A DNA stretch of 63,160 nt, the filler included, from Circinaria calcarea (lineage: Eukaryota): the NCBI GenBank assembly GCA_051942165.1. It is 3 parts of 3 records of this genome, joined end to end, with 100 filler letters (N's around TTAATTAATTAA, not from the genome) between each part and the next. Parts side by side here need not be neighbours in the genome. Positions count along the whole stretch, not along the records: positions 1 to 21,035 come from JAVECS010000152.1; 2 more parts are not named here. The stretch is one strand, 5' to 3'. Made by a program: the position numbers and the translations under genes. The notes under the pieces were generated by a model. It made no database searches, was not told the DNA's origin, and saw only the letters and a list, made by a program, of their open reading frames with translations. Within the stretch, counting starts at the first letter, position 1. Each line of letters opens with the position of its first letter. This document shows, one piece after another, positions 1 to 63,160 of the stretch.

Positions 1-1532
1 TGAGATATGCGTTGACAGCCTGTAGCGTTGCTCGAGACGGATTCGCATCAGGCTTCGAAGCCATGATCCATCCCAGACGGCGACGGATGTAGGTTTTGTC
101 GATTTCTTGGTCGTATGGATGAGGTAGTAACGAACCTATAACACATGGTAGAGTCAGTCTTCCCAAACAGTCTCCTCAGAACACACGTATAGTGTCATAC
201 CGTCATCTGCAAAGTAGAGACATAACACAGCCAAAGCTACTCCGACGGAGAGATCTCGCCCTGTGGAGCAAGCTAGCAGTATAGTTGTTTGTCCTTCTTT
301 TGATAATGCAGACTTTATGAACGGCTGGAGGCGCTGCAACTCCGTTCGTAATGCCCTACTGCCAAGTTTACCACTGCCACAGTCTAGATAGAGCGTGCGA
401 GTTGCATGGTCTTCTTCCTCCGTCTTTGAAATCTTAGTTGATGGCCGTGGTATTCCGCATATAATGCTGCAACTGAATCCATTGCCCAAGTTTTCATTTG
501 CATTCAACGCCCCGAGGTGGACTAGATTCGTTGGCCTAACGACGGCTGTTGAAACCCTTATTTTCTTTGCTTGCTCTTCTGCAATGAGTCGATTTATCAT
601 CTCGGGTATTTCTTCTTCGGGAGTCCTCATCAACTGCTCTTTACTCTGCCAAAACATGACGGGAGTCAGTCCATGAGACCACCCTTCGCTATCATCCCCA
701 GCCCCCTGTATATAGCCCCCTTCCGACATTTCAGCCCCATCAATTCTCCTTGATGCCGTACAACACATTATATAATGATATTCTCCATTTCTCGGTACAG
801 TCGGAAGAGGCTCCTGTTGTGTAATCCAGACAGGTAAGAGTGGTTTTGTCAGTTTTTCTCGTAAAGAGTTTATATCCAATTTTAAATCCTAGCACTCATT
901 TCAGCTAGGTGCTGTATAGTTCCACCCAGTTGCTCTACTTTTATTTCCGTAACGAAGCCCTCAAGCTTTGCTTCAATTTGGGTATGCTCCGAAGCCCCCA
1001 CAAGATCAGATGGTGTGTGCAGTAACTGGCAGTCGGTGATTTCTGGAAAGAGAAGTCTGTTCATGACTACACACCAGATGGGAATTGTCTTTGATAGCGC
1101 ATCTGGCATACTTTTCCCACGTCTGGTAGAATCGACAATGATACACCTATCTTTCAAATAGCGCTCAGCTTTGCTGTGTTCAATCATTTATAGATATTCA
1201 CGGACTCACCCGTCATGCTCCCCTATGATTGTTGCGAGTTGCAGATTCAGTCGCCGCGTGCTGAATCTCCATTGGCCTTGGTGCCCATCTGTGCTCTTAA
1301 AGTACGCACTCCCGTGCTTTTCAACCGGTGCAATGTACCAACTTCCGCATCGTTCGTTGGCTACTATTGGAAGACCATAGTTATCTGCGACACCCTTTAC
1401 AAATTTGGCATCTGCTTCAATGGAGCGCAAACGGTTCTGAACGGATAGCGTTGATCGCTTTAGGGCGGCGAGAGTCTTGGAGAAGTTGTCTGACGCCGTT
1501 GGGAAGATTAAACCTTCGATGGAGCTGGGCAT
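1..1532 (-). CDS. RIT1: tRNA A64-2'-O-ribosylphosphate transferase (Rit1); 4 exons (1532-1210, 1146-939, 888-201, 135-<1), 3' end runs off the window
   Basis: Rit1 motifs LSVQNRLRSI, ANERCGSWY, YFKSTDGHxGQWxFSTRRLN, IIVDSTRRGKSMPDALSKTIPIW, GYIQGAGDDSEGWSHGLTP, CxxGRDLSVGVAL and C-terminal NPSRATLQAVN; GT-AG introns join the three listed ORFs in frame. Confidence 0.95.
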
Positions 1533-2859
1533 CGTTTTGTGGAGAAAATTGAAGAGAGATTGTCATTCTAAATTACTGTTCAAGGCATTTGTGTGTGAGG
1601 CTGGAATGTGATAAAGGGGAGACAGTGGGCTTGGCTTGGCAACGGTCCGCGTTCAGGCTCGGCTAGTTCTACCTTCCATTTATACCTACATGTGCCTAAA
1701 TAGTGTCTCTTGCCTAGAGATTCGTTGTATTGTAACCTTGAGCTGATATCATTAACACTGTCGTCTACGGGTTTATTAGTTTTCTCATCACTCCCTTCAA
1801 CCTTCACCGTCCAGCATCCTACTCAGTACAACAGTCGAAAATTTCGTTCACCTCTGACAACCCACTCATGGCTTCCCTCCCGCTATCAGCTCTAATGTCA
1901 GCCTGATACTATGATAGCTTCGCCGTGTCATTCACAGAGCACGGTGGTCCAGATATGTTCACAGCAGAGCAGGAGGAAACGTCAAGGCGGGAACACTTGA
2001 CTGTTGAGGGCCAGACGGAGCAGTTACCTTACCGGTTCCTGATTCCAACCTGCCTTTTTTCCCATCACAGCTTGCTCTCTTTGACCTCTTCCCTTCATCA
2101 GCTCTGCCATCTGCGAACCTTGAGGATGGCTTGTGGACATCGGAAAGCATACTCCACTAGAAGAGACTTGGCAAATGATACATGACAGATTATCTTGGTC
2201 TTTGTTCAGTCTTGGATGAGTACTGAGCAGCAGCAGTTCTATCTGTTCTCCGTTATTCAAGATATAAGTTAGCTTGTTGAGCTTTCACTCTCATATCAAA
2301 GAGAATCTTAGGCCTATGGGATTCCATTGAGCGTTGGGACACAAGAAAGTCTTCTATTTGTTTCACACTGGTTGGTTCTTCATACATTCATCAATACCTT
2401 ACAGAAGTAAGTATTTCACCCATCATCTATACTATTGGGTTAAGTTACTGACTGCCAAAGAAACAGGTTTTTCACCCGCAACTGACTTCAATCAAATTTC
2501 CTATCCGCTATTATAAATAGGTGTATTCCTGCAAGCATCTCTTTTTGAGGCCACCTCACACCGGTGCCATTGACGAAGAAGAACATAGGCTTGCATGACA
2601 GAGGACCGCCCGGCTTTGCTTCTGGGAGCCGAATAAGGAGTATCTGGTTCCGGCCAAAGAACCGTAACGTTTGTCGTAAAGGATTGCATTAGGATTTCCT
2701 CACAGCACGAACCAGATCAACCTTGTCCTTCAGATGAAGCTTCCTGGTAACCAATAAGAGTCGGGTAAACCATACCTTGGCCGTGAGCGAGACTCCAAAA
2801 ACGCAATTTTGGAAGCAACTGTTTACCTTGCCCTAGCCATGTTTCCCAGGTGACACCAG

Positions 2860-3687
2860 TCAGTTACGCGGTATACACGCTCGGAGATCCTTGGAGCTGA
2901 CATTGGCGTTTTCGCGACGGATGGCTTCTAGAAACTGTCCTCGATCTCAGACGATGAGGTAGCCAGTATATTCACATACTTTTTAGCTAGATGGTTGTCT
3001 ATATCAAAACAATTTGGCCAGCATGGGACCATACTGGCCCATCCGTGTGAGGAAGCGGTTTGAGAGGGCACAGCAGAAACGTAAACTTCGGCCGGTGCTG
3101 TCTTGAAAGGCCTCTGAAAATGTAAGAAAGTACAGCACAAGGTAAGAAACTGATCTAGTACTTAGGTCTTTTGAGCCGAGAGAAAGAATGCCACATCAAT
3201 TCTCCTAGACTTTTCGCCGCTAGGTAGTCTGGCATTGGTTAACAGCATGGATGGTGTGGCTGTTCGAGCAACCCGCCATAACTCCTTTGACGGCTCACTT
3301 CCTTATCATTTCTCGCCAAATGTCGTTATGATAAACTGCGGGTACTACTGGTTATTAACCAACCTTGAAAAAACGACTCGGACGTCCGGCGGGCGCTGAC
3401 TCCACACTTGATCCATCTCATCATAATACGCAAAACTTCCCTGGATCAAATACCGCACGTCTCTTTTCGGGTACCGGTCTGCTCCGGTCTTGCAGCCTAG
3501 GTCTGCTATTCTTCTTGCTGGCTTTGATTTGTATGGATGTAATCCGAGGCTCAAATTTCTCGTACGCTGCTAGCAGTTGCAGTTCTTGTGGCACTAGGTC
3601 CCTTGACAAATCAGCACCTTTTGAGACCAAAGTCACACGGCCACGTACTATTATTTGAGGCTTGGGTGTCGACGTTAATATTGCCAT
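2860..3687 (-). pseudogene. Array copy P1: degraded paralogue of the unknown tandem family
   Basis: Reverse strand gives RDVRYLIQGSFAYYDEMDQVW|intron|VPAVYHNDIWREMI (3344-3300) and, across frameshifts, WSHAGQIV-DIDNHLAKKYVNILATSSSEIE-LEAIRRENANVSSKDLRACIPR (3035-2870); several frameshifts and stops; a weak C-terminal remnant may lie at ~2150-2250. Confidence 0.8.
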
Positions 3688-4426
3688 ATGGATTGGTCAT
3701 CATCCACCTCCACGTCAGTTTGACTACTCTCTCGGATCACCTTTATTGAGTCAAATCTAGCAGCCTTGCCACAGGAAAAGCACTATCTGCTATGCTAGGG
3801 ATTTGCTGGATGTAAGTAGCCTCAGGTTTGGAGGTATTTTACGAGAGGAAACAAAGCACAGCCGTAAAGTTGTGTTAACCAACGTTTGGAATATATTGAT
3901 AACGGACCTCTGAATAAGTCGTATCGCGGTCTCGGTGGTGTGAGTTCGATGTTCAAACAGCTGGCGAGCTGCCGTCTTCTGCTGTCTGGGATGATGATAA
4001 TGTTGTAGGTGGAGCACGCGATGGTAAGCACCATTGAAGGTAGAGATTGACCGTTGTTTAGCCGCTAACTGTATCTAGCGAGACTACCAAGGGTTTCTCC
4101 GAGAGGTCGGCCCTATTATCAGCCAGTACGTGCTTTTCTAGCCTTGGTGCTGTTATAGCAGGACTCACCGAAGCCCAAATGGTCGAATGGCGGTACGAGG
4201 TTCACGAATAAGACCAATACTAACAGTACTAAAAAGAGGTATTCACAGACTAAAAGGGGTGATATACTCAGTGGGGCTAAGCTTCCATTGAAATCCGAGA
4301 AACTGCGAAAAGAGGTATAAATTCCATGAGCGATGAGTCTGTTCTATTCGTCTATCGATGGTTTATTGAGACATGCCCAGGCGGTGCTCTAGTTGACTTT
4401 CTCTGACCTACAGAAATTTGGCAGAG

Positions 4427-6481
4427 TTACATTGCCGAAAACGCAAAGCGTTTTAAAGAATAAGGATCAAAACCGAAGTACTCATCCTCTTCGGCATATG
4501 GATCGAACGTGTCGGTCTCATAGTGTTTATTATCGCCCTCAACCTCGTTACAATTCTCCTGCGGGAGAACTGCTCTATGACCTGGTTCTGCTTGCTGCCC
4601 TTCCCCTAGCACCTCATCCATCGCATATCCCAAAGAATGGGTGTGTGATTGCGCGCTTTCAGGATTGTGGTCGCTTTCGGACTTTTGGCGGTTGATTGCC
4701 AATGGAGAATGCATCGGTATCGTGGTGATGGTGGAGAATGAGGAGTTGTAGCTCGAAGCTAAGTAAAGCTCCGGAGTATTCGTGCTGCTCTCCACACCCA
4801 GGAGAAGTGGGTCAATGGCGGATATTGCGAGTGCAGCACCTCCATGTGCGTCGTCGCGTTTGCTTCCTTCACCCGGCGTTACTCCTTGAGGTACAGCCCT
4901 GTAAAAGCCGCCAATGTTGCGGTCGATCAAACTGTTCTGTCGAGGTAAAGAGTGTTTCACTGCCCTGCGCTTTCCTGCCTTCCTATTTGGCTTCCCTTCA
5001 AGTCAGTCAGGCTTCTTCGTGGCACTGTCGTGTGATTTGTGGTTCTGGTTTGCGATATTCACCTGATCTCGTCGCAACCGCTTATGACCAGCTTCCGGAT
5101 CTCCATGAGCGGGATCATCAGAGTTGGAGAAGCCCTGGTCACCTGGGCAATCACCCACGGCATTCTCAGCTTCACAGCGCTTCCGTTTGGTGTTCAGCGT
5201 CTTGGCCGCAATTTCCGACTCTTGCCTAGCCAGTATAGTATAATGGATTAGCGCACTGCCTTCTGTCTGACCACTAGGTGATAATGCAGCTCGGTTGCGA
5301 GCGCGGTACTTGAAGTTCCCTTTATTCGGCAGTTGCATGTCCAGGATCTCTTCTCCAGTCAAGTCGCTGAACCCTTGAGTAGAATTGGCTGCCACCACGG
5401 GGCTGGAGCAAGTTCACCAGATAACTCTCAAAGACATCGCTCCCTGCCCTCTTTGTCCACGAAAGGCATCCGGCCAGTTCCCTGAGCCGTACCATACGCA
5501 CTGAGATGGCATCTATGCTCCACATGGGTTGCTTGCCGGGACCAAGGTGATGTGGCATTCTCGCTCGAAAGTCTTAGGACTAATTCGAGGATCAAGTCGC
5601 CTGATTGCTTCCATATTGTACGCTTCCATTTGTGAGGAGCAAGCGAGTGGTATCTCGGGATAGTCCTTTACTGGATGGTTGTCGACGTCTAGCACAATCT
5701 GATCTTCATAATACCATGGTTCTGCGGTTTTTCCACGTTTGTTCCGCAGTTGGGTTGATTTGAAAGAGTATCGGTGGGCGATGTTCTCGATCGGAGCCCC
5801 CTAGTCAAATCAGTAAGGAATATCTTTTTAATCTCTTAAAGAAGTACCAGTCGCGCTAACTTGCCAAGTAGCACCTTACATCAAGGTCATCATGCCCTCG
5901 AGCTCGTGGATGAGCTAGCTATTATTAGAATTTTGTGCTTACCTGAGCGTTGGAGCTACAACACTTACTATAGGTACCCAGTTGATATGCCGCCTCGATG
6001 AGCTGCTGTCGAACTTGCTCATGGTAGATTGCGGGTTCTAGAAGCATGAGCATTGACGTAACAGTTAGGGAGGGCTAAGAGAACTTACGCCAATACTCTT
6101 GAATATTCTTACGGTAGTGCATGCCACTACTTTCATCGTATCTCACTTGTCCTCTAAGTCTGCTGTCTGAGCCTACTGGCCTTGTCAGCAGCCTGAGAGA
6201 AATACAGATCTCAGCGTCTGCATTCTCACCATTTGGAACATTGGGCATACTCCCCATTGGTCCGTCGTCATTGGCTATGTTTACATGGTCTTGTGGGCCA
6301 TTCTTAGCTTCGTCATCAACATACAGGGTTAAGCGACTCACCACAACTCTGGTTTACTAGAATTTCATCCGTCCTAGTTGGCGACCTATATGTCCGAGCT
6401 GAAGGAGTCAGTGACGATCAATCCATGTTGACTGAGACTGTGGTTACCCGCAACACCTACAGCACCTGCAACAGCGAGCAT
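4427..6481 (-). pseudogene. Array copy P2: near full-length pseudogene of the unknown tandem family
   Basis: Exons GQVRYDESSGMHYRKNIQEYW | EPAIYHEQVRQQLIEAAYQLGTY | ... PWYYEDQIVLDVDNHPVKDYPEIPLACSSQMEAYNMEAIRR; frameshifts near 5575 and 5400, in-frame TGA at 5003-5005, TAG in the ~5860 exon; putative start ATGCTCGCTGTTGCAG|GT at 6481 mirrors P3 exon 1. Confidence 0.85.
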
Positions 6482-7548
6482 GATGGGTTCGAGCTAGAGA
6501 GCTTCCACTTCAAAGGCCGACAGAATGTAGCAAGCCCGCCATAAGCTTACGATAATGTTACAGCGAAGAGCTGTTGGAGTATGCGAGAAGCAGGTGGAAG
6601 ATCCACTTCAATGTTAAGGAACTTCGGAGAAAGTCAGGCGAAGTAATTGGTATGGGGTGGCTGGGAAAATCGCCGCTTTCAGAGTTATCGGGTATATGAG
6701 TCTATCTCCCTGCCAAGCACTAAACCCTATTTAGGCGAATTATCCAGGGTTATTCTCGCCAACTTTATTCGCGGCCAATTATTAGGCTTTAATACTATAT
6801 ATTTATAAGGACATGCGCCGACTCCCGGAGTTCAGTGTCGAGGAAAAGTCCGAATTGAGAAAAATGCAAGATTTATGATAAAAGACTATTGCGGAGTATA
6901 GATATTAGGAAAGTCCAACGGTCTGGAATTTACATTAACCTGAGCATGAAGGAATGGGCCTCAAGCGGGGAGCAAAGAAGTCCTTTCTGCGTGGATGCGT
7001 TTATCCAACATAGTAAAATACGCCTTCCTAGGTCACCATGGCACGATCAAGGAATAACAAGGGGTATCTTAAAAGACAGCGTAAACTACCGATGAGCTTA
7101 TCTACGGAAGGATTAGAGAGGTAAATAAGAAGGAAGAGTAAAGAGAGTGCTGTTATTAATGCTGCGATAAGCATTCACCGTCTAAGGGATTTAAATTTCA
7201 AAGCCCAAGCCAAGCTACCCCAAATATGATATTCCCATCACCGGACTCCTGGGGGACCAGCCTTAAAAAGAGGCCACCCTGAGTACCTGTTCTCCTTCCA
7301 GTGTCATTCTCGATCTGCTCAATCAGTTGAGCTTGCTTATTTTCGTGGTGTTAAGTGCCAGGGTATCATCCTTGAATAATGTCTCCCATAAGACCGTTTC
7401 GACTGGGATAACGATGGAAGCAGAGCAAATTTTTGCAATCAACTCTTGTTCCCAAACGAACTCCGTGAAACTGAAATGAAAGAGAGGGAGAGAGAGTTGC
7501 CGACGAATTCATGCCGGTAAGAGTGAGGCGTCCATGAAATTTGGTGAC

Positions 7549-9716
7549 TCAAATGAAGGTTCTGTGACGGCTCAGCCAGAGTATACTTTCCTCTGCGGAC
7601 GTCTGAAAATCGATTGGGCTATCATCACGTGGATAGTATGGCATCGGTGCACATGAGGCGTCGGAACCATTTCGGATATCTAGGCCTGGATGAGCATTGT
7701 GTCGAGGTTGTTCGTCGACTTCGATGCTTGGTATTAGTGGCTGACTTGGGATGAACTGCACACTGGAACTAGTGGCTTCGGTAACTCGTGCTGGTGGCAG
7801 CTTCTGACCAGGGGTTGGGATTGCGAGGCCCCGAAATTGAGGATCGATGAGTTCAAGTGGTTTCTCTTCTTCCTGTTTGCGTTCCTCTCCAACAATTTCA
7901 GGCCCAGCCACGGGAATCAAGCCGGGTCGGGAGTTGGTTGATTGGTCAGAATGCTCGGTGGCAATTGGAAGCTGCCTACCATATGCATATTGTGATGGTT
8001 CATGGTGCTGAACAGCCAATGATAGCCCATCGCTCTCAACGTCATACAAGTTGGGCTGATGTCGCTGGTCGCGATAAGGCTGGTAGTGCTGGAGGTTCCG
8101 GTTATACTCATGCTGGAAATCCGGTGCGTAGCCCGGAGAGAGCGCAAACAGGCTGGATCGATTAGAGGTGCCTCTATGATGCGATATCATAGATGCTGAT
8201 ATGCCTGATTGATTCCTTCGTCGATGTCGACGGGGTGGTAGGTCAACAGCAACATTATCTTGGTGATCCAAGTCACTGAATGCCGTCCGATGTCTATTGG
8301 TGTTCTCCTCACTTCGTCGAGTTCGCTTTCGACGGTGTTCGACAATAGGGCTCGCAATTATTCCACTGACTATAATAGTGTCACCTATCTCTTCCTCCTC
8401 AGCGAAGATGTTCGTTTCTATCCCGCGTAGAAGTGGTGCATGATCCCGCCTGCGCTTTTTCCCAGCTCTTACATCTTGCAGACTCACATCTGGTTCCGTA
8501 TGGGGATCCAGAGCTCGGGCTCCAGCTCGTTCCGGAAGCAGGTCCTTATTCAAGAGCGATATGCCCTTCAGTTCCTCTTTCGTGAGGTCCCTGAAACCTT
8601 TGGAGCAGTTAGATTCCAAACAGGACGCCGGATAGAGCTCCACCATAAAGCGACGGATCGTGTCGCTTCCAGCTTTAGTATCCCAGCACAAAGAGCCGGT
8701 CAATGTTCTGAATCGCCATTGACGATTCGACAATGCTGTGACGACACATAGTGGTCTCGGGTAGCCCTCCCGGTGCTTTTTATTGGGCATCCTGGCGCGG
8801 AAGTCTTTGTGGGTGATGTACGCATTGGTACGCCTGATAGCCTCCATCAGGGCTCCTTCCATCGCTTCGGCACAAGTCAAAGGGATTTCCGTATATGATT
8901 TCACAGGATGGTTGTCGGGATCAAGGACAATCCTCCCATTGTCATACCAGTGTTGTGCCCTTGACCTAGGTCTCTTGTCTGGTGGGAATATCGCGTTCAA
9001 AACATCCGGCCACTGGTTTCTGGATGCAAATCCCCTATTAATATTAGCGAGGAGGAGTTACTTGGAGTATAGCTCCTTACCAAGACTTTTGGCTTGCGAG
9101 ATAAGATGTTCTATCCAATGGATTTTCTCCCTTCGCGCGTGGGTAATCTGACCAAACTTAGACAAGTGTTAACCTCAACAGGCATTGACTTACCATAAGT
9201 ACCGAGTCGATCAGTTTCTTCAAGCAAACGAGCTCGAATATCATCGTGGAACACCGCAGCTTCTGAGTAAAGAAGTTAGCTTCTTGTAGTACGTACAGAG
9301 GGATAGCAAAGGACAGTATCGAGAAGGAACAGAGATAAGCACCAATGGAAACTAAAGATCAACGTACCCCAGGCGTTGCGATCGTCTTTGCGATAAAACA
9401 TATTCCCGGCCTGGTCGTATCGGATCTGATACTTGGAATTTCCATCTGAGCTTGTTGGCTTGTTGTGCTCTGCTACTTTGAGTGCTTGTTTCGATTCGGT
9501 CTTAACACAGAGCCGTGTTTGATCATCGGTCTCATCTGCAGGATATTACAACGACGAAGGTGTACGAATTGATTCTCTTCTTACCCTCGACACTCTGCTT
9601 AGCTACGTCTGAAGCATGACGTCTGTTGTTGTTTCCCCTGGCAGCTTGTGCTTCGCGAACCGTTAGGATTCATGAGTATTATGGGGAATTGTAAGCTTAC
9701 CTGTAACAGTTGCCAT
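7549..9716 (-). CDS. Array copy P3: apparently intact ~600-aa protein of unknown family (6 exons) with conserved core, basic NLS-like clusters and a long disordered tail
   Basis: ATG at 9716; five GT-AG introns give an open frame MATVT-AQAARG...-...QIRYDQAGNMFYRKDDRNAW-EAAVFHDDIRARLLEETDRLGTY-DYPRAKG...SQKSW-GFASRNQWPDVLNAIF, joining the 483-aa ORF 7549-9000; KKRRR, RRKRTRR and RRHRRR clusters. Confidence 0.85.
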
Positions 9717-10559
9717 AATGGAGCCCGAAATCAGGTTGCCTGAAGAAAGGCCCACAGTGTGTAAGGGCCTCGTCATTTGGGCTGGACGCCTTCAGTTACA
9801 CAGTGTTTATCTATACAAGCTTCGTTGGTATCGGCGTTCTCTCGCAAGTATTCTCTGCTCTTTGCTTCTGTTCAAATCTTTTCAAATCTGATCTAAAGCT
9901 TGAGACGGGAAGTTGCGATGAAGCCAATGGTGATGGTGGAAGAGAAAAGAATGGGGGGGTTGGTTGTTACCGGATATATAGATCATCGGCCTAATGCCCT
10001 AAGCGAGAAGCATTGACCCTACGTACATGGGGTGTTGAGTTCGGGGAATAGGTCACCGAATTGGAGGTGGCTGGCTCGCAAGTTATGGCATGGTGAACGC
10101 GCCTGCTCGGTCCTAATGGGAAGCTCGTCTATTGTTTTGAGGGATATACAAGTTGTCTGTAGCGAATAAGTCTAAAAAGGGGCTTCCTATACGAAGGATT
10201 TATTGTCATATATATTGGACCTGGATATTTTAAGCACGGGAGAAGGTAGATGTGTACCGGGTCTATTGGGGGAAAAGGGGGGTGACAATAAGGTATATTA
10301 TGTCCCAAAGGGGCTATAACAAGTAGGTTTTGGTAGGTCTCCTTTCAGATGAAACGATTTAATGAATAGTTACTAAATAAAATAATGGGCCACAATATGG
10401 GTTTATGGCTTAATCATCTTCGCGCGGGCTAATCTCTTCACAAAAATTATCCTGTTGATCTCTGTTTGCTTTCAGCCAAAGACTTCCCCATTCACGCCAG
10501 CTAGGTTGACTTCGACGGTTGGGGGCGCTTTGCTGCACCTGATACATAATGGGAAGAAC

Positions 10560-10800
10560 GCGAGAACAGCATCAGACTTGGTACACTATCCTGAGCTCCA
10601 AAAGATCCGTAGAAGTCCAGCCATATATCTTGAATGCTATACTCCTGGTCGACGTCGTAGGCAGTCGGGTTTCTAACTGGGTAGTTTTGGTGTGTCCACG
10701 TCGTGAACTGTCTCGTGTCGGCGCCAGAGATGCCGAAGTAATGGATGGCCTCAGTCTCCCCCTGGGCGTACAACAACGAATATCGTGCTTGGAGACAACA
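10560..10800 (-). pseudogene. Array fragment P4: isolated C-terminal module
   Basis: LYAQGETEAIH...DTRQFTTWTHQNYPVRNPTAYDVDQEYSIQ aligns with P5 LYAAGDTEAH...PTREEYMALTSQDAPATDPASFCVDQWATIQ. Confidence 0.6.
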
Positions 10801-11179
10801 TTAGTGTCTGAATAGATGTACAAATTTCTGGAAGCGAGTTCTATTAAAAGCGGCTTACCTCGACCAAGACGTTACTCCTATAATTCTTAAAAATCGGATG
10901 TTTTGAGGATGTGAGAAAGCGAAGGGCAAGGGGGAACGTCCATCAAAGGGTGAAAGAGAAGGAGTATGCAAGGTATACCATCCTGACAGAGCTGTAGTGA
11001 CTATAACCCTAGCAAGCTCTCTCCCCGAATGGTTTGGAGATGGAGGATCTGTTAACCAGAGGATCAACTAGTGCGGGAAATTTTGATTGACTAATGATAT
11101 GCAAAATTATTATGACAAATAATGCTACTTCTCTTAGCTAAGTTATCCCTCCCCGATCTCACTCAAAAATCGCTTGCAC

Positions 11180-12110
11180 CTAGTCATCGAAATCAATCTC
11201 GATTCCCAAAGGGGCTTCACTCCAGACTATGCGTCGTCGAGAGCATGCGATCACAGAGATGAGACAGATAATCTCTTGGTGATGGTTAGGAGTTACGTAG
11301 GACTGCGAGAATACTTACTGGATGGTAGCCCACTGATCAACACAGAACGACGCTGGATCAGTGGCAGGAGCATCCTGAGAAGTCAAAGCCATATACTCTT
11401 CCCGTGTAGGTTCAACAAGGTAAAACACCGGCAGCTGGTGTGCCTCGGTATCTCCAGCGGCATAGAGAAACCATGCCTCATGATCAGACACCACGTCCGC
11501 AGTGAGTTCCTCGAGGTCACCAGTTACGTATTCATCCGCTGCCAATCCTTGCTTTTCCTCGAGTCTTAATTCTGTGTTCTCGTCAATGATGAGCTGTGAT
11601 TCAGCTGAGAGGTCCGATGCTTCCTCGAAGCTGGCATGCGCTGCAAGATCTTCTCCTTCAGCAGGCGTAACCACATCGTTCATGACTTGGGATGACGCAG
11701 GATATAGCGTCTCGACTGAGCCTTTACTGGCATGCACATCAGTCTCAGAATTCGTCGAGATTTTGCGCTCTCAATATCTCGGTTGTTTTTGGCCTCCATT
11801 GTCTCTATCGGACTTTGCATTGAGCCTTGGCACTTCGCCAGCGCTACATCATAAGCTTGGTTTTCTTGAACGCTGAGAAGTCTTTGTCATACCGGGTTCT
11901 CTCGGGATTCTAACCCACGCCAACCACGGCCATCTCCGCGATTTCGTAAGGATAAAGATCACGGTGCTCCTTAAATAGAGTAGCAAATCATACACAACAC
12001 CGGTAGATTCTCGTCCAAATATGATTTGAGGGCCTCACTACTCTCCTTTTTGTTCCAGGAAACATCCCAGACCTCTCCCTGAAGCGCGTCATTCTCATCC
12101 CAACTGTTAC
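11180..12110 (-). pseudogene. Array copy P5: 5'-truncated paralogue (second half of core, acidic tract, C-terminal module)
   Basis: VGMRMTRFRERSG / SWNKKESSEALKSYLDENLP / KEHRDLYPYEI across frameshifts at 12110-11940; ORF 11315-11737 carries the acidic stretch and EPTREEY...TDP...DQW, followed by TAA. Confidence 0.8.
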
Positions 12111-12319
12111 AATTCGAATTGGGTCTCGACCAGGATTCTGTTGGAAGTTATAGGGCTTACCGAAACATGTGTTGCATAGGAGGTCCATGCTCAAAACTTC
12201 CTACACATACCATAAAAGCACTTTTCATTGCGTAGATAGCTTAGATAGTTACACACGTATATAGCATGAATGCCACCACACATTACTGCATGTTCAACAA
12301 ATGCAGCCTTTAGTATATA

Positions 12320-13730
12320 AATGGTTCGTCCCCCGCTCTTTCTGTAGAAGGTCCGAGGGATCCCGTGATAAGTCCCCCCCCCGTTATCTGAAAAGGCGAT
12401 GCCCTTACCGCCGCGTCGGTTCAATAGGCTCCCGATTAAATATAATATTATTACCATAAAAATTCCGTTCCGAAAACCACCTAATGGCGAACCCCCTATT
12501 CTATTATTCGATTTCGTCGGTATTCCAGCCGTTAATATCAACTTTATGCTCATCCGTTACGCCTTCGCCGGTATTATCGGATATAATTTCGTTTCTGATT
12601 TCGATTATCCGGGGGTGTAATACCCTATTTCTCTTTAATTTTGCTTTCCTCTTATGCATATTAACGACTCATTAGTTATCCCGAGCTTTAATATAGGCCT
12701 CGAATTCGCTCGGTATTATCATGATTAGCTGGGCTAATATTAGTTTCTGAGTGGTTAGCTGGCTCTCTTCCATAAAACTAATTAAAATATCCGCCTCCTC
12801 TTCTCGGAATCTTGTACGCCTCACACTTAGAGCATTCTCATTAGCCAAGTGGTCTGACATCATTCGGCCCTGGAAATCTTTCGAAGTGATTGCTCGGTTT
12901 GTGCGGATGATTTCTTCCTGATGCCATCCTTCAATCTGGGACGAGCATGTCAGGGGAATTTCCAGATATTCCAGGACTGCATTGCAGTGGCAGTCGAGAA
13001 CGATGAGGCCATTTCGCACCCAGACAGGAGCCTTCGTCCCCACGTTCTGTGGAGTTCTCATGTATTGAAAAACAAGCGGAGGGCGTGACGATCGGTCGCT
13101 TCCCCAGTGTTCCTACCATTGGTCAGTGTTTGAAGTTCGGGTAAGCCAGTATCAACTTTCAAGCAGGTACCTACTTGTTCCTTGTGAAAAGCGGTCACAT
13201 CGTCTGGATGTCCACCTTTCTCACTTTCATGAGCTACCCTCTGTTAGTCTGCTTTATACGAATGCTCGGAAGACGAAGAAGCAAACCACATACTGTATTA
13301 CCCTTGCTAATTTCCCTCGGCAATCAACTCCTGACGGATTGCTTCATAGTAGACTGTCGTCTCTGGATAACAATCAGTAATGCGCACGACAAACAAACAA
13401 ACAAACAAACAAACAAACAAAGATTTGATGGAAACATACTCCGTCTTTGGGTCCTTCCATTGCAAGCGGCCATGACTATCAAGTCTTGTTTGGCCGACCT
13501 TACGTGTTCGAGCAGGCTCTGCCCGGCTACGACCACCAGCCGTGCTGTAGGCTGGACGTCGGTCAGCATCCTAACACAGATATAAGACCGAAGGATCAAT
13601 CAACCGGAGGTAGTATTCGTGGTCAAAGTTTGACCTGGTCGAGGCATAATTGGGACTAGTCCTGGCATCGCCTGTATGGCTTCATGATGAGCGCCCCTCG
13701 TTCCATGTTGACATCGACCACCGGGTGCAA
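12320..13730 (-). pseudogene. Array copy P6: paralogue with internal deletion and AT-enriched, stop-riddled 3' half
   Basis: KVGQTRLDSHGRLQWKDPKT | TTVYYEAIRQELIAEGN*QG*Y | ... WVRNGLIVLDCHCNAVLEYLEIPLTCSSQIEGWHQEEIIRTNRAITSKDFQGRMM...NALSVRRTRFREEEA, then an abrupt jump at ~12790 into an acidic ...GWNTDEIE**...EPTRR* segment. Confidence 0.8.
13389..13421 (+). repeat. (AAAC)n microsatellite, about 8 units, inside an intron of copy P6
   Basis: acaaacaaacaaacaaacaaacaaacaaacaaa read directly. Confidence 0.95.
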
Positions 13731-14269
13731 CGACTACATCGTGCTGAGAGTTCTGCACTCTATACATTACTGATCTATATCTGTTTGATCAAGTCTGTAT
13801 CGTAATGACTTTGAATGCTTTGGTTGTGGTGGAGATTCTCAGAATATGGGGGTGATGTTGGGGGGTGGAAAGTGTGTCGGGGGTGACGGAGGTTAAGAAG
13901 GAAAAAGACAAGGTGGATGAAGGAAATGGTGTTAACTACCGACACCATTCCACGGCACAAAAGTACAGCGTTATATTGAAGAAAGGGGTACTCGAGCTTA
14001 CGGGTCTAAGTCTAGACACTGCCAAATAGTCCACTATAACGCCTCGCTTAGGGTGCTCCAGCTTTGAGGGCGGTAATCTAGTCTCCATACTGACGGATAA
14101 AGACCTTCCATGAGCGGTTGAAGCCTACGGCTTCTCCCAGAAGTCCGCTGGAAGCAACTGTGTAGGGTTAATCGGTGACAGCTTGCTTTCTGGGATAAAT
14201 CCTTTCCACGCTTTGTTGTACTCTGCGAGTCGAAAGCGCCATACAGGCGGGATGGTCAGAATCCTGAAA

Positions 14270-14430
14270 GTTTCCCTTTTCAAGAGCGATATGTCCTTCA
14301 ATCCTGTTTTGTGAGGTCCCTGAAACCTTTTGAGATATTCGCTTCCAAACATGACGCCGGATAGATGTTCACCATATGTCGCCGAATCGTATCGTTTCCA
14401 GATCTGGTATGCTAGGAAAGGTATCCAGAT
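14270..14430 (-). pseudogene. Array fragment P7: ~150-bp core-domain piece most similar to P3
   Basis: DTIRRHMVNIYPASCLEANISKGFRDLTK vs P3 DTIRRFMVELYPASCLESNCSKGFRDLTK; DNA alignable with 8548-8696 (shared caagagcgatatg, gtgaggtccctgaaaccttt, gacgccggataga). Confidence 0.9.
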
Positions 14431-16311
14431 GATATTTCCAATAGGTCAACAGGATCTGTAAAGAGAAAACCTGCTTTATGACAGAAATACAAAGCTTGAC
14501 CCCTCAAACTCGACTACGCATTCACCAGAGGAAAAACCTGCTATCGCCACTTCACGGCTATATTCTCATATATATATAAAGAGGAAGTCTCAAGCAGCTG
14601 GGATTCCTGTGATGGGAACTACGACTATATGCCACAGGATCACTGGTGGATTATGCATACACGCTTCACGAGTTACGCATGCATGCTTCACCACCTTGTG
14701 AACACTACTACGCATCCGCTGCTGGATTTAGTCTCGGCCCGTGGGCCATATGCATCGCTCGGGAGTGCGGATTAAATAGTATAACTGCTGCACGTTTCCC
14801 TTTAATCTCACCATACAAGCCATACAAATTACTCGAAAGCGCGAACCAAACACTGCTATGCATCTACGATAAGGCCAAATCTCGACAGGCTCTAAGCATA
14901 CCTATGACTCCAGGGGTCTGAATCAAACACTGCGTTCAGTTCCAATAGGGCCATATGTATAGCTCCGGAAGCGAGGATCGAATACCAGGTATTACACATC
15001 TGCATCTAGACTCTATTTCGGCATACAACTATTACATCCAGCTCTGGGCGCGAAGATCAAAGCTTGCTACACATCTGTGTTCGGACTCAACCGCGACCAT
15101 ATAAGCCCTACACATGGCTTTGGGAGTGGGCATGTCACAACTACGTTTGCCTTCAATATCCGGCATACGAGCTCTATCTACAGTTTTGGGAGTCGGATGA
15201 GTCTAACATGTTGCTTCTACGCTCTGAGGAATAGCTACATTCGAAATAGGGAGTACTCTCAGCTTGGGAACAACACTCGTTGTGACACAGGTAACGCGAT
15301 TATTGGTGAAGTATTAAAATGACGGCAGCACGGTATGGGGAGACACAGCTTGTTATGTGTAAGCATCAAGGTATTATTCTAAAATCTCCTATATAGCCAT
15401 TTATAAGAGCCGTGAAACAGACCTTCTACCTAATAGGGCTTCAGCCGCATATAAAAAAGCCTACGACATAGCTATTCCGAAACACATCCCCATTCTATCA
15501 ACTCTCTATTACAGCCATATACACTCTAATCATCAAACCGCCTGCACATTCAAACTCCTAATTCGTCATATCTCCCACCAAGACGCACAAACCCGGTTCT
15601 TTGTCGTCTTCGGGGTTTGTATCAAATTTCATTACAAGCAGAGACACTTAAGAATAAATGAGATCATACAGGCTGTTTCCGGGTGGGAAGATCGATGTAC
15701 GCGTTTTACCTGTCGAGATCTCAGGTTATGGTCTAAGGAGCGCCTGATTATTCTAACCTCTCCTTTTCCCTAAGGGTTTTGGGAATGGGGATAGATGATT
15801 GGGGTGTGAGAAAAACGTGATTTGTTATACCGAGTCTAGGGATGACTCTAGGGAGACTTACGACATATGTGTGGTTGTTGTAGCCTACTTTTGTAAAATG
15901 GTGATTAAATTCCGGCGGTACAGCGGCGGCGATGGTGGACTCGGCTGGAATGTTGATTCCATGGGATAGTCTTTTAATACTACGTTTAAACTTAAGGTGT
16001 TAGTTCTGGTTGGACTTTGTAGTTCTATCTTACCAAACCTATGTGCAAAAATAATGCTATTGTAAAACCAAGGTGCTTAATATACAAATGACCTATAACC
16101 TTCCAGGATAATGTCTTCACAGCCTCGACCTCGAGGGTTTTCACTCCATGGCGACATTTATCATACGATCGTTTACACTGTAGTTTGCAGTATGAAAGAT
16201 TACGCACGATTTTTCATCAAGGGGAGTTACTGCACCTGGCCAGAAATTCGAGTATAAGCCTGTCTGCGAGGACCATAACATTCTACCCTCCATCTAAAGG
16301 AAACCCCATCT

Positions 16312-17969
16312 CTACCCTCCCAACTTCACGTCCTCGATCAGATTCCGAACCTCCTCCGCCACCTGAACCGGCACATCCGTATTCCACTCAATACCGGCGG
16401 AGCTCGTAATCCTCCGCACGCGCACATGTGGCCACCGGGTGCGAATCAGCAGAAGCTCTCCTCTCGCGATTGACGCCCTCTCTAACTCCTTGTATTGGTC
16501 GAAGTAACTGGCGGTGGGGTCCGTCGGCGGGGCGACTTCGTGGAGCCTCTGCTGATATTCTTGCCGAGTGGGGTGGAGGAGATGCGTGATCAGAGCGATG
16601 TGCTCTTGGGAAACGGGGACGCGGCATAGGATTCCCGCCCAGGTCATGTCTTGGCTGGCGTCGATCAGGTCATCGCCAGTCCATAGCGTTTCCTCCACGG
16701 CGTCGCTGTCTGCTTCCTCATCGGCATCGGGCATGACTTCGTCGACTTCGTCGGGGTCAATCTCGCCCACGCTGAATTCGTCATCGTCGGTGATGCTGGG
16801 CTCATCCTCGTCATCCTCAAGCACGCTCTCGTCCATGCCGTCGATGCTTCCGTCAACACTGCTCTCGGAATCTTCCCGGTTTTCACGGTCGGCGATAACG
16901 AAATTGCGCCGGCTACTAAGCAAGAGACCATCACCAGTATGATCTGAACTGATGGGACCTTGTCGAGCTCCTCTGAGGCGAGCAACGTTGCTTGAGCGTG
17001 CAGCTTACTGAGCCTGTCTGACATCGTCGGCAAGTCTTCGAGGACCTGCTCGCTCCATGTAGCTCCCATCATTGACCGTCCTGATCTCCTCGACCTCTAG
17101 GTTTGTAAGGTCTCGGAAGCACTCGGTGTAATTTGCCTTGATGTATTGAGCTGGGAGGAGGTTGTCAATGTACACGTTGATGTTCTGGCTGCCCTCTTTT
17201 TGCTTCCATGAGATACAGCAGGCTTCGACTCTGTACCTTCGCATTCTGGCGCTTAGGGCATTCCACTTGGCTTGATCCTTCGGCATCCGCGCAGCAAAGT
17301 CTTGCAGCTTGATCTTCGGGTGCTGCCGCATCATGGCCTCCATGTAACAGCCTTCTAGCTGAGAGGAAAGGACCACTGGGATGTTCGTATAATTACGAAC
17401 AGGCGTACCGTCGAGGTCAAGGATGACTCTTCCGTGCGAATCACACCAGATGCCAGCTTCGTATGTCAGCTTGTCCGTTGGTCCCTTCTTGTACTGGAAC
17501 AGGATCCTTGGGCGATGCTTCCGACTTAGGCCCCACAGCTTCTGTGTGTTGGGTTAGTGGTGTCTTATGGTTTTGACCGAGACGATTACCTGGTCCTGGT
17601 GAAACGCGGTGGCATCGTGCTCTAGAGTGCCCCTGCTGCGCTTGAATTCTACTCGGCTTATTAGCAAATTCTGTCTGGCAAACAAGGTGGATGAAGGCTA
17701 TACTGTATGTGCCTATCTTGTTGGCAGCTGCCAGAAGCTCCTCCCTGATGTCATTGTGGTACACAGCAGGTCCTGTATGATGTTAGCATGATAGACGTTG
17801 AGATATGATTGTATTACTGACGCCAGATGCTGTGTTGTCCGTCGAACCATTCCAAGGCCTCATCTGTCAGACGCACACCCTCCCCTACCAGTACTGTTAG
17901 TGTGCAAGTTATGATATGTTGTTAGTGCAATGGAATGGATTAAATACCTTGAACCGTGTTGGCATCCAT
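16312..17969 (-). pseudogene. Array copy P8: full-length paralogue (5 exons) with one in-frame TAA at 17005-17007; possibly functional if the stop is spliced out or is an error
   Basis: MDANTVQ-VLVGEGVRLTDEALEWFDGQHSIW-RPAVYHNDIREELLAAANKIGTY-KFKRSRG...HQDQ-KLWGLSRKHRPRILFQY...GRVILDLDGTPVRNYTNIPVVLSSQLEGCYMEAMMR...FRDLT; ORFs 17005-17376 and 16312-16923 are in the same frame. Confidence 0.8.
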
Positions 17970-19426
17970 CTCGGTTTGGGGAGAAGAATAGGTCGTCTTA
18001 GGATTTGGTCCGTTGGTTACGGAACGGCGACACAGGTTCTAGTAAATCGCTGTCAACAACTGAGAACAAAAGGCAAACTGCGATTTTCAAGTCTAAGAAG
18101 CTAAGGCTTCGTTCCTATGTAGTGCAGTAAATGACCTGATGAACCAGTGATCTCTTGTGCAGAGTTGCGAAGAGAAATGCTTTTAGAGCTTTCAAGACTT
18201 TAAGTAGGTGTTGTGGGATCATTCGCTAAGTGGAGTGAATATGGCGACTAACCTCAGAGGAGCAAAGCAGTGGCGAGGGCCACGGACCGATACATTCATT
18301 GGCAGGGACTCATCTGACGAGCCCATGGCTGTGGCTTCATTCTCGTGGTCTCACTTTTTAGTGTTTCTCTTAGAGCTATAGATAACCGTCGCAAGATAGA
18401 AGTCTGTTACTTTAAGCATCCCGTTAGTCATGACCGATAGAAAGTTTAAATAATGAGTATTAAAGCCAAGCGGACCAAAGAAAGGTGCAGCTCTAACAGG
18501 TCCTTGGAATTCTGGAATCCTGGGGAGGATTTAACTGACACGAAAGCCCCAAAACTTACAATAGACAGAGCTCCACACCCAACCAAGAGCTGCCAAAAGT
18601 CCGTCCGTCCCACCTTTCGAGGCCTTCCCGGGGGCGGTCTACATTGCAGTCAGCCTTCAATTCGCTTTGATGGAGATTTTGCCGCCATCGATCAGAAAGA
18701 CCACTCACCCTTCCATGTCCCCATTCTCAAGTTGGATCTCCATTGGCAGCTAATGGAAGGAGGTAGTTAATCCTAGGTACCGTTACAAATTAGAGGAGCT
18801 TAGTACTTAGAAGCATGACGACCACATGCATCTAGAAACTACCTAATGTCAACACTTATTAGAACTACTCTTTGCTTTAAGAAAAGATAGCAAAACAAAT
18901 GCCAAGGACTTGGTTGGTGCAAGAAGTATCGAGATATCAGGCATATAAGTCGAGGATATTATGCATAAACTGATTTTTTCTTTCTCTAGCTGTCCAATCC
19001 GCGAAAGAACAAGGCATGGCTATGGAAAAACGCAAGATGTTGAACAACGTACCTATTTCTTTTCTCATATATATTACCATTCCTAGCAGATCCCTGATAT
19101 ATATATGACCATGATGCACCTCGCCCTGAAACATCTTGCGCTACACGGCTATATAGCTAATGTTGTAAGTTAGAGAAGACCTTGGGATTCTCAGGAACTT
19201 AAAAGGTTGGTGATGATGGCTGCTGTGAAGTTGACTAGATAGTCGTCATCCAATCGCTTACTCCCGCATCTACATACTATGGTATGGTATCCTAGCACCC
19301 CGGCGAAATGGGATATCCCAGTTCCGTCGATACCTTTGTCATTGGGCCTGGATCACACTCCTGATGACATAGTCGAATACATATTTGTCTTTCTTGCACA
19401 GATAGTATACACATCAGGGGAGCTAC

Positions 19427-21035
19427 ATGAGTCTACCATCCATTTGGAGCAGCCCTCCTTCAAACTACCGCGAGCTTGTCGATCTGTATGAGAAGCAATT
19501 CCACGCAGCAGTTGCGAGAGGGGAGCATGTTCCTTGGGTGCAGCCATACCGGTCATTTGGCGTTTATGCTGTGATATTCTACTTACTACTTCCTCCCTCT
19601 AAATCAAGATTGCTCTACTATGCAAGATATCCAATTTTTGCTTTTCTCGTGTACTGGTGCGTTATAGCGATCATAGAATGCAGAAGTCCCGCCGTTGCGA
19701 TCAGTTATGGCTTAGGTCTGATGAATACATGGGGTATATTGTGGCTTGCCTCTCTTGTCATTTTCAATGATGGACGTAATGTGTTTCGGAGGATCGAGAG
19801 GCAAGGAATTGTGCAGGCGGATATTGCAACCGAGAACAAGTCGCTGCCGCATAAAGAAGACTATCCTCAGAATGGGGTACCAAAGGGGCAGCAACTTCGT
19901 GCCCGGGCCCGCGCCAGTGCCAAACCGGCGTCAACCAAAGCCTCCAATGTCTTAACTCAAGGTAATGTTGGTAAGACTGAGGAGGATGGTGCCACTTCCC
20001 ACTATGCTTGGCAATACCTCCCTCACAAATTCTCAAACCGGATTGACTGGGTCTACGACCTCGTAACCAATTTTCGCGGTACCGGCTGGTCCCACCAAAT
20101 TACCTCGATCCCGGCTCCACCACCATCTGTGCTGCAAGACATTGAGTCCACCGAGTTCCCTGCAAAGTCTTCACCTGTAAGTTCCACCGGAAATGTCCGC
20201 TATTGCGAACCTATTTCCCTCCTCCGCCATAGGCTCATGGCTGTTATCCTTGGCTATCTAGCCATCGACGCTATAAAGATAATCATGATGCTGGACCCTT
20301 ACTTCTGGGGCCTTACTTCCTCCGCTCCACCCAACTATCTCCCCACCGTTATTACGTCCTCCGCAGTTCTTACACGCACCTACCGTCTGCTCTTATCCCT
20401 CGCCGGAACCTACACAGCCTTAAACTCCATCTTCTCCCTCGGGCCCGTCGCCTTCGTCGGCATCGTCGGTCCACGTATCCTCGGTGTACGGGCAGAAGCA
20501 TGGCAGTACCCGGACACGTACGGGAGTTACAGGACCGTCTTCACAAAGGGATTAGCCGGATGGTGGGGCGGATGGTGGCACCAAACATTCCGGTTCGGCT
20601 TCGAAGCACCTACGAAATGGTTATGTCAGAAACTCGGTTGGGACCATCGCAGTACGAAAGGCAAAACCCTGGGTATGCTCATCGCATTCGGTTGCAGTGG
20701 CTGCCTTCACACCTGCGCAAGCTACACCATGTGGCCCCCGACCCACCCCATAAAAGGTCCACTCGCGTTCTTCTGGCTGCAGCCTGTCGGAATCATCAGC
20801 CAAATGCTCCTAGCCGGCTGGATGAAGAAGCTCGGAATCCGGAACAGACTCCCCACATGGGTCCGGGGACTTGGCAACTTCATCTTTGTGCATGTCTGGA
20901 TGTATTACACAGCTCCATTGCTAATGGACGACTTTGCGGCCGGTGGGATATGGCTGTATGAACCGGTGCCGGTTAGTCTGTTGCGGGGGTTAGGGTTCGG
21001 GTTAGAGGGGCAAGGGTGGTGGTGCTGGCATGGGA
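19427..21035 (+). CDS. Membrane-bound O-acyltransferase (MBOAT_2 / wax-synthase / Tri7-like), 3' end lost in the gap
   Basis: Long intronless multi-TM ORF with FRGxGW, GWWGGWWHQTFRF and AFxxSGxLH (catalytic His) motifs. Confidence 0.85.
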
Positions 21036-21135
21036 NNNNNNNNNNNNNNNNNNNNNNNNNNNNNNNNNNNNNNNNNNNNTTAATTAATTAANNNNNNNNN
21101 NNNNNNNNNNNNNNNNNNNNNNNNNNNNNNNNNNN
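21036..21135. other. Artificial scaffold linker (N44-TTAATTAATTAA-N44)
   Basis: Exactly 100 bp, with a 12-mer placing stop codons in all six frames; identical to the linker at 42114. Confidence 0.95.
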
Positions 21136-21585
21136 ATATAAATATATAAATATTTTATATAGGAAATTATTTATTCCGTTATATTCTATTATATTCTAAT
21201 AATTAATTATAATAATATTTGGTTTCTTTAATTTTATTCACCGAGGTAGTTATTTTCATTTTAATTCGTGGTTAATATGGAGTATATAGGGTGCTCCGTT
21301 ATACTCTTAAGGTATAGGCTGTAAGGGTGCTAGGATAGGCTAGACTGGTATAAGGGATAGAGTCACTCCGTAGTGCACGATTACTGAAGCGTAGTTGAAC
21401 TGTTACTTCATTAACTGCTATAAGCATGCTATTCTAAAGAGAGCCGAATAGCCTGCCTATATAGTACTGGTGCTCCCACCTGATCCCTACGCTCCCTGGG
21501 ATCACTGGGAGCCACCGGGAGCATAGCACGTGACGTGCTCCCACTGCTCCTGCCAAGGCTCGGGAGCACCTGGAGCACCCGGCCT
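21136..21585. mobile_element. Probable degraded transposon end: AT-rich (RIP-like) tract followed by clustered GGAGC/GCTCC subterminal-type repeats
   Basis: 21136-21300 is very AT/TpA-rich at a contig edge; 21469-21580 has eight GGAGC/GCTCC motifs in both orientations, including the palindrome AGCACGT-G-ACGTGCT; no transposase ORF visible. Confidence 0.4.
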
Positions 21586-21877
21586 CAAGTCATCCCGTCC
21601 CGAGCCCTTGCCTCCTGTGGCTTAGCGTATGACATGGTGCTGGCGCCATAACATAGGCAAAGACGCTGTCGAGAATAGGTGACGGGGGCCTAAATAGTGA
21701 AGAATGGGAGGGTATATGGCACGAACTGGCTGCTATAGTATAATGCATATATAAGGGATGTGGGACGGTGTGTTTAAGTCCTTCATACCTGCCTACCCAT
21801 TCCATATACGCGCCCAGTTACTAATCACCTTGGTTCCACCACATTAACCATAATATTACTCGTTGCATAGTCTCGAG

Positions 21878-22521
21878 ATGTCCTCGGATAATTTATTTAA
21901 GCTAATGTAAGTGGACCGTTCTAGTATGGATAACGTATTTTCTGATTGTTTTAGGTGGCTTGCTAGCCAGCCTGTTTGCCTTCGGGTCGGCACATCAAGC
22001 TTTACAGCACATCAAGCATTACTGCTCGAGAGAAAGCCGGGTCATACTTCGAAGCAGTCTTGACAAAACCATATTCTATCGAAGCGGCGACCCAAACTAT
22101 AGAGCTCTCGCCAGACAATCCGGAGGCATTTCAACACGTCTTATACTGGATCTATTTTGACACGCTTGCACTCCCCAACCAGAACTTGGAAGAGATTCAG
22201 CTCCAGACACTGGCGGAAATATGGGTGTGGGCAGACCACCTTCTTATGAAGGAGCTACGGGATAGCATAGTGCCAATCGTTCACGAGTGTCTGCTTTTCG
22301 GACGCTGTATAGATAGGCCCATGCCCCTAGAGGAGATGAGCAAGGCTTGGAAAATTGTCAATTATAACGACCGGTTCTTGCAGGTTTTCCTAGACTACCT
22401 GGACACACTGCTAGCAAACGAAATGCTGGCGGTTCTCAAAAACATAGATCCAGAAATACAAATGCTAAAAACCCATTTCGCTGTGCGATGGTTTGAGCGC
22501 ACCAAATATATAAGGTTCTAA
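21878..22521 (+). pseudogene. BTB/POZ-domain protein with a 2-nt frameshift (pseudogene or assembly error)
   Basis: ATG 21878, intron 21907-21954, then VCLRVGTSSFTAHQALLLE; the frame shifts in ctcGAGAGAaag (~22028) to KAGSYFEAVL...EAATQTIELSPDNPEAFQHVLYWIY...LAEIWVWADHLLMKELRD, typical fungal BTB motifs. Confidence 0.75.
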
Positions 22522-22835
22522 TAATATGATTAACGGAGTTATTCGTTTTGGTTGGAAGTAAATCCTTATTTTCTTTTTAGCGCTACATAGCTAATAGTGT
22601 AAATTACAAGGGCCGTTGAAAGCAGAGAGATAATTTAAAAAAGTTAAATTTAAAGGATGCGTTTTTAATAGAATGAATGCATTTGGTGCAGAATTCCACT
22701 TAGCCCTCGGGGGAATCGATTATCAGGATAAAATAAAAGGCTGAGCTCAACATAGTGGTGTTAGATTGAATATCAAAATGGTGTTTATTTTACTTCAAGG
22801 CCAGAGTACCCAAGTTCGGGCCCCAAAGATAAATA

Positions 22836-25013
22836 TTATCCAGTGCACCTTTCCCACGGTTCCCTATATTCCAGCCCAAATCCCTGAAAGACCCTTCTCT
22901 CCGCCTCCTCCCATGTCTTCGCCCTGGTTTGAGGATTTGCCCACTTCTCCAAATCAACCCAGCTTCCCGTTCCTCGTTCCCGAACTCCACTGCTGTCGAA
23001 CTTCCACCCTTTCATATGTTTGGCATATCTCCGTAAATCACGCTGGAAAGTCGTACCGCTAGTCCAGCCCTCCACGGCGCATCCGACTGTTCGCCAGGGT
23101 GAGATGATGATATCGACTCGGCGATGCAAGTTCGGATTTTTAGCTTTGGGATTCTCCGCAAGATCCACCTCCTTTGTTGGCCAATGGGGATCTTGCCAGA
23201 CAACAAGGGCTTTGTCTAGCGTGTCAAACCCGGAGCCTCTCTTTTCAGTAGACTTGAGCGGAAGCGGCTGTTGGTCTCGATGTGAGTTCGTCTCCTGCAA
23301 AGTCAGGCAGTGAGTGATCCATCCAGACTTCTCGAGGGCATTGACGAGGGCCGTGACGAGGTGGAGTGTTGCATGATGTTCGCGATGCGATATTATGACA
23401 TCCACGTCCCCACTCTCTGCTTTCCCACGACGATGCCCACCGACGATAACGCATTCAATGCCATCATCGACAATCTGCTTGGCGTGATAAGTAATGACAG
23501 AAGCAATATATTCAACTTCGGATCGTGGTATCTTCACCTCGAACTCGTCATAATATTTTACTCCAATCTGCTGCTCTCGAGAAAGCATTCCCCATCCGTT
23601 TTCGACGATATCGTCAAGATCCCTCCATCCTTTATCGAAATAGAACTGCCGTGCCGTGGTGGCGCCAACGCCCCAAATATTGTAGAATAACCTTAAAATG
23701 CTCATGGTAGGGTCTGCCTCAAATTCTTTTACCGCTTCAAGGCTGCCAAAGCTGAGCCACTCTCGAAAGAGTTGAGCGATTCTTTGGTCGCATCCTGGCA
23801 GCGCAAGGATCTCTCGGGTGCTCGAGAGCTTATGTGGGTAAGCTGCTATGCTGGCAATGCTTGAACTGTAAGCCCGAACTCCAATCTCATCTGATGTAAG
23901 GATTCGCGCCAGCCTGATCTGCTTCAGTTGTTCCACAAAGTCCTGGTTCGGACCGGTTGGCGGGGTTGACCATTCGCATGAATAAATCTTGCCGTCTTTC
24001 ACCCATTGCGGCATCTCCGGGAGTACACTACTGATATCTTGATCATGCTCGGAAGTTGTCTCACGCAGGAAATGCGTGGGCCGTGTTACAGAGCCGGTCG
24101 AGTCTTTGGTTATTTGCTGCGTAGACGAGACGAAACTACGCCCTCGGAATTCGTCGTCGAGCGCATCTTTGACGCGATGCCTCTTACCCAAGTATGATCC
24201 CGAGCTTGCTTTTGTAGCTTTCGGCACTGTAATAGCATCTTGAAAAGAATCTCTTCCCATGAACGGTCTGTAATTGATCGCGGGAGATGACAAATTATCT
24301 ACCGCGACAGGCTTTGGCGATTCGCTCTCCCGCACCCTTGGCAACCGTTTCCCTTCGTAGATAATATAAAGGTCCATCTTCAGAACCTGTCCGAGCTTTA
24401 GGGAATCTTTGAACCAGTCGATTTTCACTACCCGGATCATGTCTTTGCCAAGGGCCCATGCAAACGGTGGCTCGGCGTTATCTGCTTCAACTGGGTCGGA
24501 TAAGGGATCTGTTGCTGACGTAGAGACTTGATCGATAGATAATTGGGACATTGGCTTTGTCGGATCATCTTCGTCCTCGGTCACTGATGCCGTACTGGGA
24601 CCTTCACTACCTGAGTCCGAAGGCATCGGAGGGCCCGCATGTTTTCCTACCGGAAGCTTCGTTCTTTTCTGCGGGGGTATGTCCCCTAACCCTTGAGCAT
24701 CCTCATCCAAGTCGGACTGAGTTCTTTTAGCTTTACTCTCTTCCGTCCTCAGCTTCAGGCATTGTAGTTCAAACTTGGCGCGTTTGGCGGTTGTGATGGC
24801 CCCCAGGACAAGCTTTGCTTCACAGATATCATATGTTACGGTACCCCCGTGGTCGCTCAACTGGTCTTCGAGCGTATGTAGCTCCGTCAACGAGAGATGG
24901 GTTGGCAGCACGTATACTGGAGGCAGGGCAGTCAGATCGAGTTTTGGCACAGCTGCAACACGGCTGTTGGGTCCTTCTTGCACGGTCGCGGTCGTAGCCC
25001 GGCTATCCGACAT
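22836..25013 (-). CDS. POL4: Family X DNA polymerase (Pol4 / pol lambda-mu type) with N-terminal BRCT-like region
   Basis: 725-aa ORF; HhH motifs ILALPGCDQRIA and IWGVGATTA, GGHRRGK...GDVDVII nucleotidyltransferase motif, RRVDII, GWTSGTTFQRDLRRYA, C-terminal GLEYREPWER. Confidence 0.95.
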   Translation of the reverse strand: MSDSRATTATVQEGPNSRVAAVPKLDLTALPPVYVLPTHLSLTELHTLEDQLSDHGGTVTYDICEAKLVLGAITTAKRAKFELQCLKLRTEESKAKRTQSDLDEDAQGLGDIPPQKRTKLPVGKHAGPPMPSDSGSEGPSTASVTEDEDDPTKPMSQLSIDQVSTSATDPLSDPVEADNAEPPFAWALGKDMIRVVKIDWFKDSLKLGQVLKMDLYIIYEGKRLPRVRESESPKPVAVDNLSSPAINYRPFMGRDSFQDAITVPKATKASSGSYLGKRHRVKDALDDEFRGRSFVSSTQQITKDSTGSVTRPTHFLRETTSEHDQDISSVLPEMPQWVKDGKIYSCEWSTPPTGPNQDFVEQLKQIRLARILTSDEIGVRAYSSSIASIAAYPHKLSSTREILALPGCDQRIAQLFREWLSFGSLEAVKEFEADPTMSILRLFYNIWGVGATTARQFYFDKGWRDLDDIVENGWGMLSREQQIGVKYYDEFEVKIPRSEVEYIASVITYHAKQIVDDGIECVIVGGHRRGKAESGDVDVIISHREHHATLHLVTALVNALEKSGWITHCLTLQETNSHRDQQPLPLKSTEKRGSGFDTLDKALVVWQDPHWPTKEVDLAENPKAKNPNLHRRVDIIISPWRTVGCAVEGWTSGTTFQRDLRRYAKHMKGWKFDSSGVRERGTGSWVDLEKWANPQTRAKTWEEAERRVFQGFGLEYREPWERCTG

Positions 25014-25940
25014 CCTGGATTAATAGAGCCAAGCCAAGTAATCGATCATGGTCGAGGTTTGGAAGCACAGATGAAGCAACACTTGGATATGACAACATAG
25101 CAGCTCCTCGACACAGACAGCGGAGGAAAAGCCAAGTTCCTCTCTGGCTCTAGCTCTACGGGCGCGACAGCTCCGAAGCAGAATTAGGGGGGAGCAATAG
25201 AGCGAGATTGAATGAAAGCAAAGCAAGGCAGTAAGAGCTACTGGAGTGTTGAAGCAATACAAGAACAGTGTTGCCGGCTTAATGACACCACACTCATGGG
25301 CCGGAGTCTCTTCGCTCCGATGTCTGACAGTTGGATGTGCTGCAGTGACGCTGTACCCCAGGAAGCCTAGCGGTCGATCCCATGTGCCGTTGACCGGCAA
25401 GAGATGCCTTTCCCCGTGATGCATCTCACATCTGTACCTGTTCCTGTTCCATTTTCCTTCCATCATCATCGATCGACGACTGACTTGGACGCAGATATCA
25501 CAGTGCTTGACCGGGAGCTCAGAAGACTGTTTACAGAGCATATCTTATGCTCGATAAATCCACCTGGGATGTTTGCCACTGTAGCAGAGTGAAAATACTG
25601 TTGGTCCCTTCACTCGCCCACCCATAGGGGCCGAAAGCAGATTGCGTGACAAAATTCCATTGGCCCTTCTCTCTCGTTGCGTTTCTTCTCCCCCATTCCG
25701 ATCGAATCATCTGTTTCTGCCTCACAATTTGCCGCGACTGCGTTGGGACTAACCCCAAGCCGATATTTTCCTTGGCCGTGTCTGACGCAACCCTCGAAAA
25801 CCGTCCCGGCTCAAGCTCCGGACGGAACTTTTTCCGTTTACCCTACTTTTACTGCAACCTCCCCCCAATCATTTATATCCCTTCGAGTGCTATCCTTTCC
25901 TATTCCTCACCTCATCCCTAATCACCAACCCATTTTCCCA

Positions 25941-27659
25941 ATGTCTCCCCGAAAACAAGCAGTCACCATCACCTTTAGCAGCCCGGGAGCCAAACCGCCC
26001 GTCTTCGTAGCTGGTACCTTCACGGAACCGCCATGGGAACCCCATGAGCTCAGCTTCGAAATTTGCACGCCAGAAGATGGTCAAGGGGATCTCCCAGAGT
26101 ATCACTTCTTCAAGACTTTCGATGTCGCGGCGGGGGAGTATCAGTATAAGTTCCGGCTCGGGCCTGGTGACTGGTGGGTGTGCGACGAGAGTGAAGAGAT
26201 AGGCACGAAGATGTTCCAGGCATCACACCTCCATATCACATCAGGCTAATAAGACTTAGTGACGGACGCTGCCGGCAACCGCAATAATATGCTCCATGTC
26301 GACATTCGAGAACTCTCCGCTACCACTGCCCCCCATGACAACAAGCACATCCAAGTTCGATTTCTTCGAGACAAGGCCGTTGGAGTAGATCCCTCCACTA
26401 TGAGCGAGACTTCAAACATCATGATTGACGATACCGCCGATGTACATAAAACAGACGTTCAAGAGAACCATCGGGTAGCTCCTGAGGCGCCGCGAGTTAC
26501 TTCGACTGTGTCTGATGCTACGTCGAAGGAAGTTTTAGGGGAACTTGCGGATTGTACCCTCTTAGTGGAAACCTCTCCGCGGGAGGGTGACGCTCCAGGA
26601 TCGGATCCTTCAAAGTCTGACGTCGTGGTTGTTCACGTGAAAGAGGTCCTGCCGCTCTCACAAAATGGTAGAGACAGGGAATCCGTGGATGAGAATATTC
26701 TGGTGGATACCGGGAAGATCTCTGACGATGATGCCGACAAGATTAGGCGATTCTTACCACAGCAGCGACAAGCCGAGATTGCAGATGAGCTCGAGAAGGC
26801 ATTAGAGGAAGATAGCCAGCAAAGTCTTAATTTCCCGGAGAAGAACAAGCATTCCCATGCCCCACTCTTCTCGCATGAGTGCCTCCAATGCCCAGAGATC
26901 GCAGCCCCTCATTGCCATAAGATATCGTCTCCTAGCAGGGAAGTCAGACGTACAATAGATGAATCACAGTATGCCGCACCTCATGTTCCCAACGAAGCTG
27001 AGATACTGGATGATCCTACGATTGAGATATTTCCTTCGGAGCCGATGGATATCCTTAAGCGTATGGCAACTCTTCACTCTCAACTCCCAGAGGACGATTC
27101 AGTCGAAGAGGATACGTCATCCCCTCTGTACTCGCCTACATTTGCAGGTCATCCATCGCCTATGTTATCTCATGAGAAGCCTGTCCATGCACTACCTACA
27201 CCAAGATACAGCTTTGATGCAGGTGAGACCCATGTCATGTGTGTGTACTGTCCCGTGACACTAATTTGTACAGAGGCAGATGGTACTTCAGACCCGCGAC
27301 CGATACTGCAATCAAAATCAAGCAGTCCTTTGAGGAGGCCCACAGCATATCGAACAGGTCATTCGCGCCACAGCTTTGAGCAAGTGAAGGAATCGGATGA
27401 AGAGGAGCGTGAACCCTTGTTGAGACCAGAAGACCCGTGGAAGCCAGCACTTACACCGCCTGCTCTCTCCCACCCCAGCAGCGAAGAGCTTCGAAGACGG
27501 AAGACAGAAGCGGATAGCTTATCTACAACCGCCTCGGTACCGGATTCTTCGGATAGCGCTGACAGAGGTTTGGGTTTCTTTGGCGCCTTCTTTGACGCAC
27601 TGTTCCATTGGTTTGGCTCATGTCTTTTTGGCCTCCTCGGCAGGAAGAGTAGGGAGTAA
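25941..27659 (+). CDS. AMPK-beta-type CBM48 (glycogen-binding) domain protein, Mdg1/Crp1-like, with long acidic disordered region
   Basis: VFVAGTFTEPPW...GEYQYKFRLGPGDWWVCD...VTDAAGNRNN; first intron 26203-26259 has a GC donor; a probable second short intron lies near 27240-27286. Confidence 0.85.
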
Positions 27660-28450
27660 AGGAAATTTCTGCTTCGGCGATATTCCATGTCCTTCTCACG
27701 AGCATGGGTTGATGAGCATAGGAGTCTGCAAACATACTCGCAGTGGTAAGCGTGGTAGTTTCTTACTTCTTGTATGACATGATGAGAGGTGCAGTGTACA
27801 ACGATTATCCCTTTGTTTAGTATTACAGCGACGTGTAATTCAAAATCAAGACTACCTACAGAGTTTCTAGAGCTTTTTGTTAGGCTTCTCCCTAGATGGT
27901 GTAAGATACAGGCCCTCTAGTGCCCAGAACATCATTTCATCTACTACCATAGTAGCACATCAGTGCTTAGGGTGTCCGGTGAACTTTTATGAATTAGTTT
28001 AGTCGAATGACATTTGACTCGATGAGCAGCATACATGACCGTGTCTATGGTAGATTTGCTACCAGGGACTACATCCAGGATGTCCACATCCTTTTGGTTG
28101 ATGCCTGTGATGTACCAATCATTATTATCAAGCGTGGCAAGGAATACTTCTTTGGGAGTGAACTCCAAAAACCTCCATCTGCTGTAATTATTGTTAATTC
28201 ACTCACCTAGATTCTCTACCAAACAAGGCTAGGCCCAATCAGGATTTAGCAATATTTAAAATGTTACTAAGTAAGCGAGCCCTACCTGTCATACTCTTGT
28301 ACATAAACATCGGAGTGGAATAACCTGACTGCAAAACCAGTATCTGTTAGCAGTTTGCTCTATGTGAGTATCTTTTCATAATAGATCATTGTTTGATTAT
28401 GAAGTTGTCTTCCATCATGCTGATATGTCCAAATTCATCAGATTCTGTAC

Positions 28451-31122
28451 ATGGCTCCACGTCGGCCCCTGATTGTCAACCTTCCAAGCATGTCATTGAG
28501 TGAGGTGGTTGATGGATCAACTAGAGACATAGAAGCCGGTAAGTGAATAGACCAAGGGATATCGTCAAGAGACTAATTTTTGATCATGCAGAAACCCCTC
28601 GGGTCCCGGATAAACCTCAGGGCTATATTCCAAAGCCCAAGCCAGATGTTCGGGCTTTTTTGCACCCGCCCCTATCCGCGCCAGCAACCCCTACCGAGGT
28701 GAATGATGTGCGTATCCATGTTGGCGGTAAATCGCGTAGAAAAGTTACTAGCACTCCCGCGAGGGCCGACTCCCAGTCATCAACACCCGAAGTAAACAAC
28801 GAAATGTTGATTCCTACTACCCCAGCACAAACAGACCAGAGCATCATGGGCAATCCTTTCGTAATAGGGACAACAGGACTACGCCCTCAGGTGGAAGTGG
28901 CAGCTGTCCCTACTCTGGGACGTGTTGTTTCGCAACAAGTCATCATTGAGAACACGCAAGATGAGCAAGACGACGGTGCAAATGGCGAGCAGGCACCATC
29001 GACTGGATCGAGCTTTGAAACAGACCCATTCGCTGGACAGTCTCCATACACTGGACCCGAGTTGTTGCTGCCGGTCACTTTCCAACCCGGCAATCACTCA
29101 AGCCTTAGCTCAGATGAAGAACGTCGCTTAGTCCAAGAATACCATTCGCAACGCCAGCAGCGAGAACAAAATGAGCATAGGACTTCACGTGGTCAGCTTG
29201 AAGCTAGTCGACAGACTGAATTTGAAGCCAATGGTAGGCTACAAGCCGATGGGGCGTGTGTGCATGAGGATGATACTACTGGTGGGATTTGGGAGAATAA
29301 TCCCAATGTGGTATGTATCTTCTCTCATTTGCAATACGAGAGACATGGGAGTTGTCACTAATACTTCATCAGGGCTATTCACTGCCACCGTTCAGTCCAA
29401 GACATCCAAGTGGGCAGCGTCTCTACCCGGTAGATAATCAAACCAGCAGCGCGGCAGTCCATCAACTTGCGACAGCTCCCATTCCAATTTACCTTGACGT
29501 GGCTCCTATCTCAACCTCGTTAGATGCAAGTGGGCCTGTATTCGGATCAGCCAATTCTTGGGCCCCACCGAATCAAAATCTAAATACCAATACTTCTGCA
29601 TCTGGCAACTCTTTCGTGTCTTCTGATGGTCAGCAATCTGCGATCGTCCCTCCTCTGTTTGCCGGCGGAAATAACAATTTGATGACTCCACAAGGTTACG
29701 CGATGTTTAGAAACTCCTTTGCCCCTGTCAATGGTCAATTGTCGACTAGACACGCTCAGAATATGGCTGGAGGGAATGTTATTGGATCAGCCAATTCTTG
29801 GGCGCAAACAAGCGCGAACACCAACCCTCCTGCTACGGTTGACCCTGCGAGTGAAAATGCAGTCGCCCCTCAACAGTCTCAAAGCCAGAATTCCGCTTCA
29901 GGTAGTAGGAGCAGCGATCGGAACCAGAATTCCAACCAGCAGCCATCTAATAATCCTGATAATATATCTGGAGAAAGACGATCATCTGCTGCAGCTGCTC
30001 CCTCGACGGGAGAAAACGTTATCGGATCGACCAACAGCCGGTCGGTACCAAATGTGCAAACCCATGGTGGTGTCTATGGAAATTCCTTTGCTTCATCCAC
30101 AGGTCGAGGACCAGGCACTACGGCCCCTGGCTTTCCTAATGGATTTGGGTTAAATGTTGATAACCGCGGCTATGTCCCTGCACCACCCCACTCGTACCAG
30201 GCATTTCAGCAATCGACTGGACCTATCTCCCCTGAGTTTGAAGCCATGGAGGCTAGGTTGCATCACCATATCGATTTCAACTTCAACCGTGCGAGGACAA
30301 TCATCATTGACGGTCGTGATAGGGTTATTGATCAGTTGTTCAAGAAATTCGATGAGGTTGTAGATAAGATGGACAAGTTGGCCACATCAAAGGACGTGGG
30401 CGAGGTGAGGGGTCAAGTCCGAAGCCTGCGAGACGATGCGAATGCCAGCAAGAAATCGAGTGCAGATATTAGTGATGCAATCAAGCACGTCAAAGACGTC
30501 CTGAAAAATGCAGGAGTTGGGGGGGAAGGAGTAGTGCAGATGCAGGTTGCAGCCACCAATTCCAACGGAAGGCCAGCCAACCAAGGGCATGAACGGGACT
30601 TGAGTGGTAAGGTCCTCATCCACTGATTATCCAAAGACGCCCCTACAAGCCATTTCACTCTTTGATCATGACTAATATAACATGATAGCTACCAATACGG
30701 GTCCAGGAAACGTCATTCGTTCACAGGCTTCCTCGACCTCCAATACATCTCCGCACCGCCGTCAGAGTAGTGCTGCACCGCCGACGTCCCCCCGCCGCTC
30801 TCTCCATGGCAGCAGTCAGTATAGCCCCCGTCGCGCAAATAGCACCACTGGCAACAGTAATCGTTCAAGAATGCAGGTGATCGACATGACCGCTCCCGGG
30901 CCAGCACCCGATATCAGAAACCACCCGGCTTATGCAGCTACGCGTCGAAGTCGTACCACTAGCAACGCGAGACTACAAGAAATCGTTGGTGACGTGCTCA
31001 GTGGCGCCCATGGTCCGATCCCCATCCACGCAGCAGAGGGTGAGCGCCCTATCATGTTTGAGGTGCCGAACTTCCGTAACGGAGCTTGGTTCGAGCAGGC
31101 GCGCCGTCAGATGAACCATTAG
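28451..31122 (+). CDS. Hypothetical low-complexity S/N/Q-rich protein (4 exons) with three 80-aa-spaced repeats and a coiled-coil segment
   Basis: ATG 28451; GT-AG introns 28539-28591, 29311-29372 and ~30607-30688 join ORFs 28543-29361, 29313-30626 and 30682-31122; RLHHHIDFNF...DRVIDQL helix and PDIRNHPAY motif. Confidence 0.75.
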
Positions 31123-31595
31123 GGGAAGATGAGGCTTACGGTGGTAAAGCAGATTGGAAGGACATTATAGGAGGTACTGATTGACCGTCCGGATCCTTTG
31201 CGTTGAAAGCTGCAGACTCACAGAGGGGCAGAGAGTAGTTGAACATCCTGGTTACTAGACTTCTTTCAACTCAGACGATTCTCCACTCAGTATCCGTAGC
31301 TCACTGTGATAAGTGTGAACTAAAGTGACCGTAAATCTAGACCTTTCCACCAAAGACGTCGAAACAAAAGCCAATATGGAAAAGCAGCCGCCGATGGGAA
31401 ACAACCAGTGTGAGGGATGCTCTGCTCTCACTACCTACAGATCGTGCCGTTGAAACCGGACTTGTATACAATCAGAGCATTTTTTGTGATTGACGATATG
31501 TATTTTCTGAGTAGAATATCCTCCAGCGCAATACGGCCATTCTCGGCGGTGACACTCGCCTCGCTTAACACCTGCATGTACATACTATGTCCATG

Positions 31596-31638
31596 TCTCC
31601 GAAATCTTGGGGCATCTCCGAAATCTTGGGGCATCTCC
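31596..31638 (+). repeat. 19-bp tandem duplication (tctccgaaatcttggggca x2 + tctcc) about 40 bp upstream of the IWR1 start
   Basis: Read directly. Confidence 0.9.
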
Positions 31639-31679
31639 AAAGCTACTTCAATAAACCAGTAGAGACACTTCCTTGAATA

Positions 31680-33229
31680 ATGGCCCTACCTCCAGAGAAG
31701 GTCGTACTGAGGAAGAAACGTGGCCAAGAGACCGTGGAAGTCCTCTGTAAGATGCAGGCCTCGACCTCCCCAACCTTCAACTGTTAACCTCTTTCTTCAG
31801 TCCTCCAGCGTCAAAAGCGCCTTCGTACGGACTTTCAGTACTATTTGGATTCTAATGAAACTATTTCACACGCCTCACACACGTCGAGCGGATCAACCTT
31901 TGACATTCCACGGGTCCCTACCATACGAGTAACTCAAGCCCATGAAGACCATGTCAACACCGACCGCAGTTGGCAATCCAACGGCCAAGACCCCCAATAT
32001 GAAGATCGAGCAGAGGCTGCAAATCTTTTCCAGAACGTCCTGGGCGAGACCCAGAACGGGCTACGGACCACTGTACCCAAACGAGAACCACGGGCGTTCT
32101 ACCTGACCGTACGGGCTCCATTCGTTCCTCTTCAACCTCCCGCGGGATATAATGGCGTTCAAACGCGGAAGAGGAAGCAGCGGAGCGATCTGGCCGTCTT
32201 TGCCGAGAAAAGAGCAAAGGTGGCCGAGGAGGTAGTCACACAAGAAACCGACCGAGATGTAGATATGAATGATCTAGATGGAATGCAAAGCTATCATGAC
32301 ATTATCGGCAGTGGTGATGCTCTACCACGTAAGCGTCCTGGTGCCACCAAAGAAGAGTTACGGTGGAGAGTGGAGAACTGGGACAAAGTCAGAAACCCTA
32401 CAGAAAGTACAGATACAAATGCTACTCGTTCTCGGACCTCTACTGCACGGTTCACACGACATACGGAAGAAGATTCCATGAAGTTGGCCGAAGAATTACA
32501 TCATCTTGCAATGCTGGAGACCTGTGGGGGAAAGGTCTCTCTACGCCAATCAGGTGCAACTTCAGATGGAACAGGATTGAAATTCCAGCCCAAACCACCT
32601 CCTCAACGCCACGGCGGAAGAGATTACGGTGTTGTCCAATCTACAGAGAATGTCAATGCAGAGGCTGATCCTGATGGTGAGAATGGCAACGGTGACGGCG
32701 ACAGCGGTGAATGGAGTTACCACACCTATACTCGACGTCCCAATCCTTCTCAAATTACCTCTTCGGATGGCACAACTCATGTTGATCCTTTACGGGATCT
32801 GGACATGGGAAAAGTCGGGCTCCTAGTCATCCAGCCGGAAGACGAGGAGATATGGGAAACCTATGTTGGCGATGAAGACGGGGACAGTGACAAGGATTGG
32901 AACAGTGAGGAAGAAGATGAAAATGGTTTGTTGGTGGTAACATTATCCCACTCAGTGCTAACTTCGCGACAGCTGAAGACTTTTACGGTAATGATTATCC
33001 TGAAGACGAAGTCGATTCGGACGACGAGTACGGGCTAGGAGCATACAAACATCGGTACGGTGCCTCCGACGACGAAGAGTATGATGACGATAATGGTTCC
33101 TGGTCTGATGAGGACGTAGAGGAGCTAAAACTTTGGAAATCTCGGCTTTCAGGTGGCCACGGAGAAGAAAGCCACGACGGTAACGATGGCGATGGCGAGA
33201 ATATGGATTGTGACGTTATTGTACGTTAG
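31680..33229 (+). CDS. IWR1: RNA polymerase II nuclear-import factor Iwr1 (exons 31680-31746, 31801-32925, 32973-33229)
   Basis: N-terminal MALPPEKVVLRKKRGQETVEVL and spliced C-terminal signature SEEEDEN|AEDFYGNDYPEDE. Confidence 0.9.
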
Positions 33230-33561
33230 ACAATAGGAAGTCAGAAAATGGCAACGATACATGATGGAGGAGACCGCCATAACTCCACCATGCATAACCG
33301 AATTGATTCTGGCGACAAGATCTGCACTTCTTTTCCGCAATACCATATGCATGTGCCCAGCGGAAAAACCAAGAGTACCACCGCACAATTTTCCTTACTT
33401 GAATGCAAATCAGTAAACCACCGAGTTTCGACCCCAACGCTAAACCCATGATTCCCAAATTTTCCAGGCTTCCGCTTGTTATATACTATGGAGTACAGCA
33501 GGATGTTACATGTCATAACCCTTTGCTTGATCTTGGACAATGTTAGCGGAGAACTCTACAG

Positions 33562-34149
33562 TCACACAGTTGGATGGTTGGTAGTACCTGGGGGTGGTGG
33601 CGGGCACCTCATCCACGGATACCAGAGACCGGGCAATCTACTCTGCACACCATATGCTTCGGCTGGGGACGCTCCTCTGTTTCGATCTCGGACTCGGGGA
33701 ACGCCGTATATCTCGCAGCAACGGTAGTACTTGCACTGGATACCTTGGAAGCCTTTGCGTTGTCTGTGGGGAAACTGGGCGTTGTATGCCTGTCTCACGT
33801 CGCTCCAATCCATACCCAGGTCGACTCGGTGATACCAGATGAAATACTCTTCTTCTTTGGCATATGTGGGACGGAACTCACGACGTTCCCGGTTGGAAGG
33901 CGAGGGCCTCGATAGCCGCTGGTGGAGTTCTTCATATGATCTCTGCCTTGACCGGTCATCATCCTGCGATTCGGGACTGGTGCTTCCTCGGCTTCTATCG
34001 TCATCGGCGAGGACCGTCTCGGATCCTGCTCGGGACTGGCGATCGTTGTCTATTGGATTCAGGAGACTTTGTATGGCCATGGTTCGAGGTCGAGTGGCGA
34101 AGCTCTCATTCTGTGGGAGAGCTGCGTAAAGATCTCGGGCTGAATCCAT
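33562..34149 (-). CDS. Small putative DNA-binding (Myb-like HTH) fungal protein
   Basis: 195-aa ORF; RPTYAKEEEYFIWYHRVDLGMDWSDVRQAYNAQFP...QGIQCKYYR resembles a three-helix Myb-like unit; N-terminal MAIQSLLNP motif is common in fungal transcription factors. Confidence 0.65.
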   Translation of the reverse strand: MDSARDLYAALPQNESFATRPRTMAIQSLLNPIDNDRQSRAGSETVLADDDRSRGSTSPESQDDDRSRQRSYEELHQRLSRPSPSNRERREFRPTYAKEEEYFIWYHRVDLGMDWSDVRQAYNAQFPHRQRKGFQGIQCKYYRCCEIYGVPRVRDRNRGASPAEAYGVQSRLPGLWYPWMRCPPPPPGTTNHPTV

Positions 34150-37100
34150 ATCTTCTCTATGTTCTCTGCACCTTTGGCGAGGATCAATTATATGTACAAG
34201 TTAAAGGCGGACGTCTGTTGGATAGGGCTGCTGATGAGGAGGGAGGGTAACGGGCTTGGAAAGACTGACAGAGGATGCCTGAGACCGGTTCTTGTAGGAA
34301 GCAAATCCATCCCAACTCTACCGCAGCACTAAACAGGAACAAGGGTGGGGCACCCCCGGCGCTTCTCAGGGCTGCAGACGCCGCATACGCCGAACTCGCT
34401 CCTTAGCTGTAACTTTTAGAAGCAGGGACCAAGAGGTGTAGCCGGTAGGGTTCTGATTAAGCCATGCTTTGCAGATCTCTGCCCATATCTTGCGCTGCAG
34501 ATTATGGCGTTGACAGCTTGATACAGATTTGCTGAGATACACACGTAGGGTCAATAGCGAGTCACCGTTGGTTTGATGGAGCTTTTAGACGAGGCACCGA
34601 AAGTGACTTCATCGCTCGTGCAGGAACCGTTGAGTCCACACGTGTTTCGGGGTATACTGGAGCGTAACACAACCTCGCTAGCAGTGTATACCGACAGTCT
34701 GGTCCGACTTCTGCGCCATGCAACGCCCCTGAGATTTCCATCGTGGCTCGGCGCCTATTGGACAAACCAGGAGCACGCCAAAGGTCGAGCAGACATAGCG
34801 GAGGTCAGCGATCCTGACATGATGACCTCGACAGCTACTGCACCACATTCCGACTCATAGCCCACGCTTTGGACTCAATCGTGCCAAATTCCCGCGAGCA
34901 GGAAACAGTGCCAAAGGATCAACCCCAGACTACAGTCCGGCTAATCAGAAGCCGCGATTTCGCAAGCACGGCTAGAAGGCGGAAGGCGAAGACAGCCTAC
35001 TGCGCCCCGCCGTCCGGACGAACTTGAAGCTTTTACAGGGCTGACTTCACTGTTTATGCAGGTAATGGGAGATGGGCAGCCCGCTCATCCTAACCGCTGC
35101 CGCTGCATAGGACCGACGATCAACTTGGCAAGACTCGGCGAGGCGGCGGACCAGAAGCGATGCCCAGTCGAGGATCAATCGCGCGGTTCCACCGTGTCGA
35201 AATTGCTTTTTTTCTATAATGGGAGATTGGAGAAGTCTTATCCGGCAGCATACCCACTTCCCCTGTGGAGCTGATTGATCTGAAGGATCGACGCAGGTGA
35301 CGGGGGTCCGGTCGATGGACTGCCGTGGAACTCGACGCCACTGCTGCAGTCGTCTTTCGAACTTTAGCAACGAAGCTTATAGGGACGCCGGCCGCATCCA
35401 ACTGTCATCACGTGTCCTGCTATGCTCATCTACAGGAGCACCATCAGTGAGTAGGAATGAGTGCAGTAAGTGGTTCACAGCAGCTGATGGTGGACAGTGA
35501 CTTCTTAGAACTCAGTCATGAAGTCACTGACAGTCGAAGTGGCCTCGCTCTCCCACCTGACCCGACCTTCCGCACATGGGTATGCCCGAGGCGGCCTTCA
35601 GCTGGCCGGGATGCCTTGTTTCTACCCTTGACCCATGGTTTATCACAGGGCTATAGCGTTGGGGAGTCCCCGCTACCTGCCTCATGGCCCCCCCGTCCGA
35701 CGTCTACTGCTAGTCTTGCCGTCCCCCGGAGCACTGAAGGTACGGGACAAAGTTAGCGAGGTGCAACTGAGCCTCCATCGTGCGTTGAGCGAACGCCATT
35801 GGTTATGATGCTTGGCGTAAGAACTACTAAGCGCCCGTGAGCTTCGATCACATAGATGCAGCTATTTTTATGAGCTACCCGCTGAACATCACCGCCGGAG
35901 CCTACCTACTGCTTTATTTTAACTACTACCCACCCCATAGAGGTGTTAATGATCAGGCAGGGTAGCGACTGCGAAAAGCCGTAGAGAAGCGACTAGGTTC
36001 AACCGTAAGCGTGAGATTCAGCCAACCGACTCTGGTGCATTACCTCTTTGATTTGAATGCAGAGGCCCCCACACACCCCTACTGTTCAAATGCAGCCACC
36101 ATCATAGCTGAAAAGTGACTGCTGAGATGGACGGCGTCGAACCGGGATAATACGCCTAAGCCCCGCGCGTCCTTCGGATGAATTCGAGAAGGTGATGACA
36201 ATCCCTCGACTCCCCTCATGGATGTTGCGCCCAATTTTGGTTCCCGTGGTCGCAACCAACGAACAAGCCGTAGACTGTGGTGTCGAGCATCACCCGGTGT
36301 ATCGTTCAAGAGTCTAGCTAGACAAATGGCTGGATGCGATCAACGCGCATTTAGCGACCCTCAGCCATCACCGTTCGGGCCAATCGAGTCCAAGTGGTCG
36401 TCTTCAGCCTCACCGAGCGGCGTCCGAGCTTTCCTTTGCCATGTGCTCGGTGCCTGTGCCGTACCATATCTCGGCAGAACAGCCGGGGGCCGAAACAGGC
36501 GTTTCTTATCGCGTCGTCCGCGCGTTTAGTCTTATCATGCATTACACGGCACATCTGTTGTCAGCAATCCGCATTGTGCATAAGGTCCCACTATCCCACC
36601 TCACCCCTTGCAGCTGCCAGATCAAGCATCGGCTTAACCTTCACTTGACTGCAATCGAGGCATCCGGAGAGGGCCGCATTCTCACAGATGGATGACCACC
36701 AGAAGGGTATTCTTACCCATCGGGCTCCGGGCAGGGCGGCGCCCCAGTATGAAACATGCTGACAAAGACTACGATACCTATCTGCCCGCTCGAATAGCGC
36801 CAGCATCGTGGCGTTCATCATGGCATTCATCACGGACTGGACGGACGGGATGCATCCTCCAAAGTGTCATCTTCGTCGGCTCAACCTAGTTCCCACCTGA
36901 CAGATGCTGACATCCCGTGCAGACTCTGCCGGAAATAATTGGACGTCGCGCATCATTGCTGTCCTGGCCGGATCGATTTGATATCCACCTAGGACCACGA
37001 CGAAAAAGCCCACCATCGTTACCATGACGTCGGGAATCTAACCTACAGATGCGCATGATTTTTTGGAATCCCTTGACTTCGTGGGGGTAGTAAAGCGCCA

Positions 37101-38703
37101 GAATATCGAAGCCAGAGTGACGTCGACCCGCACCGTCAGCACTAACAAAGCCTAACGACTCGTCCTCCTTCTCGAAACTCCCCCATGCTGAGAGATTATC
37201 TTATCCAATCCTTTGGAGGATTCAGTCTACGACGATCCCATGCCGGCCTAATTTGCCATTTTCCACATGGAATCCTTCTGGGGATTTTCCCCATTTGCAC
37301 AGACTGCAAATCCCCCCTTCTCAAATTGCCGAAGGATGCATGACTTAGTAAGCGGAAGGACAGCCAATACCAATCTTCACGCTACGTCCATCAAGCTACT
37401 ATCGCGCTAGTACGAAAGGATTGAAATAAATATAGAGGATCACTAAAAGCCCCCAGAAAGGTCGCCAGCAGCTTATCACTACACGTTAGCAAAAACCAAG
37501 CAATTAGCATCTTATACCTATTACTACCCTAATTAGAACTCTAGACACCCATCCAGTTACAACACCTTTATTCTATACATAGAAAAACATACCTCAACCT
37601 TGACTTTATTAGCCAAATAGGTAGGAGCTCCCTTGGGTCGGATCTTCACCGCTATCTCATAGATTCTTTTGCCGAACACCCGAGCACGAGGTGCAGCTTA
37701 ACTCATAGAGAAATCCTTTTGAATTGTTCATGCACTCATGACCGAATCCTCAAGGAAGCCCATTACGCCCCCAACGGGTTGATAACAGTGGCTAAAGTAG
37801 GCGATGACAGGATGAGGCTGCCTTGGTCTGCAGGCACGTGGAGTCCGCTGTACGGCATCAGCCTACCATCTGCAACAGTCCCGTGCACGAGGAACGTTTG
37901 TTTGACGCCTTTAGGATGGCTTGCAGGAATAACAGGATTAGAGGCTCAGTACGATGAAGCTTATCCACCCGAGCCGACGAAATGGGAGGCCGTGCATGGT
38001 GATCCTATGGAAACACTGACTCGAGTGAAATGAGCGAATCGGTCGTCGTCGGTTTTACCATCCGCTCCTTGAGTTGGCCTTGATAAAGCACCTGCTTGTG
38101 CTTGACATCCGCCCTTCCCGGACGTTGCGAGCTCTCCGTGCATGAGGAAACCCCAAAAAAAAAAGCCCTCATCCGCTAAATTCAGGTGTGAAGCTTCCCC
38201 GTGGGATTCGAGATGCACTCCAATGGCGATGTCAATATTACCGTAGGCTTATTTGACAAACTCCAAATATCTTCCAAACTCAGTTTATTATCATCCTCAT
38301 AACTCCGTACTAACCTCCACGGGAAGCGCATGCGAGTGCGCTATAAAACACTCACCAATGAATTGCCTTGGACCAAGTATTTCAATTTGGTGGTGTACCG
38401 CCACGGCTCACGTCCTGACGTAGTGACACAATTCGGGAGTGATGAGAGAAGGCTTCGCTTTTGCAAGCCAGGGCAGCAGCAGAGCCTAGTCAGATGAGAA
38501 TCAGTATGTGGGACTACAACGAAGTCTAGCCTGAGAACAACAAGTACTGTATGATGGATTTCTTGATCCAAGGCAACGTCTTCTTTCGGCCTTATTATAG
38601 CAATCAACCTCGTGCGTCCCCTATCCATGACCGACGCCACTTCCCACTCCAATCCACCAAACACCCTTCCTTGCGCCCTCGCCAATTGGATCCCACTCTA
38701 CTT

Positions 38704-39303
38704 TTAGTTCCTGACCACCATCCCCTCCGTGTTCGCCTGATACCCGACAGCCATCTTCCCATCATTCGCCTGCCCATTGATAATCAACATCTCCTTCTCC
38801 TCTTGTACGAGAGCGCAACATGCACAGCACGAGGAGCGCAGACAATCACCAACACCGGATCCTTTGAGCTTGTATTGAGCTCGCATATCGCTGCGGTTGA
38901 TCCATTGGAGACAGCCGGAGACACCGCACACGATCGAAGCTGCGTAGCTCATGCACTAAATTTGATGTTTGGTTAGCGCGAATTCACGTGAAAACCGGCA
39001 GTTGAAGCCCTTGCGAAGAACGTGACGCGCCAGAAGCTCGGAATTCGGGGAGGAGTTGGGTGCTCAACACATACGTTCCCGTTACACGACGAGTAATTCG
39101 CCAATGTCGGATCGCTCCTCCTCGCCTTTGTCTTTCCAAAGAGGAAACATGGACACCATGCCGCCATGCAGCCTGACGGATCCTCGATCAGTCCGGCTCA
39201 CCCCTTTCACTCCTCAATGAGGGAGATACATACAGGTTCCGAGCGGATTGCAGCAACTCCAAAAGGAATTGCTCCACTCGCGGTCGTGCATGCCCGTGGC
39301 CAT
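38704..39303 (-). CDS. PLAC8 (DUF614) cysteine-rich protein, 3 exons
   Basis: WSNSFWSCCNP|CMAAWCPCFLFGKT...|LQWINRSDMRAQYKLKGSGVGDCLRSSCCACCALVQEEKE. Confidence 0.9.
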
Positions 39304-42113
39304 GTCAACACTCTTGCCTTGAGGGTCGCGCGGAAAGCTGGTGGGTAGCGATTTTATGAATTTGGAGGACGGGCGGATGCAGTAAGGGTTGGAGCTGGTG
39401 CTGGGGAGACACCGGTGATCAAGTAAATGATCTTAGTTGGACGGCGGAGAATCGACCGACGACAGACGCGCGAAAACAGTGGGAAATTCACAGCGTCGAG
39501 AGCAGGAACAGACGGACTTTGCTGGGGGGGGGGGTTTCTTGCACGCGATGGACAAAGCCTTTCTCTATCTACCCTGATTCCAATGCTCGAGAGTTCCAAA
39601 GGAGCGACGGAAGAAAGGAAACCGAACGACTCGAGGGGAGGGAGACCACGCTCTTAACGACCTCCATCTCCCCCCTCAACCTCGCTCAGCTCTGAGGTTG
39701 CACAAGCCAATGGGCAAGAATAGAAGCATAGTGAAACCGGCACAGCTTCCTGCCCGCTGACCGTTACCACTCTGCGCTTCTGCTGTAAATCGTATGATAC
39801 ATGCAAAATCTGCACTCGGTCCTGTGCCACGAAGTCCAATCCCATCCCATTCAGCCCCGTTATTCTGACTCAGCCCTCGTCGCTCGTATCCGACCTGTGG
39901 AAACTCAGCCGAGCGTAAATGTGACGGTTTCTTGTTGATCGACGCCCTCAAGGGGGCTACCTCCGTAAGGCTCTCGCGCAAGGGCAGGGCAAGGGGGAAG
40001 AGTAAGCCCAGGCGAACTTGGGGCCCGTCCCTCCCTCCCTCCCCGCATTTCACTTTTGCTTTTTCTTTTCGTTTGGATTAACGGGCGGGGGCTTTTGCGG
40101 CGTGTGGAAATGAGAGGGGCTTGCATAGAGGGGTTCCTATATGGTGGAAATTAATTAGGAGAAGGGGAAAGTGGGAGGAGGGGTACGCCGCTTGGCTGCA
40201 GGAGCGGGGAGGAGGGGCTGAATTGGGAAAAGACGCCCGTAGGAGCGGAGGTATCTCGTGATGCTACCTTTAATGATTTACTGTATCTACTATGTATTAT
40301 TGACTCCTCTCCTCAATATTCAGGTCTTCCCCACTATTATATATCAATTGAAGCTCTCGAATGCTGCTGGTATCGCACCAGTTCTGTAGCTTAGCCTGTG
40401 CTATAATGGATAATAGTAGCAGCGACGATGTTAGAGCTACCGCATATTAGATACCTGTCGATTATTTTAAAAGACCCCGTTTTATTGCCAGAGCCTACGC
40501 CTTTGCGTTGAAACGATGTAACGGTAGCCAAGGTGCCTAATGTTACCCGCACACGCGTCCTGTGGCTCCTGCTGTCTCGCCATTTCTTGGCTTTTGGTGT
40601 TGTTGTGTTGCAGCGCTGACTGTACGCTGTACCATAAGGGGATTATATAGCACGCTACTCCACAGGGGTGTATATCATGTCAATCTGTACTCATCATTCC
40701 TACACGAGGGCACGACTAATGAAACACCCACCTTACAACGCTGCACTTAAAACTTCGATTTTAACAACGGGAGATGATTTTTCTCTTAGTCCTCGTTGCT
40801 CAAATTGGGAAGAGCCCCTAGCTCATATAGAACATTCGTATTGTCATTTTGTTGGTTAGGTTACAGACAAGGTCCCGAGGCTGCTTTTCATGCGACCCAA
40901 GGCTGTCTCCTCTACACCGCAAGTTACCACACCATGTGCTGTAAACCTTTGACCCTGCTTATCTCTACTTGACCTTTGGTTCTCCCCACTACTTAGATAT
41001 CTTCTCCGCCACCTTCTACAGCTCAAAACCTTCTCTGGGCCTATAAAATATTTTGCCGACTTTGGCATGTAGTAAAGCACACGTTGATCCTCTACTCCCA
41101 CACTTTTTTCGAGACTGTGTTTCTACACACGATAGCAAACTTTAATCGTCAGGGATAATCCAGAATCCAGTCGAGTTTAGAGTACCTTTATTTCCTTTTT
41201 TTATATCTATTGTAGCCCTGATGAGCCTACCAATGGATGCATTTCTTGCCGCGCTGTAGCCACTTTAATAAATAGAGGGTATAATTTGCACCTTTATCCC
41301 GGTTTGCTCTTTGACTCCTGCTTGGGATTGACCGCTATCTCTAATTCCCCATTTCAAACTCCTATCTTACTCCTCTTCTAATCTTATCTCCAGGACTAGG
41401 TAGCCGCGCCGATATTTCCCACTACTCTTACAGAGACTACAGACGATACGGGCTAGAATACACCAGGGGCGGTATATACCCGCACAGACACTGTATGTTT
41501 GTAAAACAGGAGCTCGGGGTCAGTGTTGTTCATTATACAGCCCCCTGTGTATTCTCGCGGGGCAGGGGGTCTCTGTTCTGTATATTCCATTGCATACTTC
41601 ATGGCAATTTCTCCGAAAAAGGGTGTATCGGTATCCCGCCTGCCGGCCCTGCCTCTTCCACGCGAAAGAGAACCTCCCCTACCCCCAATTCCTCAAAGCA
41701 CATCCAGAAGCAACCTCAATCCCATCCCGTCATCCTAGTCACCCGAGCCATTATTCATCTTGAGAACTGTATGTAATCAACAAACCGAGGGTGGAATCCA
41801 ATTTCGGCCACATCATCTAGTTTTCGAATCCACCGCCTTTGCTCTTGCTTCTCCCCAAGCAACGACCTTCTTCCCCTCTCCCCTCACCATCAGAGTCATT
41901 ATTATCAAAGGAAAGGGATCGATCATCTACCTAATTCGACGGTTTGACAGTTGGGAGAGAACACGAGAACATAAACTCAGTCCAAACATTCCAAATTCCA
42001 CTCTTTACTTTCCATCGCCCCCTACGACTCCTCCTTCTACATCCACATCCTCAAAATCCCCCCCACACCTAGTTCACCTCCCTCCCTTCCTCCCAACAGC
42101 CATATTCCCAACC

Positions 42114-42213
42114 NNNNNNNNNNNNNNNNNNNNNNNNNNNNNNNNNNNNNNNNNNNNTTAATTAATTAANNNNNNNNNNNNNNNNNNNNNNNNNNNNNNN
42201 NNNNNNNNNNNNN
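42114..42213. other. Artificial scaffold linker (N44-TTAATTAATTAA-N44)
   Basis: Same structure as 21036-21135. Confidence 0.95.
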
Positions 42214-43124
42214 CCCTGGCACCCCTCCGCCTGGTACGCCATCGACGACCGTCTCCGCGGCGGCGCCTCCACCTCCACCCTCACTCTTTCTCCTCCTCCT
42301 CCTCCTCCTCCTCCTCCTCCTCCCACCACGCCCTCATGCCCGGAGGAAAACAACCGCGTCCGCTTCGCTGGGGTGTTGGATACGAAAACGCTGGGCGGAG
42401 CCGGGTTCGCGTCCCGAGCTGCTTGTCCTCCTCCTCCTCCGCCTTCGGCAACCGCAACCGCAACCGCACCGGGGGAAAAGGATGGAAAGGGGATCTGGGA
42501 CCTGAGCGCCTACGATGGCGTGGAGATAGCGGTGGGACGGGGGGATGGGAAACTGTATACGTTTATTCTCAAGGATGACCTTCTCCCCGAGGGAGATGCT
42601 CCGAGGGGACAGAGGGCGGGCGTGAATTGGGAGGTGGAGTTTCGGGCTCCGGGTCCGGATCGCAAGGAAGGGGGAGAAAGAGAGGGGGGGAAGGAGAAGA
42701 AAGGGGAGGAATGGAAAGGACACGTGGTATGGTGTCCGTGGGGGGATTTCAAGCCTACGTACCGGGGGCGGGAAAAAAAGGACGCGGGAGCGTTGAAGAC
42801 GGGGGAGATCCGGCGGGTGAGCATTATGATGAGGAGGTATGTGACCGACCGTTTCTATCGGGGAGGGATTTTGAATGAGGTAAACGTGCTGACTGGGATG
42901 GTGGCGGCAGCTTCTTTGGGACACAGGAAGGCAAGTTCGAGGTGGAGTTGATTTCCATTTCGGCTGTCAAGTGCAAGAGTAGAAAGGAGGATGAAAAAGC
43001 AGCTTTTGTGGAAGATCACGGCGATCAAGCCAAAGCTATCGAGAATACAGAGGCTGTAAAGGAAGCGAGCACAGATAGCACCAGCTGGTTCTCTTGGCTA
43101 CCGAGCCACTGTGTCGTAAGTTGA
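42214..43124 (+). CDS. CIA30-domain protein (complex I intermediate-associated protein 30 family), 5' end in the gap, intron 42837-42910
   Basis: WYAIDDRLRGGASTSTL, GVLDTKTLGGAGFAS, WDLSAYDG, GDGKLYTFILKD, FKPTYRGREK, IMMR|SFFGTQEGKFEV; (CCT)n poly-Pro insert at ~42290-42322. Confidence 0.9.
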
Positions 43125-43367
43125 TTGAGAAAAGGGGAAAAGCATAAATGCAGCACCATTATTATTCCCCTTTCAAAAACCCTCCTTCTCGAATAATGAT
43201 ACCTTCTATCGTCCTTTGTGTTGCAATCTGTTCGTCAAGGTGTTGCTGTAGGTTAATCTACCAGAGTCTAGGTCGTGAGCTGACTAGCAAGAAGTAACGC
43301 GAACGTCTCTCCTTAAGCGCTCATCTCTCTTAGAATGTCAACGATTCAGCCATCTTTGCCGGATCTA

Positions 43368-44816
43368 TCATTGGTCGGACCAGAATTTCTTAGTCGGATC
43401 TTCGATTTCTATCATCCACTCACTGTTGGCCCATCCCGGTTGCTTGCGCGGTCGCGCTGGTTGAGATGACCTTTGCTCCTCGTCTGGCGGGACGAAACCG
43501 AACAAGTGCTCATTGTGGGTTCCCTGAATACTCTGAGATCTGGGTTGTGATGGTATTGGTGGCGATGATCTTAGTTGTGAGGTTCTTCGTTGTGACGGTC
43601 GAGATCCATCCGTACTGCATGCTCTCGCTCTAGCCTCTTCACTACGTGAGTCGAAACCGAACACTCCATCATTGCAAGTCTCCTCGGTGCCTTCACGCAA
43701 GCATTTTCCAACATCATCCTCTGGCAGGTGTTGCAACGTCGACCGAGAACCGGGCAAAGGAGATTTTGGAGGCCTTATGAAATTTGACAACCTTGATTTT
43801 GTTCCCATCCTTCCGAATCTGTCTCGACGGGGTATTCGTACTGAACGTCGCTGTCTCGCAATATGTATTTTCCTCTCGTTCAGGGCGGTTCGGCGGGCTC
43901 CACTTCCAAGACGGGCGGGATCGACTGTTTGTGTATTTGCAGAATCCATAGCATGCCTTGGAGTCGGAAAGGGAAAGGGTTCAAACGGAAGTCGATTGTG
44001 CTCGATTGCTTTGTCCCAGGCGACTGGCCGGTTAGGATATTCGATATCTATGGTGATATGGTCTGCGTAGCCGCTTTGATGCTGACTACGCTCCAAAATC
44101 TTCCTGTGACTGTCAATTCGTGGCAAGACTCTCCTATGTTTGAAATTCAAGTCCATCGTATTCGGGTCGTAGGACCTATCGACTTTCCCTTTGTCGAGTT
44201 CTTCGAATGCCCTATGGCCAAGCTCGTTCAGTTCTCTTATGGATACATAGTTTGAAGGAGGTGGCTGGTTTGCAGGCCGTAGGGTCTCAAGAACCTCATC
44301 GTTGGGAAGCATGCGCTCCTGGCTCGTAAAGTCTCGACGTCCCTTACCCGTCCTAGTTTTCTTCCTTCTCGGGACTTCTACCGAATCTTCTTGTACATCT
44401 ACTTCAGCGTCGTCCGGTACTTGCTGTTCACTGTTCGGTATGATTTTGTGGATCTTCTGAACACCTTTACTGTCTCGGTACTGGATAATCTGCCCCCAAA
44501 CCTCTTGCCTTGTCTCATACACCCGAGTCCCTTCATCTGAGCTTCCATCTCCATGTGGACTATCAAACTCCTCATCGTCCTCCTCGTCATCGTCATCATC
44601 CTCGTCCTCGCTGAGGAACAGAGGCGTAGGGGGGCATTCAGACATCAAAGGCCCTTGTGGAGGCCATGGCGGTGGGTCTTCATTGGCAGGGCGTTCTTCC
44701 CCTCTTACTCTCCGATTGTGTTCTTCTAGTGTTTCACGTTTGCGAGGCTTCTTGTTGGGAAAGGGGTCTCCATGCAACGTGAAGTCGAAGTACGACCTCT
44801 TCCTGCTCTCTGCCAT
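43368..44816 (-). CDS. Hypothetical basic/acidic, probably nuclear, disordered protein (482 aa)
   Basis: Long ORF with KKPRKRE and RRKK clusters and an Asp/Glu tract; no recognisable domain. Confidence 0.7.
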   Translation of the reverse strand: MAESRKRSYFDFTLHGDPFPNKKPRKRETLEEHNRRVRGEERPANEDPPPWPPQGPLMSECPPTPLFLSEDEDDDDDEEDDEEFDSPHGDGSSDEGTRVYETRQEVWGQIIQYRDSKGVQKIHKIIPNSEQQVPDDAEVDVQEDSVEVPRRKKTRTGKGRRDFTSQERMLPNDEVLETLRPANQPPPSNYVSIRELNELGHRAFEELDKGKVDRSYDPNTMDLNFKHRRVLPRIDSHRKILERSQHQSGYADHITIDIEYPNRPVAWDKAIEHNRLPFEPFPFPTPRHAMDSANTQTVDPARLGSGARRTALNERKIHIARQRRSVRIPRRDRFGRMGTKSRLSNFIRPPKSPLPGSRSTLQHLPEDDVGKCLREGTEETCNDGVFGFDSRSEEARARACSTDGSRPSQRRTSQLRSSPPIPSQPRSQSIQGTHNEHLFGFVPPDEEQRSSQPARPRKQPGWANSEWMIEIEDPTKKFWSDQ

Positions 44817-45469
44817 CTTAGGATGGTTATGGTGGTACTATCTGGTTAGATTATTGACGTTGACGAATGTGCTAGCTAATCTCGGACATGGATGCTAACG
44901 AGACTTTGGATGGGCAATGCATCACCATCACAATGTGTTGCAGGTGGAAAAGGTTTCGAATTTAGACGCACTGCAAACACGCTTGAAGTATTCGTTCGCT
45001 GTCTGTGAATAATTAACCGAAGGTGGGATAGGGCACCGCTAAGAATCCGAGCAACTGTTGCTCCTCCAGTCTCTGACATGTTAGCGATTGGGTTGCGTGC
45101 ATGTTATCCTGCCAGGAGACTCTGATTAGGGAAGCCAGGAGAATGCTTCTTCCGTACATTACGTAGCATTCAGTTATAAACGGCAATAGCCGGGAAGAGG
45201 ACAACACGTACTAATATTTGCATACTGCATCTGTGACCCAAAGGCTTAATACCGTTAATTTATGTCCGAAAGGATGTTTAAAAACCCTGGAATCATTCTC
45301 TGTATTATGTAACGTCCCACATGTCATAGATATATGTCCCAAAGGCTCATATGATCAAGCGTCCTAAAAGAACTTTCATCGGGGCTTAGGCGTAGATAGA
45401 AAAAAATATGGATCGTTTGTCAGTCTTGAGAAGAATAGCGTATCGTCATAACTCCTAACCACCAGTGCT

Positions 45470-46938
45470 TCAACTCTCCCCCGTCCAACTCCCCAAATCC
45501 GGCCTCTCCACACCCGCCCCATTTCCATTCGTCTTCCTCTCCCCATTCGGGCGTCGGAAATGTACTTTCAGTGGCTCCCAGCTTTCCGCGTTATACTCTT
45601 TCTGCACCTTCCCACTCTCCTTCAAACCCCACTCTGTCACGCCGACCATCAAACAGCTCTCGAACATGAACGCCATACTCCCTTCTCCCACTTTCATCGG
45701 TTTCAATTCCGCCGTACTCGCTTTCTCGTACGTCACACTATCGGGGCCGTGTGCGCTCATGATGTTATGTAGACTTGCCCCAGCGGGTTGGAAGCCACCA
45801 CCTTCTTTGGCGTCGTACTGGCCATGGATAAGACCCATGAATTCGGACATTGTGTTCCGATGGTACCAGGGGGGCCGGAATGTACCTTCTGCGACGAGCC
45901 AGCGGGGAGGGAAGATGACGAAGTCGGTGATGGCAGTGCCCGGGACGGGAGAAGGAGCGGAGAGAACAGTGAAAATGGACGGGTCGGGGTGGTCGTAGGA
46001 TATGCTACCAATAGTGTTAAAGCGGCCGAGGTCGTATTTGTAGGGATAGTACGTTCCATGCCATGCAACGACGTCGAAGGGAGTATGCGTCTGTGCGGCG
46101 GCAAAGAGACGACCATTGAACTTGGACAGCAGAGTGTATTTTGCCTCGGAGCCGGAATGGTCTTCGATGAAATCAGCGGTCGGGGCTTGAAAGTCACGTG
46201 CATTAGCCAGACAATTGGAGCCAATGGGGCCAAGCTCAGGAAGTTGGAAGTGGCCCTGGTAGAGCTCGAGAATGTAGCCTCGTACCGGACCGTGAGGAAG
46301 TGAGACGTGGTAGCGGATTCCGCGGGGGATCACGCAGATCTCGTTGGGGCGGACAAGTAGAGATCCGAGTTCGGTACGGATGTCGAGCACACCGTGTTGC
46401 AGGACGATGAGGAAGTCGCCGTCTGCGCTGTAGAAGGCTGAGTGCACATCCATGGATTTCCCAGCTGCGAAGATGAAGATCCCGAGACCGGACTTCATGG
46501 TGGGGTCTCCGGCGCCGGCGACAAGGTGGAGAGAATGCACCCAGTCAGCCGACTGGTCGAGATCGAAGGGATTCCAGCGGAGTTGATTGGGGATCTGGTG
46601 GAGTACGTTGTTTTCTGGGTTGGTGTTGTAAGTCGAGGGCTCTCGGGGGACAAAGGGTGAGTGCGAGGCCGCGGGGAGGATGCGGTAGAGCCATGTTTGC
46701 TGGTTCTCATGACGAGGAGACGTGAAGGCGGTACCTGAGAGTTTTTCGGTGTAGAGGCCATAAGGGGCTGTTTGGGGCGAGTTGGCGCCCACCGGAAGTG
46801 CTCCTGAGATGGCTTCGGACCTGATTGTCGTCAAACGACAAAGTCTCCCGTATTGTGAGGGTGGATATACTCATGATAGGACCCAAATCCATTCTGATAC
46901 TTGTATTTATCCCTGATGCTGAAGTTTGTGACGGGCAT
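45470..46938 (-). CDS. hmgA: Homogentisate 1,2-dioxygenase (exons 46938-46871, 46820-45470)
   Basis: [78 protein letters not shown]. Confidence 0.97.
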
Positions 46939-47328
46939 TCTTTGATTAATACTCGAATTCGACTACATATATATTCCTTGCTTGGGTCACCTTTGCTAAT
47001 ATCTTCAAATTCACATCCAAATAAGCTGCCCTGCAATCCAAATACAGTTTCTTTGGTACACGTGGCTATCCACTGGGTGTGTTATGCAATCTGACGAGAC
47101 GCAACTCTATACCTTCTGGAGTCATCGTGGTCTGTTCACGATCATCGGCTTGCGTCGGGATAAAGATGAGATGTGGCACGTGAGACTGCGGAATCATCCC
47201 GCCCATGTCCAGCGGGCCAGAAATGAAAAGGATAAGGTGCATGTAGTTGGCTCTTTCATACACTAAACCTAAACGTATGCGGGTGAAGAATGATGCCAAA
47301 ATTCCATCCCCAATGTGTCGTGGCCCTT

Positions 47329-49275
<1,947 letters not shown>

Positions 49276-51666
49276 ACTGCAAATGTACTTTGGTGTCTGG
49301 CAGATTAGTTGTTAGCTGCGAAGATGTGACTTCGGGTAAGCTCTCTTGCTTTGTTATAGGGCAAGCGGCGGGTGAGCAACTAGTAGTTGATTGCCAGTGA
49401 GCGTAGTATAGCAAACAGCTATGGATGTTTGATCACGGACAGAATGCAGCAACACGCGATTAACAAGCGCGCAAGAGTGACGGTATGAAGTTACTACTTA
49501 TCCGGTTCATAGCACTGTCCAGAGTGTTTGTCGGGCTTGTTGTTATGTCCCGTTTATAAGGTAGGCACGACCCGCCTAAGGCAAATTGATGTCATAGTAT
49601 GCGCATATGCAACGTGGCAAATTGACACCGCAGAAGAGGCCGATCAGAATAGCACTTCAATCGCGAGTTTGCTGAAGGTCGGACTGGCCGGTGAAAATTC
49701 TTGTAGAATCCCCGGTGCTATATAGCAGCGGCTAAATGCGGAATTCGTGGTCGTCCGCGATTATCAAGTTAGCCGTCGGTTTTGCATGATGATTATTACT
49801 GCTCTGCCAATGAGTGAATCTCATGGTCACCGAGGTGTTCCAATCCCTTGGCTTCGACGGCCGTTAAGCCCTTGGTGCCGCGGAAAACTTATCTCTCCGC
49901 ACTGTAGTGGTTGTCCTAGAATTTCCTAACACGAAACCCTTCATTGCTATGCAATCTATACGGTATTATGGCTGCATGAATAAGTATGAAGCTGGCTGGC
50001 AAGTCCACGCCACCCTTTTCCGAAGCAGGGTGGAGTACAAGGGGTTTCCAATTGCATCTAGACCTGAAGCTGAACATGCGACCTCTGCAAGCTCGAAGAA
50101 GGCAAAGATGCCTAAAGGCCTTGCGGGCCGTTACTCGTGGAAGGTACCATTAAAGTGGGGATCTTGCATTTGCTCCAACCAAAGCCAGCCCGTGGGCTGT
50201 CACCACGAGGCTGTTACACGGACAGCAGACATCTTACGCTGACAGATATCTGTAGTTAGTAGCGGGTAAGGAAACTTCGCCGTACAAGTACAGCTTTGGA
50301 CAATTCCTGACCCTCTGCCGGTGTTTCTCGGGTGAATCAAATCGATGTTTGGAAACACCTTCAAGTGCAGGGAGATGTCATTCCGAGGCGGAGTGAGTTC
50401 AGCCCCGGACCAACCGGATATAGAAGGTACCGTTTCTGCTCCTACAGTGAACCCACGTCTTTCGAAATCTCTCTCAGGTTTCGATGCAGCATGAATGCAG
50501 GTAACCGTCTGATTTTCTAGGAGAAGATCCATAAGGTCCGAATGCCTGGTTTGGCGCAGTTCAGATGTTGTCTGAACCCGACGATCGACCATGCATGGCC
50601 AGAAGCACGATCCACGGCGGCACTGGAGGCAGGCTGACCGGGTCGCTGTATCTGGATGAGATTCCCTAGTGAGACCATGCTCTTGTGGTGCATTGGCTCG
50701 GATGGAGGGAGGTGCATGCTGCAGAATGCGCGCCGGGATGGAGGGCCTCCTCTCAGGCATTTTACATATCAGATTCGAAGCATACAGTCTCCGGACCAGT
50801 TCCTGGCTTTTCCCTGTTGGTGGCACATCGGATATGCTGACAGATAGCACTCGATTTCAGCAGTCTTGGCCATGACTCGGGTTTGCCATTGGCTGTCACG
50901 GCAGCTGCAGTGATCTCGAGGCGTACGAGACGTCTCTTTGCTTCCAGACGACCATCGATCTGAGTTCGGAACGTGGAGGAGGAGGCCGCAATGCAAGGCG
51001 TGCTTTCTGGCATGGGCGAATCACATCTCTTGCACGGGATCGACTAGTCCGCATGAGGGTAGCCAGGGCAAGGGTAGGCGAATTGCTTCAGTCTCCTCTG
51101 TTTCTCGTCGTTGCCTCGTCGATAGATGGACCTATGAGCATCACCAGCCTCGGGCAGTACAGGTACTACTCAACCTCCCTCATGACGCCATCCGAAGCTC
51201 TCTGGACCACTCCAGATAGGTGAATTAAGCCTGGATGTGTTGAGGTGGTGCTCCTCGAGACGAGCTGCCTGCTCGTCCATTCCAGAGATAGGCCTCTCGA
51301 TCTGAAGGATGACAATGTGGAATGTTTCACGAGAAGCCATGACCACATGGTCCGCTCGTTCTTCGTTTCCTTTATATCCAGCGTGGCATATCCCTTAACT
51401 CTTTCATTCTTACATCCATCCATTCCTTGTACCTCCAGGTGTCTCATCCCCACACGTTACTGCCGTCAGGAACATCCCGAGCTTGACGAGGAACTCCTGT
51501 GCCTTCATATCTAGGTTCACCCTGCTCTCGACCCTGCTCTGCTCACTGCAGGCTACCTCGTCATCTCACATAGCCTCTGCATGACCGTTGGATCTTGCAC
51601 CACTCGAGTTTCCACCTTGAAAGAAAACCACATTCTCGACTGGACCATTCCCGAGGTCATCTAGTC

Positions 51667-53383
51667 ATGGAAACAATGTACGAGAAGCCCATCCTTTCCG
51701 ACGTCGTCTCCATTCCCCAATCAGCCAGTACAACCACCACCGAGGAAAATTCAACTCACGCTCTTTTGCCTATTGATCCAGCAGCGGAGAGAAGACTACT
51801 TCGAAAGTGTGACCTACACGTGTTGCCAGTGATCTCTGTGCTCTACTTGCTCGCCTTCATTGACCGGATCAATATTGGCAATGCGAAGATTCAGGGCCTC
51901 GAGAAAGATCTGGACATGAGAGGCAATGACTTCAATATTGCCCTTTTCGTCTTCTTCATACCATATATACTTCTCGAGGTTCCGAGCAACATCTTGATTA
52001 GAAAGATCGCACCATCGACGTGGTTACCATTCATCATGCTATGTTGGGGTACGCTTGACTGTGTGTGGATCTCTGCCCTTGGAGCCCAACTAACCTACGG
52101 GTCTAGGAGTCATCACGATATGTATGGGTTTCACTCGGAACTATGCAGGTCTGGTTGTTTGTAGGTTCCTCTTAGGCCTCTTCGAGGCTGGCTTCGTGCC
52201 CGGTAAGCATCCGTGATGAGCGGTGATGAACCTTTCTAAACCCACCCAGGTTGTATATATCTCATCTCGATGTACTATCAGCGGTACGAGCTCCAGTGGA
52301 GAGTCAATCTGTTCTTCTGCACCAGCATCCTTTCCGGTGCTTTTGGTGGTGTAAGCATACCACTCTTCTCTACAATTCATTGACATTGACTGTCTTGCAG
52401 CTTCTCGCGTATGGCCTTGCCAGCATGACTAGTATTGGAGGTTACAATGGCTGGCGCTGGATTTTCATCATGGAGGGTGTTTTGACCGTTATTGCCGCGG
52501 CCGTCTCAAAATTCCTCATAGTTGACTGGCCCGAAACATCAAAGTTCCTCAATGAGAAAGAACGTGTGATGCTCCTTGCGAGGCTGAGGAGGGACGTGGC
52601 AGATGCGAGAATGGACCGTCTAGACAAGAAGGCTGCCCGTCGAGTCTTCAGCGACTGGAAGATCTATATTGGGTGGGTCCATCAACCGAGCCCATACCCA
52701 CATTTTGCTGTACCCAAAAGCTAACAGTTGTTGGCAATAGTACCATTATGTACTTTGGCATTGTCGTTACCGGTTATTCTACTTCTTTCTTCACACCCAC
52801 AATCCTGAAACAACTTGGTTGGACCTCCGTCCGCGCGCAGGTGCTTTCGATTCCAATCTACATAGTCGCCGCCATCGTCGCTCTGGTCATCGCCGTCTGT
52901 ACGGATCGCATTCGTCACCGCTATGCTTTCATCATTCTCGGCGTCTTGGTTGCTACCATAGGCTATGTCATTCTGCTAGCCCAACAAGGCGTCTCTGTCG
53001 GCGCAAGGTACTTTGCCGTCTATCTGGTTACCACGGGTGGGTACATTGCGCAACCGATCATTCTTGTCTGGCTCAGTAACAACATGGGAGGCCACTACAA
53101 GAGATCCATCTCCGCCGCCCTCCAGATCGGCCTAGGGAACTGCGGTGGGATCGTGGCGAGTAACATTTACATGCCTAACCAAAGCCCTACTTATCCTGTC
53201 GGCTTTGGTGTCAGCCTTGGCATGCTATGGCTTTCCGGCCTGGCTTCGACGGCATTCATCGTTGGATTGTGGCTGGAGAACCGAAAAAGAGATCGGGGGG
53301 AGAGGGATCATCGGCTCGGGTTGCCGAAGGGAGAACTTGAGAATCTGGGGGACGATCACCCGAGTTTCAGATTTGCATATTGA
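51667..53383 (+). CDS. MFS transporter, anion:cation symporter family (Tna1/Dal5-like), 4 introns
   Basis: ERRLLRKCDLHVLP, DRINIGNAKIQG, RFLLGLFEAG, GWRWIFIMEG, WLSNNMGGHYKR, LGDDHPSFRF. Confidence 0.95.
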
Positions 53384-54748
53384 AAAGTGTGGGATCCAGT
53401 CGAGAAAACCGGGTAACCGGGACAAGCACCAGGGGTTTGAAAATGTGACTATTCTACTTTCTGCCAATACTTCCGGTCTTGTCGCACACAAACTGGCGCG
53501 GTTAGGTGCGGCTTACGAGGGACTCTTTTTTTCGTTACAGAATACTCATTGTATCCAGGCACCTTTGGGGCTTTTGAGCGCCGTCACGAAGGAGAGAAAG
53601 GAGGATGGAAGGGGGTTTTTGGTCACATGGCTTTAGCAATTTACAGAGTACACTTTGTTTATCCACTTTCTCACTCCCTTGCATCCCTTACTCCCCCTTC
53701 ACACCAAGGCAAGGAACTGCCAACCCCTACCCCACCTTGTCCACGTCATTGCTCCACAAAAGGCACGGCAGTAGTAGACTTGTATAAAGTCAATCGAAAA
53801 AGGGAAAAAGGGGAAAATTAAAAACTGCATAGTGCCCAAACCCGGTTTCTGGGGTGGGGGGATCTATCTCCGAGATATCTTTGTGCGGGTATTTGCAGCG
53901 ATAAGAGTACCGCGGGACATCTTCATGCGAGGGCATTGGTAGCAGCCAGGCCAAAAAGGTATGATAGTGATCATGCGCGAGGAAAAAGGAAAAAGCGGAA
54001 AACGAAAAGTGTGTGGGTGTGGCGTGAAATTGCCGGGAGGTGGGGTGTGTGGGCTTCCGGAAGCTCGGATCGGAAAGGTCGGGAGCTGTGAGAGGGGGAA
54101 CGAAGGGGGAAAGGAGGGAAGGGTAACACGACAGATGATGCTGTGTGTGGAGGTAATTTTTGGGCGGGGTTTTTTTCTTTCGGGTGGTGGCATATTTGGG
54201 TGGAGGAGAGGTATGCGGGCGGGAACCCGTCCCTAAGATAAGTGTGAAGGTTTGGTAAAGAATTTGCCAAACTCAATTAGGGAGCATATCATTTCTAGAA
54301 TTCCACGGGATAAAAACAACCACGTAGACTTATAGGGATATGTAACAAGCCATGTACTCTACTCGAAGAGCTGGAGGTGCGATTAGTAAGTAAGCACCCC
54401 CCGGCTCTTCATCTCGCAACATGTTTATCGTAGTAAAAGATGTTGAATAGGTATGTTCCCGTAAGCCGGATCTTCCCACCCAACCCCAAACGCGCCTTCT
54501 AGTGCCGCACAATTCTCCAACGCGGGGGAGCTTGTTGCGGTAGACCGGTACCCTTATCAACATGTAATCGACTCCCTCTGTCCTCGTGCCACCGTGGCAG
54601 GAATGGAGAGCATCAAAGCATCCAACACCTCTCCTTGCTGCAACGATAGCAATATGGCCATCTCTTCGCCTGCTTCTCCTTCTTCCCCAGTGACAGACAC
54701 ATCCTATTTTCTTGCGTGTTGCTCCCTCGGCCCATGCTCCTCCATCCT

Positions 54749-55570
54749 TCATCCAAGTATATGGCCTGCTAATCCCACCGCAACCCCGGCTCCGACCCCA
54801 TACGCCAGTCTTTCACATCCCCTCCTGGCACCATTGGTACCAGCCACCACTCCAGTGCCCGTCGCCGCAGCTGTCCCGAATTGAGGACAGTTTGATAATT
54901 GCAGGTTATAACACCCCTGATTGTACAAACTCGAGCATATTGATGCCGCGGAGGCGGTTGCTGTTGCCCCTTGGACCGTGACACCTCCTCCCAGACCAGC
55001 CACCGTTACGCCATTCACACCGCCGCCCAGCGACGCCGTACAAGACGAGAACTGCGATTGGCACGAGGTATAGAAGGAAGAGCAAGTGGCGGCGTTTTGG
55101 AAGGTGGTAGGGATGAAGAGGAACGGGAAGAAGGCGTTTGCGACGGTACTAGCAGGTGGGGCTGTGATTTGTGCTCCGGTGGTAGCGGCCGTTGAACTGG
55201 TTGATAGAGCACTGGTTGTCGGGGTCCCGAACAAGAATCCGCCACCTGCTGCTGTTCCTGCTGCTGTTCCTGTTGCGCCAATTGTGCCCGTACACGATGC
55301 TCCGGTTGGGCAGCAGGCAACCTGACTGGCCGCGTCGGCGGAGCAGATAGCTGTAACGCTGCAGCAAACGCCAGCTTGGCCAAGGTTACTACAGGAATTG
55401 TAGCCTATAGGACAATTGGTCGTTTGACGGCGGAATAGCTCGAGGATAGGGTCTTCGTTGAAAGAGTGTGATGAGTCGACGTACGGAGGGATGAAGGGTC
55501 GATAGTCTGGCGAAGTTGCTGTTGTAAGGGAGAGGAAGAGAGTGAGGAGGAGGGCGGCTGATGCATACAT
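54749..55570 (-). CDS. Secreted, probably GPI-anchored Cys/Thr/Ala-rich cell-surface protein
   Basis: Signal peptide, RR processing site, CPxGYxxC...CC...CCPxGxxC module, second Cys module, hydrophobic C-terminus. Confidence 0.85.
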   Translation of the reverse strand: MYASAALLLTLFLSLTTATSPDYRPFIPPYVDSSHSFNEDPILELFRRQTTNCPIGYNSCSNLGQAGVCCSVTAICSADAASQVACCPTGASCTGTIGATGTAAGTAAGGGFLFGTPTTSALSTSSTAATTGAQITAPPASTVANAFFPFLFIPTTFQNAATCSSFYTSCQSQFSSCTASLGGGVNGVTVAGLGGGVTVQGATATASAASICSSLYNQGCYNLQLSNCPQFGTAAATGTGVVAGTNGARRGCERLAYGVGAGVAVGLAGHILG

Positions 55571-56208
55571 CCTGAGGGTCAGGCCGTAACCGGCAGAATA
55601 CTGTGCTGTGGTGCCCGTCGATGCTGAATAGGTAGAATGTGTGACTGGCTGACAGATCTTGTCTCTGCTCGAGTCCTACTTGGTACTTGCGGAGCAGCTT
55701 TGTTGACTCGTCTCGGATAAGCGTCCGTTCATCAGATATAAACGCTCGGGAGGATGGGTCTATATTGCAACGGACATAACGGTCAATAGTGATGAGTCTT
55801 GCAGTGATGGGGCCCTATGGAGGAGACGTTTGACTGGATGGAGGGTGGTATTTCGGAATTCGATGATGCTCAGAGTATCTCGAGTTTGGAGCTTCCAGCC
55901 AATCATCGAATCGGCCATTTGCTGCAGCAACGACGCCGGCCGGATAAACCCGAGTCCGTCTAGAGTTTGCGTACAAACTCTTCGATATCGGGGCATCAGC
56001 AACGTCGAGATACTCTTCATATTCACTCATTTGTTCCTAATCACATTGCTCTGAGAATGATGATGTTTAATGTACAGAATATAGTTTCGTGGTGATCCTA
56101 TCCGCATGTAGTTTCCGAATCCACCCTTTTCTTTACCTCGTCTCTCTCTCTCTCTCTCTTTCAATTCCGTCATTGAAATAATACACTGAGATCATCCCCT
56201 CGCTGCCG

Positions 56209-58537
56209 ATGAGCTTATATGCTCCTGGCTTTCTGCTTCGTCCTTTGGCACGACAACGTTTAAGTCGAACTGCGTTTGCCGATACCTTCTTTGGTGACTC
56301 ATACAGTCAGCGGCGGCGGCTTCACGTGAGCTTCGTCTCCATACCATTACAATACCGCATACTAATTAGATGTACAGTATGATGGACGGAGTCGGCTTTC
56401 CGAATTCTGGACACCCACGGGTACTATCGCCAAAGAGGGTAATGAACGAGGTTAGTTCTTCAAGCGTTTGAGGTATTTAAACTGTAAAGCAGCTGATCCT
56501 TGGATTAGAGGACTCGCATTCTATGCTGATTAGGGGAGGTTTCGTTCGTCAAGTGTGTCATTATTGGTACTTGATGTTCCCTCAGACCGCTAAGCACGGC
56601 TTACAGGCACATTCCGGCCTCTTCCACTTTTTACCACTAGGGTTACGCATACAAGAGAAGTTGGAGCGCCTACTAGATAAGCATATGGTCAAACTAGGTT
56701 CGTTGCAATACTAGTTAACGACATTGTAAGACATCCTTACTGAGGAACAACCTGTAGGTGCCTCCAAGGTCTCCCTTTCCACTTTGTCAGCCGAGGATCT
56801 CTGGGAGAAATCGGGAAGATTAAGGGGAGACAATCCAGAAGTCAGTATGGCTGGCTTGTGGAGCGTAGCTGAGCTAAAAGCTACCTAGTTGTTTCGTCTT
56901 GAAGACAGGAAACGTGCAAAATATTTACTTTCGCCAACTCATGAAGAAGAGATCACTACGCTTGTCGGGGACTTGGTCAAATCTTACAAGGATTTGCCGC
57001 TTCGACTATATCAGATTTGTTCGTATGCATCCTGGACATAATACTGTCAGTTGCTAATGGCGAAGCCCGGAAATATCGCGATGAGCCGCGACCACGGCAA
57101 GGCCTTCTCCGGACACGGGAGTTTCTCATGAAAGATCTATACACCTTTGATTATACGAAACAGGATGCACTCCAGACCTATGAGGCTATCCGGCAAGGCT
57201 ACTCTGCCTTCTTTGATGAGTTCAAAATCCCTTACCTGGTTGCAAAGGCAGACTCTGGGAGTATTGGGGGCGACCTTAGCCATGAATACCACTTCCCAAC
57301 CTCAAAAGGAGAAGATGATCTCATTACTTGCGACTCGTGTGATTACGTAGTCAACGAGGAAATAGCGAAGAGCCCGTTTATCTATTATAGGGATAGCGGG
57401 AATAACAAGAACTTTTACTTTTCCTATAAGGCTGTTCATGGCGATGCATTCATCAATTTGGCCGAGCTCGGGGTTCCAGAAAAGATGAGGACTAAGATCA
57501 AGTCTTGGTATGGAATTAGCAGTTGTCGAAACATTCTATACCATGCTATTCTACCTTGTCAAGTCGCGAACGGCAATGGGAGTAACGTTCGGGAAGCTCA
57601 CATCAATCCTTATGCTCTGAAAGCCCACTGCGAAGACGTCGATCTTGGAGTCAAGAACCCGCTTGAATTATTCAAAGAGTACGCACAAGGAAAGCTAGGC
57701 GGTTCTCTCAGAGATAAACCTGCGGTGGTGGAGCAATTCTTCGACTACCGGTTACCCGAGTCACTAATCGAGGAGTATCACAGTTGCCCAAACGTCATTG
57801 CTCAAGGGCCCCAATGGGAATGCTTCCACGAACACAGCTCTTCTGATGAACCTTCAATGGATCTAGTGAGGATCGAGGCTGGTGACAACTGTCCCGAATG
57901 TCACTCTGGGTCGCTTCGATTCCAGAAAGCCGTCGAGCTTGGTCACACGTTTTTCTTAGGGACGCGGTACAGCCAGCCTCTAGAGGCTACGGTGGCTACA
58001 CCATCTGTGTCTCCGGAGATTGACAATGGGAACGAGCTTCTCTCTGATGGGAACGACATCTTAAAACCAGTACATCAATCGAGCACGGCAGCTCTCCAAA
58101 TGGGCTGCCATGGCATCGGTGTATCACGCATGATTGCGGCAGTTGCTGACTCGTTGGCCGACGATAAAGGGCTGAATTGGCCTCGGGTCATGGCACCTTT
58201 TGAAGCCGTCGTGATCCCCGCAAGAGGCTTGGAAGACGATGCAGCCGAGGTCTTGGATCTACTCGGGAGTCCATGGACGAGGCCTTCGTCCCGACAGGAA
58301 CAAAAGGAGAAAGAGATACTTACGATAGACGCGATACTCGACGACCGCGAGAAAGAAATGGCCTGGAAGCTCAAAGACGCGGACCTGATCGGATATCCGG
58401 TCATCGTGGTCTTGGGGAGAGTGTGGAGGAAGGAGAGGAAATGCGAGGTCCAGTGTCGGAGACTCGGCTCGCTGAAGCGGGATGTGTTGTTGGATGAGCT
58501 GCGGGACTTTGTGGCTTCTCTCCTTGTACAATTGTGA
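56209..58537 (+). CDS. AIM10: Prolyl-tRNA synthetase, mitochondrial (bacterial-type), 6 short 5' introns
   Basis: Arg-rich presequence, [74 protein letters not shown]. Confidence 0.93.
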
Positions 58538-60211
58538 TTCTGAGACCGCTAAGGTAGAGTTAGGATGTTTGTCAATGACCGCAAAACGTTCTTCGCTCTG
58601 GCGGGCAATACCGAAATTGTTCACTACTCTATTTAACTCGCCCATCACCCGGTGGCATGAGACGTCTGCTGCAGCTAGATGGTGGATACCAATGTAATTT
58701 GACATGTGGTGTATATCCTGTTCTGTATTCATGTTTGGACTGTGAGCCCTTTCTAACTCTGTAATCCCATGCGCAGACTATACTCTCTCTAATGCGGCCC
58801 CCCTTTACTTAAGAGGTGTTCCGATTCCCGAGTTGTTACTGTCTATTGGACAACCAACTACCCGCGTTCTCATTTCCGGCCATGAATCTACAAATCTGCA
58901 CATCGACGTCTCGATAATGAGAAAGCTCTACCTCCTCCTAACCCTCACTCCTCGGAATTATATAAGGTCAACAACACCCCCCCGAGAGCGCAGAAGCGAA
59001 AAGTCAATGACCCTTTTCCTCCCCTGACCTAACGAGTGCGAACACCAAAAATGGCTAAACACCCCTTCCCCAAAAACTCCCCTCGCCTCTCTCTCCTCTC
59101 CCCTGAATCATGAAACCCCGACAACCCACGGCGGAACACAGGAAGGAACGAAGGAAACGACTGCTCCGCTACGTCTCCGTCTACGCTCCTTCTTTTCCCT
59201 TCCCTCCTTTTCCAAGCTTGGCTTCTTTCTCCCCGTCCTCCGTGCCTGCGAACACGACAATGGTACGACACAAACACGAACACGAACACGGAGGAGTTCA
59301 TCTGCTGCTCTTTTGCAAGGCCCCAGAGATAGAAAGGGAGGCTCGATCGAGACTCCAATCACGGCAACGGCACACCTTCAAAACCCCATCAGGCTGTCCT
59401 GACGAGTTGGTCGCTTTTGAATACTAGCATCAAATCCGTTTGCCCTTTCACTAGGATCCCTCAGGCTGCTAGAAGCCTATCAATGGCAGATTCTCCCGGT
59501 GACTCCGAGCTCTTTTTGGCCGAGCCTTAACGTTGGACCAGGAGCTACCTCCACGAATATTGTATATTGCTCGATGCTTGCGACATGTATAATTTTTGGT
59601 GGGGATTACATAGTAAATGTAAAAAAGGCTTAACTCGGAGAATTTTACTTGTTTTCGCTACCCGGTAAAATATATCTAGAAGAGACCGGACGACTTCCCC
59701 CCAGACAAAGGGGCTGAATTGGGATCTTCGTTCTTATTAGATATCACGTTTCATTAGGGAGCCTGATTTAAAGTAGCCAATTGGTAAGTCAATGATATCT
59801 TGTTATCAGTGCTGTACCTATTGTGTCTTGGATACCCTCATAAAAAATCTCTCTTTGGTCATCCTTGATCCAAACATTCTGATATGCCTCGGAAGTCTGC
59901 ACGTTAGCGGCCAACCGAGTTCCAAACTCATCGCTCGACGTCTCATACGCAGTAATAGTAACATCTCCGATCTACTTACAAAGGACTTTGCTCTTATTCA
60001 TACCTTCGCATATGCAGCGGCGTATCACAGTCGTTCCGGACTTGATATACTATTCATAGTGAGAGAAGTCATATAAGCCTACTCGGATTGCAAACCACAG
60101 AATATAAGGACCAGCACTACGAAGGAATTCGTACTTTCAAAGCGAGAATTCTTACCAAAGGTTGCGGGCGGACTATCGCTCAATTAACATCAACTCCTTC
60201 GTATCCAGGAC

Positions 60212-60753
60212 ATGGCCGATATCAAACCCCCGTTTACTGCTGAATCCGCTCTAAAAAAGGTCAAGACTGCTCAAGACCTTTGGAACGCACGGTAGGCTCC
60301 CCAATAGTTGATTTCCTTGATGGCGAACCCACCTTTTCGCCCGAGTGATCCTCGACAGGTCTGATCTCAATTAGCGATCCCGAAAGAATCGCCCTGGCTT
60401 ACTCGACGGATTCCATTTGGCGCAATCGCACCACCTTCCTCACCGGTCGTCAATCCATCATTGACTTTCTAATCCAGAAATGGAACAAGGAAAAGTCTTA
60501 CCGCCTACGAAAGGAACTCTTCTCCTTTACCGATAACAAAATCGCGGTCCAGTTCTGGTACGAGTTTCAGGATGCGACGGATGAGATGAAGTGGAAGCGA
60601 TGCTATGGCCTGGAGGATTGGACCTTCGACGCCGAGGGCAAGATGCGCAAGCGCATGATAAGTGGCAATGACCTGGAGATCACGGAGGAGGAGAGGTGGT
60701 TTGTGGATGGCGTCGACGTTAACGATTCGATAATCTCGGAGAAGCATTGGTGA
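60212..60753 (+). CDS. DUF1348 / SnoaL-like (NTF2-fold) protein; exons 60212-60291 and 60375-60753; missing from the supplied ORF track
   Basis: KPPFTAESALKKVKTAQDLWNAR|DPERIALAYSTDSIWRNR...KWNKEKSYRLRKELF...IAVQFWYE...RCYGLEDWTF...MRKR. Confidence 0.92.
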
Positions 60754-61007
60754 GAGAAAAGGAGGGAGGAGGAGAGAACTTCATCATGTGACTTCGAGAT
60801 ATTCTGATGAGGAAACCCCGGATAGGCTTAGTGTAGGGCTGAGACGGATCGTGTCGGGGAAAGCGTCTTACTTCTCACTCTTCAACGCATCAATCATCTC
60901 TTATGTGCTGTTCCAGCTCCTTTTCTTCTCCAAGTATGGTCCGTTGCAGGTAGCGAATGTCAGTGGGTTAGGAAGCTTTGAATATCCTTGATATAAGAAA
61001 ACTGAAT

Positions 61008-62413
61008 ATGGGTATCAAGAGTTATGATTCTCATGCGCCCTCCCCAATTCTCCTAAACCCTCCTCCATTTGCACTACTCGTCCGTTCATGGCGAAGTCAT
61101 GCCTCGCTTCTCCTCTCATCGCCCTCCTCCCTTCCGCTCCTCTTAATACTCTACCTCCTTCTCGTCCGCTATTTACGCTACCGACGCTCACAGCAATACT
61201 CGAAACAATATCCAACCCGCCAGTCTCTGGCCCAAATGACCGTTCATCAAGCTTCCGAAATCCAGATGTCCTTAGCTCAACTCGAGTTCCCCTTCCTCTA
61301 CGAAACGGCCCTTCAATTCGCTCTCTTCCGCACCTATGGCATCCCTTCCATCTCCTCCCTCCTCGTAGCGACGCAGCAGCTTTCCTCCCCTAACACGGCT
61401 TGTAAGCGCTACGCAGATACGGTAGTGCTGATCGCGGAGTTTCTGGCGAATGGGTGGGGAAGTGAAAGATGGGCCGATGGCGTAACTAGGATGAACTGCA
61501 TCCATAAACACTACGATGGGAAGATCAGAAGAGAAGATATGCTGTATACGCTTAGTTTGTTCGCGGGTGAGCCGGTAAGATGGGTCGAGAAGTGGGATTG
61601 GCGGTCGCTATCAGACGTGGAGAAATGCGCCATCGGGGAATTCTGGAGGCGTCTGGGGGATACAATGGGGATCGAGTATAAGGGGTTGCCCGGTTATGAA
61701 AGAGGAACGGGATGGAACGATGGGTTGGAATGGCTGGAGGAAATCATGGTTTGGGGAGCTCGTTACGAGGAGAAGTACATGGTGCCAAGCAAGGTTAACT
61801 GGACCGTTGCAGAACAGACCACTAGAATACTATTGTGGCCGGTACCTTCTTGGGGTAAAAAGCTAGGGAAGCAAGCGGTTTGTGTGATGATGGATGATAG
61901 GCTTAGAAAAGCAATGATGTAAGTCATATAAGCCAACCCGTCTGCTCTCCAGGAGCCCTCTGGTGCGCTATTCTAACTCTCCGTAGGTATCCCCCACCAC
62001 CGCCACTTCTCACCACCATTCTCCACACCATCCTCTCCGCCCGCAAATTTCTCCTCACTTACCTCTCCCTTCCCCGTCCGTCCTCCCTCCGCGTCCGCAA
62101 TATCACCTCCACCCCCTCCGAAACCGGCACCTACCACCTCAAAAAGTACGACGCCATACCCTACTATGTCCGGCCTACTTTCTGGAACCGTTGGGGCCCC
62201 AATGCTTGGCTCAGCAGAGTCATGGGTTTACCCCTTCCGGGCGATGAAGGGGAAAGATACTCCCCGGGCGGGTATAAAGTCAGGGAGGTGGGGCCGGATA
62301 AGGGGATGGAAAGGTGGGAGAGGGAGAGGGAAAGGGTGGTGGAGATGGGGAGGAGGAGCTGCCCGTTTGAAGCTGAGATGGGAGAGGATGGTGGTGGAAA
62401 GGTGGAGATGTGA
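61008..62413 (+). CDS. MpaB/MpaB'-like ER-bound oxygenase (DUF2236-related), intron 61919-61986
   Basis: N-terminal TM plus LVRYLRYRR, EFPF...ALQFALFRTYGIPSIS, KRYADT, RMNCIH, DMLYTLSLF, MDDRLRKAM, PYYVRPTFWNRWGP. Confidence 0.88.
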
Positions 62414-62859
62414 CGCTTTAGTGGATCGATGAAACAAACGACTTTAAACCCGAGAAATGATATATACCTACAATGACAATCTAAATTCTTTGAATCCTCG
62501 AAAGATAAGGGATAGCAATCGCCAAACCAATATTTGGACGATTTCATCCATGCCTCAACCAACATGCACTTATCGTCAACGGTCCATGGCTTGGGAAGCG
62601 GTTATGGGGAGTTGCTCGAAGAACAGGTATGAACGTTCATCCAGTGGCCAATCCGGCGAATCTCTAACCGCGCCTGTTCCGTCCCGTACACCCAAGCAGA
62701 GTCCCGTGCAGATCCCTCCCGCCATGAAAATAGCGATAACGCATATGTACACCTTCTCCCACGCCATACTCGTGAACTTCCAACCATCCTCTACCCATCC
62801 ATCGTCCCGGTCCAACTTCCCCCGCTCCTGCGTCCGTTGTTGTTTTCTACTTCCCCAAC

Positions 62860-62956
62860 TCACTTCCCCCCGGCCGTCCTCGCCAAATCCGCATCCGGCA
62901 AGATCCCCTCGGCTTCCAACCTCCGCCTCGCCTCCTCGAGCGCCCACGTCTGAATG
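62860..62956 (-). CDS. Last exon of the mitochondrial complex I ESSS subunit (NDUFB11-like); rest of gene lies beyond the window
   Basis: Acceptor gctaat...ttttag then (S)IQTWALEEARRRLEAEGILPDADLARTAGGK*, the conserved fungal ESSS C-terminus; a GTTCGT donor sits at the window edge (63160). Confidence 0.8.
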
Positions 62957-63160
62957 CTAAAATCCGCCGGCGCAAATACCAATTAGCCCCCTTTGCTTAC
63001 TCTTTCTTCTCCCGTTCCTCTCCACCAACCTAACCCTTCCCTTTTCCTTCCCCGCTCCCCCCCCCAAACAAAAAAAAACATCCGAAGCCCCAAAGAGCCC
63101 CAGTGACCAGAAAAAGAAAGAAAGAAAGGAAGGAAGAGAAGAAAAAATCCACCTACGAAC

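What the first reader, a model, noticed from the sequence alone, without database searches (positions are those of the whole stretch)
2860..17969. 15-kb tandem array of at least 8 highly diverged paralogues of an unrecognised gene family, mostly dead
Seen: eight same-strand copies or fragments (P1 2860-3687, P2 4427-6481, P3 7549-9716, P4 ~10560-10800, P5 ~11180-12110, P6 ~12320-13730, P7 14270-14430, P8 16312-17969) fill the gap between RIT1 and the MBOAT gene. They share a core W..G.IVLD.D.HPV..Y..IPL..SS..EG...EA..R....I...DF.ARMP....LS.R..RFR....C.SW..K.GS.......LLP.....N....FRDLT..E, yet are mostly unalignable by eye at DNA level. Only P3 is clearly open. I do not recognise the core as a named domain. 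Inference: repeated duplication, rapid divergence and frequent death of a probably nuclear protein resembles genetic-conflict loci in fungi (meiotic drivers such as wtf or Spok, allorecognition or mating/development loci). This is the best candidate here for an undescribed system, but no function is demonstrated.
Basis: partly seen in the sequence, partly recalled or inferred. Interest (0 to 1): 0.85.

Follow-up and report, generated by a model that had tools for sequence, protein, structure and literature searches.

The report
Old gene cluster of unnamed lichen-fungus family
This stretch is an old tandem cluster of two working genes and six broken copies from a large, unnamed protein family seen so far only in lichen-forming fungi; the proteins are probably nuclear, and nothing links them to jumping genes or selfish elements.

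Summary
On the minus strand, between a Rit1 gene and an MBOAT gene, profile searches find eight colinear units of one protein family. P2 is full length with two frameshifts. P1, P5, P6 and P7 are relics, and P4 is only weakly supported.

The family has no Pfam or PDB sequence match, and a very confident model found no fold match. It is not local: an exhaustive search gave 1106 clusters at 50% identity. All 22 named hits are "hypothetical proteins" of Lecanoromycetes.

Members share an N-module and a basic core that fold as one globule, then a disordered acidic linker with basic clusters, then an optional acidic helical C-module. They lack signal peptides and membrane segments.

The paralogues are old. 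Each groups with proteins from other genomes, three exon boundaries are shared, and folded modules are better conserved than linkers. I found no transposon domains, terminal repeats or RIP signature.

Best reading: a birth-and-death cluster of host genes for a new, probably nuclear, nucleic-acid- or chromatin-binding family. The function is inferred, not shown. A genetic-conflict role is unsupported but not excluded.

The parts
154..1532 (-). Flanking Rit1 gene (initiator-tRNA phosphoribosyl transferase); marks the 3' edge of the cluster
   Evidence: Pfam Rit1_C and Init_tRNA_PT, E 1.9e-19 to 9e-39
2866..3345 (-). P1: decayed 5' relic (N-module positions 23-37 and core positions 2-83, spread over several frames)
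   Evidence: E 1.6e-4, 0.007, 0.81 and 3.2e-5, colinear on the minus strand. Not found by tblastn.
4430..6155 (-). P2: full-length copy disabled by two frameshifts in the core; its intact twin P0010 lies on another contig of the same assembly
   Evidence: core in three frames; alignment to P0010; 85% identity over 159 core columns.
7549..9660 (-). P3: intact spliced gene. It equals deposited protein P0007 (621 aa): N-module, core, and a long disordered tail with basic clusters; it has no C-module.
   Evidence: exact exon blocks; core E 1.3e-67
10650..10793 (-). P4: possible relic of a C-module (weak)
   Evidence: C-module positions 3-50, E 0.019 only. No tblastn hit.
11318..12137 (-). P5: 3' relic of a P8-like copy (core positions 90-162 and C-module positions 9-59)
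   Evidence: E 2.7e-5, 0.0049, 2e-6; tblastn to P0004 residues 362-405
12786..13495 (-). P6: 5' relic (N-module pieces and core positions 2-115 in a 146-aa open frame). Its nearest relative is P0017, from another genome, at 70% identity.
   Evidence: E 2.1e-34
14301..14441 (-). P7: small P3-like core fragment with an in-frame stop
   Evidence: 65% aa identity to P3; 79% nt over 114 nt; E 1.3e-9; stop
16312..17969 (-). P8: intact six-exon gene. It equals deposited protein P0004 (460 aa): N-module, core, acidic linker and C-module.
   Evidence: AF2 model with pLDDT above 90 over residues 11-240 and 350-410.
19427..21035 (+). Flanking MBOAT-family gene; marks the 5' edge of the cluster
   Evidence: Pfam MBOAT_2, E 2e-14

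Best explanation
The stretch is an old tandem cluster of host genes in a lichen-forming ascomycete. Its proteins are identical to entries that the source names 'MAG: Circinaria calcarea'. The genes belong to a large, so far unnamed protein family of Lecanoromycetes.

The cluster evolves by birth and death. P3 and P8 are working spliced genes. P2 was disabled recently by two frameshifts. P1 and P4-P7 are older relics.

A family protein has four parts:
- a small strand-strand-strand-helix N-module;
- a strongly basic core of about 170 residues, which folds with the N-module into one compact globule;
- a disordered, mostly acidic linker that often carries short basic clusters;
- in many members, an acidic helical C-module.

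Inferred, not shown: the proteins act in the nucleus. The basic globule binds nucleic acid or chromatin, and the acidic linker and C-module recruit or regulate partners. Paralogues would differ in targets, much as clustered transcription-factor families do.

My confidence is about 0.85 for the anatomy and evolutionary reading, and about 0.35 for the nuclear nucleic-acid-binding function.
For: Anatomy.

Genes rather than junk:
- P3 and P8 map as exact exon blocks of deposited models, separated by gaps of 46-105 nt.
- Exon boundaries at N-module positions about 23/24, 46 and 65-68 recur in P2, P3 and P8.
- AF2 gives pLDDT 93.8 and pTM 0.90 for a natural N+core-only member, and above 90 for the folded parts of P8.

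Family size and range:
- 1106 clusters at E<=1e-3, 716 at <=1e-10 and 151 at <=1e-30.
- All 22 named proteins, from 16 genera, are lichen fungi. All 6 species that I looked up are Lecanoromycetes, from both subclasses.

Old paralogues:
- P8, P6 and P2/P3 sit in different clades, each with closer relatives elsewhere: P3-P0008 67%, P6-P0017 70%, P2-P0010 85%, P8-P0005 96%.
- Holding the six Circinaria rows together costs 282 lnL units (p-AU 4e-13).

Constraint on folded modules:
- P8 vs P0006: core 75%, C-module 78%, linker 59%.
- P3 vs P0008: core 68%, linker 28%.

Clusters recur, judged from locus tags and contig lengths:
- Circinaria tags 001434/001436 and 002908/002910.
- Trapelia tags 001196/001198 on one contig.
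- P0006 and P0008 share a longest-contig length.

Nuclear and binding inference:
- Median net charge is +9 for the core, -10 for the linker and -7 for the C-module.
- 95 of 145 linkers carry a basic cluster.
- 1 of 163 proteins has a hydrophobic N-terminus, and 3 of 160 have a membrane-like segment.
- Conserved columns are rich in Arg: R143, R156, R173 and R175.

Not mobile:
- No terminal or long repeats.
- No Pfam domain in 99 scanned open frames of the interval.
- Relics show no RIP signature.
- Ordinary genes flank the cluster.
Against: - No DNA- or RNA-binding fold or motif was recognised. The function rests on charge, basic clusters and architecture only.
- Conserved D113, D152 and N208 would also fit an enzyme.
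- Only the best 150 of 1106 hits were visible, and only 22 carry names. Restriction to Lecanoromycetes is therefore not shown.
- Expression is untested.
- The two P2 frameshifts could be assembly errors in a metagenome-assembled genome.
- A second copy of part of the array (P0005, P0010) lies on another contig next to a different neighbour gene. I could not tell whether it is a segmental duplication, a haplotype or a second strain.
- High family turnover, with many clusters and many relics, is also what conflict-driven families show.
- The clade tested was chosen after I had seen the first tree.
Confidence: 0.6

Rival explanations
1. A genetic-conflict family, such as a meiotic driver, a toxin-antidote pair or an allorecognition determinant. 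Conflict would drive duplication, divergence and death.
For: - Six of eight units are dead.
- The family is very large and diverse, with 1106 clusters at 50% identity.
- Clusters recur in other genomes.
- P2 is broken here while its twin is intact on another contig.
- Linkers are highly variable.
Against: - The paralogues are old and each has closer relatives elsewhere.
- Folded modules are conserved at 68-78% between presumed orthologues.
- No membrane segments.
- No HET, NACHT, kinase or nuclease Pfam domains.
- The flanks are ordinary and repeat-poor.
- No test of polymorphism, dN/dS or drive was possible.
Confidence: 0.12
2. An enzyme family rather than a binding protein. The invariant or near-invariant D113, D152, N208 and Arg residues would form an active site that acts on a nucleotide, nucleic acid or phosphorylated substrate.
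For: - Conserved acidic and Arg columns in 80 sequences.
- A compact, very confidently predicted globule containing many ordered loops.
Against: - The long acidic and basic disordered tails are more typical of nuclear regulators.
Confidence: 0.15
3. The open reading frame of a transposon, a virus or another mobile element, or a recently domesticated one. Its copies would have piled up at this site.
For: - The family is multi-copy, with copies at 85-96% identity on a second contig next to a different neighbour.
- Many truncated copies.
Against: - No terminal or long terminal repeats in 21 kb.
- No transposase, reverse-transcriptase or integrase domain in 99 scanned frames, 54 long relatives or 80 members.
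- Paralogues are only about 35% identical, and they share exon boundaries.
- The BFVD fold search found nothing (best E 0.15).
- Single-motif scans found no relative in viral contigs or prokaryote genomes.
- No RIP signature.
Confidence: 0.06

Closest known systems
Clustered, lineage-expanded regulator families that evolve by birth and death (for example vertebrate KRAB zinc-finger clusters); an analogy from general knowledge
   Same: Tandem same-strand paralogues of different ages. Intact genes sit beside relics. A conserved folded domain is joined to variable disordered regions, and the proteins probably act in the nucleus.
   Different: There are no zinc-finger or other known DNA-binding motifs. 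Conserved Cys or His columns are absent. DNA binding is not shown.
HET-domain and NLR allorecognition families of filamentous ascomycetes
   Same: Large, lineage-expanded and often clustered, with many pseudogenes. All members here are annotated only as hypothetical proteins.
   Different: No HET, NACHT or repeat domains by Pfam. The paralogues here have conserved relatives in other genomes.
wtf (Schizosaccharomyces) and Spok (Podospora) meiotic drivers
   Same: Multi-copy, with frequent dead copies.
   Different: From recall, wtf proteins are multi-pass membrane proteins and Spok proteins carry nuclease-like and kinase domains. Here 157 of 160 members lack any membrane-like segment and none has a Pfam domain. 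No sequence similarity was found.
Chromodomain-like strand-strand-strand-helix modules
   Same: The N-module is predicted as three strands followed by a helix. I recall this as the chromodomain topology.
   Different: No member of 80 matches Pfam Chromo at E<=0.1. The module packs against the core and was not searched on its own. This is a lead, not a test.

Membership tests
Any Pfam-A family (2025 copy) | A profile match at or near the gathering score | tested here: not met
   The eight window pieces gave only hits at E>=0.098, below cut-off. 54 long relatives gave 0 families at E<=0.001. Among 80 members, no family was matched by more than one member at E<=0.1.
Any protein with a solved structure | Sequence or fold similarity to a PDB chain | tested here: inconclusive
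   - phmmer best E 0.23.
- The profile search hit only the low-complexity linker, E>=0.003.
- Foldseek best E 0.97 and 0.81.
- The N+core globule was never searched alone, and AFDB was not available.
Transposable-element or viral protein | Transposase, reverse-transcriptase, integrase or capsid domains; terminal repeats; near-identical dispersed copies | tested here: not met
   - No repeats bound the units.
- No such domain.
- BFVD best E 0.15.
- Single-motif scans of viral and prokaryote contigs found no relative.
- One 85-96% copy set exists on a second contig. Its nature is unresolved.
wtf-type driver | Multi-pass membrane protein | tested here: not met
   The highest 19-residue Kyte-Doolittle mean is 1.07 for P8 and 0.99 for P3. 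Only 3 of 160 family proteins reach 1.6.
Spok-type driver, or HET/NLR allorecognition genes | Kinase or nuclease domains (Spok); HET or NACHT domains (allorecognition) | tested here: not met
   No Pfam domain in the window copies or relatives. Drive or incompatibility itself cannot be tested with these tools.
RIP-mutated repeat | TpA/ApT above about 0.89 together with (CpA+TpG)/(ApC+GpT) below about 1.03 (thresholds recalled) | tested here: not met
   Relics P5, P6 and P7 give 0.54-0.60 and 1.28-1.37, like the flanking genes. Only P4 (1.0 / 0.92) and the 12138-12785 spacer (0.99 / 0.98) meet both thresholds.
Sequence-specific DNA-binding transcription factor (functional class) | Nuclear localisation and DNA binding | not testable with these tools
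   Indirect evidence only: the core has a median charge of +9, and 95 of 145 linkers carry basic clusters.

The most novel reading that the evidence does not exclude
The family is a new-fold nuclear regulator family that arose in, and is confined to, the lichen-forming class Lecanoromycetes. Its tandem clusters diversify by birth and death and control lichen-specific development or partner interaction. Equally unexcluded: they act as a recognition or conflict system between fungal genotypes within a thallus.
Probability: 0.2. Interest if true: 0.8.

Novelty: categorically new. Interest (0 to 1): 0.55.

Why it matters
Comparative studies of lichen fungi have found few shared lichen-specific genes. 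One study of six genomes reports a single lichen-specific core orthogroup (PMC9232553; I read passages only).

This family has more than a thousand sequence clusters. It gives a very confident model with no fold match in the searches run here. Every named member comes from Lecanoromycetes, and none has any annotation. If it proves class-restricted and nuclear, it becomes a concrete, testable candidate for lineage-specific regulation in lichen fungi, and a new domain for family and structure databases.

'Categorically new' refers to the protein family only. The genomic pattern, a birth-and-death tandem cluster, is ordinary.

Tried and rejected
- Whole genome: none is held for this window, so copy number in the rest of the genome is unknown.
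- Word-based protein searches returned at most 7 proteins each. They were crowded out by chance word matches and gave no picture of family size.
- ESM Atlas: no usable hit for P0004 or for P0066 residues 8-250.
- Fold searches gave no clear match:
  - PDB Foldseek.
  - BFVD.
- Related DNA:
  - Two metagenome scans with narrower alignments matched 109 and 132 stretches, and none was a relative.
  - One viral scan matched 4 stretches and one prokaryote scan matched 9, none a relative.
  - As a result I could not do synteny, dN/dS or strain comparison.
- Sequencing runs: none was listed for window 8000-17990, and no RNA holder was listed.
- Complex prediction of P8 N+core with its own C-module: no verdict, score 0.00. 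The tool did not use my alignments.
- The extra 340-residue N-terminus of P0005 has no counterpart in any other family member or in the window. I take it as a fused neighbouring gene model and not part of the family.
- No further shared domain turned up in 153 non-module regions of 80 aa or more; similarities exist only between close relatives.
- Earlier findings of this scan: nothing by sequence, words or place.
- Literature:
  - Three full-text searches.
  - Passages of PMC6652019, bioRxiv 10.64898/2026.06.16.732702 and PMC9232553.
  - None describes this family. Sequence cannot be searched in text, and I did not look at supplements, so this is weak evidence that the family is not in print.
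Full report
**What is there.**
The window is fungal. Its first 21,035 bases end at a run of N. That is the recorded length of the contig that carries two deposited proteins identical to window products. P0004 (460 aa) and P0007 (621 aa) are both named by the source "MAG: hypothetical protein ... [Circinaria calcarea]".

Between a Rit1 gene (154-1532, minus) and an MBOAT gene (19427-21035, plus), all family homology lies on the minus strand. tblastn with P0004, P0007-like P0001, P0005 and P0006 finds P2, P3, P5, P6, P7 and P8. Three module profiles run over all 2485 six-frame fragments add P1 (E 1.6e-4 to 0.007) and a marginal P4 (E 0.019). Elsewhere in the 63 kb they find only one E 0.042 hit. 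The motif equals the consensus of 80 family members.

**State of the copies.**
- P8 and P3 map as exact exon blocks of the deposited models. P8 has six blocks and P3 has five, separated by gaps of 46-105 nt. I did not determine splice sites to the base.
- P2 is full length, but its core runs through three frames. Its twin P0010 is in one frame.
- P7 has an in-frame stop at the conserved Trp.
- P1, P5 and P6 are partial. P5 and P6 each hold their own copy of core positions about 90-150, so they are probably separate relics.
- In all, 2 of 8 units are intact.

**The family.**
No Pfam-A family matches the window pieces, 54 long relatives or 80 members scanned one by one. There is no PDB sequence relative.

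An exhaustive HMMER search with a six-row core profile found 1106 representative clusters (50% identity) at E<=1e-3, 716 at <=1e-10 and 151 at <=1e-30. Only the best 150 were listed. Of the hits I could look up, 22 proteins carry a name. All are "hypothetical protein" from lichen-forming fungi of 16 genera. The 6 species I checked are Lecanoromycetes of both subclasses. The class of the other genera is from recall. The tail of the hit list was not visible, so restriction to this class is not shown.

**Architecture and fold.**
Local profile searches over the stored hits show three modules:
- an N-module of about 70 residues, in 100 of 158 proteins;
- the core, by which the hits were selected (158 of 158);
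- a C-module of about 100 residues, in 70 of 158.
All three occur together in 47 of 158. Many gene models are partial.

AF2 with an 80-row alignment gives P8 pLDDT above 90 for residues 11-240 and 350-410, with a disordered stretch at 255-349. A natural N+core-only member, P0066, reaches pLDDT 93.8 and pTM 0.90. The N-module is three strands and a helix.

Fold searches gave nothing clear:
- Foldseek against PDB: best E 0.97 and 0.81.
- BFVD: best E 0.15.
The globule was not searched alone and AFDB was not at hand. I therefore say "no match found", not "new fold proven".

**Likely cell biology.**
- Median net charge is +9 for the core, -1 for the N-module, -10 for the linker and -7 for the C-module.
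- 95 of 145 linkers of 30 aa or more hold a short basic cluster.
- 1 of 163 proteins has a hydrophobic N-terminus, and 3 of 160 have a membrane-like segment.
- P3 carries runs such as KKRRR and RRKRTRR.
- Near-invariant columns include four Arg, two Asp, one Trp and one Asn, and no Cys or His.
From this I infer a soluble nuclear protein whose basic globule binds nucleic acid or chromatin. An enzyme reading remains open.

**Age and mode of evolution.**
In a 160-row core tree, P8, P6 and P2/P3 lie in different clades, each next to proteins from other genomes. A 59-row IQ-TREE agrees. Forcing the six Circinaria rows together costs 282 log-likelihood units (p-AU 4e-13). The group was named after I had seen the first tree.

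Exon boundaries at N-module positions about 23/24, 46 and 65-68 recur in P2, P3 and P8. This points to DNA-level duplication of an already split gene.

Between presumed orthologues the folded modules are better conserved than the linkers:
- P8 vs P0006: core 75%, C-module 78%, linker 59%.
- P3 vs P0008: core 68%, linker 28%.

Clusters appear to recur. Circinaria locus tags 001434/001436 and 002908/002910, and Trapelia tags 001196/001198, each lie on one contig. P0006 and P0008 share a longest-contig length.

The second Circinaria set (P0005 at 95-97% to P8, P0010 at 85% to P2) sits next to a different neighbour. That neighbour is fused into the P0005 gene model and is absent from the window and from all other family members. 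Its nature is unresolved.

**Mobile or selfish?**
- No terminal or long repeats. Only P3 and P7 share DNA.
- No Pfam domain in 99 of the 132 open frames of 55 aa or more between 1.6 and 19.4 kb. The 33 frames lying in or antisense to the P2, P3, P6 and P8 coding parts were left out.
- No RIP signature in relics P5-P7.
- Single-motif scans found no relatives in viral or prokaryote contigs.
None of the defining features of wtf, Spok, HET or NLR genes that I could test is met. Drive, incompatibility, polymorphism, dN/dS and expression could not be tested.

**Verdict.**
The "rapidly diverging conflict locus" part is not supported, but it is not excluded.

The best reading is an old birth-and-death cluster of host genes for a large, unannotated, probably nuclear protein family of lichen-forming fungi. 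My literature searches and the passages I read did not describe it.

Noticed in passing
window 21036-21135 and 42114-42213: There are two pairs of 44-base N runs, each pair separated by 12 bases. The first run starts right after base 21035, which is the recorded length of the contig holding P0004 and P0007. The window therefore looks like three pieces of about 21 kb joined or masked, and adjacency across the N runs should not be assumed. The MBOAT frame runs into the first N run.
   Followed up: partly
P0005 (protein from another contig of the same assembly), residues 1-340: The deposited model fuses a 340-residue N-terminal region to a P8-like copy. That region has no Pfam hit and no relative among the family or in the window. 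It is probably a neighbouring gene, which means the second array has a different neighbour from the window's MBOAT gene.
   Followed up: partly
window 12138-12785: A 650-nt spacer between relics P6 and P5 is the most AT-rich part of the array (GC 0.414), with RIP-like dinucleotide indices (0.99 / 0.98). It holds a 120-aa open frame (12191-12553) with no Pfam hit.
   Followed up: no
window 33763-34095 (-), inside the open frame 33562-34149: A weak match to the family's C-module profile (E 0.042, 11.7 bits). The 195-aa frame has no Pfam hit. This is probably chance.
   Followed up: no
window 22836-25013 (-), 32265-33038 (+), 45470-46498 (-), 47329-48522 (-): These are ordinary housekeeping genes in the other pieces of the window: a family-X DNA polymerase (lambda/beta-like), an Iwr1-like protein, homogentisate 1,2-dioxygenase and an alpha-amylase-family enzyme. 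Several long open frames have no Pfam hit (26289-27659, 29313-30626, 43368-44816).
   Followed up: no
P3 tail, window 7552-7662 (-), and relatives P0008 and P0012: P3 lacks the C-module. It shares a short acidic C-terminal motif (roughly DD.PIDFQ.S.E.S..WL.R) with its closest relatives in other genomes. This may be a separate short interaction motif.
   Followed up: partly
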